Assembly: GCA_021777215.1 (NCBI GenBank)
Contig: JAJYDS010000001.1
Span: forward strand, 41,622 to 105,621
Direction: 5' to 3'
From: a bacterium
GTDB lineage: Bacteria > Babelota > Babeliae > Babelales > Vermiphilaceae
Length of the DNA stretch: 64,000 nucleotides
Within the stretch, counting starts at the first letter, position 1; each line of letters opens with the position of its first letter. A program made the position numbers and the translations under genes. Positions 1 to 64,000 of the stretch are shown piece after piece. A model generated the notes under the pieces. That model made no database searches. It was not told where the DNA came from and saw only the letters and a program-made list of their open reading frames with translations.

Positions 1-2298
1 CTTGGTTTTTATTATGCTACTGTTGGCGGCCTTTCAATATCACTGAAAGATATGATTGTTCCTGAGCAACGAGATGCGGTTGTTTCTCAAGCTGAAAAAG
101 ATGTTCTAAAAGTAGAAAACCTTTATATGGACGGTATCATCACTAATGGTGAACGATACAATAAGGTGATCAGTATTTGGGGACATGCTTCGGCTAATGT
201 TGCCAATTATATGCATGAGGCTTTATCAAAACAAGATCACAAATCATTCGAAAATACAGATAAATCATTTGCTCCTTTTAATCCAATTTTTATGATGTTG
301 GAATCTGGTGCCCGTGGTTCAAAATCGCAGATTCAGCAGTTGGTCGGTATGCGTGGTCTTATGTCTAAACCAACGGGTGAAATTATGGAAACGCCCGTTA
401 AGACGAACTTTAAGGATGGTCTGAGTGAGTTTGAATATTTCATTTCTACTCACGGTGCACGTAAAGGTCAGGCTGATACGGCTCTTAAAACGGCAAACTC
501 TGGTTATCTGACTCGTCGATTAGTAGACGTTGCTCAGGATGTCGTGGTGAGCATGGCGGATTGCCATACTTTGGGCTATATCGAATTAGAGGATTTAAAA
601 GAGGCAGGTGATGTTATATCTCCACTTGCAAGTCGCGCTTTTGGTCGTGTATTAGCAGCCGATGTGAAGGATCCGGTCTCTGGTGAATTGCTTTTCAAGC
701 AGGGCCAACTGTGTGGTCGTGAAGAGGTTGCTCGTTTGGCTGATTCCGCAGTAACTAAGATTTTAGTTCGTTCAGTGCTTACATGCCAAGCAAAACGTGG
801 TGTTTGTGCCCAGTGTTATGGCTATGATTTATCACGAGGACGCTTGGTTGATGTTGGTACTGCCGTGGGCATTATTGCAGCCCAGTCAATTGGTGAGCCG
901 GGTACACAGCTTACTATGAGAACGTTCCACACTGGTGGTACGGCGAGTGGTTTAGCAGATCAACCTTACTTCGTTGCAAAACAAGACGGCGTGGTACGCT
1001 TGCGCTCGGTGCGCACGGTAAAAAATCGTCATGGTCAGCACGTTGTCATGAGTCGTAAGGGTACCTTACTCATCGTTTCTCCTGATGGCCGTGAACTGCA
1101 ACGCCATGATCTGGAATACGGTACGGTGTTGCTGGTAGAAGATGGCACTGCGGTGAAGGCTAAGACAAAGCTTGCCGAATGGGATCCAACGAACAAGTTG
1201 ATTCTTACTGAAAAGCCTGGTCGTGTTCAGCTGATTGATCTTGTTGAGAATGTTACGATTCAAGAACGTTATGATGAAGCGACTCATAAATCGCTTTCGA
1301 TGGTTTTAGAGCAGAAATCAGAAAAATACCAGCCGGCATTGAGTATTATAGATGATTCAGGTAATGAGCTTGCTCAGTACTATTTGCCTTCAGGTTCTTT
1401 TTTGAACGTTAAACAGGATCAGCAAGTTGAAATTGGTGATATTTTAGTCAAGACACCTCGTGAAGCCTCTCGAACAAAAGATATTACCGGTGGTTTACCT
1501 CGTATTGCTGAATTATTCGAAGCTCGCGCGCCAAAAGATGCAGCTATACTCTCCGATATTGATGGGGAGGTTGTTTTTGGCGGCTTGCATAGAGGTCTGC
1601 GCAAAGTGAGCGTTGTTTCTGGAGCGCAATCCTATGATTACTTTATTCCTCGTGGGAAACAGTTGTTGGCTGGCAATGGGGAATTGGTAAATGCGGGTGA
1701 TCAATTAACCTCTGGTTCCCCAGTGTTGCATGATATGTTGCGCATTTTAGGACCAGACGTTGTTCAACGTTATTTGGTTGTTCAGATTCAGCAGATATAT
1801 CGCTTACAAGGTATTGATATTAGCGATTGCCATATTGAGCTTATTTGCCGTCAAATGTTGCGTAAGGTTCGTGTTACGGAGACGGGAGATTCTGATTTCT
1901 TAGTGGGTGATCGTGTTGACCGTATACACTTTAAAATGGTTAATGCGGTGCTTAAAGCGCAAGGCAAGAAGGTTGCGAGTGCCAAGCCTGTGTTGCTCGG
2001 CATTACGCAAGCATCCTTGATTACTGAGAGCTTTATTTCTGCCGCATCATTCCAAGAAACTACCAGAATCTTAGCTGAAGCAGCAATAGCAGGACAAGTC
2101 GATTATCTGTATGGTTTGAAGGAAAATGTAATTGTTGGTAAATTGATTCCAGCAGGTACGGGTATCAAAACATTTAGAGAAAAATATCTCGGGCAAGAGG
2201 TTTCTGATTTAGAGCGGACGGCGCGAGAGCAAGAGATGCAGCAGGAAAATATGGCTGGAGCATCCGATCAGGAACAAGATATTGGTGAAGGCGCGTAG
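1..2298 (+). CDS. rpoC: DNA-directed RNA polymerase subunit beta-prime, C-terminal part (5' end lies outside the window)
   Basis: Frame 1 is open from base 1 ([18 protein letters not shown] precedes the first Met of the 52..2298 ORF). Beta-prime hallmarks are present: [117 protein letters not shown]. Stop TAG at 2296-2298. Confidence 0.96.
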
Positions 2299-2363
2299 CT
2301 CAGTGGTAGAGCACTGCTTTGACGTAGCAGGGGTCAGCGGTTCAATCCCGCTCGCGCCTACCA
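2289..2363 (+). tRNA. tRNA-Val (anticodon GAC), CCA encoded, 75 nt
   Basis: Cloverleaf folded by hand. Acceptor AGGCGCG (2289-2295) pairs with CGCGCCT (2353-2359). D arm GCTC-AGTGGTA-GAGC. Anticodon arm CTGCT-TTGACGT-AGCAG with GAC at 2321-2323. Variable loop GGGTC. T arm AGCGG-TTCAATC-CCGCT. Discriminator A, CCA at 2361-2363. Confidence 0.85.
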
Positions 2364-2432
2364 TGAGTAGGCATGACAGAGAAATAGTAGAGAGATTTTG
2401 TTAGAAGAGTATTTGTATAACTAGGGTTATGT

Positions 2433-2702
2433 ATGGCAGTAGCAAAAGAAAAAAAAGCAAAATTGATTGGTGATTTCGCACAGAACGCAGAAGATACCGG
2501 ATCAACCGGCGTTCAGGTGGCTTTGTTAACTGAAAATATTAATATATTGACGGAGCATTGCAAACAGCATCCACATGATTTTAGTACTCGACGTGGGTTG
2601 TTGAAAATGGTTTGTCGTCGTCGCAGTTTTTTGAACTACTTGTTCAAAAAAGATCAGGATTCGTACAAAAGCCTTGTAGCACGTCTTGGGCTGAAGCGAT
2701 AA
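2433..2702 (+). CDS. rpsO: 30S ribosomal protein S15
   Basis: 89 aa. S15 pattern: TGSTGVQVALLTENINILTEH, HPHDFSTRRGLLKMVCRRRSFLNYL. It sits in the classic position directly upstream of pnp. Confidence 0.95.
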   Translation: MAVAKEKKAKLIGDFAQNAEDTGSTGVQVALLTENINILTEHCKQHPHDFSTRRGLLKMVCRRRSFLNYLFKKDQDSYKSLVARLGLKR

Positions 2703-2723
2703 GTAACTTAAATCAGACAGGTT

Positions 2724-4862
2724 TTGGATATGGTAAAAACGTTCAAATTTGATCAGTTTGGGTATGAAGTTGTCTTGGGCAAATTTGCTCAGCAAGCGGA
2801 TGGTGCAGTGTGGATTAAGCAGGGAGGCACCATCGTTTTGGCAACTGTTGTTAGTGCACCAACAGACGAATTCCCTGGTTTTTTACCACTTACGGTAGAT
2901 TACAGAGAATATTTTTCAGCAGCAGGTAAGATTCCTGGCGGTTATTTTAAACGTGAAGGCAAGGCGACTGACAAAGAGGTGTTGACCTGTCGTCTTATTG
3001 ATCGAGCCATACGTCCTCTTTTTCCTGAGAATTTTTTCAGGCAAGTGCAGGTATTGGCGACGGTGTATTCAGTTGACAAAGAACATGTACCAGCACCACT
3101 TGCATTTAATGCATGTGCATTGGCACTTTCTATTTCAAAGATTCCTTTTTTGGGTCCGGTTGCCGTTGTTGAAGTTGGTCGTATTGATGGTAAATGGGTT
3201 ATTAATCCAGTATATTCTGATATTAAAAACTCTGATGTTCATTTAACTATTGCAGGTACCCATGAAGGTATTTGCATGGTTGAGGGTTCAACGCAGGAAA
3301 TTTCTGAGTCTGATTTTGTTGATGCCTTGTTTTTAGCACATGATAAAATTAAAGAATTGGTTGCTTGGCAGCTTGAAATTCAACAACAAGTAGGTGTTGC
3401 TAAGCAAGAAAAGCCAGAAGCTCATCAAGAAAACTGGGAAAATAAAATTGATGATCAATTTTGGGCGACTTGGAAGCAACATATTAATGAATTTCTTACC
3501 TCAGAGCGAGTAACTAATTGTTATATTGCAGATAAAGTTGAGCGTAATAATTATCTGTATGATTTGAGAGCCCAATTTACCCAGCAATTTGCGCAAGAAA
3601 TTACTGAAAAGCAGGTTCCAGAATCTATCATAGAATATTTGTTTGACGGACAGTTGCGTCTTAAAATAACTGAGCTTGTATTTGCGCTTAAAAAACGTAT
3701 TGATGGTCGAGATTATGAACAAGTTCGTCAAATTTCAGCGGAAGTAGGTCTTTTGCCTTTTGCCCATGGATCGTCATTATTCAAGCGTGGCAGAACACAA
3801 GCGCTTGCAAGTGCAACATTGGGAAGTGGTGAGGATGAGCAACGTATTGAAACAGTAATGGACGAAAACGGTAAAGATGTAGGCCGTTTTATGTTAAATT
3901 ACAATTTCCCGCCTTTTGCTGTAGGTGAGGTACGTATGATGCGGGGACCGGGGCGACGTGAAGTTGGTCATGGTCATTTAGCTTCATCGGCGATTCGTGG
4001 TCAATTACCTGAAAAAGATGCATTTCCTTATACCATTCGTGTCGTTGTAGATATTTTAGAGTCTGATGGTTCTTCATCAATGGCGACCGTCTGCAGTTCA
4101 ACTATGGCGCTTATGGATGCGGGTGTTCCGGTTAAAAAGATGGTCAGCGGTATTGCTATGGGTTTACTTAAAAGCGCAGACGGACATTTTGCAGTATTGT
4201 CAGATATTAGTGGCTTTGAAGATGCCTATGGTTTAATGGATTTTAAAGTCACTGGAACGCAGGATGGTATTACCGCTATTCAGATGGATATAAAGTATAA
4301 AGGCGGTTTATCGCGAGATATTTTTGTTGCCGCATTGGAGCAAGCACGTAAAGGTCGGCTCTTTATTCTTGAAAAGATGCGCACTGTTATCGAGAAATCT
4401 AAACCATTATCGGATTTAGTCCCTCGTTTTGAGACGGTTAAGATTAACACTGATAAAATTGGTGCTATTATCGGTACTGGTGGTAAAACAATTCGTGAAA
4501 TTACGGAAAAAACGAACACAAGCATTGATATCGAAGAAGATGGCACAGTACAGATTTTTGGTGTGCCGGGTGCCAATATTGCGGGTGCGGTAAATTGGGT
4601 TAAAACGCTGGCGGGACAGATCGATGCTGGCGCCATATACACGGGAAAAATTCGCAAAATTGCAGAATTTGGTTTATTTGTGGAACTCGTTCCGGGACAA
4701 GATGGTCTCGTGCATGTTTCAAATCTTCCTCGTGACAAACAAAGAAACTTTATGAAAGAATACCAGGTCGGTGAAGAAGTAACGGTGGAAGTCATAGAGT
4801 ATGACGAAGTCTCAGGTAGAATTCGTTTACGCCTATTAGAAAATGCGCCAGTTAAAAAATAA
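2724..4862 (+). CDS. pnp: polyribonucleotide nucleotidyltransferase (PNPase)
   Basis: 712 aa. Two RNase-PH-like halves (GKIPGGYFKREG, FPPFAVGE, GRREVGHG, SDGSSSMA). KH domain (IGAIIGTGGKTIREITE). S1 domain (GKIRKIAEFGLFVELVPGQDGLVHVSNL). The start could also be the Met at 2730. Confidence 0.96.
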   Translation: MDMVKTFKFDQFGYEVVLGKFAQQADGAVWIKQGGTIVLATVVSAPTDEFPGFLPLTVDYREYFSAAGKIPGGYFKREGKATDKEVLTCRLIDRAIRPLFPENFFRQVQVLATVYSVDKEHVPAPLAFNACALALSISKIPFLGPVAVVEVGRIDGKWVINPVYSDIKNSDVHLTIAGTHEGICMVEGSTQEISESDFVDALFLAHDKIKELVAWQLEIQQQVGVAKQEKPEAHQENWENKIDDQFWATWKQHINEFLTSERVTNCYIADKVERNNYLYDLRAQFTQQFAQEITEKQVPESIIEYLFDGQLRLKITELVFALKKRIDGRDYEQVRQISAEVGLLPFAHGSSLFKRGRTQALASATLGSGEDEQRIETVMDENGKDVGRFMLNYNFPPFAVGEVRMMRGPGRREVGHGHLASSAIRGQLPEKDAFPYTIRVVVDILESDGSSSMATVCSSTMALMDAGVPVKKMVSGIAMGLLKSADGHFAVLSDISGFEDAYGLMDFKVTGTQDGITAIQMDIKYKGGLSRDIFVAALEQARKGRLFILEKMRTVIEKSKPLSDLVPRFETVKINTDKIGAIIGTGGKTIREITEKTNTSIDIEEDGTVQIFGVPGANIAGAVNWVKTLAGQIDAGAIYTGKIRKIAEFGLFVELVPGQDGLVHVSNLPRDKQRNFMKEYQVGEEVTVEVIEYDEVSGRIRLRLLENAPVKK

Positions 4863-4884
4863 CTGTTGTTCTAAAAACTATTGT

Positions 4885-4921
4885 GAGGCGTTGTGCTCGG
4901 TGTTATTGAGTGCCACGCCTC
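4885..4921 (+). terminator. hairpin downstream of pnp (weak terminator or processing stem)
   Basis: GAGGCGT (4885-4891) is the exact reverse complement of ACGCCTC (4915-4921), with further pairing inside the loop. No clean U tract follows, so terminator function is doubtful. Confidence 0.3.
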
Positions 4922-5079
4922 GCTTGTTGACATCACAAGGAAAGAACCTTTCGCATTAATTGTTTGCCATCAGGGAGACTTGAAGGTGTGGGAGTGTGCA
5001 TTCTAACGGGATAAAATGGAGTATTGGCGCTAGAAGCTGTGTAATAGATTCTAGCGGCCAAACCAAGAGGGGTGAGTCT

Positions 5080-5970
5080 ATGCAAAAAATTGTACAAGAA
5101 AAGAGTATCAGTCGTCATGCCGGTCGTCGTTTTGATCAATTACGTCCACTAAAAGTGGTCTATGATTTTTTTGGGTATGCCGACAGTTCTGTGTTGTTTT
5201 ACGTTGGTGATACCAAAGTGCTCTGTTCGGTTACTTTGCAGCAAGGGGTGCCACCCTTTTTGCGGGGCAAGCAGGTCGGTTGGCTTAATGCCGAATATGC
5301 GATGCTCCCTACTGCGACAACCGTGCGAAAGCAGCGGGATAACTCAGTCGCAAAACCTAATGGCCGCTCTCTTGAGATTTCTCGGCTTATTGGCCGCTGT
5401 TTGCGCTCTGTTGTGGATGTTTCAGGGTTAGGTGAGCGTACGATTACGATTGATTGTGATGTTTTGCAAGCCGATGGCGGCACTCGAACAGCATGTATTT
5501 CTGGGGCCTATATTGCGCTCAAGCGAGCAGTTGCTTATTGGGTTGAGCAGGGCATTCTTTCGCCCAATGCCGTCGTACTTCGTGACGATATTGCAGCTGT
5601 TTCAGTTGGATTGGCGGGGCAACAACCACTACTTGATTTGGATTTTTCTGAAGATAGCGCAATCGATGCTGATTTTAATTTTATTATGACCAAGCGGGGA
5701 GCATTAGTTGAGGTGCAGGGGACGGCGGAGAAAGAGCCGATCAGTGCAGTAAAATTTCAGGAAATCTATGCGTTAGCAGCGCAGGGTATAGCACAACTAT
5801 TTGAGTTTTTTCAGCAAGAGTTGCTTAATAGAGACAATACAGCGCAAGAGAAAAACGTTTCTGGTAATACTACACAGAATGCAAAGCAGTCCATGTCTGG
5901 CGACCCTAAATCTTTTGGAAAGGCGCCGCTCTTTAGTCTGCAAAATCGTTTTCAAAAACAGAGTGAATAA
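5080..5970 (+). CDS. rph: ribonuclease PH with a ~55-aa low-complexity C-terminal tail
   Basis: RNase PH motifs: GRRFDQLRPLKV, ADSSVLFYVGDTKVLCSV, GWLNAEYAMLPTAT, GRSLEISRLIGRCLR, IDCDVLQADGGTRTA. I prefer the ATG at 5080, preceded by AAGAGGGG, over the 4996 ORF start. Confidence 0.9.
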   Translation: MQKIVQEKSISRHAGRRFDQLRPLKVVYDFFGYADSSVLFYVGDTKVLCSVTLQQGVPPFLRGKQVGWLNAEYAMLPTATTVRKQRDNSVAKPNGRSLEISRLIGRCLRSVVDVSGLGERTITIDCDVLQADGGTRTACISGAYIALKRAVAYWVEQGILSPNAVVLRDDIAAVSVGLAGQQPLLDLDFSEDSAIDADFNFIMTKRGALVEVQGTAEKEPISAVKFQEIYALAAQGIAQLFEFFQQELLNRDNTAQEKNVSGNTTQNAKQSMSGDPKSFGKAPLFSLQNRFQKQSE

Positions 5971-5997
5971 GAGACTTATAATTAATCTTGATAACTG

Positions 5998-6993
5998 ATG
6001 GCATGCGTTATGAAGTCTATGCAGCTGAGTGCATTTCTTGAGCAAACCCAGACCGCTCTTTTTTCGGAACAAAAAAAATCATGTTGTTTTTCCGGTTCCA
6101 AAGAGTTTGAGCCACTTCTTTTTTGTGCTTTGTTGCGAGATTTTTTAAAAAAGAAAGAACCTGCAAGTACCATACTCGATGTCGCGGCACACTCCATTGC
6201 CCATGTTTACACAACGTTGAGTACAAGTTTTCTTGGTTCTTCGGCTACTTATTGGTTAAAGAACATCGGCGAGCTTGAGTCAAAAGAACAAACCGCATTA
6301 CTCGTGTTTCTCCAAGAATATCAGGGGCCACATCAACTCTTTTTCTTTCTGCCGGAATTGAATGGAGCAGCTTTTAGTGATTCTTGGCTGTTTGTAGAGC
6401 TGCCATCTTCTATTGAACACGCTCTTTTTGCCTCCATTTGCAGTAGCTTTGGTGTTCTTTTATCGCCTAAAAGCAAGCAATTGAGTCTGCGTTTATGGGC
6501 AAAGCACAAAATTGTACCTTTAGAAACAGCATGCGTTATTATGCACTATCTGACGGTGCTTGGTTCTTCTGATGATGCCGCGGTATTGCAGCTGCTTGAT
6601 AATCTGATTGATGAAAAAGCATCACTTTTTACTTTGAGTGGGTATTTTTTTGCAAAACAACCAGAACCATTTTTTAACTATTGGAAAGTGGTTGCACGTG
6701 AGTATCAGGAAATTTTTTGGATTTCATATTGGACTGAACAGATATGGCGCGCTCATTATGTGGTGAAATGTATGCAAGAAAAACAGCAGCTTGAAGCAAA
6801 AAAAATTGGCTATAGACTGCCTTTTAGTTTTTTGCAACGCGATTGGCGCCGCGTCTCCATGCCTGAGCTACAAAAAGCGCATCAGTTTCTTTCTGACGCA
6901 GATTTTCAGTTAAAAAATGGAAGCTCAGATTTGTGCCTTGATCTCTTTTTTTCCAATTTTTTCAGTGGCCATTTTGCCAAAAAATCTGTCTGA
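5998..6993 (+). CDS. hypothetical protein, possibly DNA polymerase III delta subunit-like
   Basis: 331-aa ORF with coding-like composition. The layout loosely resembles HolA: an N-terminal alpha/beta part (STSFLGSSATYWLKN, PHQLFFFLPEL) and a C-terminal helical part ending in QKAHQFLSDADFQLKNG. The resemblance is weak and from memory only. Confidence 0.4.
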   Translation: MACVMKSMQLSAFLEQTQTALFSEQKKSCCFSGSKEFEPLLFCALLRDFLKKKEPASTILDVAAHSIAHVYTTLSTSFLGSSATYWLKNIGELESKEQTALLVFLQEYQGPHQLFFFLPELNGAAFSDSWLFVELPSSIEHALFASICSSFGVLLSPKSKQLSLRLWAKHKIVPLETACVIMHYLTVLGSSDDAAVLQLLDNLIDEKASLFTLSGYFFAKQPEPFFNYWKVVAREYQEIFWISYWTEQIWRAHYVVKCMQEKQQLEAKKIGYRLPFSFLQRDWRRVSMPELQKAHQFLSDADFQLKNGSSDLCLDLFFSNFFSGHFAKKSV

Positions 6994-6994
6994 A

Positions 6995-7657
6995 TTATTT
7001 TCCAGGGTTTATTTTTTTATACCGCTCTGGTTGTACTATGCCCCCAGAGATAATAAGCGCCATTGCTTCCTGACGCGTAAGGTCTGTTGCATGAATTTCT
7101 TGTTTCGTGAGAACGAGAAAAAAACCTGATGTTGGATTGGGCGTTGTCGGTACAAAGACGGTGAAAAAGGGGCCCGGTTGGTTTGGTGATAATTCTGCGG
7201 GTAGTTCGCTGGTCAAAAATCCGATACTGTAAATACCTTTTTTGGGAAATTCAACCAAGACTACTTTTTTGAATGTGTCTTTGTCTTGTGCACTAAAAGC
7301 ACCTATTAATTGTTTAATACCCGGGTATATGGTGCGCGCAAGCGGGAGTTTATCAATGAGTTTCTCTCCTTTATGCACAATTGTACGCAATATAACGATA
7401 TTCAAAATGGCGCCGATAGCAAAAATGCCTACCACGATAACGATTATCTCAATGTAGGGGACTGGAAATGTTTTAAGCAGGGGATGTTGCATAACAAAAT
7501 CATGAATAGGGTCAACCCAGGCTTTTATTATTTTGTAAAACAGGTGCAAAATGACAATGGTAAGGGTGATTGGTAAAATTGCGAGTAATCCATTAAAAAA
7601 AAGTTTCCAAATTAGCGCGCCTATAGCGCTGAGTCCTTTTTTCATCCCGGCGATCAT
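6995..7657 (-). CDS. DUF502 family membrane protein
   Basis: 220 aa with two N-terminal TM segments. Family-typical string: PLARTIYPGIKQLIGAFS, FKKVVLVEFPKKGIYSIGFLT, VFVPTTPNPTSGFFLVL, EAMALIISGG. Confidence 0.75.
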   Translation of the reverse strand: MIAGMKKGLSAIGALIWKLFFNGLLAILPITLTIVILHLFYKIIKAWVDPIHDFVMQHPLLKTFPVPYIEIIVIVVGIFAIGAILNIVILRTIVHKGEKLIDKLPLARTIYPGIKQLIGAFSAQDKDTFKKVVLVEFPKKGIYSIGFLTSELPAELSPNQPGPFFTVFVPTTPNPTSGFFLVLTKQEIHATDLTRQEAMALIISGGIVQPERYKKINPGK

Positions 7658-7696
7658 GAGGAGTTTCTTTCCTATTTGTAGTGTGCTCTATTTTTT

Positions 7697-8098
7697 CTAA
7701 ATGCTTATTGGACCGGCTTCCTTGGCCTGTAATTGTACGCTGAGGTTGCAGGGCGTATAGTCTACCAGTTTTATTGTTTCCGGTAAAAAAAGATGTGTGG
7801 CGGCTAGTTGTAGCGGGTGAGAGCCTGCCTTTTTTCCTGCCAGATCAACATGGATGGCAAGTGTTTTGCGATCAATATGCCAGAGGTCAATGCGCTTTCC
7901 GACTAGTGTTACCGGTATTTCTTCTGGGGCCTGTAGACTGAGTGTTTTGGGTACGTTATAAAAGGTGAGTGGCACGGTTACATGAAGTTGAGTCGTGTGT
8001 GATTGACTGAGCATACACCAAAATGCATAACCAAGCATCAGAGAAATAAGTTTAAGCGGTAGGTTGTCCAGGAGTAGTTTTTTTAGAATGGTTTTCAT
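7697..8098 (-). CDS. YbbR/CdaR-like single-domain membrane-anchored protein
   Basis: 133 aa. N-terminal anchor (LPLKLISLMLGYAFWCML) followed by a beta-rich segment (LHVTVPLTFYNVPKTLSL, IPVTLVG, LAIHVDL), as in YbbR repeats. It lies immediately downstream of, and overlaps, the cdaA-like gene, which is the canonical cdaA-cdaR arrangement. Confidence 0.5.
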   Translation of the reverse strand: MKTILKKLLLDNLPLKLISLMLGYAFWCMLSQSHTTQLHVTVPLTFYNVPKTLSLQAPEEIPVTLVGKRIDLWHIDRKTLAIHVDLAGKKAGSHPLQLAATHLFLPETIKLVDYTPCNLSVQLQAKEAGPISI

Positions 8099-8930
8099 GG
8101 GTTAAGGCCCCTTTGGTTTGAGATTCACGTGAAAGTCTGAAATATTTTTTTAAGAGCATAAGCGCGTGTTGCGCACTTATTTTTTCATACAATTTTCCCT
8201 GTATAACCAGGTCAACCATGCGTGTTTCAGGGACTATGCTAAAAATAACGGCGTTCGTTTTGGTGGCAAAAAAAATTGCATACTGCATGGAGGTAGATAA
8301 TTTGACTATCTCGGAGGAAAGCCATTCTTTTTCTAAAACGTCTTTCCAATGTGTATTAATACCGCATAGTTGTGCTGATGATGAGAGCCATACGAGTTTT
8401 GATGGATCATAGCTACTACTGGCAAGTAATAGATCGAGTAAGTTTTCTTGTAGAGGGACTTGCAGCGGAAATTGAGCTACGAGAAATTCGTGTAGACTGT
8501 CTGTGTGTTCTATAACGCAAGAAATAGGAGCGTTTTTTTTGTTCAGCGCGATGAGGCATGATCGAAAGAGTGGTTCAATCCAGTCTTCTTGTACTGCATG
8601 CTTTGCGGGTATATGTTTTTTTAGTGCAATACTATTTTTTTGCAATGTCTCTTGATGTATCAAAATGAAAAGCATGCATGCTGCCGGAGTTGCCCAAAAA
8701 AGGAATGTGCTCATCGTGCTCAATTGCGCGTAATAAGAGACGAGTAGTAGGGTGCAGTATGCGTAAAAATAAAGAAGGAGTGGCTTTTGCCGGTCTTTTT
8801 TGAGCCAGCTGCTTGCGGTGTATACTAACGATGAGAAAAAAATAATTTCTGCCAGATCTGCCCACCAATTTCCCCATAAAGCGGAAGGGATCATGAAATA
8901 CAAGAATGATGTTACGCTGCCCATACGCAC
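8052..8930 (-). CDS. CdaA-like (DisA_N-type) membrane protein with degenerate catalytic motifs
   Basis: 292 aa. Three N-terminal TM helices followed by a globular domain that I could align by eye to my recollection of B. subtilis CdaA: AQLSTMSTFL~LGLSTLQWL, ILIHQETLQK~IIFQPELRRA, ISCVIEHTDSLHEFL~ALLTIERDTGMGDYI, AVIFSIVPETRMVDLVIQGKL~SLTIIVSEETGGVSVAKNGDL. At the aligned positions DGA is replaced by PSK and RHR by MQY. Confidence 0.55.
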   Translation of the reverse strand: MRMGSVTSFLYFMIPSALWGNWWADLAEIIFFSSLVYTASSWLKKDRQKPLLLYFYAYCTLLLVSYYAQLSTMSTFLFWATPAACMLFILIHQETLQKNSIALKKHIPAKHAVQEDWIEPLFRSCLIALNKKNAPISCVIEHTDSLHEFLVAQFPLQVPLQENLLDLLLASSSYDPSKLVWLSSSAQLCGINTHWKDVLEKEWLSSEIVKLSTSMQYAIFFATKTNAVIFSIVPETRMVDLVIQGKLYEKISAQHALMLLKKYFRLSRESQTKGALTHENHSKKTTPGQPTA

Positions 8931-9144
8931 GTCTCCTTTTTTTAGAACATTGCATTAGTCTGTGATATTACTGTAGCGCAGGAACATTTTTTTTGTAAAG
9001 GTTTATGGGGACATTATACAGGCCTACCTTGGCTGATGTGAGGAAGGGGTATTGGTTTTCTGTTACTGTTTATGTTGAGTGATGGTATGCTAGAGCTGTT
9101 TGATAAGAAGTTGAGTTGGAGCATACGCTCTTGAGAAATAGTAG

Positions 9145-10158
<1,014 letters not shown>

Positions 10159-10289
10159 TGATTGTGGTCGAGTATAAGCCGGTATATTTTTTAGTTTTTG
10201 CGGATTCTTTTTTTATTGAAGCTATCTATAGTAGCCTGTAGAGAAGTAGTAAAGAGTAATGACGTATTTATTTTGAAAGGAGAGTTCTT

Positions 10290-10919
10290 ATGATGGTGCC
10301 ACAGTGCCAAAAAAAAGAAGGGTTACGGGGGCGGGTTGTTCCTATAATTGTGGGTATAGTTTTTGCCGTATTGCTCGTCATTACCGGCTTTAATTTTTTT
10401 TATCAGTCAAAAAGTTACTCAACTGAGTTGATAACACGTGATCTAAAACTTTTGCAAGATACATTTTTGCTTGTTGATAAGCAGTGTAAAATTATTGGTT
10501 TTGATTACCAAAAAAATCCCATTAATTTCCTTAATGTCGGTTCTTTTGAAGGCTCAGAAGTCGGCCCTATGAATTTGGCCTATCCAACCAAATGGCAAGG
10601 GCCATACGTAGAAAAAAATCCCACACAGCAAGGTCTTGAGTACCAAATTGTACGGACCAAAAAAGGATACTTCATCACCCCCGGTGATGGCGTGATACTC
10701 CCTAACGGTAAGACGATAGGCAAAGATGTTGTTCTTGATGAGAGCGCTGACATTGCGGCTATGATGAAAGAGGGAGGCATGCTTCAATTTAAAGGGCAAG
10801 CATTGGCCGCGCCGCTGCATTTACAAACAGGTGTTTGGCAAAAGGTTATTCAAGAGTTGGCAGATGAGCCTGTTGAAGTAGGTATGGCCTCTCAAGAAGC
10901 TCCCGTACATATGAGCTGA
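10290..10919 (+). CDS. hypothetical membrane-anchored protein
   Basis: 209 aa. One N-terminal TM segment (VVPIIVGIVFAVLLVITGFNFF) followed by a soluble domain. AAAGGAGAG lies upstream of the ATG. No recognisable family. Confidence 0.55.
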   Translation: MMVPQCQKKEGLRGRVVPIIVGIVFAVLLVITGFNFFYQSKSYSTELITRDLKLLQDTFLLVDKQCKIIGFDYQKNPINFLNVGSFEGSEVGPMNLAYPTKWQGPYVEKNPTQQGLEYQIVRTKKGYFITPGDGVILPNGKTIGKDVVLDESADIAAMMKEGGMLQFKGQALAAPLHLQTGVWQKVIQELADEPVEVGMASQEAPVHMS

Positions 10920-10925
10920 AAAATC

Positions 10926-13376
10926 TTAGATTAGTTTTAAAAACTGTGCATCTATTTTTTTGGTGCCGGCTTTGAAAAGTACGGTAATAATTGTTTTGCC
11001 CATTAATTTTGCTTCAACTTCCTGGACGATGCCGGTACCAAATGTTGCGTGCTCTACGGGGCTGTTTTTCTTGAATTGGCACATGCTGCCACCAGTACGC
11101 TCGGTTGTTTTTTCCTGCATAGTTTTAAGGGCTTGTTTTTGTAGGAGTGCAGCTTTTTTGGTACTCGACAATCTGCTTTTTTGTTCGGCGTTGGTTGCCG
11201 GTTTATGCACTTTTTGAGCTGTTGCTTTTAGTGTATGGGAACTGCTAAAGCTTTTTTGTTGACCAATGGGCTTGTTTGCATATGTGTGACTCTCGTTGAA
11301 AGAAGAGAATGAACTTTCTGCTGGTTGCGGCGAGCCAAACGTAAGTACTGGTGAGGGTGTATATGTTTGTGTTCCTGCGCCAAGCCAGTGCGAAAAATAG
11401 CTAACCATTTGTGGTTGCTTCCAATAGGAACAATCTTCCATGGGCAAAAGATTTTTAGGAATTTCTTGCAAAAAGCGAGAGGCTATCTGGTCGGTCATGT
11501 TGCGATAGCCATAGCGATAGCGAGCATGTGAGATTAAGAGTCGTTCTTTTGCTCGGGTGATTCCCACGTAGAAAAGTCGACGTTCTTCTTCGATTTTGTC
11601 TTGCGCATACTCAGCGCGAATGCTTGGCATAAGGCCATCTTCAAGTCCTACGAGTGCTACTAGATCAAATTCCAATCCTTTAGCAGCGTGATAGGTCATA
11701 AGTTTTACCGTCGTTGGATCGTCTTTTTTTTTGTGAATGTTTTCTTGCATAAGAGCAACTTCATCAAGGAGTTTGTCGATTGAGTCAGTTCCATTGATTT
11801 CAAAATGAGCCATGGCATTGAGCAGCTCTTTTATATTTTCATTGCGTTCTTTGGCATTTTCAGCTTCGTAGGTTGTTTTGAGATACCCTAAGTATCCCGT
11901 TCTGAGGAGAATTTTTTCCAAAGCTTGTGCTGGTTTATCAGTGCCTGAAAGTCCATCAAAAATAGTAATAAATTGATCTAATGCGTCGAGTTTTGTCTGC
12001 GGAAGCAATTTTTCTTCGATTACTTTTTTCAGGACATCAATAAAAGTTAAAAAAGGTTCAGCGTGCCAGAGAGCGAAAAAGAGTTCTTCGCTCTTTTCGC
12101 CCAGTCCGCGCTGCGGCGTATTTATTATTCTAAAAAAAGAGGCGTGATCAAATGGATTTACTACCAAGCGTAAATAAGCCAGTAGATCTTTTATTTCCAA
12201 TCGTTCATAAAACTGTACGCCACCGATTATGGTATAGGCGATTGAGTTTTTAAGGAGAGATTCTTCAAGCGCTCGAGATTGAAAGTGGGTGCGATAGAGT
12301 ATCGCAGCGGTTGTCTCTTTTTTTGCGCCCTTGGCTACTTTTATTGCATTAGCAATGACATCTGCTTCTTGATATTCGGATAAGCAAGAAAGTGCGCGAA
12401 TACGGTCAGTTCCTTGTTTTGCTGACCATAGTTTTTTAGGGTTGCGCTGCTCATTGTTTATGATAACCGCATTGGCGGCTTCTAAGATGGGGCGTGCTGA
12501 GCGATAGTTTTGTTCAATTTTTATGGTGATAGTGTTAGGAAAATCTTTTTGTATATTGAGAATGTTGGTTACGGTAGCGCCGCGCCATGAGTAAATTGAT
12601 TGATCTTCATCGCCGACGATACAGATTGACTCTACCCCCATCTGTTTTGCATCTTTTTTAGCCATATGCTTGAGGAGCTCGTGCTGTACAACATTGGTGT
12701 CTTGATACTCATCGACCAAAATATGCTGAATGTGCTCCTGATGCTCTTGTTTAAATTCAGGATAACGAGAAAAGAGGTGCAATGCCTTGAGGAGTAGATC
12801 GTCAAAATCGAGGCAACGGCTTGCTGTTTTTTCTTGTTCATAAGCACCATAGAGCTGGTGAAGCAATGGATTCATTTTGTAGAGTTGATCTACTATTTCT
12901 CCATCAAGTGCATTATTTTTTATGCGAGAAATTTGCCAGGATAATTCTTTGGGAGATACTTCTTTAACCAGACCATGTTGTTTGAGGATGCCCTTGAGGA
13001 GCTTTTGCTGATCATCTTCATCCAGGATTGAAAAAAAAGGCGATTCAAGTAGGGCCGGATTGCTCTTAAGCAGGTGAAGGCAATAAGAATGGAACGTGCC
13101 TATCCATGGCAGGCGTTGTGTTTTATCTAAAAAAGAGCCAACGCGTTCTTGCATTTCTTTGGCAGCTTTATTAGTAAAGGTGAGCGCAACAATCGATTGC
13201 GGTAATACCTGCTCGTTTACGATTAAATTGGTAATACGCGCAGTTATAACACGGGTTTTTCCCGAACCAGCACCAGCAGAAACCAAAAAAGCACCACTTT
13301 TTTGTATAACGGCTTTTTTCTGTTCGGTATTTAAATTTTTTTCGATAAATTCGTTAAACGATTGTGCGTGTGACAT
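10926..13376 (-). CDS. pcrA: ATP-dependent DNA helicase, UvrD/PcrA/Rep family
   Basis: 816 aa. SF1 motifs: AGAGSGKTRVITARI (Walker A), LTFTNKAAKEMQERV, ILVDEYQDTN, NYRS, LMTYHAAKGLEFD, LFYVGITRAKERL. C-terminal Tudor-like tail (VEHATFGTGIVQEVE). Confidence 0.92.
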   Translation of the reverse strand: MSHAQSFNEFIEKNLNTEQKKAVIQKSGAFLVSAGAGSGKTRVITARITNLIVNEQVLPQSIVALTFTNKAAKEMQERVGSFLDKTQRLPWIGTFHSYCLHLLKSNPALLESPFFSILDEDDQQKLLKGILKQHGLVKEVSPKELSWQISRIKNNALDGEIVDQLYKMNPLLHQLYGAYEQEKTASRCLDFDDLLLKALHLFSRYPEFKQEHQEHIQHILVDEYQDTNVVQHELLKHMAKKDAKQMGVESICIVGDEDQSIYSWRGATVTNILNIQKDFPNTITIKIEQNYRSARPILEAANAVIINNEQRNPKKLWSAKQGTDRIRALSCLSEYQEADVIANAIKVAKGAKKETTAAILYRTHFQSRALEESLLKNSIAYTIIGGVQFYERLEIKDLLAYLRLVVNPFDHASFFRIINTPQRGLGEKSEELFFALWHAEPFLTFIDVLKKVIEEKLLPQTKLDALDQFITIFDGLSGTDKPAQALEKILLRTGYLGYLKTTYEAENAKERNENIKELLNAMAHFEINGTDSIDKLLDEVALMQENIHKKKDDPTTVKLMTYHAAKGLEFDLVALVGLEDGLMPSIRAEYAQDKIEEERRLFYVGITRAKERLLISHARYRYGYRNMTDQIASRFLQEIPKNLLPMEDCSYWKQPQMVSYFSHWLGAGTQTYTPSPVLTFGSPQPAESSFSSFNESHTYANKPIGQQKSFSSSHTLKATAQKVHKPATNAEQKSRLSSTKKAALLQKQALKTMQEKTTERTGGSMCQFKKNSPVEHATFGTGIVQEVEAKLMGKTIITVLFKAGTKKIDAQFLKLI

Positions 13377-13468
13377 GCGGACCCAATACTATAGCCTGTT
13401 TTTCATGTGCAAGTCAGTGTACCATAGGCTCTCATATATTGTAATCACTGGTATTTTTAAGGGGGCGT

Positions 13469-14794
13469 TTATATTTCAGTGGCAAGCGAATACAGAGGAA
13501 TTTTGTCCCTTATTATTTTTTCTAATTCGTGAGATATAGCGGTAAACACTGTTTGCCAATCTCCCATTTTGGGTTGTCTGAATAAACGCATTGTTGGGTA
13601 CCAGGGAGAGTCGTCACGATCAAAAAACCAGCGCCAGTCACAATCATAGGGGAGCATGACCCAAACAGGAATGCCCAGACCTCCTGCCAAATGGGCTAAT
13701 GAGGTATCGGTGGTTATAACTAAGTTGAGGTTTTTCATGATCGCGGCGGTGTCCATAAAGCTTCCATGGTCACTATCGAAATTCGGTCCAAAATCAACGA
13801 TACACTGAGCCTGCGGCGTGGTTTGAAGATCTTGTGTGCCGTTTTTTACCAGGCTATAAAAATGTGTGTGCGGTATGCGGGTCAGATGTTCTACAAAAGG
13901 AGCGAGTGGTATGTTTTTTTGCAAAGTGGCGCGCCAGCAAATACCTACTCTAAACTGAGTGTTGGGGGCCATTTTTTGTTGCCATTCTCGCACGAGTGCT
14001 TGATCAGCGTATAAATAAGGAATGTCTGCAGGGATGGTCTTGACGGTGGTTTTAAAAACAAGAGGGGTGCTCAAGAGAGGAATACGGGTATCAGCTTTTG
14101 GCAGACGGTCACCTTGTTTGATAACTGAGTCAATATACGGGCACAAGGAAAAAAGTTTGACCAGGGAGCCAAACGTTTGCACGTAGACGGTTGCACCCAG
14201 CTGTTTGAGCGCCTTGGCATAGCGTACAAACTGGAGCATGTCTCCTTGTCCCCATTCGGCAATCAGAATAATTTTTTTACTTGCAAGGGAAGAAAGGTTT
14301 AGGCTCGGATATTTGAAGTACTGGTGAAATTCTTGCCAATTATCCAGGCGATATTCAAATTCGTTCCATGCGGTCTCAAATTGTCCTAAAGAGAGTAAGG
14401 TTCCCGCCTTTCCCAAGTGTGCATCTTGATGATTATTGTTTAATGCCAAGACGGTATTGTAGGTGGCAAGAGCCTCATGAAGAAGATGGTTGTGCCGTTG
14501 GCAATACGCAAGGTTATACAAGGCTGTTATTGATTCGGGATTTTTACTAATAATGGCTTGAAAGTGTTTTATTGCGTTTTCGTAGTCGCGCTGATGTGCA
14601 AAGATAATACCCAGGTTGTAATGCGCATTCCAATCTTCTTGATTTTTTTCAATGGCTTGCTGATATAAAAAGATTGTTTTTTGGGGAGAGCCTTTTTTTT
14701 CTTGCGCGCTTGTCAGGGCGTGATCATTGCCCCTTGAGATAAAAAACAATGCGCTAGTCGCAAGTAGTGTGGTTATTAAAAAGTTTTTTTTCAT
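13469..14794 (-). CDS. exported TPR repeat + GT9 (heptosyltransferase)-like glycosyltransferase, 1 module
   Basis: 441 aa. Hydrophobic N-terminus MKKNFLITTLLATSALFFIS. TPR-like repeats (AHYNLGIIFAHQRDYENAIKHFQAI, ALYNLAYC). GT-B N-lobe ILIAEWGQGDMLQFVRYAKALKQLGATVYVQT..LCPYIDSVI. C-lobe FMDTAAIMKNLNLVITTDTSLAHLAGGLGIPVWVMLP..DWRW..PWYPTMRLFRQPKMGDW. Confidence 0.8.
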   Translation of the reverse strand: MKKNFLITTLLATSALFFISRGNDHALTSAQEKKGSPQKTIFLYQQAIEKNQEDWNAHYNLGIIFAHQRDYENAIKHFQAIISKNPESITALYNLAYCQRHNHLLHEALATYNTVLALNNNHQDAHLGKAGTLLSLGQFETAWNEFEYRLDNWQEFHQYFKYPSLNLSSLASKKIILIAEWGQGDMLQFVRYAKALKQLGATVYVQTFGSLVKLFSLCPYIDSVIKQGDRLPKADTRIPLLSTPLVFKTTVKTIPADIPYLYADQALVREWQQKMAPNTQFRVGICWRATLQKNIPLAPFVEHLTRIPHTHFYSLVKNGTQDLQTTPQAQCIVDFGPNFDSDHGSFMDTAAIMKNLNLVITTDTSLAHLAGGLGIPVWVMLPYDCDWRWFFDRDDSPWYPTMRLFRQPKMGDWQTVFTAISHELEKIIRDKIPLYSLATEI

Positions 14795-14854
14795 CTAATT
14801 TTCCCGTGATAATTGTTTGTATACTGTGGTTGCCTATTTATTTTTTGCCTGAGT

Positions 14855-16165
14855 TTAGAGCTGCTTTTTGAGCGTGAGTAGTTCCTGTAGTGCTTTTTTA
14901 ACATTGGCAACCACGGTGTTCCAGTCACCTGCTTTTGGTTGTCTAAAAAGGTGCATGGTTGGATACCAGGGACAATCGTCTCGTTGGGTAAGCCAGCGCC
15001 AATCGGCAACATAGGGTAGCAGCGTCCAAACGGGCACACCAAGGCCGCCAGCCAAGTGGGCGATTGAGGTGTCGATAGTTATAATAAGGTCAAGATTTTT
15101 CATAATCGCAGCGGTATCCATAAAGGCGCCATGCGCTTCATCTAATTCTTGATTGAAAGTGTTTACTATAAATCCTTCAGGGAGCGATTTTAGTTCATCA
15201 AGGCCGCTTGTTTTTTGGAGTGAAAAGAATTGTATCTGTTTAATTGCTGCTAATGGAGCTAAAAGAGAGAGCGGGATTGATTTATCGTGAACGAGTTTTT
15301 TTGCATACGTGTTTTCATAGAGATTTCCGTGCCAACATAAGCCAATTTTAAACGTGTTAGGGTTTTCCAATCGTGAGTGCCAAAGTTTTATCAAGTTTTG
15401 GTCAGCGTATAGATAGGGAATTTTATTTGGTATGGTGTTAAGATCTGTATCAAAGGCCCAGGGTAGACTCATAATAACGGTTGATAGGTCTTGTGGAGGT
15501 GTAGGTGATTGTTCATCAACGACCCGGTCTATATACGGACAGAGAGAGAAAATTTTAATCAGCTGTTTTTTTATTTTTACTATCACTTTCGCGCCGTTAT
15601 TTTTCACCTTTGCTGCATAGCGGATAAATTGGAACATGTCGCCAAAGCCGAGTTCCCCCTTGAGAAGTACGGTCTTTCCGGTGAGGTCGGGGTTGGTACG
15701 TATGGAGTTGGTAAACGTCAGTGAATCAGGGCGTTGTTCTGCCCAGCGGCATTCAAAATCGGGCCATGCTTTTCTGAGTTCACCAAGGGCAAGCAGTGCG
15801 TGCGATCGTCCTTGCAGGCCATCACGATTATTTGGATATTTGCTGAGGAATGTATCATACATCTGTAGGGCTTTGGTGAAGTTGCCCATTGATCGTAATA
15901 CAAAGCCGCTGGCGTAGAGCGCGGCAGAGTAATCAGGATTTTGAGAAAGAACGATGCTATATTCTTCCAGCGCTTTTTCAAATTCATCGCACTCGGCCCA
16001 GAGATTTCCAAGGAGAAAGTGCGCTTGCGTATTATGAGGGTGTATGCCAAGTTCTTTTTGGCACGCGACGATTGATTTGGCTATTTTTTTATCTATTTGG
16101 TCGTTGTTTTGTTGAGGGTATAGTGTAAGTGTACTTATCAAAAGAAAACTACAGATTTTTTTCAT
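14855..16165 (-). CDS. exported TPR + GT9-like glycosyltransferase, 1 module
   Basis: 436 aa. N-terminus MKKICSFLLISTLTLY. TPRs (AHFLLGNLWAECDEFEKALEEY). LLKGELGFGDMFQFIRYAAKVKNNGAKVIV..LCPYIDRVV. FMDTAAIMKNLDLIITIDTSIAHLAGGLGVPVWTLLP..DWRW..PWYPTMHLFRQPKAGDW. Confidence 0.8.
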   Translation of the reverse strand: MKKICSFLLISTLTLYPQQNNDQIDKKIAKSIVACQKELGIHPHNTQAHFLLGNLWAECDEFEKALEEYSIVLSQNPDYSAALYASGFVLRSMGNFTKALQMYDTFLSKYPNNRDGLQGRSHALLALGELRKAWPDFECRWAEQRPDSLTFTNSIRTNPDLTGKTVLLKGELGFGDMFQFIRYAAKVKNNGAKVIVKIKKQLIKIFSLCPYIDRVVDEQSPTPPQDLSTVIMSLPWAFDTDLNTIPNKIPYLYADQNLIKLWHSRLENPNTFKIGLCWHGNLYENTYAKKLVHDKSIPLSLLAPLAAIKQIQFFSLQKTSGLDELKSLPEGFIVNTFNQELDEAHGAFMDTAAIMKNLDLIITIDTSIAHLAGGLGVPVWTLLPYVADWRWLTQRDDCPWYPTMHLFRQPKAGDWNTVVANVKKALQELLTLKKQL

Positions 16166-16174
16166 GGGAGGCTT

Positions 16175-17944
16175 TCAGGCCTTTTGGGTGAGCGCGGTGA
16201 TTTCTTTAATAACGCCGTTTAGAACAGGTTGCCAATCGCCTGCTTTTGGTTGTCTAAACAGGCGCATGGTTGGATACCACGGGTAGTCAGGGCGATCGAT
16301 AAGCCAGCGGTAATCAGCGTGGACGGGGAGTAATGTCCAGACCGGCACTCCAAGAGCTCCTGCTACGTGTGCGACGCAACAGTCGAGAGTGATAACCAAA
16401 TCAAGATTTTTCATGAGTGCGGCAAGTTCTATGAGCCCTTCGTTATCTTCATTAAATCCTTTGCCACAGAGAGTAATTAAGTCGCGACAGGCGAATGCTG
16501 CACTCTCTTGTTCAGTTACTTGTTGGAGACAATAGACTGAAATGCCAGGGATTTTAGCTAGAGGAGCAAAGAGAGAAAAGGGGATACTTGCCAGTTCAGC
16601 CGGATCATATAGTTGTTGCTCATTTTTTTTCCATCGGATGCCTATTTTAAAGTTACTGTCGTGTTTTAGGAGGCTCTGCCAGTGAGTAACTAACTCTTGA
16701 GGGGCAATTAGATAGGGGATTGGGCTAGGGATGGTGTCGATGGTGGTCTGAAAAAGAGCGGGAAGGCTGGTTATGGGGATATAGGCATGATAAGCGGGTG
16801 CGATATTTTCATTAAAACCAACAACCGTATCTATAAAGGGACATGCTTTAAAAAGTGCCTCTAGTTGAGGGGGTGTTTGCATGATAACCGATCCGCCCGC
16901 GTCATGTATGGTTTTTGCATAACGGGCAAGTTGTACCATATCTTCAAGTATCCACTCGGCACCAATAAATATTTTTTTTCCTTTAATGTGGCTTTTATTG
17001 GTAAGTAATCGAGCTCCATGGGGATTGGTCAACTGATTATAGTGCGCCATAAGTTGCCATCCAAGAGGGTAGTGTCCGAGTGTCAGATAGGTTTTTGCTA
17101 GCCCTAGTGTGGCGTGTGCATGATTGGGACTTTGATTTAAAATGGTTTGAAAAAGTTCTTCTGCTTTAGCGAGATTGCCTCCCTTACGGTGTGCATTGCC
17201 CATAGCATAAAAAAGGGATGCTTTTTTTTGTGCGGGAACATAAGGTTGCAGTTGTTCATACAGAGCGATTGCTGAGTCGGTTCTTCCTAGTTTAACAAGC
17301 AGCGCTGCTTTTCCCAGTAATGCTTGAGGATGATTTTTGTACAGCGTAAGAAGCTGATCATAGGTGGCGATTGCTTCTTCTATATGAGAGATTTTTTCTA
17401 AAGTCTGAGCTTTGTTAAGATAGGCTTGGCTGTTTTTGGGATTTACCGTCAGAACGTTATTGTAGCTTTCAATTGCCTTGAGAAAGTTTTCCTGTCGCAC
17501 AAAAAGGTTTCCCAGCTGCAGATAGCCTTGTTCCGTGGGATTTAGTCCCAGTATTTGTTGTTGATAATAGATGCTTTTTTCTATGTTGCCAAGTGCGGCG
17601 TATGCAGTATAGAGTTGGTTAATTACTTCGGTAGTTGTGTTGTTATGTGCGGCATACTGCTCAAGATAAGAAATAGCCTGTGGGTATTCATTACTTTTTA
17701 AAAATGTGGTGCCTAATTGATAGAGTGCTTCTTGATTGTGAGGGTTCTGTTCAATTGTCTTTTTATAATACGCGAGCGCCTCTATTTGTTTGTTGTTAGC
17801 TGTTAGTGCTTGGGCCAACTGCAAGTATGCCTGTTCTAATCCAATAGTGGGTGCGGGAGTATTGCCGCTATACGTGAGATGAACCATGCACATACTGAGT
17901 GTGTATGCGACCTTGCTTGGCAAGAATTTTTTTGCATACCTCAC
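16175..17944 (-). CDS. TPR-rich + GT9-like glycosyltransferase, 1 module (long TPR arm)
   Basis: 589 aa. About 7-8 TPR-like repeats, then IFIGAEWILEDMVQLARYAKTIHDAGGSVIMQT..ACPFIDTVV and LIELAALMKNLDLVITLDCCVAHVAGALGVPVWTLLP..DYRW..PWYPTMRLFRQPKAGDW. The N-terminus is only moderately hydrophobic (VAYTLSMCMVHLTY). Confidence 0.78.
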   Translation of the reverse strand: MRYAKKFLPSKVAYTLSMCMVHLTYSGNTPAPTIGLEQAYLQLAQALTANNKQIEALAYYKKTIEQNPHNQEALYQLGTTFLKSNEYPQAISYLEQYAAHNNTTTEVINQLYTAYAALGNIEKSIYYQQQILGLNPTEQGYLQLGNLFVRQENFLKAIESYNNVLTVNPKNSQAYLNKAQTLEKISHIEEAIATYDQLLTLYKNHPQALLGKAALLVKLGRTDSAIALYEQLQPYVPAQKKASLFYAMGNAHRKGGNLAKAEELFQTILNQSPNHAHATLGLAKTYLTLGHYPLGWQLMAHYNQLTNPHGARLLTNKSHIKGKKIFIGAEWILEDMVQLARYAKTIHDAGGSVIMQTPPQLEALFKACPFIDTVVGFNENIAPAYHAYIPITSLPALFQTTIDTIPSPIPYLIAPQELVTHWQSLLKHDSNFKIGIRWKKNEQQLYDPAELASIPFSLFAPLAKIPGISVYCLQQVTEQESAAFACRDLITLCGKGFNEDNEGLIELAALMKNLDLVITLDCCVAHVAGALGVPVWTLLPVHADYRWLIDRPDYPWYPTMRLFRQPKAGDWQPVLNGVIKEITALTQKA

Positions 17945-17991
17945 GATATATTCCTTTTTTTAAACAGATATTTGTTTGCGCTCACAGTTTT

Positions 17992-20616
17992 TTAACGAGC
18001 AGTTTCTTTTTTTAAAATATGTACCGGTAATTCATCAATAATACGGTGTATAACAGAAACCCAATCACCTTCTTTTTGCTGCCTAAATAATCGCATAGTT
18101 GGATACCAAGGAGAGTCTTCTCTGTTTATAAACCAACGCCAGTCGGCAGTTTTGCAAATCAAAGTCCATACAGGTACCCCAAGAGCACCAGCTAAGTGTG
18201 CAATTGAAGTATCAACAGAAATAACTAAATCGAGGCTTTTCATGACAGCAGCAGTGTCCATGAAGCGACCGTTTTTTTTATCAAACAGGGTGTCAAATGT
18301 ATAAAAATTGGGGCATTGATTAAGAGGCTTGATGTCTGCATTTCTTTGTAAATTGTAAAAGCTGATGAAGGGAAATTCATCTATGAGTTTTTTTATTGTA
18401 TTGATAGGTATTGAGCGTGGGCATGGGATTGGTTTCCCTGTTTTTTCATCTTCATACATTTGAGCCTTCCAAGAGATGCCGATTTTAAATTGAGTATCGC
18501 TTGCTACTATGGCGGCCCATTTTTTTACCAGAGCAGGGTCAGGATGGATGTAGGGAATGTTAGCCGGGATCGTTTCGAGGGATACATCTAAGTCTTCACG
18601 CATTTTTGCGATATTTGTGTAGTAATCAAATGGGGGAACAGGTTCTTGTTGTGAGACGATTTTATCAAAAAATGGGCAGCGTGAAAGAAGTGGTATAATT
18701 TCTGGTCGGGCATAAAAGACAATGTATGCTCCACGTTTTTTGAGTGTTTCTGCATGCCGTATAAATTGGAATAGGTCACCATAGCCACCAGTATCTTTAA
18801 CCATAATGGTTTTCCCTTGAGGGGTGCGGTCATAGAGCCGGTGTTCATTATCAATGGAGGGGTCTTGGCGATCTAGAGAGCGAAATTGTGCCCAACCTTC
18901 TTGTAGGTGCCCCAATGTTAGGTACGTATAACCCAATTTTTCGCGAGCTCTGACATATGAAGGAGCAATCGCAATGGCTTTTTTAAATTCTTGAACAGCG
19001 ATATCTAATTTGCCCAGATCTTTGGCCATGAAGCCGACATTGAAGGGATAATCGGGGTTGTTGGGGAAAGCCTGGGCTGCTTTTTGAAAAAACTGTAAGG
19101 CTGATTCTTTATCGTTGAGGGTATAGTACGTGAGGGCTATTATTGGCAATAGTTCTTTTTTATCGGGCATACACTCAAGAGCTTGGATGTAACAGCGCAA
19201 GCTCTTGGTATAGTTGAGCTCCTTATTGTGTTGCGCGGCTTGTAAAATAAAATTTTTATATTTTTCGGTCAGAGATTGTTTTTTTTGTTCAAGTAATGGG
19301 GTTAATGCCGTAGATATTTGGGCTACGACAGAATCCCAGTCGCCTTTTTTTGGCTGCCTGAATAATCGCATACTTGGGTACCAGGGCGAGTCTTCGCGAG
19401 CGGTAAACCAACGCCAATCAGCTGCATGGCGGAGCATCGTCCAAACTGGTATGCCAAGGGCGCCGGCCAAGTGAGCTATAGAGGTGTCGACGGTGATAAC
19501 CAGATCCATATTTTTCATGAGGGCTGCGGTATCCATAAATCTACCGTGTTCAGCATCCATTTCAGAAGTAAAGTCGATAATCTTATTAAAAAAAGGTTCA
19601 TGAGTATACTCGCTCAGTCCGTGTACTTTTTGAAGGCTGTAGCACGCAATTCCCGGTATTTCGAGTATGTGGGCGAGCTTTTTTAATGGTATTGATCGAT
19701 CGCTTGGGCGACTTTTTGTTTCATAGTAATCAACAACGCGATTTGATTCCCAGAATATGCCTATTTTGAATGTTTGGTTAGAGCCTATTTTTTTATGCCA
19801 GAATTCTTCGAGCTTTTTATCTGCATAGAGATAAGCGTTTGTAAATGCCTGCTTGTTGGTGTTTGCTAGCACTTTGAGTGCCATGTTACAGAGACTAGGT
19901 TTGTATATTTGTGTGTGGGGGGAAAGGGGTTGAGTTGTTGGTATGATCGTGTCAATGTAGGGACAAAGGGAGAGCAAGGGGGATAGATCTGAAGATGTCT
20001 GGACAATAACGGTTGCCCCTAGTTCCTTTAAAATTTTGGCGTAACGAAGCATTTGAATTTTATCCCCAATGCCCAATCCATCTTCTACTAAGGGAATAGT
20101 GTATGTGGCGTCAATAAGTGATTGTCCATACCATGGTATATCTTGTTGTGGCCATCGGGAAATCACGGTGCTTATCTCTTGACGTCGCAAATAATATTCC
20201 ATCAGCTTTGTGTTGAGGTAGGCGTGATTGGGGTCTATTTTGATTGCTTTTTCAAGGGAGTCTTTTTCCTCATCAAGCATTCCTGCGGCACGATAGACGA
20301 GTGCTAGGGTTTCATGAACTATGAATGAGTTGGGGCAGACTTGTGCGAGTTTTGTGAGGTAGAAAATTGATTTATCTCTGTTGCCAGCGTAGTGCTCTAT
20401 CCTCCCTAAATGAAATAAAATGGTAGGGTCGCACGGCTTTATCTGGAGAGCTTTTTCGTAATTCTCCAATGCTTGCGGTATTTTTTTTTGATTTTCGTAT
20501 GCTTCTGCTTTGGTACAATATTCTTGTGCCGTTTGAGGTTCTTTGTTTTCTGAACCAGGAAGTAGGGAAGCGGTGAGTGTTGTGAGTAGAAAAAGACTGT
20601 ATTTTATTTTTTTCAT
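17992..20616 (-). CDS. exported protein with two tandem TPR + GT9-like modules
   Basis: I prefer the Met at 20616 (MKKIKYSLFLLTTLTASLL). Its ATG overlaps the TGA of the upstream gene as ATGA (20613-20616). The first module ends in PWYPSMRLFRQPKKGDW (DNA near 19335-19386). The second ends in PWYPTMRLFRQQKEGDW (near 18061-18111). Each has its own GDxxQxxRYA N-lobe and DTSIAHLAGALG C-lobe. Confidence 0.8.
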   Translation of the reverse strand: MKKIKYSLFLLTTLTASLLPGSENKEPQTAQEYCTKAEAYENQKKIPQALENYEKALQIKPCDPTILFHLGRIEHYAGNRDKSIFYLTKLAQVCPNSFIVHETLALVYRAAGMLDEEKDSLEKAIKIDPNHAYLNTKLMEYYLRRQEISTVISRWPQQDIPWYGQSLIDATYTIPLVEDGLGIGDKIQMLRYAKILKELGATVIVQTSSDLSPLLSLCPYIDTIIPTTQPLSPHTQIYKPSLCNMALKVLANTNKQAFTNAYLYADKKLEEFWHKKIGSNQTFKIGIFWESNRVVDYYETKSRPSDRSIPLKKLAHILEIPGIACYSLQKVHGLSEYTHEPFFNKIIDFTSEMDAEHGRFMDTAALMKNMDLVITVDTSIAHLAGALGIPVWTMLRHAADWRWFTAREDSPWYPSMRLFRQPKKGDWDSVVAQISTALTPLLEQKKQSLTEKYKNFILQAAQHNKELNYTKSLRCYIQALECMPDKKELLPIIALTYYTLNDKESALQFFQKAAQAFPNNPDYPFNVGFMAKDLGKLDIAVQEFKKAIAIAPSYVRAREKLGYTYLTLGHLQEGWAQFRSLDRQDPSIDNEHRLYDRTPQGKTIMVKDTGGYGDLFQFIRHAETLKKRGAYIVFYARPEIIPLLSRCPFFDKIVSQQEPVPPFDYYTNIAKMREDLDVSLETIPANIPYIHPDPALVKKWAAIVASDTQFKIGISWKAQMYEDEKTGKPIPCPRSIPINTIKKLIDEFPFISFYNLQRNADIKPLNQCPNFYTFDTLFDKKNGRFMDTAAVMKSLDLVISVDTSIAHLAGALGVPVWTLICKTADWRWFINREDSPWYPTMRLFRQQKEGDWVSVIHRIIDELPVHILKKETAR

Positions 20617-29879: not shown

Positions 29880-31154
29880 TTATGGCAGTTGATCGTACAA
29901 AGGTTTTTGTATATTTTCCAATTCCAGGATCACTTGATGTACAACGCTGTCCCAGTCAAATGGTTGTGGCTGTTTAAAGATGCGCATGGTTGGATACCAA
30001 GGAGAATCTGTGCGATGTGCAATCCAACGCCAATCTGTTGCATAGGGAAGAATCAACCAGACGGGTTTTCCCAGTGCTCCTGCCAAATGTGCCAATGCTG
30101 AATCGATAGTGATTATAAGGTCAAGTTGGGTGATAACGGCCGCACTATCCATAAAGCTGCCGTTTTTTTCATCAAAGTCAGTGTCAAAACAGGTAAGCTC
30201 AAAATAGGCGGGAATATTTTTGAGTTGCTCAAGACCTTCTTTTTTTTGCAGACTATAAAAACTGATACCCTCGATGAGTCCCAATGGGTACAATTGAGCC
30301 AACGGAATACCTCGATGAGCGACAGGAAGTCGTGATGAATCATTAAAGACATCTGCTTGCCAGCATATGCCCACTTTGAAGTTTTTATCATGCGAGAGCT
30401 TTCGTTGCCACGAATCTACGAGTGCAGGGTCCGGGAAAATATAGGGAATGGTGTGGGGAATTGTTTGCTCCGTTGAATTAAAAACAGCGGGTAAGCTCAT
30501 ATAGCTTGCTTTTGCTTGATAGTTGGTAATAAGCTTGGGATCGTCAATGAGGGTGTCGATATAGGGGCAGCGCGAAAGAAGTTGCACTAGGGGTTTTTGT
30601 ATCAAGCACGTGACGTGCGCACCTTGATCATGCATTAGTTGAGCGTAGCGAATAAAATGGAGAGTGTCGCCTAATCCACCTTCCGGGATGAGCAGAATTT
30701 TTTTTCCACTCAGGTCGTTCTGTTGAGCAAGATACCAAAAATTTTCCGAAGCTTTATGTTCGGTACGAATATGATGTTGATGTATTTTCCAGCCATTTTC
30801 AAAGTCACCTTTAAATAAATAGGCATGTCCCAGCGCAAAGCGCGCTGCCTCATAGGTGGGGTCGAGTTGGAGCACCTTTTGGTACAGTGCTATTGCTTCA
30901 TCAACGCGGCCGGCCATCTTGAGTACATACCCACTATTGTATATTGATTGTACTTGTTGCGGGTATAATTGGGTAATTTGAGTATACGCGGCAAGTGCTT
31001 GTTCGACTTGTCCCAGCCGCGTTGCCTCGATGCCTTTGCTAAATAATGTTTGAATATCAGTTGATTTTACCGGCGTTTCATCTGTCGGATTCAAAAAAAA
31101 GATAGAGAATGAGCCCGTTAAAAAAAGAGCGCGAAAAAAGGTGGTTGTTCGCAT
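29880..31154 (-). CDS. exported TPR + GT9-like glycosyltransferase, 1 module
   Basis: 424 aa. N-terminus MRTTTFFRALFLTGSFSIFFL. TPRs. LLIPEGGLGDTLHFIRYAQLMHDQGAHVTC..RCPYIDTLI. FMDSAAVITQLDLIITIDSALAHLAGALGKPVWLILP..DWRW..PWYPTMRIFKQPQPFDW. Confidence 0.8.
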   Translation of the reverse strand: MRTTTFFRALFLTGSFSIFFLNPTDETPVKSTDIQTLFSKGIEATRLGQVEQALAAYTQITQLYPQQVQSIYNSGYVLKMAGRVDEAIALYQKVLQLDPTYEAARFALGHAYLFKGDFENGWKIHQHHIRTEHKASENFWYLAQQNDLSGKKILLIPEGGLGDTLHFIRYAQLMHDQGAHVTCLIQKPLVQLLSRCPYIDTLIDDPKLITNYQAKASYMSLPAVFNSTEQTIPHTIPYIFPDPALVDSWQRKLSHDKNFKVGICWQADVFNDSSRLPVAHRGIPLAQLYPLGLIEGISFYSLQKKEGLEQLKNIPAYFELTCFDTDFDEKNGSFMDSAAVITQLDLIITIDSALAHLAGALGKPVWLILPYATDWRWIAHRTDSPWYPTMRIFKQPQPFDWDSVVHQVILELENIQKPLYDQLP

Positions 31155-31181
31155 AGAAAACCCTCACAAGGTTGTTGTTTT

Positions 31182-33620
31182 TTAACTATGCGTGAGAGGT
31201 GAAATTCCTAAATCGGCAATTTTTTTCTTTAAATATTTTTTTAGTTCTTGGAGAGAAGAGCTTTTTTTATTTAAAAGAAAACTTTGTTTGTTAGCCAGGA
31301 GTAACTGATCCTTGAGAGCGTCAAGCGAAGGAGCTTCTTTTTGATAGGTAGCATAGCGTTTTTGGAGCTGTTCATACTCGGTATTTTCTTGGGATGATAG
31401 AGCGCCATTTTCAGCTTGTACGGAAAGCATAGTCAATTTATCAACAAATTCTGCGATCGGATCACAGTACTGAAATACTGCCGGGTCGTTAGTAACTGTT
31501 TGGGCTACTGCTATGTTTGTTGGACATGTCGTTTTGATGGTGCGAGTTTGTTCAGGTGTTCTGTTTTTCGGAGCAGTAGGAGCTGCGTGCACATCAAAAG
31601 GGGTTGGTATAAACGGTTTAAGCGTTAGGCGTGTTTTTACTGGTTCTTGCGCAAGAGCTGACTGTTGCGTAGCAAGAGCAATTGTTGCGCAGGAGGCGAC
31701 AAGCTCTTTTGTTGCTATTTTTGCAGAACTATTTTCGCGTGTAACCGTTTCAACGCAAACTTGTTGTGTATTTCGTTGCGTTACTAATTTTTCTAATTCG
31801 CAGGCGACTTCTTGAATAACCGAATCCCAATCACCAGGAGTCGGCTGTCTGAACAGGCGCATATTTTTAGGAAACCATGGCGTATCAAGACGTTTGAGCA
31901 TCCAGCGCCAATCAGCGGGTTCTGGCAGGAGGCACCATACAGGAATTCCCAAGCCGCCGGCAATGTGCGCCATAGAGGTATCGATAGTGATCATAAGATC
32001 GATATTTTTCATAATAGCTGCCGTATCCATAAACGGACCGTTTTCTTCGTCAAGTCCTGGGATGGTGCGAATGATAAGTTTGTCGCCCAATTCTTCAAGC
32101 TGATCCGTGCCGGATATTTTTTGCAAGCTATACAGAGAAATTCCTTTTACTTTACCAAGGGGAAGCAATGTTTTGACATGCATAGATTTGCCCGCGACAG
32201 CTTGACGTAAAAATTGGTTACGGTAAAGAGGGTTGCCTTGCCAACAAAGACCAATTTTGAAGTTTTTGTCTTCAGCCAGTTTATTTTGCCAGGATTCGAC
32301 TAAATCAGGTCGTGCAAAAAGATAAGGAATTTCTGTTGGTATCGTAGTAACTTCTGTTTTATAAGCCAGAGGAAGACTCATGAGCGCGATATGGGCATCA
32401 AAATGAGGCTTTGTTTCTTGTGGAGTAAAGACGGCGTCAAGGTAGGGACAGAGAGAAAGTAATTTTTTAAGAGGTTTTTGTACTTCTGCTATAACGTGCC
32501 CGCCTTGGTCTTTTATGCATTTGGCGTAGCGGATGAATTGGAAGGTATCTCCCAGTCCTTGTTCGGCATATACTAAAATTGTTTTACCTTCTGGGTTTGA
32601 GCCATCCCATACCGGTTGCGGATATTTTTTAGGGGATTCATTATATGCTTGCCAACGCCATTCATATTCGGGCCATCCGCGAGCGAAGTCGCCAAGGCTT
32701 AAATAGGCCAGCGAGCGACTGAAGCGTGCTTGCGGATATTCGGGGCTCATTGTTAAAACTTTGTCATAGACCTCGATTGATTCTTGCACATAACCCATTT
32801 TTTTGAGCGTGTAGCCAAAGTTATAGAGAACCTCATGCGTGTTTGGTCGAATTTCAAGAATTTTTTTATAACATTCAAGGGCCTCTGGCCAGCGGTTTAT
32901 CATGTTGTAGGTATTGCCTAATTCCAAAAGACAGGAGAGGTTTTGTGGATTTTGTTCGCAGGCGCTGCGGTAATAATTAATTGCCTCTTCAAAGCGGTTC
33001 TGGTCTTTCAGTAGCCCAGCGGCAGCATTTAAAAGATCGAGTGAGTGAGTTGTGGTCTGTAAACCTCGTTCAAAAAAGGAGAGTGCTTCTTCTTGTTTTT
33101 TTTGATTTTTAAGTAAATTGCCCACGCGAAGATAGGCATTTGTGTAGGCAGGGTTGAGGCGTATTGCTTCTTTAAAATGGCTTATTGCCTCATCTTTTTG
33201 ATCTTTTTTTTCAAGGCATATGCCCAAATTATAGTGGAGTGACGGGGAATCGGTTTTTAAGTTCAGTGATTTTTTGTATTGTTCGATAGCCTGCTCAATA
33301 TTATTTTGGTTATACAGGAAATTGGCGTAGGAGAAAGAGGTGTCTAAATCGTCAGGAAGAAATTCAAGGGCTTTTTTATAAAATTGCACTGCTTTTGGTG
33401 CATTGTTTTCTTTTTCATAATCGCGGGCGAGTTGCAGGTATTCGGTGCCGATATTTTTTTTAAGAGTGTCACGCGTTGCGTTGTTTTCTGGCTGTGTGCT
33501 GTGCGGGGGGAGTGCTACTTGATCAGGGGTTACGAATACTTGTGCTGCGTTGCCGTAGATGCTGCATAAAAGAGGAACTATCAAAAGAGTGCGTATGGTA
33601 GGGTTTATTTGAAGCTTCAT
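31182..33620 (-). CDS. exported TPR-rich + GT9-like glycosyltransferase with a ~210-aa C-terminal extension (degenerate DUF6165-like end)
   Basis: 812 aa. N-terminus MKLQINPTIRTLLIVPLLCSIYGNA. About 8 TPRs. LVYAEQGLGDTFQFIRYAKCIKDQGGHVIA..LCPYLDAVF. FMDTAAIMKNIDLMITIDTSMAHIAGGLGIPVWCLLP..DWRW..PWFPKNMRLFRQPTPGDW. A Thr/Ala/Pro-rich linker follows, then AEFVDKLTMLSVQ..LKDQLLLANKQ, which resembles the start of the 24280-25290 repeats. Confidence 0.8.
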   Translation of the reverse strand: MKLQINPTIRTLLIVPLLCSIYGNAAQVFVTPDQVALPPHSTQPENNATRDTLKKNIGTEYLQLARDYEKENNAPKAVQFYKKALEFLPDDLDTSFSYANFLYNQNNIEQAIEQYKKSLNLKTDSPSLHYNLGICLEKKDQKDEAISHFKEAIRLNPAYTNAYLRVGNLLKNQKKQEEALSFFERGLQTTTHSLDLLNAAAGLLKDQNRFEEAINYYRSACEQNPQNLSCLLELGNTYNMINRWPEALECYKKILEIRPNTHEVLYNFGYTLKKMGYVQESIEVYDKVLTMSPEYPQARFSRSLAYLSLGDFARGWPEYEWRWQAYNESPKKYPQPVWDGSNPEGKTILVYAEQGLGDTFQFIRYAKCIKDQGGHVIAEVQKPLKKLLSLCPYLDAVFTPQETKPHFDAHIALMSLPLAYKTEVTTIPTEIPYLFARPDLVESWQNKLAEDKNFKIGLCWQGNPLYRNQFLRQAVAGKSMHVKTLLPLGKVKGISLYSLQKISGTDQLEELGDKLIIRTIPGLDEENGPFMDTAAIMKNIDLMITIDTSMAHIAGGLGIPVWCLLPEPADWRWMLKRLDTPWFPKNMRLFRQPTPGDWDSVIQEVACELEKLVTQRNTQQVCVETVTRENSSAKIATKELVASCATIALATQQSALAQEPVKTRLTLKPFIPTPFDVHAAPTAPKNRTPEQTRTIKTTCPTNIAVAQTVTNDPAVFQYCDPIAEFVDKLTMLSVQAENGALSSQENTEYEQLQKRYATYQKEAPSLDALKDQLLLANKQSFLLNKKSSSLQELKKYLKKKIADLGISPLTHS

Positions 33621-33671
33621 AGAGATCCTTTTTGTTACGCTGGTTTTGCCAGAACGGTATGAGCTTCTCTT

Positions 33672-33700
33672 TTGATACTAAAAAAAAATATAAAAGTAAA
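33672..33700 (-). promoter_or_regulatory. candidate sigma70-type promoter at the head of the array (TTTACT-N17-TATCAA)
   Basis: Read on the minus strand: TTTACT (33700-33695), a 17-nt spacer ending in a T9 tract plus AG, then TATCAA (33677-33672). It lies about 52 nt upstream of the ATG at 33620. The geometry matches 25384-25412. Confidence 0.35.
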
Positions 33701-33829
33701 ACGAAAAATAGTTTTCTGACGGTATTCTGAAAAGTAGGGATGAGCGCGGCATGGCGGAGCGGCAGCTTTTTTAGAAGCTTATTTTTTGTCTGCTTAGATA
33801 TTTGATATCATCTAACAAACGTTAGGTTT

Positions 33830-34474
33830 CTAGTAAAGATCAACAGCATGCAAGAGTGACTCACTAGGGATATTGGGAGTGCTTGATGCAATTGCGGTAA
33901 GCTTTGTACAAGCGGATGCGCAGTAGGGCGCACAACTGTCGCGGACTATGGTGCCGGCTCCTTGTGAAAGAAGGCATAGTGCGCTGTAGGCGCGAAATGT
34001 TTTAATGTTTGCAGGTGTTTTTATAGATAATCGTCGTGCTATTTCCACAAACATGAGATTATACAGGCCATAGCCAACATCAACCGCAATTTTGTAGCCG
34101 GATATTTTTTGTTTAGGCGTGCTAGTTGAGCTCGGTTTTAGATTTTTAGTCACGCTGCCCATTGTTTGTGCTGTCAGAGCACCTAGAAAATACGTACGCA
34201 TCAATCCTATTTGTGCGGGTGTTTTATGGGGCAGGAGGAGCCCTGCGCCGGTTGCCGCCAAGGAAGCGACCCCAAAGATAGTATTGCCTACCGTGTTGGA
34301 GCTATAGGTAAGATTTCTTGGGTTAATGGATCCATTGTTTTCCGCGGCGTTTAGCTGTGCGGGTTGTTGCATGGCAAGGCTTACTGTTGCTTGGCTAAAG
34401 GCTAAAAAAGCAGCGATATTCGCAAGCAAAATCCGGACAGGTGAGTGATTGGCTTTGGCTAATGAAATAATCAT
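33830..34474 (-). CDS. hypothetical hydrophobic or exported protein with an internal duplication
   Basis: 214 aa. N-terminal hydrophobic stretch (ILLANIAAFLAFSQATVSLA). Two related segments: KTPAQIGLMRTYFLGALTAQTMGSV and KTPANIKTFRAYSALCLLSQGAGTI. No recognisable family. Confidence 0.5.
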   Translation of the reverse strand: MIISLAKANHSPVRILLANIAAFLAFSQATVSLAMQQPAQLNAAENNGSINPRNLTYSSNTVGNTIFGVASLAATGAGLLLPHKTPAQIGLMRTYFLGALTAQTMGSVTKNLKPSSTSTPKQKISGYKIAVDVGYGLYNLMFVEIARRLSIKTPANIKTFRAYSALCLLSQGAGTIVRDSCAPYCASACTKLTAIASSTPNIPSESLLHAVDLY

Positions 34475-34677
34475 AAAAACCCCCCCCTAAAAACAGTATA
34501 AATAAGCCATTTTTTTAGTATATAGTAATCTGAAGCTGCTGGCAAAAGGGGCTTTTGCCGATTGAAAGTGGGATAGTGGGGGTTGTTTTGGGATATGATA
34601 GGGAGATTCGCTTTGCCAGCAGGAGCTTTTTATGAGACACTAAATAGCAGTATAAGGCTGTTTTAAGGGGATTTTCT

Positions 34678-35508
34678 ATGAAAAAAATAGTGGTGTTATT
34701 TTTTTTATTTTTTGCTGTATGGGCAGTGCCATCTTTTGGGATAACGCGGCAAGAAAAAGATGCGCTAGCGAATGAATTTTTAGCAAATTTTATGCTGGAG
34801 GGAGAATCTGTTGGTCAAGTGTCGCCGATGGATTGTTCTGTAGTGGCGCTTTTGGTTTTGAGTGATGTTTTGCTTGCACGTATAAAAAGTGGTAACCCGA
34901 GACAGAATGATTTAGTGGATCGTTGTCTTTCTCACTGTGATCCACTCGTTTTACAGCGCATTGTGTGGCTGGAGGCCCATCCGCAAGAATTGAGAAAATT
35001 ATGGCAAGAATTGTGGTCAGCTGCGCCTAAAGTAGTGCAAAAACAGTTGTTACAAGAGCAAGGCAAGGTTAGAGCTGCTTTAAACTCATTAGCGGATGCG
35101 CGTAATGAACTGGATCTGCTTGTTGTGTTGGCAAAAGAATGGGAAGAAGCAGATGAATCATCAGAATTATTGGAGACAGAGCGATTTGCGCCTTTGCGTG
35201 CCTTAGTCAACATGGCAGATGAAGCTGAGGCCTCTACTGAAGATTTCGATTTGGCAGAAGCTGCGGAGGAAGGGGATAAGAGGGTGATACATGTCTGTGA
35301 TATAATCAAAAAGTATTATGCCCTGAATCCATTAATCGTATACGAAAAATTTAAGAATCAATTAGTTGTTGATGCGGATGAGGCTTTACAACTGCTGCCG
35401 CAACTTATTGTTCAGGGCGGTGTGATAGCGCTTGCTCTTGCGAGCACTGCCAGCATCAAAGAATGTGCGCAAATATTCAAGACTCGCTGTGCAACGGATG
35501 CTCAATAA
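34678..35508 (+). CDS. hypothetical secreted acidic helical protein
   Basis: 276 aa. Clear signal-like N-terminus MKKIVVLFFLFFAVWAVPSFG. Acidic stretches (EEADESSELLETE, DEAEASTEDFDLAEAAEEGD). No recognisable family. Confidence 0.55.
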   Translation: MKKIVVLFFLFFAVWAVPSFGITRQEKDALANEFLANFMLEGESVGQVSPMDCSVVALLVLSDVLLARIKSGNPRQNDLVDRCLSHCDPLVLQRIVWLEAHPQELRKLWQELWSAAPKVVQKQLLQEQGKVRAALNSLADARNELDLLVVLAKEWEEADESSELLETERFAPLRALVNMADEAEASTEDFDLAEAAEEGDKRVIHVCDIIKKYYALNPLIVYEKFKNQLVVDADEALQLLPQLIVQGGVIALALASTASIKECAQIFKTRCATDAQ

Positions 35509-35617
35509 TTTTTTTGTTTGAGGCTTTGTAGCTGAGATCTGTCGGTAACTCTAGCGCCAAGGAATGTTACTCGTATCATAAAACCCGGCATCTGTATTTT
35601 TTGCGGTAAAAAAGAGA

Positions 35618-35644
35618 AGGCTAACATCATTTTGGTGTTAGCCT
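35618..35644. terminator. bidirectional intrinsic terminator between convergent genes
   Basis: AGGCTAACA (35618-35626) is the exact reverse complement of TGTTAGCCT (35636-35644), with a 9-nt loop. An A-rich run lies upstream (AAAAAGAGA) and a T-rich run downstream (CTTATTATTTAT). Confidence 0.6.
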
Positions 35645-35677
35645 CTTATTATTTATAGAGTAAATAGTACTTATCGT

Positions 35678-36859
35678 TCAGCTGAGTGCGTCTTCTGCAT
35701 TGAGCTCGGTCGGTAGGACCTGAGGCATCTCGAGAGATTCGCGTTTTGCTGGCTTCCAGGAGTCAAGAAAGTCTACCAGTGGTTTAATGCCTTCTTTTGA
35801 CTGGGAGTTGACGATGACTTGTGGTTGGTAGCGTGCTATGGCATCATGCATGAGTGCTAATGCCGGTTCTGTGATTCTATCTGCCTTGTTAAACACGTAA
35901 ACCATCTCTTTTGTTACATCCAAGTCCTTCAAAATAGAGGCGACTACATTCAAGTGTATTTCCCAGTTTGCATCAGACATATCGACAACTTGGACCAATA
36001 AATCGGCATATTGCAATTCCGAGAGTGTTGACTTGAATGCATCAATGAGTTGATGGGGCAGTTCTTGAATAAAGCCGACCGTGTCAGAGATGATGCCTTT
36101 TTTTTGACTATGTACATAGAGTTCGCGCGTGGTTGTATCGAGCGTTGCAAAGAGTTTATCCTCGGCTAGTACGTTGCTATGGGTGAGTAAGTTTAAGATG
36201 GTTGACTTGCCCGCGTTAGTGTATCCAATCAAGCAGATGTGTGGAATTTGTGCTGTTAACCGGCGTTTGCGCTGTGTCTCTCTGTTTTTTTGGAGCAGCG
36301 CTAGTTGTTTTTTAAGCTTTACAATTTCAAGGTCAAGGGCTCGTTTTTCACGTTCCTTTGCCGTTTCACCCGGTCCACCGATCAGACCGACAGATCCTTC
36401 TTGTTGACTGAGATGAATGCCGCGGCCGGCCATATGTGCTTTGGCGTATTGCAGTTGAGCGATTGCTACCTGCATTTTACCTTCGCCTGAATGGGCAGCT
36501 TGTTCGAAGATATCTAAAATTAATTTTGTACGATCAGTTATAGCGCATTCAAGATAGGTTTTTAAGTTGCGCAGTTGTTGCGGTGAGAGAATTTCAGAGA
36601 TGATAACGTGTTCAATTGCCTGGTCCTGGCATACTTTTGCTATTTCCTCAAGTTTGCCTCTGGTTACAAAATAGGCAGCATCTGTTTCGCGCAGACGCAT
36701 AGTAAGAGTAGCATCGGCAGTAATGCCCCGTGTCTTGACCAGGTTTTCAAATTCTTGATAATAACTTAGGATATCCTTGGTGCGATTGGACGGGGAATGG
36801 ATCCCAATGATAAGTGTTTTTACGTGTCTGGAGGTTTGATAAAATGGTTCTCTAGGCAT
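35678..36859 (-). CDS. hflX: GTPase HflX
   Basis: 393 aa. HflX N-terminal domain followed by a G domain: GYTNAGKSTILNLLT (G1), LFATLDTTTR, DTVGFI (G3), NKAD (G4). Confidence 0.9.
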   Translation of the reverse strand: MPREPFYQTSRHVKTLIIGIHSPSNRTKDILSYYQEFENLVKTRGITADATLTMRLRETDAAYFVTRGKLEEIAKVCQDQAIEHVIISEILSPQQLRNLKTYLECAITDRTKLILDIFEQAAHSGEGKMQVAIAQLQYAKAHMAGRGIHLSQQEGSVGLIGGPGETAKEREKRALDLEIVKLKKQLALLQKNRETQRKRRLTAQIPHICLIGYTNAGKSTILNLLTHSNVLAEDKLFATLDTTTRELYVHSQKKGIISDTVGFIQELPHQLIDAFKSTLSELQYADLLVQVVDMSDANWEIHLNVVASILKDLDVTKEMVYVFNKADRITEPALALMHDAIARYQPQVIVNSQSKEGIKPLVDFLDSWKPAKRESLEMPQVLPTELNAEDALS

Positions 36860-37013
36860 CGTTTTAGTCTCGCTCTCTATAATGTTTTTATTTTTATCGT
36901 TTTTTACGTATTTTTATACTTTTTTGTTGATAGAATTATTCTAATAGAAAAGATTTATTCTGTCAACGGCATACAGGGGGCCTTGAGCGTACCAGTCAGA
37001 TTGTTATATGTTT

Positions 37014-37544
37014 TTAGCGGTGTTTATTGCTATAAAATTGACTGAGTACGATAGGCAGGTCGCTTTTTGCTTTTTCTCCCTGTGCTATTTTTTCTAAAAG
37101 TTCTTCTGGGTAGAGCCATGAATATTCACTAAAATCATTTCTATTATAGGTAGGTGTTTGGTTATAAGAAATTTGGTAACAATAGTTGAATGCGAATGCA
37201 CCATGTGTGTGGGGAGTAATGAGCCCTAATTTTTTCCAACTAATGTGTGTTGATGTTAGATTGAGTTCTTCCTCTAATTCTCTTATAAATGCTTGATCAT
37301 ATGTTTCTCCGCTGCTTACGTGTCCGCTGACGCTAAAATCTAAATGTAAAGGACAGCTTTTTTTGTGTGCTGTTCGGCGAGGAATCCAAAGTTGACCCTG
37401 CTTATTGATTAAAAGGGCGTTTACCACCCGAAAATTGTGCAAGCCCGCTGCATATACTTGGGAGCGTTCAAGATGTCCGATTATTTGATCGTTTTCGTTG
37501 ACCAGGTCTAGGATTTCTTCAGGCTCGTTGTTTAGATGAGTCAT
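37014..37544 (-). CDS. NUDIX hydrolase (paralog 1)
   Basis: Nudix box GHVSSGETYDQAFIRELEEELNL (G-x5-E-x7-REUxEE). I prefer the Met at 37544 (MTHLNNEPEE), which has AAGAGGAG about 13 nt upstream and avoids overlap with the upstream paralog. Confidence 0.8.
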   Translation of the reverse strand: MTHLNNEPEEILDLVNENDQIIGHLERSQVYAAGLHNFRVVNALLINKQGQLWIPRRTAHKKSCPLHLDFSVSGHVSSGETYDQAFIRELEEELNLTSTHISWKKLGLITPHTHGAFAFNYCYQISYNQTPTYNRNDFSEYSWLYPEELLEKIAQGEKAKSDLPIVLSQFYSNKHR

Positions 37545-37573
37545 GGGTATTTCTCTGCTCCTCTTGTTTTGAT

Positions 37574-38224
37574 CTATAGGCGTGACAGGCTGATTGTCTT
37601 TTCTGTGCCTTGTGCACTTCTGTGCCATGATTTACCACTATTTTTTAGGATAGCGTGCTTTGCAGAATGGTCAACCCGAGGCGTTGTTTTTTGCTCGGCT
37701 ATTTGCCGGGCAAAAAAGTAGTGGAGTGCTTGTGATAAGTCCTTTTGTACTTTTTCTCCGTGCAAAACTTTTTCCATCAGCTGTCTTGGGGTAAGCCATG
37801 AATAGCTGATAAAATCTTCACGGTTGTAATCGGGTACCTGATTGGTAAAAATCAGGTAGATCGTGACAAATGTTGCCGTACCGTGTTCATGGGGGGTAAG
37901 AAGGCCCAATTTTTTGTAGCGTATATCAGCAAGGTTTAAATTGAGTTCTTCTTGGAGTTCGCGTTCAAATGATTGGTCATATGATTCGCCACTGGATACG
38001 TGTCCGCCAACACTAAAGCCCAAATGAAGCGGCGATACTTTTTTGTGCGCGGTGCGGCGAGGAATCCAGAGTTGTCCTTGTTGGTTAATGATAAGCGCAC
38101 TGATAGCACGAAAATTGTGAAGCCCTTTAGCGTAGACTTGCGAACGTGCGAGTGTTCCTATCACTTGGTCATTATTGTTAACTAAATCCAATAATTCGTC
38201 TTGTTGTTCTAATGGGTAATTCAT
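37574..38224 (-). CDS. NUDIX hydrolase (paralog 2)
   Basis: Nudix box GHVSSGESYDQSFERELQEELNL. It is collinear with paralog 1 and similar throughout (RSQVYA.GLHNFR, QGQLWIPRRTAHKK). The start is uncertain: Mets at 38224, 38260 and 38284. The 333-aa ORF extending to 38575 is probably too long. Confidence 0.75.
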   Translation of the reverse strand: MNYPLEQQDELLDLVNNNDQVIGTLARSQVYAKGLHNFRAISALIINQQGQLWIPRRTAHKKVSPLHLGFSVGGHVSSGESYDQSFERELQEELNLNLADIRYKKLGLLTPHEHGTATFVTIYLIFTNQVPDYNREDFISYSWLTPRQLMEKVLHGEKVQKDLSQALHYFFARQIAEQKTTPRVDHSAKHAILKNSGKSWHRSAQGTEKTISLSRL

Positions 38225-38764
38225 AGGAGCATTATCGTTGTTTATGGTGTTATTGTTCATTATATAAGCGTTTATTGTATTCATATTTATTCTGTTTGTT
38301 TTTGTTTGTATTTCGGTAGTGATGTGTGCGAGTTTCTTCGTGACTTGTACGTCAGAAGACAGGCTTGTCCTGCTCGTATAAAATTGCTGAGCGCATGCTG
38401 TTAGTGCATGGGTAATGACGATGCAAAGCGGCACTCTGCGACGTTCTACAAGGAGATATTTTGGGGGGAGAAAAAAGAATCGATTTTTTGAGGTCTTTTT
38501 TTCGTGCCAAATCCGGGTGTTTTTATCTACAGACGATTTTTTTGTGTACGACTGAGAAAATAACAACTGCTCCAAATTTTCAATATTACACCTTCATTTT
38601 ACAGATAAAATTCTTTATGTCAAGTTTTAATTACAGTCAAGGCCGCCTGGTGTCAAGTTGAAACTTTATAGGTGGGTTACTGGGGTATTCTAGGAGGTTA
38701 TTTTATAGATTTTTGGTATACTTAAGTAACTAAAAAGCTCGTCAGTTATTGTAGGAAAAGCCCT

Positions 38765-40168
38765 ATGTTTGATTTTTTATCTAAAAAATTTTCTTCTATT
38801 TTTTCAACTCTCAATGGTCAATCAAGGTTAACTGAAAAAAATATTGCTCAATCACTGGATCAGATCAAGCAGGCGTTGCTTGAGGCGGATGTTCCTCATG
38901 CGTTAGTAGAGCAGTTTGTTGCCTCTATCAAGCAGGAAGCTCTAGGCCAAAAAGTACTTGCTTCAGTCAAGCCTGGCGACCAGCTTGTTAAACTCGTGCA
39001 TGATAAATTAGTGCTTTTTTTGGGTGGGCAACAACAGGTTTTGATGGGGATGCCAGGAGAATCGAAGAAGATGCTTGAGGGTTCTCCGGCGCTTTTTGTT
39101 CCCCAATATCCGGCCATTGTTATGGTCATGGGGCTGCAAGGATCAGGTAAAACGACGACTCTTGCAAAACTCGCCTGTTGGATAAACAAAGATGTCGCTA
39201 AAAAGAGCAAGTCGCACGAAAAACAAAAAAAAATCATGTGTGCCTCGGTAGATTTTTATCGTCCGGCAGCTATAGATCAGTTGCAGCAGGTGGCGCTCAA
39301 AGCAGGCGCTCTTTTTTATAGATCAACCAGTGCTGAGCCGCTAGCAGCAGCACGGGATATTCTGCAGCGGTTTAAGAAAGAGCAGTGCGATGTCTTGTTG
39401 CTCGATACGGCTGGACGTTTGCATGTTGATAATACCATGCTCCAGGAATTGCGTGATATAACCTCTCTGGTGAACCCTTCACACAAATTATTGGTCCTTG
39501 ATGCTATGACGGGCCAGGAATCGCTCACGGTTGCTCGTGCCTTTGATCAAGCGGTGGGATTTGAAGGGGCTATTTTAAGCAAGTTGGATAGTGATACTCG
39601 TGGGGGCGCGGCTTTTGCTTTTCGTTATGCTCTTGGCAAACCTATTCTGTTTGTTGGTGTTGGTGAAAAAATGACCGATTTAGAGCCTTTTTATCCCGAG
39701 CGCATGGCCGGACGCATTTTGGATATGGGGGACGTTGTAAGTTTAGTTGAAAAGGCGCAGGAGAAAATTTCTGAGGCTGAGGTGGCACGCACAGAAAAGG
39801 CCTGGCGAGGCGGGGCTATGACGCTCCAAGATTTTGCTGATCAGATGAAGCTTATGAACCGCGTTGGGTCGCTTGGGTCTATTGCAAAAATGCTTCCCGG
39901 TGCAGGTGGTTTGGGTCTTTCTCCGCAGATGCTTGAAAAGGGAGAGAAGGAACTGAAGATGTTTCAGGCGATTATCAATTCAATGACCCTGAAAGAACGT
40001 TCAGTGCCGCGTTTGCTTGATGGTTCGCGCAAAAAAAGAATTGCCAAAGGAGCGGGTGTTGGCGTGGAACAGGTAAATCTTTTGTTGGCGCGATTTGAAC
40101 AAATGCAGCAATTTGCTAAACTATTACAAGGAGCTGGTCGTTCTTCCAGATTTCCAAAGTTATTTTGA
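38765..40168 (+). CDS. ffh: signal recognition particle protein Ffh
   Basis: 467 aa. N domain, then G domain (GLQGSGKTTTLAKLA, DTAGRL, SKLDSDTRGGAA), then a Met-rich M domain (MKLMNRVGSLGSIAKMLPG). Confidence 0.93.
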   Translation: MFDFLSKKFSSIFSTLNGQSRLTEKNIAQSLDQIKQALLEADVPHALVEQFVASIKQEALGQKVLASVKPGDQLVKLVHDKLVLFLGGQQQVLMGMPGESKKMLEGSPALFVPQYPAIVMVMGLQGSGKTTTLAKLACWINKDVAKKSKSHEKQKKIMCASVDFYRPAAIDQLQQVALKAGALFYRSTSAEPLAAARDILQRFKKEQCDVLLLDTAGRLHVDNTMLQELRDITSLVNPSHKLLVLDAMTGQESLTVARAFDQAVGFEGAILSKLDSDTRGGAAFAFRYALGKPILFVGVGEKMTDLEPFYPERMAGRILDMGDVVSLVEKAQEKISEAEVARTEKAWRGGAMTLQDFADQMKLMNRVGSLGSIAKMLPGAGGLGLSPQMLEKGEKELKMFQAIINSMTLKERSVPRLLDGSRKKRIAKGAGVGVEQVNLLLARFEQMQQFAKLLQGAGRSSRFPKLF

Positions 40169-40196
40169 TCTGTTTTATTAGCTAAAGGATAGATTC

Positions 40197-40529
40197 ATGG
40201 CAGTTGCCGTAAGATTATCTCGTATTGGTAAAAAACATGTGCCATTTTTCCGTGTTGTTGCGGTTGATTCTCGCAAAAAACGCGATGGTGCATTTCTTGA
40301 AGATCTGGGAACCTATGATGCCTTAAAGGGTACTTTTGTGGTTTTTCATGAAGAGCGTTTTAACGCGTGGGTTGCTCAAGGGGCACAAGTTTCTGTTACG
40401 GTAAAAAAACTGCAAAAAAAATATAAAAAAGAGGGTATAGTTGTCGCTGCTCCCAAAAAACGTGTAGCAAAAGCTGCTGCGGTTAAAGAAAAAGCGGTTG
40501 AAGTAGAGACGGCTTCGGTACAAGAATAA
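40197..40529 (+). CDS. rpsP: 30S ribosomal protein S16
   Basis: MAVAVRLSRIGKKHVPFFRVVAVDSRKKRDGAFLEDLGTYD is a typical S16 N-terminus. It has a Lys/Ala-rich tail. Confidence 0.93.
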   Translation: MAVAVRLSRIGKKHVPFFRVVAVDSRKKRDGAFLEDLGTYDALKGTFVVFHEERFNAWVAQGAQVSVTVKKLQKKYKKEGIVVAAPKKRVAKAAAVKEKAVEVETASVQE

Positions 40530-40586
40530 GATTTTCCTGGTTGAGCAAGTTGTGTGCTCGGCTGGGTAACTGATAAAGTAGATCGT

Positions 40587-40817
40587 ATGTATAAAGAACT
40601 CGTAGAGTCTGCGGTAAAACGTTTGGTAGAAAAGACTGAATCGGTGAGCGTTGTTATACGCCAGGAGCAAGATAAAGAGCTTTTGGAAATCAGTGTTGAT
40701 CCGCAAGATCGTGGCCGTGTTATTGGTAAGGAAGGGCAAACTATTCGTGCTATTCGCATGATGGTGAGTGCCTTAATTCCTCGTGGCAAAGAAATCCAGA
40801 TTATCATTGTTGAATGA
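40587..40817 (+). CDS. KH domain RNA-binding protein (YlqC/UPF0109-like)
   Basis: MYKELVESAVKRLV...VDPQDRGRVIGKEGQTIRAIRMMV (GxxG KH motif). It sits in the usual position between rpsP and trmD. An alternative GTG start lies at 40554. Confidence 0.8.
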   Translation: MYKELVESAVKRLVEKTESVSVVIRQEQDKELLEISVDPQDRGRVIGKEGQTIRAIRMMVSALIPRGKEIQIIIVE

Positions 40818-42121
40818 TGAATATCTCCATTCTGACTGTTTTTAATGATTTATATGACTCGTTTATGCGTACCAGCCTTGTTGGTCGTGCGCAAGAAAAG
40901 GGGCTTGTGTCGATCGAGGCAACGCCTTTTTTCTCGTATGTATCAGCTAAGGAGCGTATAGATGCGCCGACATTTGGTCCTGGAGCAGGCATGCTTATTC
41001 GACCAGATGTTATACAAAAGGCTATTCAGGACAAAGAAGAAAAGCACGGTCCTGCGTACAAAGTTTTTTTCTCGCCTCAAGGAGAAGTTCTTGATCAACG
41101 CCTTTTGCAAAAAATAGCTGATAAGGTGCACAAAACGGGGCATCTTATGGTGGTAGCATCTCGTTATGAAGGCATGGATGTTCGCGTTGAAGAGCGATAT
41201 GCCGACATTGTTGTTTCGTTAGGTGATTTTGTTGTTATGGGTGGCGATTTACCAGCCATGCTCTTTCTTGAAGGGCTTTTAAGGCTTGTTCCGGGCGTGG
41301 TGGGTAAGCAGGCATCTGTTGACCATGAGTCATTCTCGGGTCCTTTCGTTGATTATCCTGCTTATACGGAGCCATTGACCTGGGAAGGTAAAACAGTTCC
41401 GGAGATTGTTCGCTCGGGAAATCATGGGGCTATTGAGCAGTGGCGTATGGAGAAAGCAGCCCAAAAAACAGTTTTAGAGCACTTTGGTTGGCTAAGGTCT
41501 TATCCTGGGTTGACCAGCGAAGAAAAGACGCTTGCTTCTCGCTATATTCCTGCCCATTATGTGGCTCTCATGCATGACCAGGTCTATATCGGTGATGAAG
41601 GTGCCCAGGGAACCACATCGGTTACCTCTATTGATATTCATGACGGTGCCCGTTCTTGTAGGACCTATGGTATTAAAAATTATTTTCTGGTAACGCCCCT
41701 GCTGGATCAGCAAAGAATAGTCAAAACACTGCTTGATTTTTGGGTCTCTGATACTGGTATTGCTTACAATAAGAGCCGTTTTGAAGCGGTGAGCCGCGTC
41801 GAGCTGCGTCCAGGGCTTCAGGATGTTATTGCTTCTATCAAGGAGAAAGAGGGGACTGAGCCCGTTATTGTTGCTACATCAGCGCGGTCTGTTGCTCATC
41901 CTGGCCATATCAGTTGGTATGATCAGGCGGTGGTGTGGCGTACAAAGAAGCCGGTATTGTTTTTATTTGGTACGGGCAAAGGGCTGATAGACGAGGTAGT
42001 GCAGCGGGCAGACTTTTTGCTGGACCCTATTGAAGGGTTCAGTGATTTCAATCATCTTTCAGTAAGATCGGCCTTGGGTATTGCCCTTGATCGGTGGTTG
42101 GGCATAGTGCAAAAAAGCTAG
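40814..42121 (+). CDS. trmD: tRNA (guanine37-N1)-methyltransferase TrmD fused to a second SPOUT-like RNA methyltransferase domain
   Basis: 435 aa versus about 250 for a normal TrmD. The N-terminal part is TrmD: ISILTVFNDLY, GPGAGML, VVASRYEGMDVRVEE, SLGDFVVMGGDLPAMLFLEGLLRLVPGVVG, VPEIVRSGNHGAIEQWR. The C-terminal ~190 aa carry TSIDIHDGARSCRTYGIKNYFLVTPL, VATSAR, LFLFGTGKGL, DFNHLSVRSALGIALDRW. I recognise this from memory as the Methyltrn_RNA_4-type family. The ATG overlaps the KH-gene stop (ATGA). Confidence 0.85.
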   Translation: MMNISILTVFNDLYDSFMRTSLVGRAQEKGLVSIEATPFFSYVSAKERIDAPTFGPGAGMLIRPDVIQKAIQDKEEKHGPAYKVFFSPQGEVLDQRLLQKIADKVHKTGHLMVVASRYEGMDVRVEERYADIVVSLGDFVVMGGDLPAMLFLEGLLRLVPGVVGKQASVDHESFSGPFVDYPAYTEPLTWEGKTVPEIVRSGNHGAIEQWRMEKAAQKTVLEHFGWLRSYPGLTSEEKTLASRYIPAHYVALMHDQVYIGDEGAQGTTSVTSIDIHDGARSCRTYGIKNYFLVTPLLDQQRIVKTLLDFWVSDTGIAYNKSRFEAVSRVELRPGLQDVIASIKEKEGTEPVIVATSARSVAHPGHISWYDQAVVWRTKKPVLFLFGTGKGLIDEVVQRADFLLDPIEGFSDFNHLSVRSALGIALDRWLGIVQKS

Positions 42122-42216
42122 ATTTTAGCGAAATTCAGATTGGCAGAGCTCTCTTTTTGAGGTATAGTAAAAAAGAATCTTTAAGAATTTTTTGAATACT
42201 GAGTAAGGAAAAACAG

Positions 42217-42615
42217 ATGAAGGCTAAAAAACTGACCTTTGAAACTGTCCGTGATATGGGCGTTCAAGAAAGAAATTTCCCTAAGTTTGCTGCTGGCGAT
42301 ACAATCGCTGTGTATCAAAAGCTTAAAGAAGGCGATAAAGAACGTCTTCAAGCATTTGAAGGTGATGTTATTGCTATCCGTTCTAAGGGTGTTGCGTCTA
42401 CGTTTACCGTGCGTAAAATTGGTGCTAACAGTGTTGCTGTTGAGCGTATCTTCCCTTATTATTCCCCTATGATTGATTCCATTAAATTTGTACGCAAGGG
42501 TAAAGTCCGTCGCGCTAAGTTGTTCTATATGAGAGATCGTGTTGGCCGCGCTGCCCGTGTTGAAGAAGATAAAGTGTCCACTAAAGGGGTAGCAGAAGAG
42601 TCAACCGCCGAATAA
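42217..42615 (+). CDS. rplS: 50S ribosomal protein L19
   Basis: [77 protein letters not shown]. Confidence 0.94.
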
Positions 42616-42774
42616 TAGTATTTCGGCTTGGTGTTTATTGTATCTTTTCATTTTTTCTGTTTTTCTGAAAGTGCTGAGCACGATAAAAAGGCTAAATGCC
42701 GAGTGAGCGGCGCTTTCTTGCGTATTCACCGTCTAGGAGAATACGAATATACGAATAATAGGGAGATGCTCTAT

Positions 42775-43317
42775 ATGAAGCGTACGTTAGCAATTATCTG
42801 TTTTTTGAGTCTTTTGCTTCCTGCCTGTGCGCGAAAAAAAAGTAAGTCATTTTCTTTTTCTGTGGTTCATTCAGAGCCGCACGTCCTTTCTGAAACTCAA
42901 CGAGCACAATCCTTAGCAGTATTGCATGATTGGGAGGCGACAATTCTGGATATTCCATTTCCTCTTGGCGCAATGCCTGTTACGCAAGAATATGCGAAGA
43001 ATTCGGCTGCCAAAGGCCAGCATTTTTTGGCGTATACGACAACCCTTTCTGAGAGTGATTTAATCGTTTTTTACGAACAAGAGATGGAGCGCCTTGGCTG
43101 GCAAAAAATGGTAGTTCTTCCCGATTTTGAAACAATGCTTATTTTTTCAAAACCCGATCGTATGTGTTCTATTTCTTTACGCGCTGCATCTGGAGACGAA
43201 GATGGTACAGGGGCGGCGACTGAGCGCATGCTTGTCGTGCTGAACCTGGGAAAGAAGACTCAGGTATCAAGTCGTGCTCAAACGCCCGGGAATTATGATG
43301 AGGATTTGTGGGGTTAA
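42775..43317 (+). CDS. hypothetical lipoprotein
   Basis: The Met at 42775 gives MKRTLAIICFLSLLLPACARKK, with a lipobox-like LLPAC. GGGAG lies 9 nt upstream. The longer 42628 start adds a non-signal N-terminus. Confidence 0.6.
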   Translation: MKRTLAIICFLSLLLPACARKKSKSFSFSVVHSEPHVLSETQRAQSLAVLHDWEATILDIPFPLGAMPVTQEYAKNSAAKGQHFLAYTTTLSESDLIVFYEQEMERLGWQKMVVLPDFETMLIFSKPDRMCSISLRAASGDEDGTGAATERMLVVLNLGKKTQVSSRAQTPGNYDEDLWG

Positions 43318-43359
43318 ATTCGTTTCTATAGGCTAATCAAAACCAGTGATGATTTGAGT

Positions 43360-44754
43360 TTACTCGGCGATTTTATCGGCGAGCTTGTTAATTTTTCCGG
43401 CTCCTTGGAGCAAGAGTAAATCGTCCTTATCTATCATTTTCTCCACCTCTTTTTTGATTTCTTCAAAATCATCAGAAAAAGGTATGTACTGGACTGCGAG
43501 CGCAGGATTTTTTTGTTGAATTTCCTCAACAAGCCGTTTGCTTGTTACATTTTCTATGGGAGCTTCGCTTGCCGGATAAATATCTGTGATAATAAGATTG
43601 TCGATAGAGCTGTTGGCAAATGTCTCTACGAAGTTATTCCAGAGTTTATTTGTTCTAGTATAGCGGTGTGGTTGGAATACCACTGTTAACTTTCGTTTAG
43701 TGCGATTTTTTGCAACGAGCAATGCATTCATAATTTCTTGAGGATGATGTCCATAATCATCGAAAATATCGGCACCCTTGTAGGTTCCTTTGTGGCTAAA
43801 GCGGCGTTCGATGCCCTTGAAGCTGCGTAGCGCATGTGCGATAGTTTCAAATGGAATCTCTAAGTCGTGCGCGAGAGAAATAGCTGCCAACGAGTTTAAT
43901 ACATTGTGGCGGCCGGGCATATTAATAAGCGCTTGTCCTAATTTTTCTTGTCCGTTCCAAACAGTAAACGTTGAGTGGTCTGCATTGAGTTCGACATCAG
44001 TTGCATATATATCTGCGTCCAGTGTAAGACCATAGCGGATTGTTTTTACGTGTGGCATAGGGAGAATTGAACGGACGTTCGCGTCATCGATGCAGACAAT
44101 TGCTTTGCCGTAGAATGGCAAATTATTTAAAAATTGTTTAAAGGTATTTTTAATATCTTCCAGATCAGTGTAAGTTTCTAAGTGCTCAAGGTCGATATTC
44201 GTCACGATAGCCAAAGTGGCTTGCAGTTGCAAAAATGAGCGATCGCTTTCATCAGCTTCAGCAATTAAAAAGGTGCCTGATCCTAGTCGCGCATTGGTTG
44301 ATATATTTTTTAGGTGTCCACCGATAATAACTGTTGGATCCATGTTTGCCTCGATCAGTATGTGCGAGATGAGCGAGGTTGTGGTTGTTTTTCCGTGAGC
44401 ACCGGCAATGGCTATACTATGTTTTGTGCGCATAAGCTCTGCAAGCATGAGTGCGCGGGGAATGGTGGGAATGCCGCGTTGTTGTGCGGCAACAATTTCG
44501 GGATTGTTTTGTTTGACGGCAGATGAATAGACCAGAATATCGATACTATCATCGTGGCAACCAGGAGTATTATTTCCTTGGTGCACGGTGCAACCAAGCG
44601 CGCGGAGCTGTTTGATGCTTGCCTGATCCATATCCAAATCACAGCCAGATATAATGTACCCTTGGTGCTTTAATATAGTGGCAATACCGCTCATACCGAT
44701 GCCGCCGATGCCAACAAAATGAATGTGAGGCATTTTTTTGTAATTTTTATACAT
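43360..44754 (-). CDS. murC: UDP-N-acetylmuramate--L-alanine ligase
   Basis: 464 aa. HFVGIGGIGMSGIATIL, IAGAHGKTTTTSLISHIL, EADESDRSF, NIDLEHLE: Mur ligase motifs in the MurC arrangement. Confidence 0.92.
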   Translation of the reverse strand: MYKNYKKMPHIHFVGIGGIGMSGIATILKHQGYIISGCDLDMDQASIKQLRALGCTVHQGNNTPGCHDDSIDILVYSSAVKQNNPEIVAAQQRGIPTIPRALMLAELMRTKHSIAIAGAHGKTTTTSLISHILIEANMDPTVIIGGHLKNISTNARLGSGTFLIAEADESDRSFLQLQATLAIVTNIDLEHLETYTDLEDIKNTFKQFLNNLPFYGKAIVCIDDANVRSILPMPHVKTIRYGLTLDADIYATDVELNADHSTFTVWNGQEKLGQALINMPGRHNVLNSLAAISLAHDLEIPFETIAHALRSFKGIERRFSHKGTYKGADIFDDYGHHPQEIMNALLVAKNRTKRKLTVVFQPHRYTRTNKLWNNFVETFANSSIDNLIITDIYPASEAPIENVTSKRLVEEIQQKNPALAVQYIPFSDDFEEIKKEVEKMIDKDDLLLLQGAGKINKLADKIAE

Positions 44755-44819
44755 GAGGTACCTTTATAAAAACATCAAAAGAGGTGCGTGATTGTCACCG
44801 TGCGATTGTCGAGTCTATT

Positions 44820-45203
44820 TTAGAGGCTTTCGCGCAGTTGGAGCAATTTTTTTTGGAGCTGCACGATTTGCTCTGTTAAAGTCTCTTTTTTCTTTTCCAA
44901 TTTTTTTATTGTCATGTCATCAATGGTTGTCTTTTGTGAAGCAATGACTTTTGTTTCGCTTGTTGCAGCGCGTTTTTGCCCTAGTTGTTTTCGTGCGCCA
45001 GCTATGGTAAACCCTTTTTCATAAAGCAGTGTTTTTATAAGCTTAAATTTTTCTACATCTTTTTCTTCATAAAAACGTTGCCCGCCGGCAGAACGGGTGC
45101 TTTTTATGTTAAATTCTTTTTCCCAAAAGCGGACGACAAACCGTTCAACAGCCAAATGCTGCGCTAACTCACCAATGCGAAACTTCCTTTTTTGCATTTT
45201 CAT
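44820..45203 (-). CDS. MerR family transcriptional regulator
   Basis: 127 aa. N-terminal MerR-type HTH (FRIGELAQHLAVERFVVRFWEKEF...QRFYEEKDVEKFKLIKTLL) plus a C-terminal coiled coil. Confidence 0.8.
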   Translation of the reverse strand: MKMQKRKFRIGELAQHLAVERFVVRFWEKEFNIKSTRSAGGQRFYEEKDVEKFKLIKTLLYEKGFTIAGARKQLGQKRAATSETKVIASQKTTIDDMTIKKLEKKKETLTEQIVQLQKKLLQLRESL

Positions 45204-45509
45204 AAAGATCCTTTAGATAATAGAGGTGCTTTTTATTCACAAATTTTTTACACAACAATGTGTCTGATCATCATAGTTTAAGTTATACATGAGCAAAATG
45301 CTACTTTTTTTTTAGTGTAACACTCAGTGCCTGCTCTAGCTGCCTTCCGGTTTCTATGATATGCTATAAACATGCCCATATTTTTGTGTGGTTTTTGCGG
45401 GCGATACGCTCTGTTGTGGGGCCGAATTGCCTCTCCAAAGAACTGTTCGCAAAATAAGGGAATAAGATTGTTTTGATAAGAGTTTTCTACAAACAATTTA
45501 CGAGGGTTT

Positions 45510-47060
45510 TTGATGAATTTAAAAGATATAATTCTTCCTCTGGGTTTAGCAATTTTGACGGTATGGGGAATAAACTACTTTTTTGGTGGGGCTCGTGCGG
45601 GCAAAGATGGTCAATCCGCGGCAAGCTCTGGCCAAATATTTGTTGCGCCAAAAGAGCGACAGGAGCTTTCTCCTCTTAATAAGGAGGTTGATTTTGTTGA
45701 TGTGAAGTCATCCCAAGCGCCTGTGATTACCGAAATAGAGACGACGGGAGCGCTCTATCAGTTTTCTACTGAAGGTGCATCACTTGAGCGTTTGGAATTC
45801 AAGCGCCGACGAGGTGATGTGCTTGCTACTATTTATCCAGTTTCACCAACTGAGCGAGAACAGCGTTGTTTCTTAATTGCTTTGCCTGAAAAGACCCCTT
45901 ATTATTACACGCTGGTTGATCAAAAGACGAATAATACCGTGCATGAGCTGGTGTATCGGGCTGAAACGGACCAAGTCGTTATACAAAAAAAATATAGTGT
46001 GTATGCCGATACCTATAAAATTGATCTAGAGGTAACAATTCAACCAAAGCAAAAGGAATTAAGCACTGGTATTGCGCCACGCGTTTTTTTTCCGGCGCCA
46101 GTAATGCCTGATGTTGCCAAAGATGTTATTTCCGCGGTGTACAATAATCAAAAAGGATCGCTAGAAAAAACAGCGAGCGAAAGCCTCAATGTGCAGCAAG
46201 GATGGTTTGCTCCATCATTGTTTGGTCTTGAAGATCGTTATTTTGTTCACGCGTTGGTAGCGGATCCTTCTGGTTTTGCTCGAAGAGCCTATTACACGAC
46301 AACAGAAAAAGCTCGACTGACCGCTATTCTTGAAGCTCCTGCGGTAACGACGGATACGACATGGAAGCTGTCGTTTTATTTTGGACCAAAAGAGCAAGAG
46401 GCCTTTGCTCTTGTTGATAAGCGCCTGGATCAGACGCTGGATTATTCAGGCATATTTTTGGGGCCCTTTGCCTGGGTGCTTTTGTTTTTGTTAAAACTTC
46501 TTTATTCATTTGTGCATAACTATGGCGTTGCTATTATTTTGCTTACGCTTTTGATAAAACTTATTCTGCTTCCTTTTACCTTTAGAAGCGATGAAGCGAT
46601 GAAGAAGCGTGCAGAATTTGATAAAAAATTGCGCTATCTGCAGCAAAAGTACAAAGAAGATCCTGATATGCTTGCTCGCGAACGAGCTGAGTTAGTTAAA
46701 AAGCATGGTATGCCTGGGCTGGCCGGCTGTTTGCCTCTTTTGATACAGTTTCCTATTTTTATTGCGCTTTCGCGAGTGCTTTCTGGTTCTATAGAGATGT
46801 ATCGCGCACCATTCTGCTGTTGGATTCGTGATCTTTCTGTGCCTGACCATTACTATGTATTGCCATTACTGTTGGTAATAAGCATGATTATGCAAGCGCT
46901 TACGGCAGATAAATCACAGCGCTTTACTTTGTTGGCTATGGCATTGTTATTCGGTGCTATTACAGCCAATTTGGCTGCAGGGTTAACGATTTATATTTTG
47001 ATGAATACCGTGTTAACTGTTTTGCAAACGTACGTTATCGGTAAAATACGTGCGCGTTAA
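45510..47060 (+). CDS. yidC: membrane protein insertase YidC
   Basis: 516 aa. N-terminal anchor, large periplasmic domain, then a conserved C-terminal core: YGVAIILLTLLIKLILLPFTFRS, GCLPLLIQFPIFIALSRVL. Confidence 0.9.
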   Translation: MMNLKDIILPLGLAILTVWGINYFFGGARAGKDGQSAASSGQIFVAPKERQELSPLNKEVDFVDVKSSQAPVITEIETTGALYQFSTEGASLERLEFKRRRGDVLATIYPVSPTEREQRCFLIALPEKTPYYYTLVDQKTNNTVHELVYRAETDQVVIQKKYSVYADTYKIDLEVTIQPKQKELSTGIAPRVFFPAPVMPDVAKDVISAVYNNQKGSLEKTASESLNVQQGWFAPSLFGLEDRYFVHALVADPSGFARRAYYTTTEKARLTAILEAPAVTTDTTWKLSFYFGPKEQEAFALVDKRLDQTLDYSGIFLGPFAWVLLFLLKLLYSFVHNYGVAIILLTLLIKLILLPFTFRSDEAMKKRAEFDKKLRYLQQKYKEDPDMLARERAELVKKHGMPGLAGCLPLLIQFPIFIALSRVLSGSIEMYRAPFCCWIRDLSVPDHYYVLPLLLVISMIMQALTADKSQRFTLLAMALLFGAITANLAAGLTIYILMNTVLTVLQTYVIGKIRAR

Positions 47061-47078
47061 GCTTAAAAAAGGATAGTT

Positions 47079-47681
47079 ATGTTGCATGATCTGCCCTCGC
47101 TTGCGCAGTTGTTGCAGCGGTTACAGCAGGTGCCGTATCTTGCTTCTAAGAATATTTATCGTGTGGCAGAGCATTTTTTGCATATGGATGAGCGCGAAAT
47201 AGAGCATTTTTGTGCGCTGCTGTTGCAGGCCAAGAGTAAACTTGTTCGTTGCGATGTTTGCTTTTGCTGGCGCGAGAAGGATCGTTCTTGTTCGCTTTGT
47301 TCCTCGATAAAGCGTGATCAGCGGCTTGTTTGTGTCGTAGAAACTTGGCAAGAGTTGCTTGCAATAGAAAAGACAGGCGGTTATCAGGGAGTGTATCATG
47401 TGTTGGGAGGAGTAATTTGCCCGTTAGATGGTGTTGGCCCTGAGGATTTGACAATCAAGGCTTTGATAGGGCGGGTCGTCAATAAGGAGCTCAAGGAAGT
47501 TATTTTGGCGTTTAACCAGACGCCAGAAGGGGAGGCGACGGCTGCCTATATAGCTTCTCAATTAAAGCCATCTGGCGTTCTTGTATCATGTCTTGCTCGG
47601 GGTGTGCCGGTGGGGTCATCGCTTGAAAGTATTGATCGCGTGACAGTCTATAAGGCTTTGTGTGAGAGGCGTCCGTTTTAA
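47079..47681 (+). CDS. recR: recombination protein RecR
   Basis: 200 aa. Cys4 zinc finger (CDVCFCWREKDRSCSLC). Toprim (VCVVETWQELLAIEKTGGYQGVYHVLGG). C-terminal GVPVGSSLESID. Confidence 0.92.
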   Translation: MLHDLPSLAQLLQRLQQVPYLASKNIYRVAEHFLHMDEREIEHFCALLLQAKSKLVRCDVCFCWREKDRSCSLCSSIKRDQRLVCVVETWQELLAIEKTGGYQGVYHVLGGVICPLDGVGPEDLTIKALIGRVVNKELKEVILAFNQTPEGEATAAYIASQLKPSGVLVSCLARGVPVGSSLESIDRVTVYKALCERRPF

Positions 47682-47757
47682 ACTTCGGTATACCTTTTTG
47701 TAATTTTTCTGCGGATGCTTGACGTGAGGGGGGAATTTCGTTTAATGACGAGGTTCC

Positions 47758-49224
47758 ATGAATAATAGGTTAAAGAATAAAAAAATATGGCTATTACTGC
47801 TTATAATGGTGAAGGGGTTGTGCATGGAATCTTCTTTGTCGGCAAAAAAGGATTTTTCTATTTTTAAGGCTCGTCGAAAAGAATTAGTAGATCTTATTAA
47901 ACAAGAGCATGGTGCCGTTCAAGGGGCGGTTTTATTGTTTGCTGGGTTTGAGCGTCCTGCGGGTAATTCCTCCTTTGCCCAGGATAGTTCTTTTTTTTAT
48001 TTAACCGGTATTATGGAGCCGGGGCTTGCATTATTATTGAATTTTAATGGGCAGACGACCTTATTTGTGCCCCAATTTAACGCCAATCGTAGTCAATGGT
48101 TAAAAGAGTCTATCTCGCTATCGCATGTTCCTGAGCAATGGGGGGTTGATGTTATTAAACCGCTTGGGGATGCTTTTCCTGGTTATCAACTTTCTCCTGA
48201 TGCGACCGCAAGTATCTTTAAAAATATACACACAGAAGCAGCACAGATTGTAGAAAAACAGGGAAAAATATGTATGATCTGTCCCGGTAATTCTTGTTAT
48301 GCCTATGCATTTGGCGGACAGCATGTGGCGGTAACCTGTTTGCATCAAGCCATCCCTGGCTTGGCGCAGGCTATAGTAGATGTGCAGCCATTTTTAGCGC
48401 GTCAGCGGCAGATTAAAGATATGCATGAGATTGAGCAGCTCTATCGTGCTGTTGAAGTGACCTGTATGGCGCAAGAGGCTGCGGCTCAAGCAATTGCTGA
48501 TGGCATACTTGAATGTGAAGTGCAAGCAAGTCTCGAATATATTTTTACTGCTGCGGGAGCACGAGCAGCATTTGCGAGTGTTGTTGGGAGCGGTGAACAT
48601 AGTACGGTGTTGCATTATGCTACCAATGGTGCGAAAATGCATGCAGGTGATGTGGTAGTTGTTGATATTGGAGCGATGTATGAAGGGTATTGTGCCGATT
48701 TAACACGCACCTATCCAGTATCAGGAAAGTTTAGCAAGCGCCAAAAAGAGGTTTATGATGTGGTTCTTGCAACGCAAGAATATATTGCCAGTGTTGCAAA
48801 GCCCGGGTACTGGCTGAATAATCCAGAACAACCAGAAAAATCGCTCAATCACTTGGCTCAGAAATTTATCGCGCAAAAAGGATATGGAGAGTATGTGGTG
48901 CACGGTATAGGGCATTACTTGGGGCTTGATGTGCATGATGCTGGTGATTATTCTCAACCGCTCAAAGAAGGGATGGTGTTCACCATTGAGCCAGGAATCT
49001 ATATTCCAAAAGAGCTTCTAGGGATTCGGATTGAAGATGATTATTGGGTTGTGAAAGATGGTGTGGTTTGCTTGAGTGAACAACTGCCCAAAAAAACTGA
49101 AGAAATTGAAGCGTTTATGCGTGGGGAGTATCAGATGGACGAAGACGATGATTTTGATGAATGCGGCTGTGATGGTGCATGCGATTGTGCTTCCGAGTGC
49201 GATAGTGACTGTGGTGAGTGTTAA
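47758..49224 (+). CDS. pepP: Xaa-Pro aminopeptidase (M24B) with a signal-like N-terminus and a Cys/Asp-rich C-terminal tail
   Basis: M24 core: VVVDIGAMYEGYCADLTRT, HGIGHYLGLDVHD, FTIEPGIY, GIRIEDD. N-terminus KKIWLLLLIMVKGLCMESSLSA. Tail DEDDDFDECGCDGACDCASECDSDCGEC. Confidence 0.85.
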   Translation: MNNRLKNKKIWLLLLIMVKGLCMESSLSAKKDFSIFKARRKELVDLIKQEHGAVQGAVLLFAGFERPAGNSSFAQDSSFFYLTGIMEPGLALLLNFNGQTTLFVPQFNANRSQWLKESISLSHVPEQWGVDVIKPLGDAFPGYQLSPDATASIFKNIHTEAAQIVEKQGKICMICPGNSCYAYAFGGQHVAVTCLHQAIPGLAQAIVDVQPFLARQRQIKDMHEIEQLYRAVEVTCMAQEAAAQAIADGILECEVQASLEYIFTAAGARAAFASVVGSGEHSTVLHYATNGAKMHAGDVVVVDIGAMYEGYCADLTRTYPVSGKFSKRQKEVYDVVLATQEYIASVAKPGYWLNNPEQPEKSLNHLAQKFIAQKGYGEYVVHGIGHYLGLDVHDAGDYSQPLKEGMVFTIEPGIYIPKELLGIRIEDDYWVVKDGVVCLSEQLPKKTEEIEAFMRGEYQMDEDDDFDECGCDGACDCASECDSDCGEC

Positions 49225-49252
49225 TAGAATAGTTATTTAAAGCGTGATTTGG

Positions 49253-49302
49253 TAATAAAGAGGCTAGAGCGGAGTAATTAATCTGCTATAGCCTCTTTAT
49301 TA
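49253..49302. terminator. bidirectional terminator hairpin between convergent genes
   Basis: TAATAAAGAGGCTA (49253-49266) is the exact reverse complement of TAGCCTCTTTATTA (49289-49302), giving a 14-bp stem. It is flanked by A/T-rich sequence on both sides. Confidence 0.6.
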
Positions 49303-49345
49303 TTCGTAAAGCACAATCGCGGAGTTTGTTCTGTTTTTGGTAATG

Positions 49346-49840
49346 TTAGTGTCCAAATTTGTAGATTGTATAAACGCTACCAACAAGTGCCGCTAGCCCA
49401 GCAGAACAACGCACGAGTCCTCGCTTGCGAATATCGGTGCGTATCTCTTCCAGCCGTTCTTTTGATACTGAATTGCTTTTACTTGGTACAGAGCTGAAAG
49501 TAATGTTTTGTGCTTGGTGTGGGTAGGAGGGATCGGTTAACATGTTTATGCCCGTATGAACCAACCTAATGCCAGTAATGGCGCCGATAACACCCAAAAA
49601 AGTAAAAAGACTCTGTTTTTCTATAGTTGGTAGCTGCAGCGCAATGGTCATTTTTGTAGGGATTTTTTCGACCACGGGTCCTATGCTTTTAATTGTTGTT
49701 TCGAATTTTTCAGGCAATTCATTTATTAATTGCCTGGTACTTTGTTCAATTCCTATTTCCATAGCGGTTGCTGCATGTATAGTACCGCAGACAAGAATGA
49801 ATGAAAAAATGAGATGTTGTTGTTTGGTATTTATTATCAT
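49346..49840 (-). CDS. hypothetical membrane protein
   Basis: 164 aa. N-terminal hydrophobic segment (LIFSFILVCGTIHAATA), a central TM (LFTFLGVIGAITGIRLV) and a C-terminal TM (CSAGLAALVGSVYTIY). No recognisable family. Confidence 0.5.
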   Translation of the reverse strand: MIINTKQQHLIFSFILVCGTIHAATAMEIGIEQSTRQLINELPEKFETTIKSIGPVVEKIPTKMTIALQLPTIEKQSLFTFLGVIGAITGIRLVHTGINMLTDPSYPHQAQNITFSSVPSKSNSVSKERLEEIRTDIRKRGLVRCSAGLAALVGSVYTIYKFGH

Positions 49841-49903
49841 AAAAAGCTCCGATAAAATTTTTACGTTAAGCGTAGCAGGTTGTTTTGTCGCGTCAATAAG
49901 TTT

Positions 49904-51529
49904 TTAATGGCGTTCTTGTAATTCGCTGCGTTTATGTGCCTGTTTTTGCAGTAAAAGGATGGCATAAATAATTACGATGCAGGTTAAGGCGCCAATACCC
50001 AAGCTGGCGCCTGCATTGAACCAGTAACCGGTTCCACGCAACAGTCCGGTTAAGAAGAACGCAATCGCTGATGCGATAATGGCGATCAGGGCATAGGGAA
50101 TTTGTGTTTTAGCATGTTCTGCAGGATCAACACCGGTGCTTGTTGAAACCATGATAGTAGTGTCAGAAATAGGGGAAATATGGTTGCCGCACACAGCTCC
50201 AGAGAAAATGGCGCCCAACACAGGTAATAGCAGGGGTAGGGCTTCGGGAGATGCAGGTATCGTGGCTCCGCTCAATGCTATGAGCATGGGAACTATGATG
50301 GGAATGAGGAGCATCATGGAGCCAAAGGCGGACCCGGTTATTGTGGCCAGAAAGAGGGCAACAACAAAAACAATGAGTGGTAGAAGAAAAAGAGGCAATG
50401 AACCAAGGAGCAAATCGGCCAAATAAGTTCCGGTTTGGAGGTTTATGCGTAAAATAGCTCCCAAAATTCCCGCTAGTGTGATTAAAATGATTGCCGAGTT
50501 CATGAGCTTGTAGCTACCAACAAAAAGTGATGGGAGCGATTTTTTTTCAACTTTTTTTCGTAGAGCAGCAAAAAGCCAACTTATTATTAAGCTTAAGGTG
50601 CCGGCTAGACACATAATAATAGAACGTTCGCGCTGTGTATTGTTTTTTATAGCATCAAGAAAACCTTGTGAGCCGCCAAACAAGAAATAATTTCCTGTCC
50701 ATAGACTACCCAAAATAATGATGCCGATCAAAAGTGACAATGGCAGTATCAAATCGGTTAAAGCTCCGGTATGTTTTTCTGTGTCAGCTGTTTCTGCCGG
50801 ATGGTTTATTTTGCCAAATAAATTGCCAGATGTTTGTGCGATTTGTTCGTACCGAGCCATGGGGCCGAATGCCAATTGTGTTTTAACCAACAGGGTAACA
50901 ACAAGAACTGTAAAAATACCGTAAAAAATAAATGGTATTGTTTGTACATACAGCAAGAAGGGATCGGAAACGATTTTGCACGTGGCGCCATGATCGGTGA
51001 TGCCTGATTGGTCAAGGGTGCTGGTCAGTGCGGTAACCCAACTTGAAATAGGCAATAACATGATCAACCCATCTGCCATAGCATGGACTAAAAAGGCAAG
51101 TTTTGCGCGGGAGATACGGACACGGTCAGTAATGGGACGCATGACGTAACCAACGGTCAACGTGCTTAAATAATCATCTATAGATAACAGAGCCGAAACG
51201 AGCATTGATGAATATTCGGTCGTTTTTTTGGATAGTTTTTTTTGTGCCAATCGATGGGCTAAGGCGTAAGCACCGCCTGTTTTTGCAATAAGAGTGATTA
51301 TTGCTCCCAAGATAAATAAGAACAGGTACAAATACAGCGTGTCTACATCTGTCAGAATGTCGTAGCTTCGCTCAAAAGTGAGATTTCCGGCGCTACTAAG
51401 AGAAAAATCAGCGGCTATTAGGGCGGCGGACAGAATGCCAATTATTAAAGAACGGTTTATATTTTTAGTGATAAAGATAGCAAGAATGACAATAATAGGA
51501 GGAACAAGAGAGACCCAGGAATTATGCAT
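49904..51529 (-). CDS. NhaC-type Na+/H+ antiporter family transporter
   Basis: 541 aa polytopic membrane protein. The N-terminus SLVPPIIVILAIFITKNINRSLIIGILSAALIA and later segments (GGAYALA, VSALLSIDDYLSTLTVG, ISPISDTTIM) resemble the NhaC family as I remember it. Confidence 0.6.
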   Translation of the reverse strand: MHNSWVSLVPPIIVILAIFITKNINRSLIIGILSAALIAADFSLSSAGNLTFERSYDILTDVDTLYLYLFLFILGAIITLIAKTGGAYALAHRLAQKKLSKKTTEYSSMLVSALLSIDDYLSTLTVGYVMRPITDRVRISRAKLAFLVHAMADGLIMLLPISSWVTALTSTLDQSGITDHGATCKIVSDPFLLYVQTIPFIFYGIFTVLVVTLLVKTQLAFGPMARYEQIAQTSGNLFGKINHPAETADTEKHTGALTDLILPLSLLIGIIILGSLWTGNYFLFGGSQGFLDAIKNNTQRERSIIMCLAGTLSLIISWLFAALRKKVEKKSLPSLFVGSYKLMNSAIILITLAGILGAILRINLQTGTYLADLLLGSLPLFLLPLIVFVVALFLATITGSAFGSMMLLIPIIVPMLIALSGATIPASPEALPLLLPVLGAIFSGAVCGNHISPISDTTIMVSTSTGVDPAEHAKTQIPYALIAIIASAIAFFLTGLLRGTGYWFNAGASLGIGALTCIVIIYAILLLQKQAHKRSELQERH

Positions 51530-51726
51530 AAAAATCCTATTTTTTAGTTTGTTTTAGTCCAGTATACTGTTCTTTGGGGCTGTTAATCCAGTTTTAGCTT
51601 ATATTTGTGGGTCAAATTTATGCTTAAAATTTGACCAATGGGGCTCTTTAGGCTACAGTAAATAACGATCCCGTTCGATCAAAAAATCCCAATTAGAAGC
51701 TTTTGGAACCAAAAGAGGTCTTGATC

Positions 51727-52158
51727 ATGGACATGAATAAAGCATTTTTTCTCAAAAAAGAAGAGCAACAACCGCAATGGTGGCTCATTGATGCCGAAGG
51801 CCAAGTGCTAGGTCGTCTTGCCACTCGTATAGCTGATGTTTTGCGTGGCAGACATAAGGCCGCATATACACCGCACTCTGATGCTGGTGATTACATTGTT
51901 GTCATTAATGCCGAGAAAATAGTTCTCACGGGCAACAAACTAGAAGATAAAATATATGACCGTTATACCGGTTGGATGGGCGGTTATAAAGTGACGACTG
52001 CAAAGGAAATGTTGCAAAAATTTCCAGAAAGAGTCATTGAGCATGCAGTAAAGGGAATGTTGCCTAAGAACAAGCTGAGTGATCAAATGATTAAGAAGTT
52101 GAAAGTCTACGCGGGCACAAATCATCCGCATGCAGCTCAAAACCCTCAACAAGCATAA
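51727..52158 (+). CDS. rplM: 50S ribosomal protein L13
   Basis: [68 protein letters not shown] prefer the ATG at 51727, preceded by AAAAGAGG, over the TTG at 51703. Confidence 0.93.
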
Positions 52159-52183
52159 GCCTATAACGCGTTTTAAAAGATAT

Positions 52184-52216
52184 AATCCCGTTACTCATTG
52201 AGTAGCGGGATTTTTT
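52184..52216 (+). terminator. rho-independent terminator after rplM
   Basis: AATCCCGTTACTC (52184-52196) pairs with GAGTAGCGGGATT (52200-52212): 13 bp with one G-U pair and a 3-nt loop. The T run TTTT follows at 52213-52216. Confidence 0.75.
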
Positions 52217-52354
52217 ATGGCTATTTTTGGAGGAGGATATTTGGGTGTACCTGCTATGAGATGAATGTACGTGCTTTGGGGTGTGAATCGTATGACGATA
52301 GACACCCCAGTTTTTTAAAGTTCGTCTCTGACGATCGAACAAATGCGATTTTTT

Positions 52355-53593
52355 TTAGAATTTAAACCAGTGTGCTATTTTACTGAAAAAGTCGCCGAGC
52401 ACATGGAATGAACGGGATAGAGAAGTGCCAGCTAACCGCATTATATCTTTGGCGCTCATGTATAGAGCAAGCAGGATAAATAAAATCCAGCAGGCCATGA
52501 AGATGAATTCTTTTATGCGCAGAGGTATTTCTCGTCGGATGATTGCTTCGATTGTCTGAAACAAAATTTGGCCACCATCTGTTATTGGTAAGGGTATCAA
52601 ATTCAAGATTGCCAGATTTATGCTGATGAGTGCCAAAATAGCCAAGAAAATACTAAAGCCCTGTCCGGCACCCTTAATTGTTGCTTCAAATATAGAAATC
52701 GGGCCTGAGACTTGATCGAGATTGTGGCCTTTTAAAAGACTTGCAAAAGCACCTGCTACATTGCGGATGACAATGATGGTAAGGCTGAGTGATCGCTTTA
52801 ATGATTCAAAAAATCCGTAGCCGGGAAGCTGGCCAGCCTGGAAGGTGATGCCTAAGATGCCTTGTGCATTGGGCGTTGCTACTATTTCCAATGTGTTTAA
52901 AGTAGCAGGGGTTTTTTTGGTGCTGTCACTGATTGTTGTCGGCAAGGAGGTATCGGTAGTTGCTTGTGGTTGAGTTGGCTCCTGACGTTCTATGCGCAGG
53001 GAAAGTGGGGTGTTGGCTGATGCGTGGAGTACCTGTGTGAGCTTTTGTACGTTTTGTTCTATGGCTATGCCATTGACTGCAATGATGGTGTCGCCGATTT
53101 GTAATCCAGCTTTTTGTGCGGGTGAATCTGGCTGTATACTTTGAATGACCGGTACTGAGTTTATTGGATAAAAGAGAGGGCTTTTTGGTATGCCAAGCAT
53201 AAAAATCAACCAAAAAGCGCCCAGGGCAAACAGCAGGTTAAAGCCGATGCCGCCAATTAGAATAAGGATTTTTTGGTAGTATGGTTTTTGTGAGAATGAT
53301 GTTTGTTCGGTGCTATGGGCTTCTTTTTGTTCTCCTTGTCCAACTTCGGCAAGTCCGGCAATTTCAACGTAGCCGCCAAGAGGGATGGCGGAGAGGGCGA
53401 ATTCGGTATCGCCAATTTTTTTGGTCACTAGTTTGGGGCCAAAGCCAACAGAAAAGGTGGGTGTTTTGACGTGAAAGAGCTTACAAAAGAAAAAGTGCCC
53501 AAACTCATGAACAACCACTAATAAGCCGAATCCTATGATGCCGGCAAGGCTTATAAAAAGTGTGTGGGGAAGGGCTAGAAGCAATTTAACCAT
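52355..53593 (-). CDS. rseP: RIP site-2 zinc metalloprotease RseP (M50)
   Basis: 412 aa. HEFGHF (HExxH) in the first TM. PDZ domain (PAQKAGLQIGDTIIAVNG). C-terminal NLIPLPITDGG motif. Confidence 0.9.
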   Translation of the reverse strand: MVKLLLALPHTLFISLAGIIGFGLLVVVHEFGHFFFCKLFHVKTPTFSVGFGPKLVTKKIGDTEFALSAIPLGGYVEIAGLAEVGQGEQKEAHSTEQTSFSQKPYYQKILILIGGIGFNLLFALGAFWLIFMLGIPKSPLFYPINSVPVIQSIQPDSPAQKAGLQIGDTIIAVNGIAIEQNVQKLTQVLHASANTPLSLRIERQEPTQPQATTDTSLPTTISDSTKKTPATLNTLEIVATPNAQGILGITFQAGQLPGYGFFESLKRSLSLTIIVIRNVAGAFASLLKGHNLDQVSGPISIFEATIKGAGQGFSIFLAILALISINLAILNLIPLPITDGGQILFQTIEAIIRREIPLRIKEFIFMACWILFILLALYMSAKDIMRLAGTSLSRSFHVLGDFFSKIAHWFKF

Positions 53594-53935
53594 ATCGGTA
53601 CTCCTTTGGTAATAAGCACTAGTGGCAATGGGCCCGCGGTTTATTCAGTGAATTCTGGCGAGAAAAACCATGTGCCAAAAATCGTTTTTTTGTTTGAGGG
53701 ACATATGATCTTCTTGTGTTGCCCCTGATCTCTGTTACAATAACATGTACTGTTGCTGGCGTCTACAGTTGCAGTAAAGCATTATTGCTTATGAATAAGT
53801 TTATATAAACCTCGTGTGGCGTTGAGTTCGTAAGATGCCCTTTGGTAAATAGGCGGCACGATCATGGTAGAAATTGCGGGTTGGTTCAGGAATAGTTTAT
53901 TGGTATGGGATGAGCGATTTAACCAGTAATATTTC

Positions 53936-53963
53936 TTGAAAATATTCGCAAAAAGGGTAAAAT
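53936..53963 (+). promoter_or_regulatory. candidate sigma70-type promoter of the str operon (TTGAAA-N16-TAAAAT)
   Basis: TTGAAA at 53936-53941, a 16-nt spacer, then TAAAAT at 53958-53963. It lies about 128 nt upstream of the rpsL ATG. Sequence match only. Confidence 0.35.
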
Positions 53964-54090
53964 AGTAATGAGTTTCGTCTGTTCTACTGTTTTTTTCTTT
54001 TGTCTTACTTAGAAATTATCGGTAGCCAGTACGGCTAAAAATAAATTAAACCAGAGTGTACACTCTCCTAATAGGTAGGGTTTTTGGGCG

Positions 54091-54462
54091 ATGCCTACAG
54101 TAAATCAATTGTCTCGAACCGGAAGAATAAGATTAAAGGTCAAGTCTCGTAGCGGTGCTCTTAAGGGCTCTCCGCAAGTGCGTGGTGTTTGTACGCGTGT
54201 GTTTACCACAACGCCGAAAAAGCCTAACTCAGCATTGCGTAAAGTTGCGCGTGTGAAGCTCTCTACGGGAATAGAAGTCACTGCATATATACCTGGCGAA
54301 GGCCATAATCTACAGGAACACTCTGTGGTTTTGGTTCGTGGAGGCCGGGTGCCTGATTTGCCTGGTGTTAAATATCATATTGTTCGAGGAACGCTTGATA
54401 CGGCTGGTGTTGAAAGTCGACGTCAAGGGCGTTCGTTGTATGGTGCAAAACGTCCAAAATAA
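54091..54462 (+). CDS. rpsL: 30S ribosomal protein S12
   Basis: [59 protein letters not shown]. Confidence 0.97.
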
Positions 54463-54483
54463 AGAGTATTAAAGGATTACAGT

Positions 54484-54987
54484 ATGCCTAGGCGCAAAAA
54501 GATTCTCAGTTTTAGACGCATAATTCTTCCAGATCCAGTGTATGGTGCTATTGATGAGCAGGCTGGTTTGACGGTGCAGCGCTTGATCAATGTTGTTATG
54601 TGGCGTGGCAAAAAAAATGCTGCTCGTACAATTGTGTACGAAGCGCTGGATGTGTTGGAAAAAAAGGCTAAAGGCGAAAAAGAAAAGGCTTTGCGTTTAT
54701 TCCAGGAAGCTATGGAAAATGTAATGCCGGTCATCGAAGTGCGTCCGCGCCGGGTTGGTGGTAGCGTGTATCAAATTCCAATGGAGGTAAACCCTGATCG
54801 TCGTCGTTCTTTGGCGATGCGCTGGTTAGTTGATGCGGCAAGTGATCGCTCTGATAAAACCATGGGCAAACGACTTGGTCAAGAGTTGATTGATGCTGCA
54901 GAGGGTAAGGGTGCAGCGGTAAAGAAAAAGGCAGATGTGCATCGAATGGCAGAGGCGAACCGTGCCTTCTCTCATTATGCATGGTAA
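54484..54987 (+). CDS. rpsG: 30S ribosomal protein S7
   Basis: MPRRKKI, PDPVYG, NVVMWRGKKNAA, VEVRPRRVGGSVYQIPMEV, ANRAFSHYAW. Confidence 0.96.
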   Translation: MPRRKKILSFRRIILPDPVYGAIDEQAGLTVQRLINVVMWRGKKNAARTIVYEALDVLEKKAKGEKEKALRLFQEAMENVMPVIEVRPRRVGGSVYQIPMEVNPDRRRSLAMRWLVDAASDRSDKTMGKRLGQELIDAAEGKGAAVKKKADVHRMAEANRAFSHYAW

Positions 54988-55001
54988 GGGGTGTTTGAGC
55001 G

Positions 55002-57068
55002 ATGAGTAAGTATCCGATTAGAAAATATAGAAATATAGGTATAGCGGCGCACATTGATGCGGGAAAAACGACCGTTTCTGAGCGCATTTTGTTTTATACT
55101 GGTATCTCGCATAAAATTGGCGAAGTTCATGAAGGCGAAGCGGTCATGGACTGGATGGAGCAAGAGCGCGAGCGCGGTATAACGATTACGTCGGCGGCGA
55201 CTACCTGCTTTTGGCAAGATCATCAAATTAATCTTATTGACACCCCGGGACACGTAGATTTTACCATTGAGGTCGGGCGTTCATTGCGCGTTCTTGATGG
55301 CATGGTCGGTGTTTTTTGTGGTGTTGCTGGTGTGCAGCCACAGTCAGAAACCGTTTGGCGGCAAGCTAACCGTTACAAAGTGCCGCGTATTATTTTTGTA
55401 AATAAGTTAGATCGTATTGGGGCGGATTACTTCAGGGTTGTTAACGATGTTAACACAAAGCTGAAGGCCAACGGTCTTGCTATGCAAATCCCTGTTGGCG
55501 CATCTGATGAATTTCGTGCTATTATTGACGTTTTGACAGGCAAGATGGCCACTTTTGAGGGAGAGCGCGGCGAGAATGTAGTTTGGTCAGATGCTCCAGC
55601 CGAATATAAAGATCAGATTGCAGAACTTCGTACGAAGATTGTTGAGGCGGCGGGTGATTTTGATGAAGCGCTTGCTGAAAAATATCTTAACGAAGAAGAA
55701 ATCACTATTCCTGAAATTAAGGCTGCCTTACGTAAAGGTGTTATTGAGCGAAAAGTAACGCCTATTTTTTGTGGCACTGCTTTTAAAAATAAGGGCGTTC
55801 AGCTGATGTTGGATGCGGTAGTTGATTATTTACCCTCTCCGGTGGATGTGCCGCCGATAAAGGGTATTGAAAAACGTACCGGTCAAGAAATTGAGGTTCA
55901 TTCGAGTACACAAGAGCCGTTGAGTGCATTGGTCTTTAAAATTATGACTGATCCTTATGTTGGTGTGCTCAACTTTATTCGTGTTTATTCCGGCGAATTG
56001 AAGGCGGGTTCCTATGTGTATAATGTACGCACGGGAAGTAAAGAGCGTGTGAGCCGTTTAATTAAGATGCATGCTAATAAACGAGAAGAAATAGATGAAA
56101 TGCATGCCGGTGATATTGGCGCAGTAGTTGGTGTCCGTGATGCTAATACCGGTGACAGTTTGTGTACAGAAGATCGTCTAGTTCTTCTTGAGTCTATTGA
56201 TATACCAACGCCTGTTATTTCTACGTCGGTTGAACCGAAGAATAAGGGCGACTATGAAAAGATGGGGCTTGCTCTGAGAAAAATGATGCAAGAGGATCCA
56301 TCTTTTAGATTTACATACAACGAAGAGACTGGGCAAACGGAAATTTCTGGTATGGGTGAATTGCACCTTGAGATTGTTGTTGACCGTTTGCGTCGTGAGC
56401 ATAAGGTTGATGTTGCCCAGGGTAAATTGCAGGTAGCTTATAAAGAGGCAATTCAAAAGAGTGCTGATGCCGAAGGAAAATACATCCGTCAGTCGGGTGG
56501 TCGTGGTCAATATGGACACGTTTGGATTAAGCTCGAGCCTCTTGAGCGTGGCAAAGGTTTTGAGATAGTTGACAAGATTGTCGGTGGTACTATTCCAAAA
56601 GAATATATTCCTGGCATTCAAAAAGGACTTGAAGAAGCAGTGAATAGTGGCGTCTTGGGTGGTTATCCCGTGGTAGATTTGCGGGCGACTATTTATGACG
56701 GTTCTTATCACGATGTCGACTCTTCTGAAATAGCTTTCAAGATTGCGGCAGCGATGGCATTTCGTGCCGGAATGGAGAAGGCTTCGCCAGTACTTCTTGA
56801 GCCTGTTATGAAGGTCGAAGTGGAAACACCCGAAGAGTATATGGGCGATGTTATGGGAGATTTGAATTCGCGTAGAGGTCGTATTCTGGGAATGGAAGCG
56901 CGCGTTGGTAACCAGATAATCACGGCGGAGGTTCCGCTTGGCGAAATGTTTGGCTATGTAACTGAGCTTCGTTCTATGAGTAAGGGACGTGCGAGTTCTA
57001 CCATGGAGTTTGAATGTTACCGTGAGGTACCTAAGAACGTCCAGGATGAGATTGTTAAGAAGAAATAG
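55002..57068 (+). CDS. fusA: elongation factor G
   Basis: 688 aa. [66 protein letters not shown]. Confidence 0.97.
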
Positions 57069-57109
57069 GTATGGCTTTATAGCATGTATGTTTTTTAGGA
57101 GATTGCGCG

Positions 57110-64000: not shown

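Follow-up and report, generated by a model that had tools for sequence, protein, structure and literature searches.

A conserved two-gene locus of Dependentiae grown to thirteen modules of a predicted sugar-transferase system

What do ten consecutive genes built from one repeated module do between two core genes of a parasite-type bacterium of the Dependentiae, and is such an array an isolated novelty? In the 64-kb stretch of DNA analysed here (the window), our gene calls agreed with the original prediction of ten consecutive minus-strand ORFs spanning 13469-33620, and Pfam bore out the flanking pcrA and hflX. Two small orphan ORFs, at 33830-34474 (minus strand) and 34678-35508 (plus strand), separate the last array gene from hflX. 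The features are as follows, where SP denotes a signal-peptide-like N-terminus.

10926-13376, minus strand: pcrA/uvrD-type helicase (Pfam UvrD-helicase 9.5e-80, UvrD_C 2.2e-66); conserved downstream locus boundary
13469-14794, minus strand: gene 1, 441 aa; SP, about 3 TPR, GT9-like module at 13487-14386
14855-16165, minus strand: gene 2, 436 aa; SP, TPR arm, GT9-like module at 14858-15784
16175-17944, minus strand: gene 3, 589 aa; weak SP, about 7 TPR, degenerate-motif GT9-like module at 16178-17086
17992-20679, minus strand: gene 4, 895 aa when read from its first possible start; two TPR+GT modules, at 19267-20208 and 17995-18921
20613-24182, minus strand: gene 5, 1189 aa; SP, three TPR+GT modules, at 22926-23858, 21768-22661 and 20616-21527
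24280-25290, minus strand: DUF6165 partner, 336 aa; SP, tandem DUF6165 domains at 24766-25158 and 24301-24705 (Pfam PF19662, 2.2e-19)
25483-27219, minus strand: gene 6, 578 aa; SP, about 6-7 TPR, GT module at 25486-26424
27216-28697, minus strand: gene 7, 493 aa; SP, about 4 TPR, GT module at 27231-28154
28688-29875, minus strand: gene 8, 395 aa; hydrophobic N-terminus (anchor or SP), GT module at 28721-29644
29880-31154, minus strand: gene 9, 424 aa; SP, 2-3 TPR, GT module at 29883-30812
31182-33620, minus strand: gene 10, 812 aa; SP, about 7 TPR, GT module at 31758-32693, C-terminal tail
35678-36859, minus strand: HflX-type GTPase (Pfam GTP-bdg_N, GTP-bdg_M, MMR_HSR1); conserved upstream locus boundary

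Motif counting, alignment and a module-derived HMM all gave the predicted total of 13 TPR plus two-lobe modules in ten genes (1, 1, 1, 2, 3, 1, 1, 1, 1 and 1 in genes 1 to 10), and none of these methods found a further module elsewhere in the 64-kb window. The proposed size of about 6,250 codons, said to include the gene at 24280-25290, describes the ten genes alone (6,252); with that gene the total is 6,588. A 336-aa gene does interrupt the run at that position; it encodes DUF6165, the conserved partner of the GT family. Database calls start gene 4 at MKKIKYSLF near 20616, giving 874 aa, and this start overlaps the gene 5 stop by 4 nt; the gene 7 stop and gene 6 start also overlap by 4 nt. 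TPR arms of variable length lie N-terminal to the modules (Pfam), as had been described. The arm of gene 8 is very short, about one helical repeat; Pfam found no TPR in this gene, and its sole match was PF01075 at 16 bits.

The N-lobe and C-lobe motifs that defined the module are genuine, with 28 invariant columns in the 13-module alignment. In the gene 3 module ILED, LIELAA and LDCC replace the consensus, with the key Asp, Asp and His still present. Pfam PF01075 matched the C-lobe, as anticipated, but over a stretch of only about 30-40 residues, with single-module proteins scoring 16-24 bits against a 22-bit cut-off. Because these matches are partial and near the cut-off, the GT9 assignment rests on structure prediction instead; similarity to GT9 in a PDB profile search was marginal (E 0.39). 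The AF2 model of the gene 1 module, the one module modelled, is a two-lobe GT-B fold (pLDDT 86, pTM 0.88), and GT9 enzymes were its top structural matches, as predicted (Foldseek: 3tov, 6e-10, TM 0.62; WaaF 1psw; WaaC 2h1h; TibC 4rap). In an hhalign comparison, ITxDTSxAHLAG of the module lay opposite WaaC VSVDTGLSHLTAA, and the D(T/S)xxxH segment corresponded to WaaC D261-H266. The WaaC-type Asp of the N-lobe and the Asp and His of D(T/S)xxxH were retained in 165-167 of the 167 modules compared, which come from three phyla and include gene 3. We conclude that, as modelled, the catalytic domain of the modules is a diverged form of GT9 (heptosyltransferase-type GT-B). Judged from sequence they are probably active nucleotide-sugar transferases, and by analogy with GT9 the sugar donor may be ADP- or NDP-heptose.

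The best structural matches, the GT9 LPS heptosyltransferases (WaaC/HepI and WaaF/HepII; PF01075; 2h1h, 1psw, 3tov), share with the modules the two-lobe GT-B fold, the 'GD' Asp after the first N-lobe strand and the aligned D(T/S)xxxH of the C-lobe, at 10-13% identity and over a profile-detectable stretch of about 30-40 residues. Unlike these enzymes, the array has N-terminal TPR arms, the family motifs DWRW and PWYPxMRLFRQ, multi-module polypeptides, an obligate-looking DUF6165 partner, the export signals of Dependentiae and a locus without LPS genes. The TPR arms, the export-type N-termini and the report that Babeliales lack most LPS genes (PMC4776705) make an LPS-core role unlikely, in keeping with the original prediction. 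The autotransporter heptosyltransferases TibC/Aah (TIGR04414; 4rap, 4rb4) also have a GT9-type fold and act on protein; TibC matched the gene 1 module at a Foldseek TM of 0.52-0.58, and TIGR04414 had a weak N-lobe match in gene 9 (E 7.7e-7, 28 bits against a 200-bit cut-off). Unlike the array proteins, however, TibC has no TPR arm or signal peptide, is cytoplasmic and acts on an adjacent autotransporter gene. No adjoining autotransporter gene that could be a TibC-type target lies at the array, and the modules show no conserved Cys cluster like that of the TibC iron site: no column that is invariant or nearly so in the 13-module alignment is a Cys. In the TPR plus GT-B protein glycosyltransferases (OGT/SPY of GT41; Caulobacter FlmG, PMC7591256) an N-terminal TPR array likewise brings a macromolecular acceptor to the GT-B domain that follows it, but these enzymes belong to a different catalytic family, are cytoplasmic or nucleocytoplasmic and lack DUF6165. 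The array proteins had no Pfam match to GT41, and OGT was absent from the top 50 Foldseek matches of the module. By analogy with such systems, the modules may have the protein-targeting role originally proposed.

Rather than standing alone as a novelty, the array is a variant of a locus conserved across Dependentiae. The order hflX, TPR-GT genes plus DUF6165, pcrA is kept in at least 20 Dependentiae species or loci, usually with two TPR-GT copies and with a range of 2 to 13. In 20 loci an hflX orthologue (cluster C1) comes directly before the first TPR-GT gene, and pcrA orthologues (cluster C3) flank TPR-GT/DUF6165 genes in 17. The original prediction had named a common single-function LPS locus in related genomes as evidence against itself; since related genomes commonly have the array between hflX and pcrA, that description applies in part, but the locus is not an LPS locus. 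Gene 10 is the positional orthologue of the gene directly after hflX (59% identity to the L019 gene), and gene 9 is that of the second ancestral gene, with its best match outside the genus being the L035 gene that is likewise second after hflX (55%). The tail of gene 10 holds a degenerate DUF6165-like segment at about 31266-31460 (weak HMM match, E 1.5e-4); a GT gene with a weak DUF6165 tail follows hflX in L004, L005 and L007 and is second after hflX in L020. Ankyrin-repeat genes with SP are interspersed in the corresponding locus of other genomes. We conclude that the array is the product of in-place growth of the conserved Dependentiae locus, from about two to 13 modules.

Pairwise identity among the 13 modules was 31-59% by alignment, with gene 7 the nearest paralogue of gene 1 (59%), suggesting paralogues that are old or fast-diverging rather than recent copies. 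Close relatives differ through gain and loss of modules. In one such relative (L081) the second module of gene 4 and the middle module of gene 5 are missing, and modules 1 and 3 of gene 5 form one 899-aa protein. Compared with L081 orthologues, dN/dS was 0.13 for gene 1, 0.12 for gene 2 (module 80% identical), 0.16 for gene 3 and 0.13 for the DUF6165 gene; the range was 0.12-0.16 across GT, TPR and DUF6165, and 0.11-0.13 for the GT part. GT domains, TPR arms and DUF6165 are therefore all under purifying selection.

DUF6165 is fused to or adjoins TPR-GT in about 50 of 73 loci, with fusion or adjacency seen in Dependentiae, Planctomycetota and Alphaproteobacteria, including five alphaproteobacterial plasmids, and in one Pseudomonadota MAG; in cyanophage S-SRM01 about 7 kb separates the two genes within a single co-directional cluster. 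Its AF2 model is a four-helix bundle (pLDDT 89) for which no structural relative was found in the PDB, and an alignment across phyla had 37 invariant columns, with numerous invariant polar residues. We conclude that DUF6165 is a conserved partner of the TPR-GT family, and the GT modules may require it as a subunit or cofactor. The family comprises 24,604 clusters at 50% identity, in which multi-module proteins are frequent and 3-6 modules common. It already bears a database name, and no characterisation of it was found in the searched literature.

All 11 array proteins (10 GT and DUF6165) have hydrophobic, signal-peptide-like N-termini when judged by eye; by a stricter hydrophobicity rule of our own making, used here in place of a trained predictor, 7 of the 10 GT ORFs pass and genes 3, 4 and 9 fail. 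Such N-termini occur in 58 of 78 Dependentiae GT ORFs compared with 2 of 61 from Planctomycetota (p 3e-19), and the frequency also exceeds the Dependentiae background (74% vs 47%; 152 of 322 other ORFs; p 1.5e-5). For stand-alone DUF6165 the counts were 17 of 17 in Dependentiae and 0 of 8 elsewhere, and the alphaproteobacterial and phage versions had none. Thus, both components carry these N-termini in Dependentiae only, and the site of action is probably beyond the bacterial cytoplasm. We tentatively favour a glycosyltransferase system of GT9 fold that is exported, has kept its catalytic function, is guided by its TPR arms and depends on DUF6165. The whole system would be Sec-exported in the source organism and would work in the periplasm, at the cell surface, or in the host after secretion. 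Dependentiae are reported to use Sec signals for many presumed secreted effectors (PMC6561590; PMC4378268) and to possess a type II secretion system (T2SS) as part of their core (PMC4776705). Differing TPR arms would select distinct macromolecular acceptors or consecutive steps. Proteins or protein-linked glycans, plausible by analogy, would be the likeliest acceptors, rather than LPS core. Against export, GT-B enzymes normally draw on cytoplasmic nucleotide sugars, and no GT-B enzyme is known to function in a periplasm.

A somewhat unlikely alternative is envelope glycan or polysaccharide assembly, in which membrane-tethered modules, for example heptosyltransferases, extend a lipid- or protein-linked oligosaccharide stepwise, several enzymes are organised into one complex by TPR arms and DUF6165, and the N-terminal hydrophobic segment is merely an anchor with catalysis at the cytoplasmic face. 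Genomic context outside Dependentiae argues for it. On a Sulfitobacter plasmid a GT4+GT9 fusion and DUF6165 are followed by rfaD, a HAD phosphatase gene and rfaE2, with sulfotransferase and ABC-transporter genes in the cluster; an Azospirillum fused protein lies amid GDP-mannose dehydratase, rfbH, GT2 and methyltransferase genes; in Paracoccus yeei DUF6165 comes last in a series of GT genes; and the genes of the cyanophage cluster encode, among others, a sulfotransferase, an epimerase and a GT2-methyltransferase. With such clusters in Alphaproteobacteria and cyanophage, one of them with ADP-heptose genes, glycan building fits as well as protein modification does, and there the polysaccharide-type setting favours glycan over protein acceptors. 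Proteins of 3-6 modules recall polymerising enzymes, and a planctomycete S-layer protein bears homogeneous oligo-heptose chains of unknown enzymology (bioRxiv 10.1101/2020.12.03.409086). However, by the positive-inside rule N-termini with MKK ahead of a hydrophobic stretch fit an N-in/C-out topology with the catalytic part outside, and DUF6165, a soluble helical protein, acquired the same signal. In addition, the Dependentiae locus lacks genes for a flippase, an ABC exporter or sugar-nucleotide synthesis, and most LPS genes are reportedly missing in Babeliales (PMC4776705).

Export could also serve host manipulation, which we consider quite unlikely: TPR-GT and DUF6165 would reach the protist host via Sec and then the T2SS or vesicles and glycosylate host proteins with host nucleotide sugars, the 13 modules reflecting diversification to different host targets. 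The SP excess over an already high background, the interspersed SP-bearing ankyrin-repeat genes, and the module gain and loss and variable copy number are consistent with this. So is the literature, in which SP-bearing Dependentiae repeat proteins are regarded as secreted to the host (PMC6561590; PMC4378268). However, the locus is ancient, fixed in position by core genes and under purifying selection, and free-living Planctomycetota and Alphaproteobacteria have the same system in the cytoplasm, suggesting that it was not invented for host manipulation; secretion past the inner membrane is hypothetical. The known secreted GT toxins and effectors (Legionella Lgt/SetA, clostridial TcdA/B, NleB/SseK) are of GT-A fold and reach their hosts through type III or IV secretion or self-translocation. 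The array resembles them by analogy, as a host-associated bacterium may export a sugar transferase that possibly uses host nucleotide sugars, but it differs in its GT-B fold and Sec-type signal, with host delivery putative. Eukaryotic hosts, moreover, are not known to produce ADP-heptose.

That the GT9-like domains are inactive, serving only as binding or structural modules on TPR arms, would fit the marginal GT9 profile similarity, the degenerate gene 3 motifs and a compartment in which nucleotide sugars are not expected, but is very improbable given the near-universal Asp, Asp and His, the low dN/dS of the GT part and the linkage to sugar-nucleotide genes in other phyla.

Taken together, our results point to a predicted sugar-transferase system of Dependentiae, in which a conserved two-gene locus has grown to 13 enzyme modules.

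Ten consecutive genes on the minus strand fill positions 13469-33620, and their run is broken by a 336-aa gene at 24280-25290 that encodes a tandem DUF6165 protein. We numbered the ten genes by rising coordinate. Each carries one or more modules, a module being a GT9-like two-lobe domain with a preceding arm of tetratricopeptide repeats (TPR). Modules were counted by motif, by MAFFT alignment of the extracted domains, and by searching the six frames of the window with an HMM built from that alignment. The three independent counts and the ORF list bore out the ten genes and 13 modules of the original prediction, spread 1, 1, 1, 2, 3, 1, 1, 1, 1 and 1 over genes 1 to 10. The HMM found no module outside the array in any frame of the 64-kb window. 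The length of the TPR arms varies, from about one repeat to seven, and the motifs of gene 3 (16175-17944) are degenerate. The ten genes sum to 6,252 codons; the predicted figure of about 6,250 was right, but it had included the DUF6165 gene, which this sum leaves out. The array was also expected to lie between pcrA and hflX, and a UvrD/PcrA helicase gene and hflX do flank it, although two orphan ORFs separate its last gene from hflX.

Orphan ORFs between the array and hflX (SP, signal peptide)
33830-34474, minus strand: orphan ORF 1, 214 aa, SP-like N-terminus
34678-35508, plus strand: orphan ORF 2, 276 aa, SP-like N-terminus

Neither orphan ORF had a Pfam or PADLOC match above threshold. In most other genomes the first TPR-glycosyltransferase (TPR-GT) gene directly adjoins hflX instead.

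Spacing in the array is tight, with overlaps of 4 nt and 10 nt and gaps of 4-60 nt; two wider gaps, of 97 and 192 nt, flank the DUF6165 gene. Such spacing would allow one, two or three operons. A promoter and terminator consensus scan of the array found sites no more frequent than in shuffled sequence and was uninformative, so the tight spacing is what the operon structure rests on. Stop and start codons of successive genes overlap at 20613-20616 (4 nt), 27216-27219 (4 nt) and 28688-28697 (10 nt), suggesting translational coupling within the array. GC skew of the plus strand is positive in every 2-kb bin of positions 1-64000 (0.09-0.26). The plus strand carries a ribosomal-protein operon (~54-64 kb), and the array, pcrA and hflX all lie on the opposite strand.

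We modeled the module of gene 1 (13469-14794) with AlphaFold2, using the 13-sequence alignment as input, and obtained two alpha/beta lobes (pLDDT 86, pTM 0.88). Foldseek against the PDB ranked GT9 enzymes first. The top match was 3tov (E 6e-10, TM 0.62), followed by WaaF (1psw) and WaaC (2h1h, 2gt1 and 6dfe), with 3tov, 1psw, 2h1h and 6dfe spanning E 6e-10 to 1e-5 and TM 0.50-0.62. TibC came after this GT9 set at E ~3e-4, and generic GT-B enzymes ranked lower. This comparison agrees with the GT-B fold nearest to GT9 that had been proposed from the sequence. Rank 9 of the same search was 9grx_1 (E 1e-5, TM 0.58), a subunit of 403 residues from the NDH-PSI supercomplex of spinach chloroplasts. 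Its fit to the module equals that of WaaC, so a photosynthetic complex may contain a subunit with a GT9-like fold.

A PDB profile search with the 13 modules had a sole match, 3tov, a GT9 structure from Veillonella (E 0.39), and the sequence by itself is thus weak evidence for GT9. The Pfam search supported the expected combination of domains in part. TPR families were numerous in nine of the ten proteins, and PF01075 (Glyco_transf_9) was found in genes 3 and 9 (29880-31154), whose 23.8 and 23.5 bits lie just over the 22-bit cut-off. Genes 2, 6, 7 and 8, however, stayed under it (16.4-21.3 bits), and genes 1 and 10 (31182-33620) had no PF01075 match listed. Multi-module proteins reached 48-52 bits, summed over their modules. 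The PF01075 match is short and confined to the C-lobe motif (profile positions ~174-217 of 247). With hhalign, the module segment ITxDTSxAHLAGxLGxPVW aligned to VSVDTGLSHLTAALDRPNI of E. coli WaaC, in what we take to be the D261...H266 segment of WaaC.

Residues of the catalytic type are widely kept. In an alignment of 167 modules from Dependentiae, Planctomycetota and Alphaproteobacteria, the C-lobe Asp is kept in all 167 and the His of the same D(T/S)xxxH segment in 165. The Asp of the N-lobe GxGD motif is kept in 166; in the gene 1 model it comes after strand E38-42 and before helix H47-53, and it may be the counterpart of the catalytic D13 of WaaC, which lies in the loop that follows strand 1. 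For orthologue pairs between the window and L081, a metagenomic contig from a close relative (ERZ27237454 k141_68343), dN/dS was 0.11-0.18, in TPR arms and GT domains alike. Given the fold model, the retained Asp, Asp and His, and the low dN/dS, we conclude that the modules are intact, constrained domains with a modeled GT9 fold, and that they form a strongly divergent branch with motifs of its own, DWRW and PWYPxMRLFRQ.

How do these proteins compare with known systems? The domain appears distantly related to GT9 and would be expected to work alike, with single modules missing or barely clearing the PF01075 threshold; the proteins differ from GT9 in architecture, partner and location. They fall outside the LPS inner-core heptosyltransferases, which are cytoplasmic, TPR-less and single-domain: their TPR arms, SP-like N-termini and multi-module forms make an LPS-core role unlikely, in line with the earlier judgment. 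We rejected the bacterial autotransporter heptosyltransferases (BAHT; TibC/Aah, TIGR04414), for which the best match scored 28 bits, far short of the 200-bit cut-off. No Cys occurs in invariant or near-invariant columns, whereas BAHT have a Cys-bound iron site, and the locus has no autotransporter gene, the substrate that would adjoin a BAHT. GT41 (OGT/SPY/HMW1C) was rejected as well, because no GT41 family (Glyco_transf_41) was among the Pfam matches; no OGT was among the best 50 Foldseek matches of the module model. The likeness to OGT drawn in the original prediction holds for the TPR plus GT-B architecture, which is all that the window proteins have in common with OGT and FlmG, but the catalytic family differs. 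An anti-phage defense system was rejected with PADLOC, where gene 10 had only weak generic TPR matches, and gene 1, the DUF6165 protein and the two orphan ORFs had none. NCBIfam returned generic TPR equivalogs far under their cut-offs and heptosyltransferase matches that were all sub-threshold.

Neighbor-ORF clustering across loci revealed the order hflX, TPR-GT genes with DUF6165, and pcrA in at least 20 Dependentiae species representatives, with more shared genes upstream of hflX. The composition is exactly GT, GT, DUF6165 in six genomes; elsewhere there are 3-6 modules, at least eight in locus L020, and 13 in the window, where DUF6165 is duplicated. By position, the orthologues of the two common genes are genes 10 and 9 (59% and 55% identity to loci L019 and L035). 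We conclude that a locus conserved in Dependentiae was amplified in this lineage to give the array. The original prediction had set its reading against a common LPS locus of related genomes; the locus is indeed common among relatives, but it is free of LPS and polysaccharide export genes, none of which occur in the window locus.

A recent 13-fold duplication was rejected, because the 13 modules are only 31-59% identical to one another and because, over the half of the array that L081 covers, most have ~85%-identical orthologues there. Its one-to-one orthologues correspond to genes 1, 2 and 3, the first module of gene 4, and the first and third modules of gene 5. Compared with window positions 17992-24182, L081 lacks the second modules of genes 4 and 5, and the first and third modules of gene 5 are joined in one 899-aa protein. 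It also has an extra 494-aa single-module gene without a close counterpart in the window. Whole modules have therefore been gained, lost and fused on short time-scales. Between hflX and pcrA, SP-bearing ankyrin-repeat genes (neighbor-gene cluster C9) lie among the TPR-GT and DUF6165 genes of other Dependentiae genomes, at loci L033, L050, L016, L008, L005, L044 and L048, and exported repeat proteins seem to gather at this locus as at a hot spot.

We also rejected a Dependentiae-specific family, because members occur in Planctomycetota, Alphaproteobacteria and cyanophages. At E<=1e-30 the GT family has 24,604 representatives of 50%-identity clusters, and its largest proteins, which hold five or six modules, are up to 3,100 aa long. 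Members already bear the NCBI name 'tetratricopeptide repeat-containing glycosyltransferase family protein', without characterization in the literature searched, and a named orthologue in HGW-Dependentiae-1 is 78% identical. Such named orthologues, together with synteny to named Dependentiae MAGs, are the basis for placing the window in Dependentiae. Planctomycetota loci (L006, L010, L012, L014, L024, L052, L056, L075 and others) have many copies, without export signals; one Pirellulaceae MAG accounts for eight loci among the best 80. Some of these loci are arrays of 6-8 modules, some proteins are 1,000-1,700 aa long, and neighboring genes encode TPR proteins, including TPR and FkbM-methyltransferase fusions.

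The DUF6165 gene of the window matched PF19662 at 69.9 bits (cut-off 27) in two domains. More than 8,000 homologues exist, mostly stand-alone and 131-133 aa long. Of the 73 loci that the GT module retrieved, about 50 contain DUF6165 according to an HMM of the window's two domains, either as a small neighboring gene or as a C-terminal fusion to the TPR-GT protein (for example L018, L011, L012 and Singulisphaera L024). The tail of gene 10 is itself a weak, degenerate DUF6165-like segment; a GT gene with such a weak tail comes directly after hflX in L004, L005 and L007, and second after hflX in L020. Across 38 DUF6165 sequences, 37 columns are invariant and mostly polar, a conservation far above that of the GT domain. 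The invariant residues include D16, K24, E76, D77, R80, N103, D104, R106, K110 and R111. The domain was modeled as a four-helix bundle (pLDDT 89). Among solved structures, the sequence search returned only coiled-coil noise and the fold search nothing significant (best E 0.4), and no function could therefore be transferred. The literature searched has no mention of DUF6165, and DUF4254 only in an unrelated Amycolatopsis genome report.

The pairing extends beyond Dependentiae and Planctomycetota. In a Pseudomonadota MAG, a TPR and GT9 gene directly precedes DUF6165. Alphaproteobacterial plasmids carry the same GT family (module HMM E 1e-54 to 1e-80), with GT and DUF6165 fused in Azospirillum, as in WP_247882191, and in Mesorhizobium, adjacent in Paroceanicella, and with a TPR-less GT adjoining DUF6165 in Paracoccus yeei. 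On a Sulfitobacter plasmid, a GT4 and GT9 fusion is followed by DUF6165 and then by rfaD, a HAD phosphatase gene and rfaE2 (ADP-heptose synthesis), with sulfotransferase and ABC-transporter genes nearby. An exception to the pairing is a Rhodobacterales MAG (JAGREA010000054.1), with no GT9-like gene within 6 kb of its stand-alone DUF6165. That gene lies beside a hopanoid cluster of MlaC-like, two squalene/phytoene-synthase, GT2, amine oxidase and squalene-hopene cyclase genes.

The 240-kb Synechococcus phage S-SRM01 carries both partners in one co-directional cluster (NC_070963.1 225280-234124). Here gp338 is a TPR-GT9-like protein (Foldseek TM 0.76 to a window module), and gp348 is a DUF6165 protein 46% identical to a bacterial one. 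The cluster also encodes a sulfotransferase, an epimerase, a 2OG oxygenase and a GT2-methyltransferase, and adjoins RCC1-repeat and tail-fiber genes. It may be a cassette for modification of virion or host glycans.

By eye, every one of the eleven array proteins has 12-18 hydrophobic residues near its start, preceded by a short basic stretch. We scored N-termini as SP-like by a simple rule rather than a trained predictor: a basic residue had to precede an uncharged stretch of 11 residues whose Kyte-Doolittle hydropathy averaged at least 1.9. Seven of the ten GT ORFs of the array pass; genes 3, 4 and 9 fail, with hydrophobic but weaker N-termini.

SP-like N-termini under this rule
TPR-GT ORFs, Dependentiae loci: 58/78
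TPR-GT ORFs, Planctomycetota loci: 2/61
Other ORFs, same Dependentiae loci: 152/322 (47%)

The rate for TPR-GT ORFs was higher in Dependentiae than in Planctomycetota (Fisher p 3e-19), and within Dependentiae loci it exceeded that of the other ORFs (p 1.5e-5). The 47% background is in line with the 44% reported for Chromulinavorax (PMC6561590). Stand-alone DUF6165 showed the same division, with an SP-like N-terminal extension of 20-50 residues in 17/17 proteins from Dependentiae loci and 0/8 from Planctomycetota; the DUF6165 and GT versions of Alphaproteobacteria and phage had no such signal. From these counts we conclude that both components gained putative export signals specifically in Dependentiae. 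With Lys/Arg at the N-terminus and acidic or neutral residues past the hydrophobic stretch, we infer from sequence a probable N-in/C-out topology.

Our leading model, held tentatively and at slightly less than even confidence, has several parts. The modules would be active transferases. Their donor might be an NDP-heptose as in GT9, an idea prompted by the GT9 likeness and by one context with ADP-heptose genes, the Sulfitobacter plasmid. DUF6165 would be a shared subunit or cofactor, since many GT modules share just one or two DUF6165 copies, and fusions of the two occur in many lineages. In the window organism, the system would act outside the cytoplasm, and the TPR arms would select acceptors. 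The acceptors would more probably be proteins or protein-linked glycans than lipids, given the TPR arms, the locus without LPS or polysaccharide export genes, and the report that Babeliales lack most LPS genes (PMC4776705). The protein-targeting role proposed originally is a plausible hypothesis. As a lead only, an S-layer protein of the planctomycete Kuenenia carries a homogeneous oligo-heptose glycan (bioRxiv 10.1101/2020.12.03.409086).

The same hydrophobic N-termini bear on two other explanations. Membrane-anchored enzymes could assemble glycans at the cytoplasmic face, which we consider rather unlikely, or the proteins could be secreted, host-directed effectors, which is more doubtful still. 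A non-catalytic scaffold, set beside the retained Asp, Asp and His, is very improbable. A more specific form of the extracytoplasmic model, which we regard as unlikely, is that a cytoplasmic system of TPR-GT9-fold proteins and DUF6165 was externalized in Dependentiae via Sec signals and amplified, and glycosylates host proteins or the cell's own surface with host nucleotide sugars. If true, this would be the first exported glycosylating effector family with a GT-B fold, and DUF6165 would be a new, widespread and obligatory glycosyltransferase cofactor.

In the literature searched, we found no experimental study of the GT9-like TPR family and no account of this GT family or of the Dependentiae locus. 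We likewise found no report of a partnership between GT9-like proteins and DUF6165 that spans phyla and includes a phage, of the hflX-pcrA locus with TPR-GT and DUF6165 genes, or of the predicted Dependentiae-specific export signals on both partners. Linking the two large 'unknown' families yields a joint testable hypothesis for both, and the cultured carriers Azospirillum, Paracoccus yeei, Paroceanicella and Singulisphaera offer genetic entry points. Ordinary envelope glycan synthesis would make the result a useful annotation and no surprise. In Dependentiae, a phylum of obligate protist parasites, the conserved locus whose components have both gained putative export signals points to extracytoplasmic glycosylation. 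That site would be unexpected for a nucleotide-sugar GT-B enzyme, and may represent a new layer of host or envelope manipulation.
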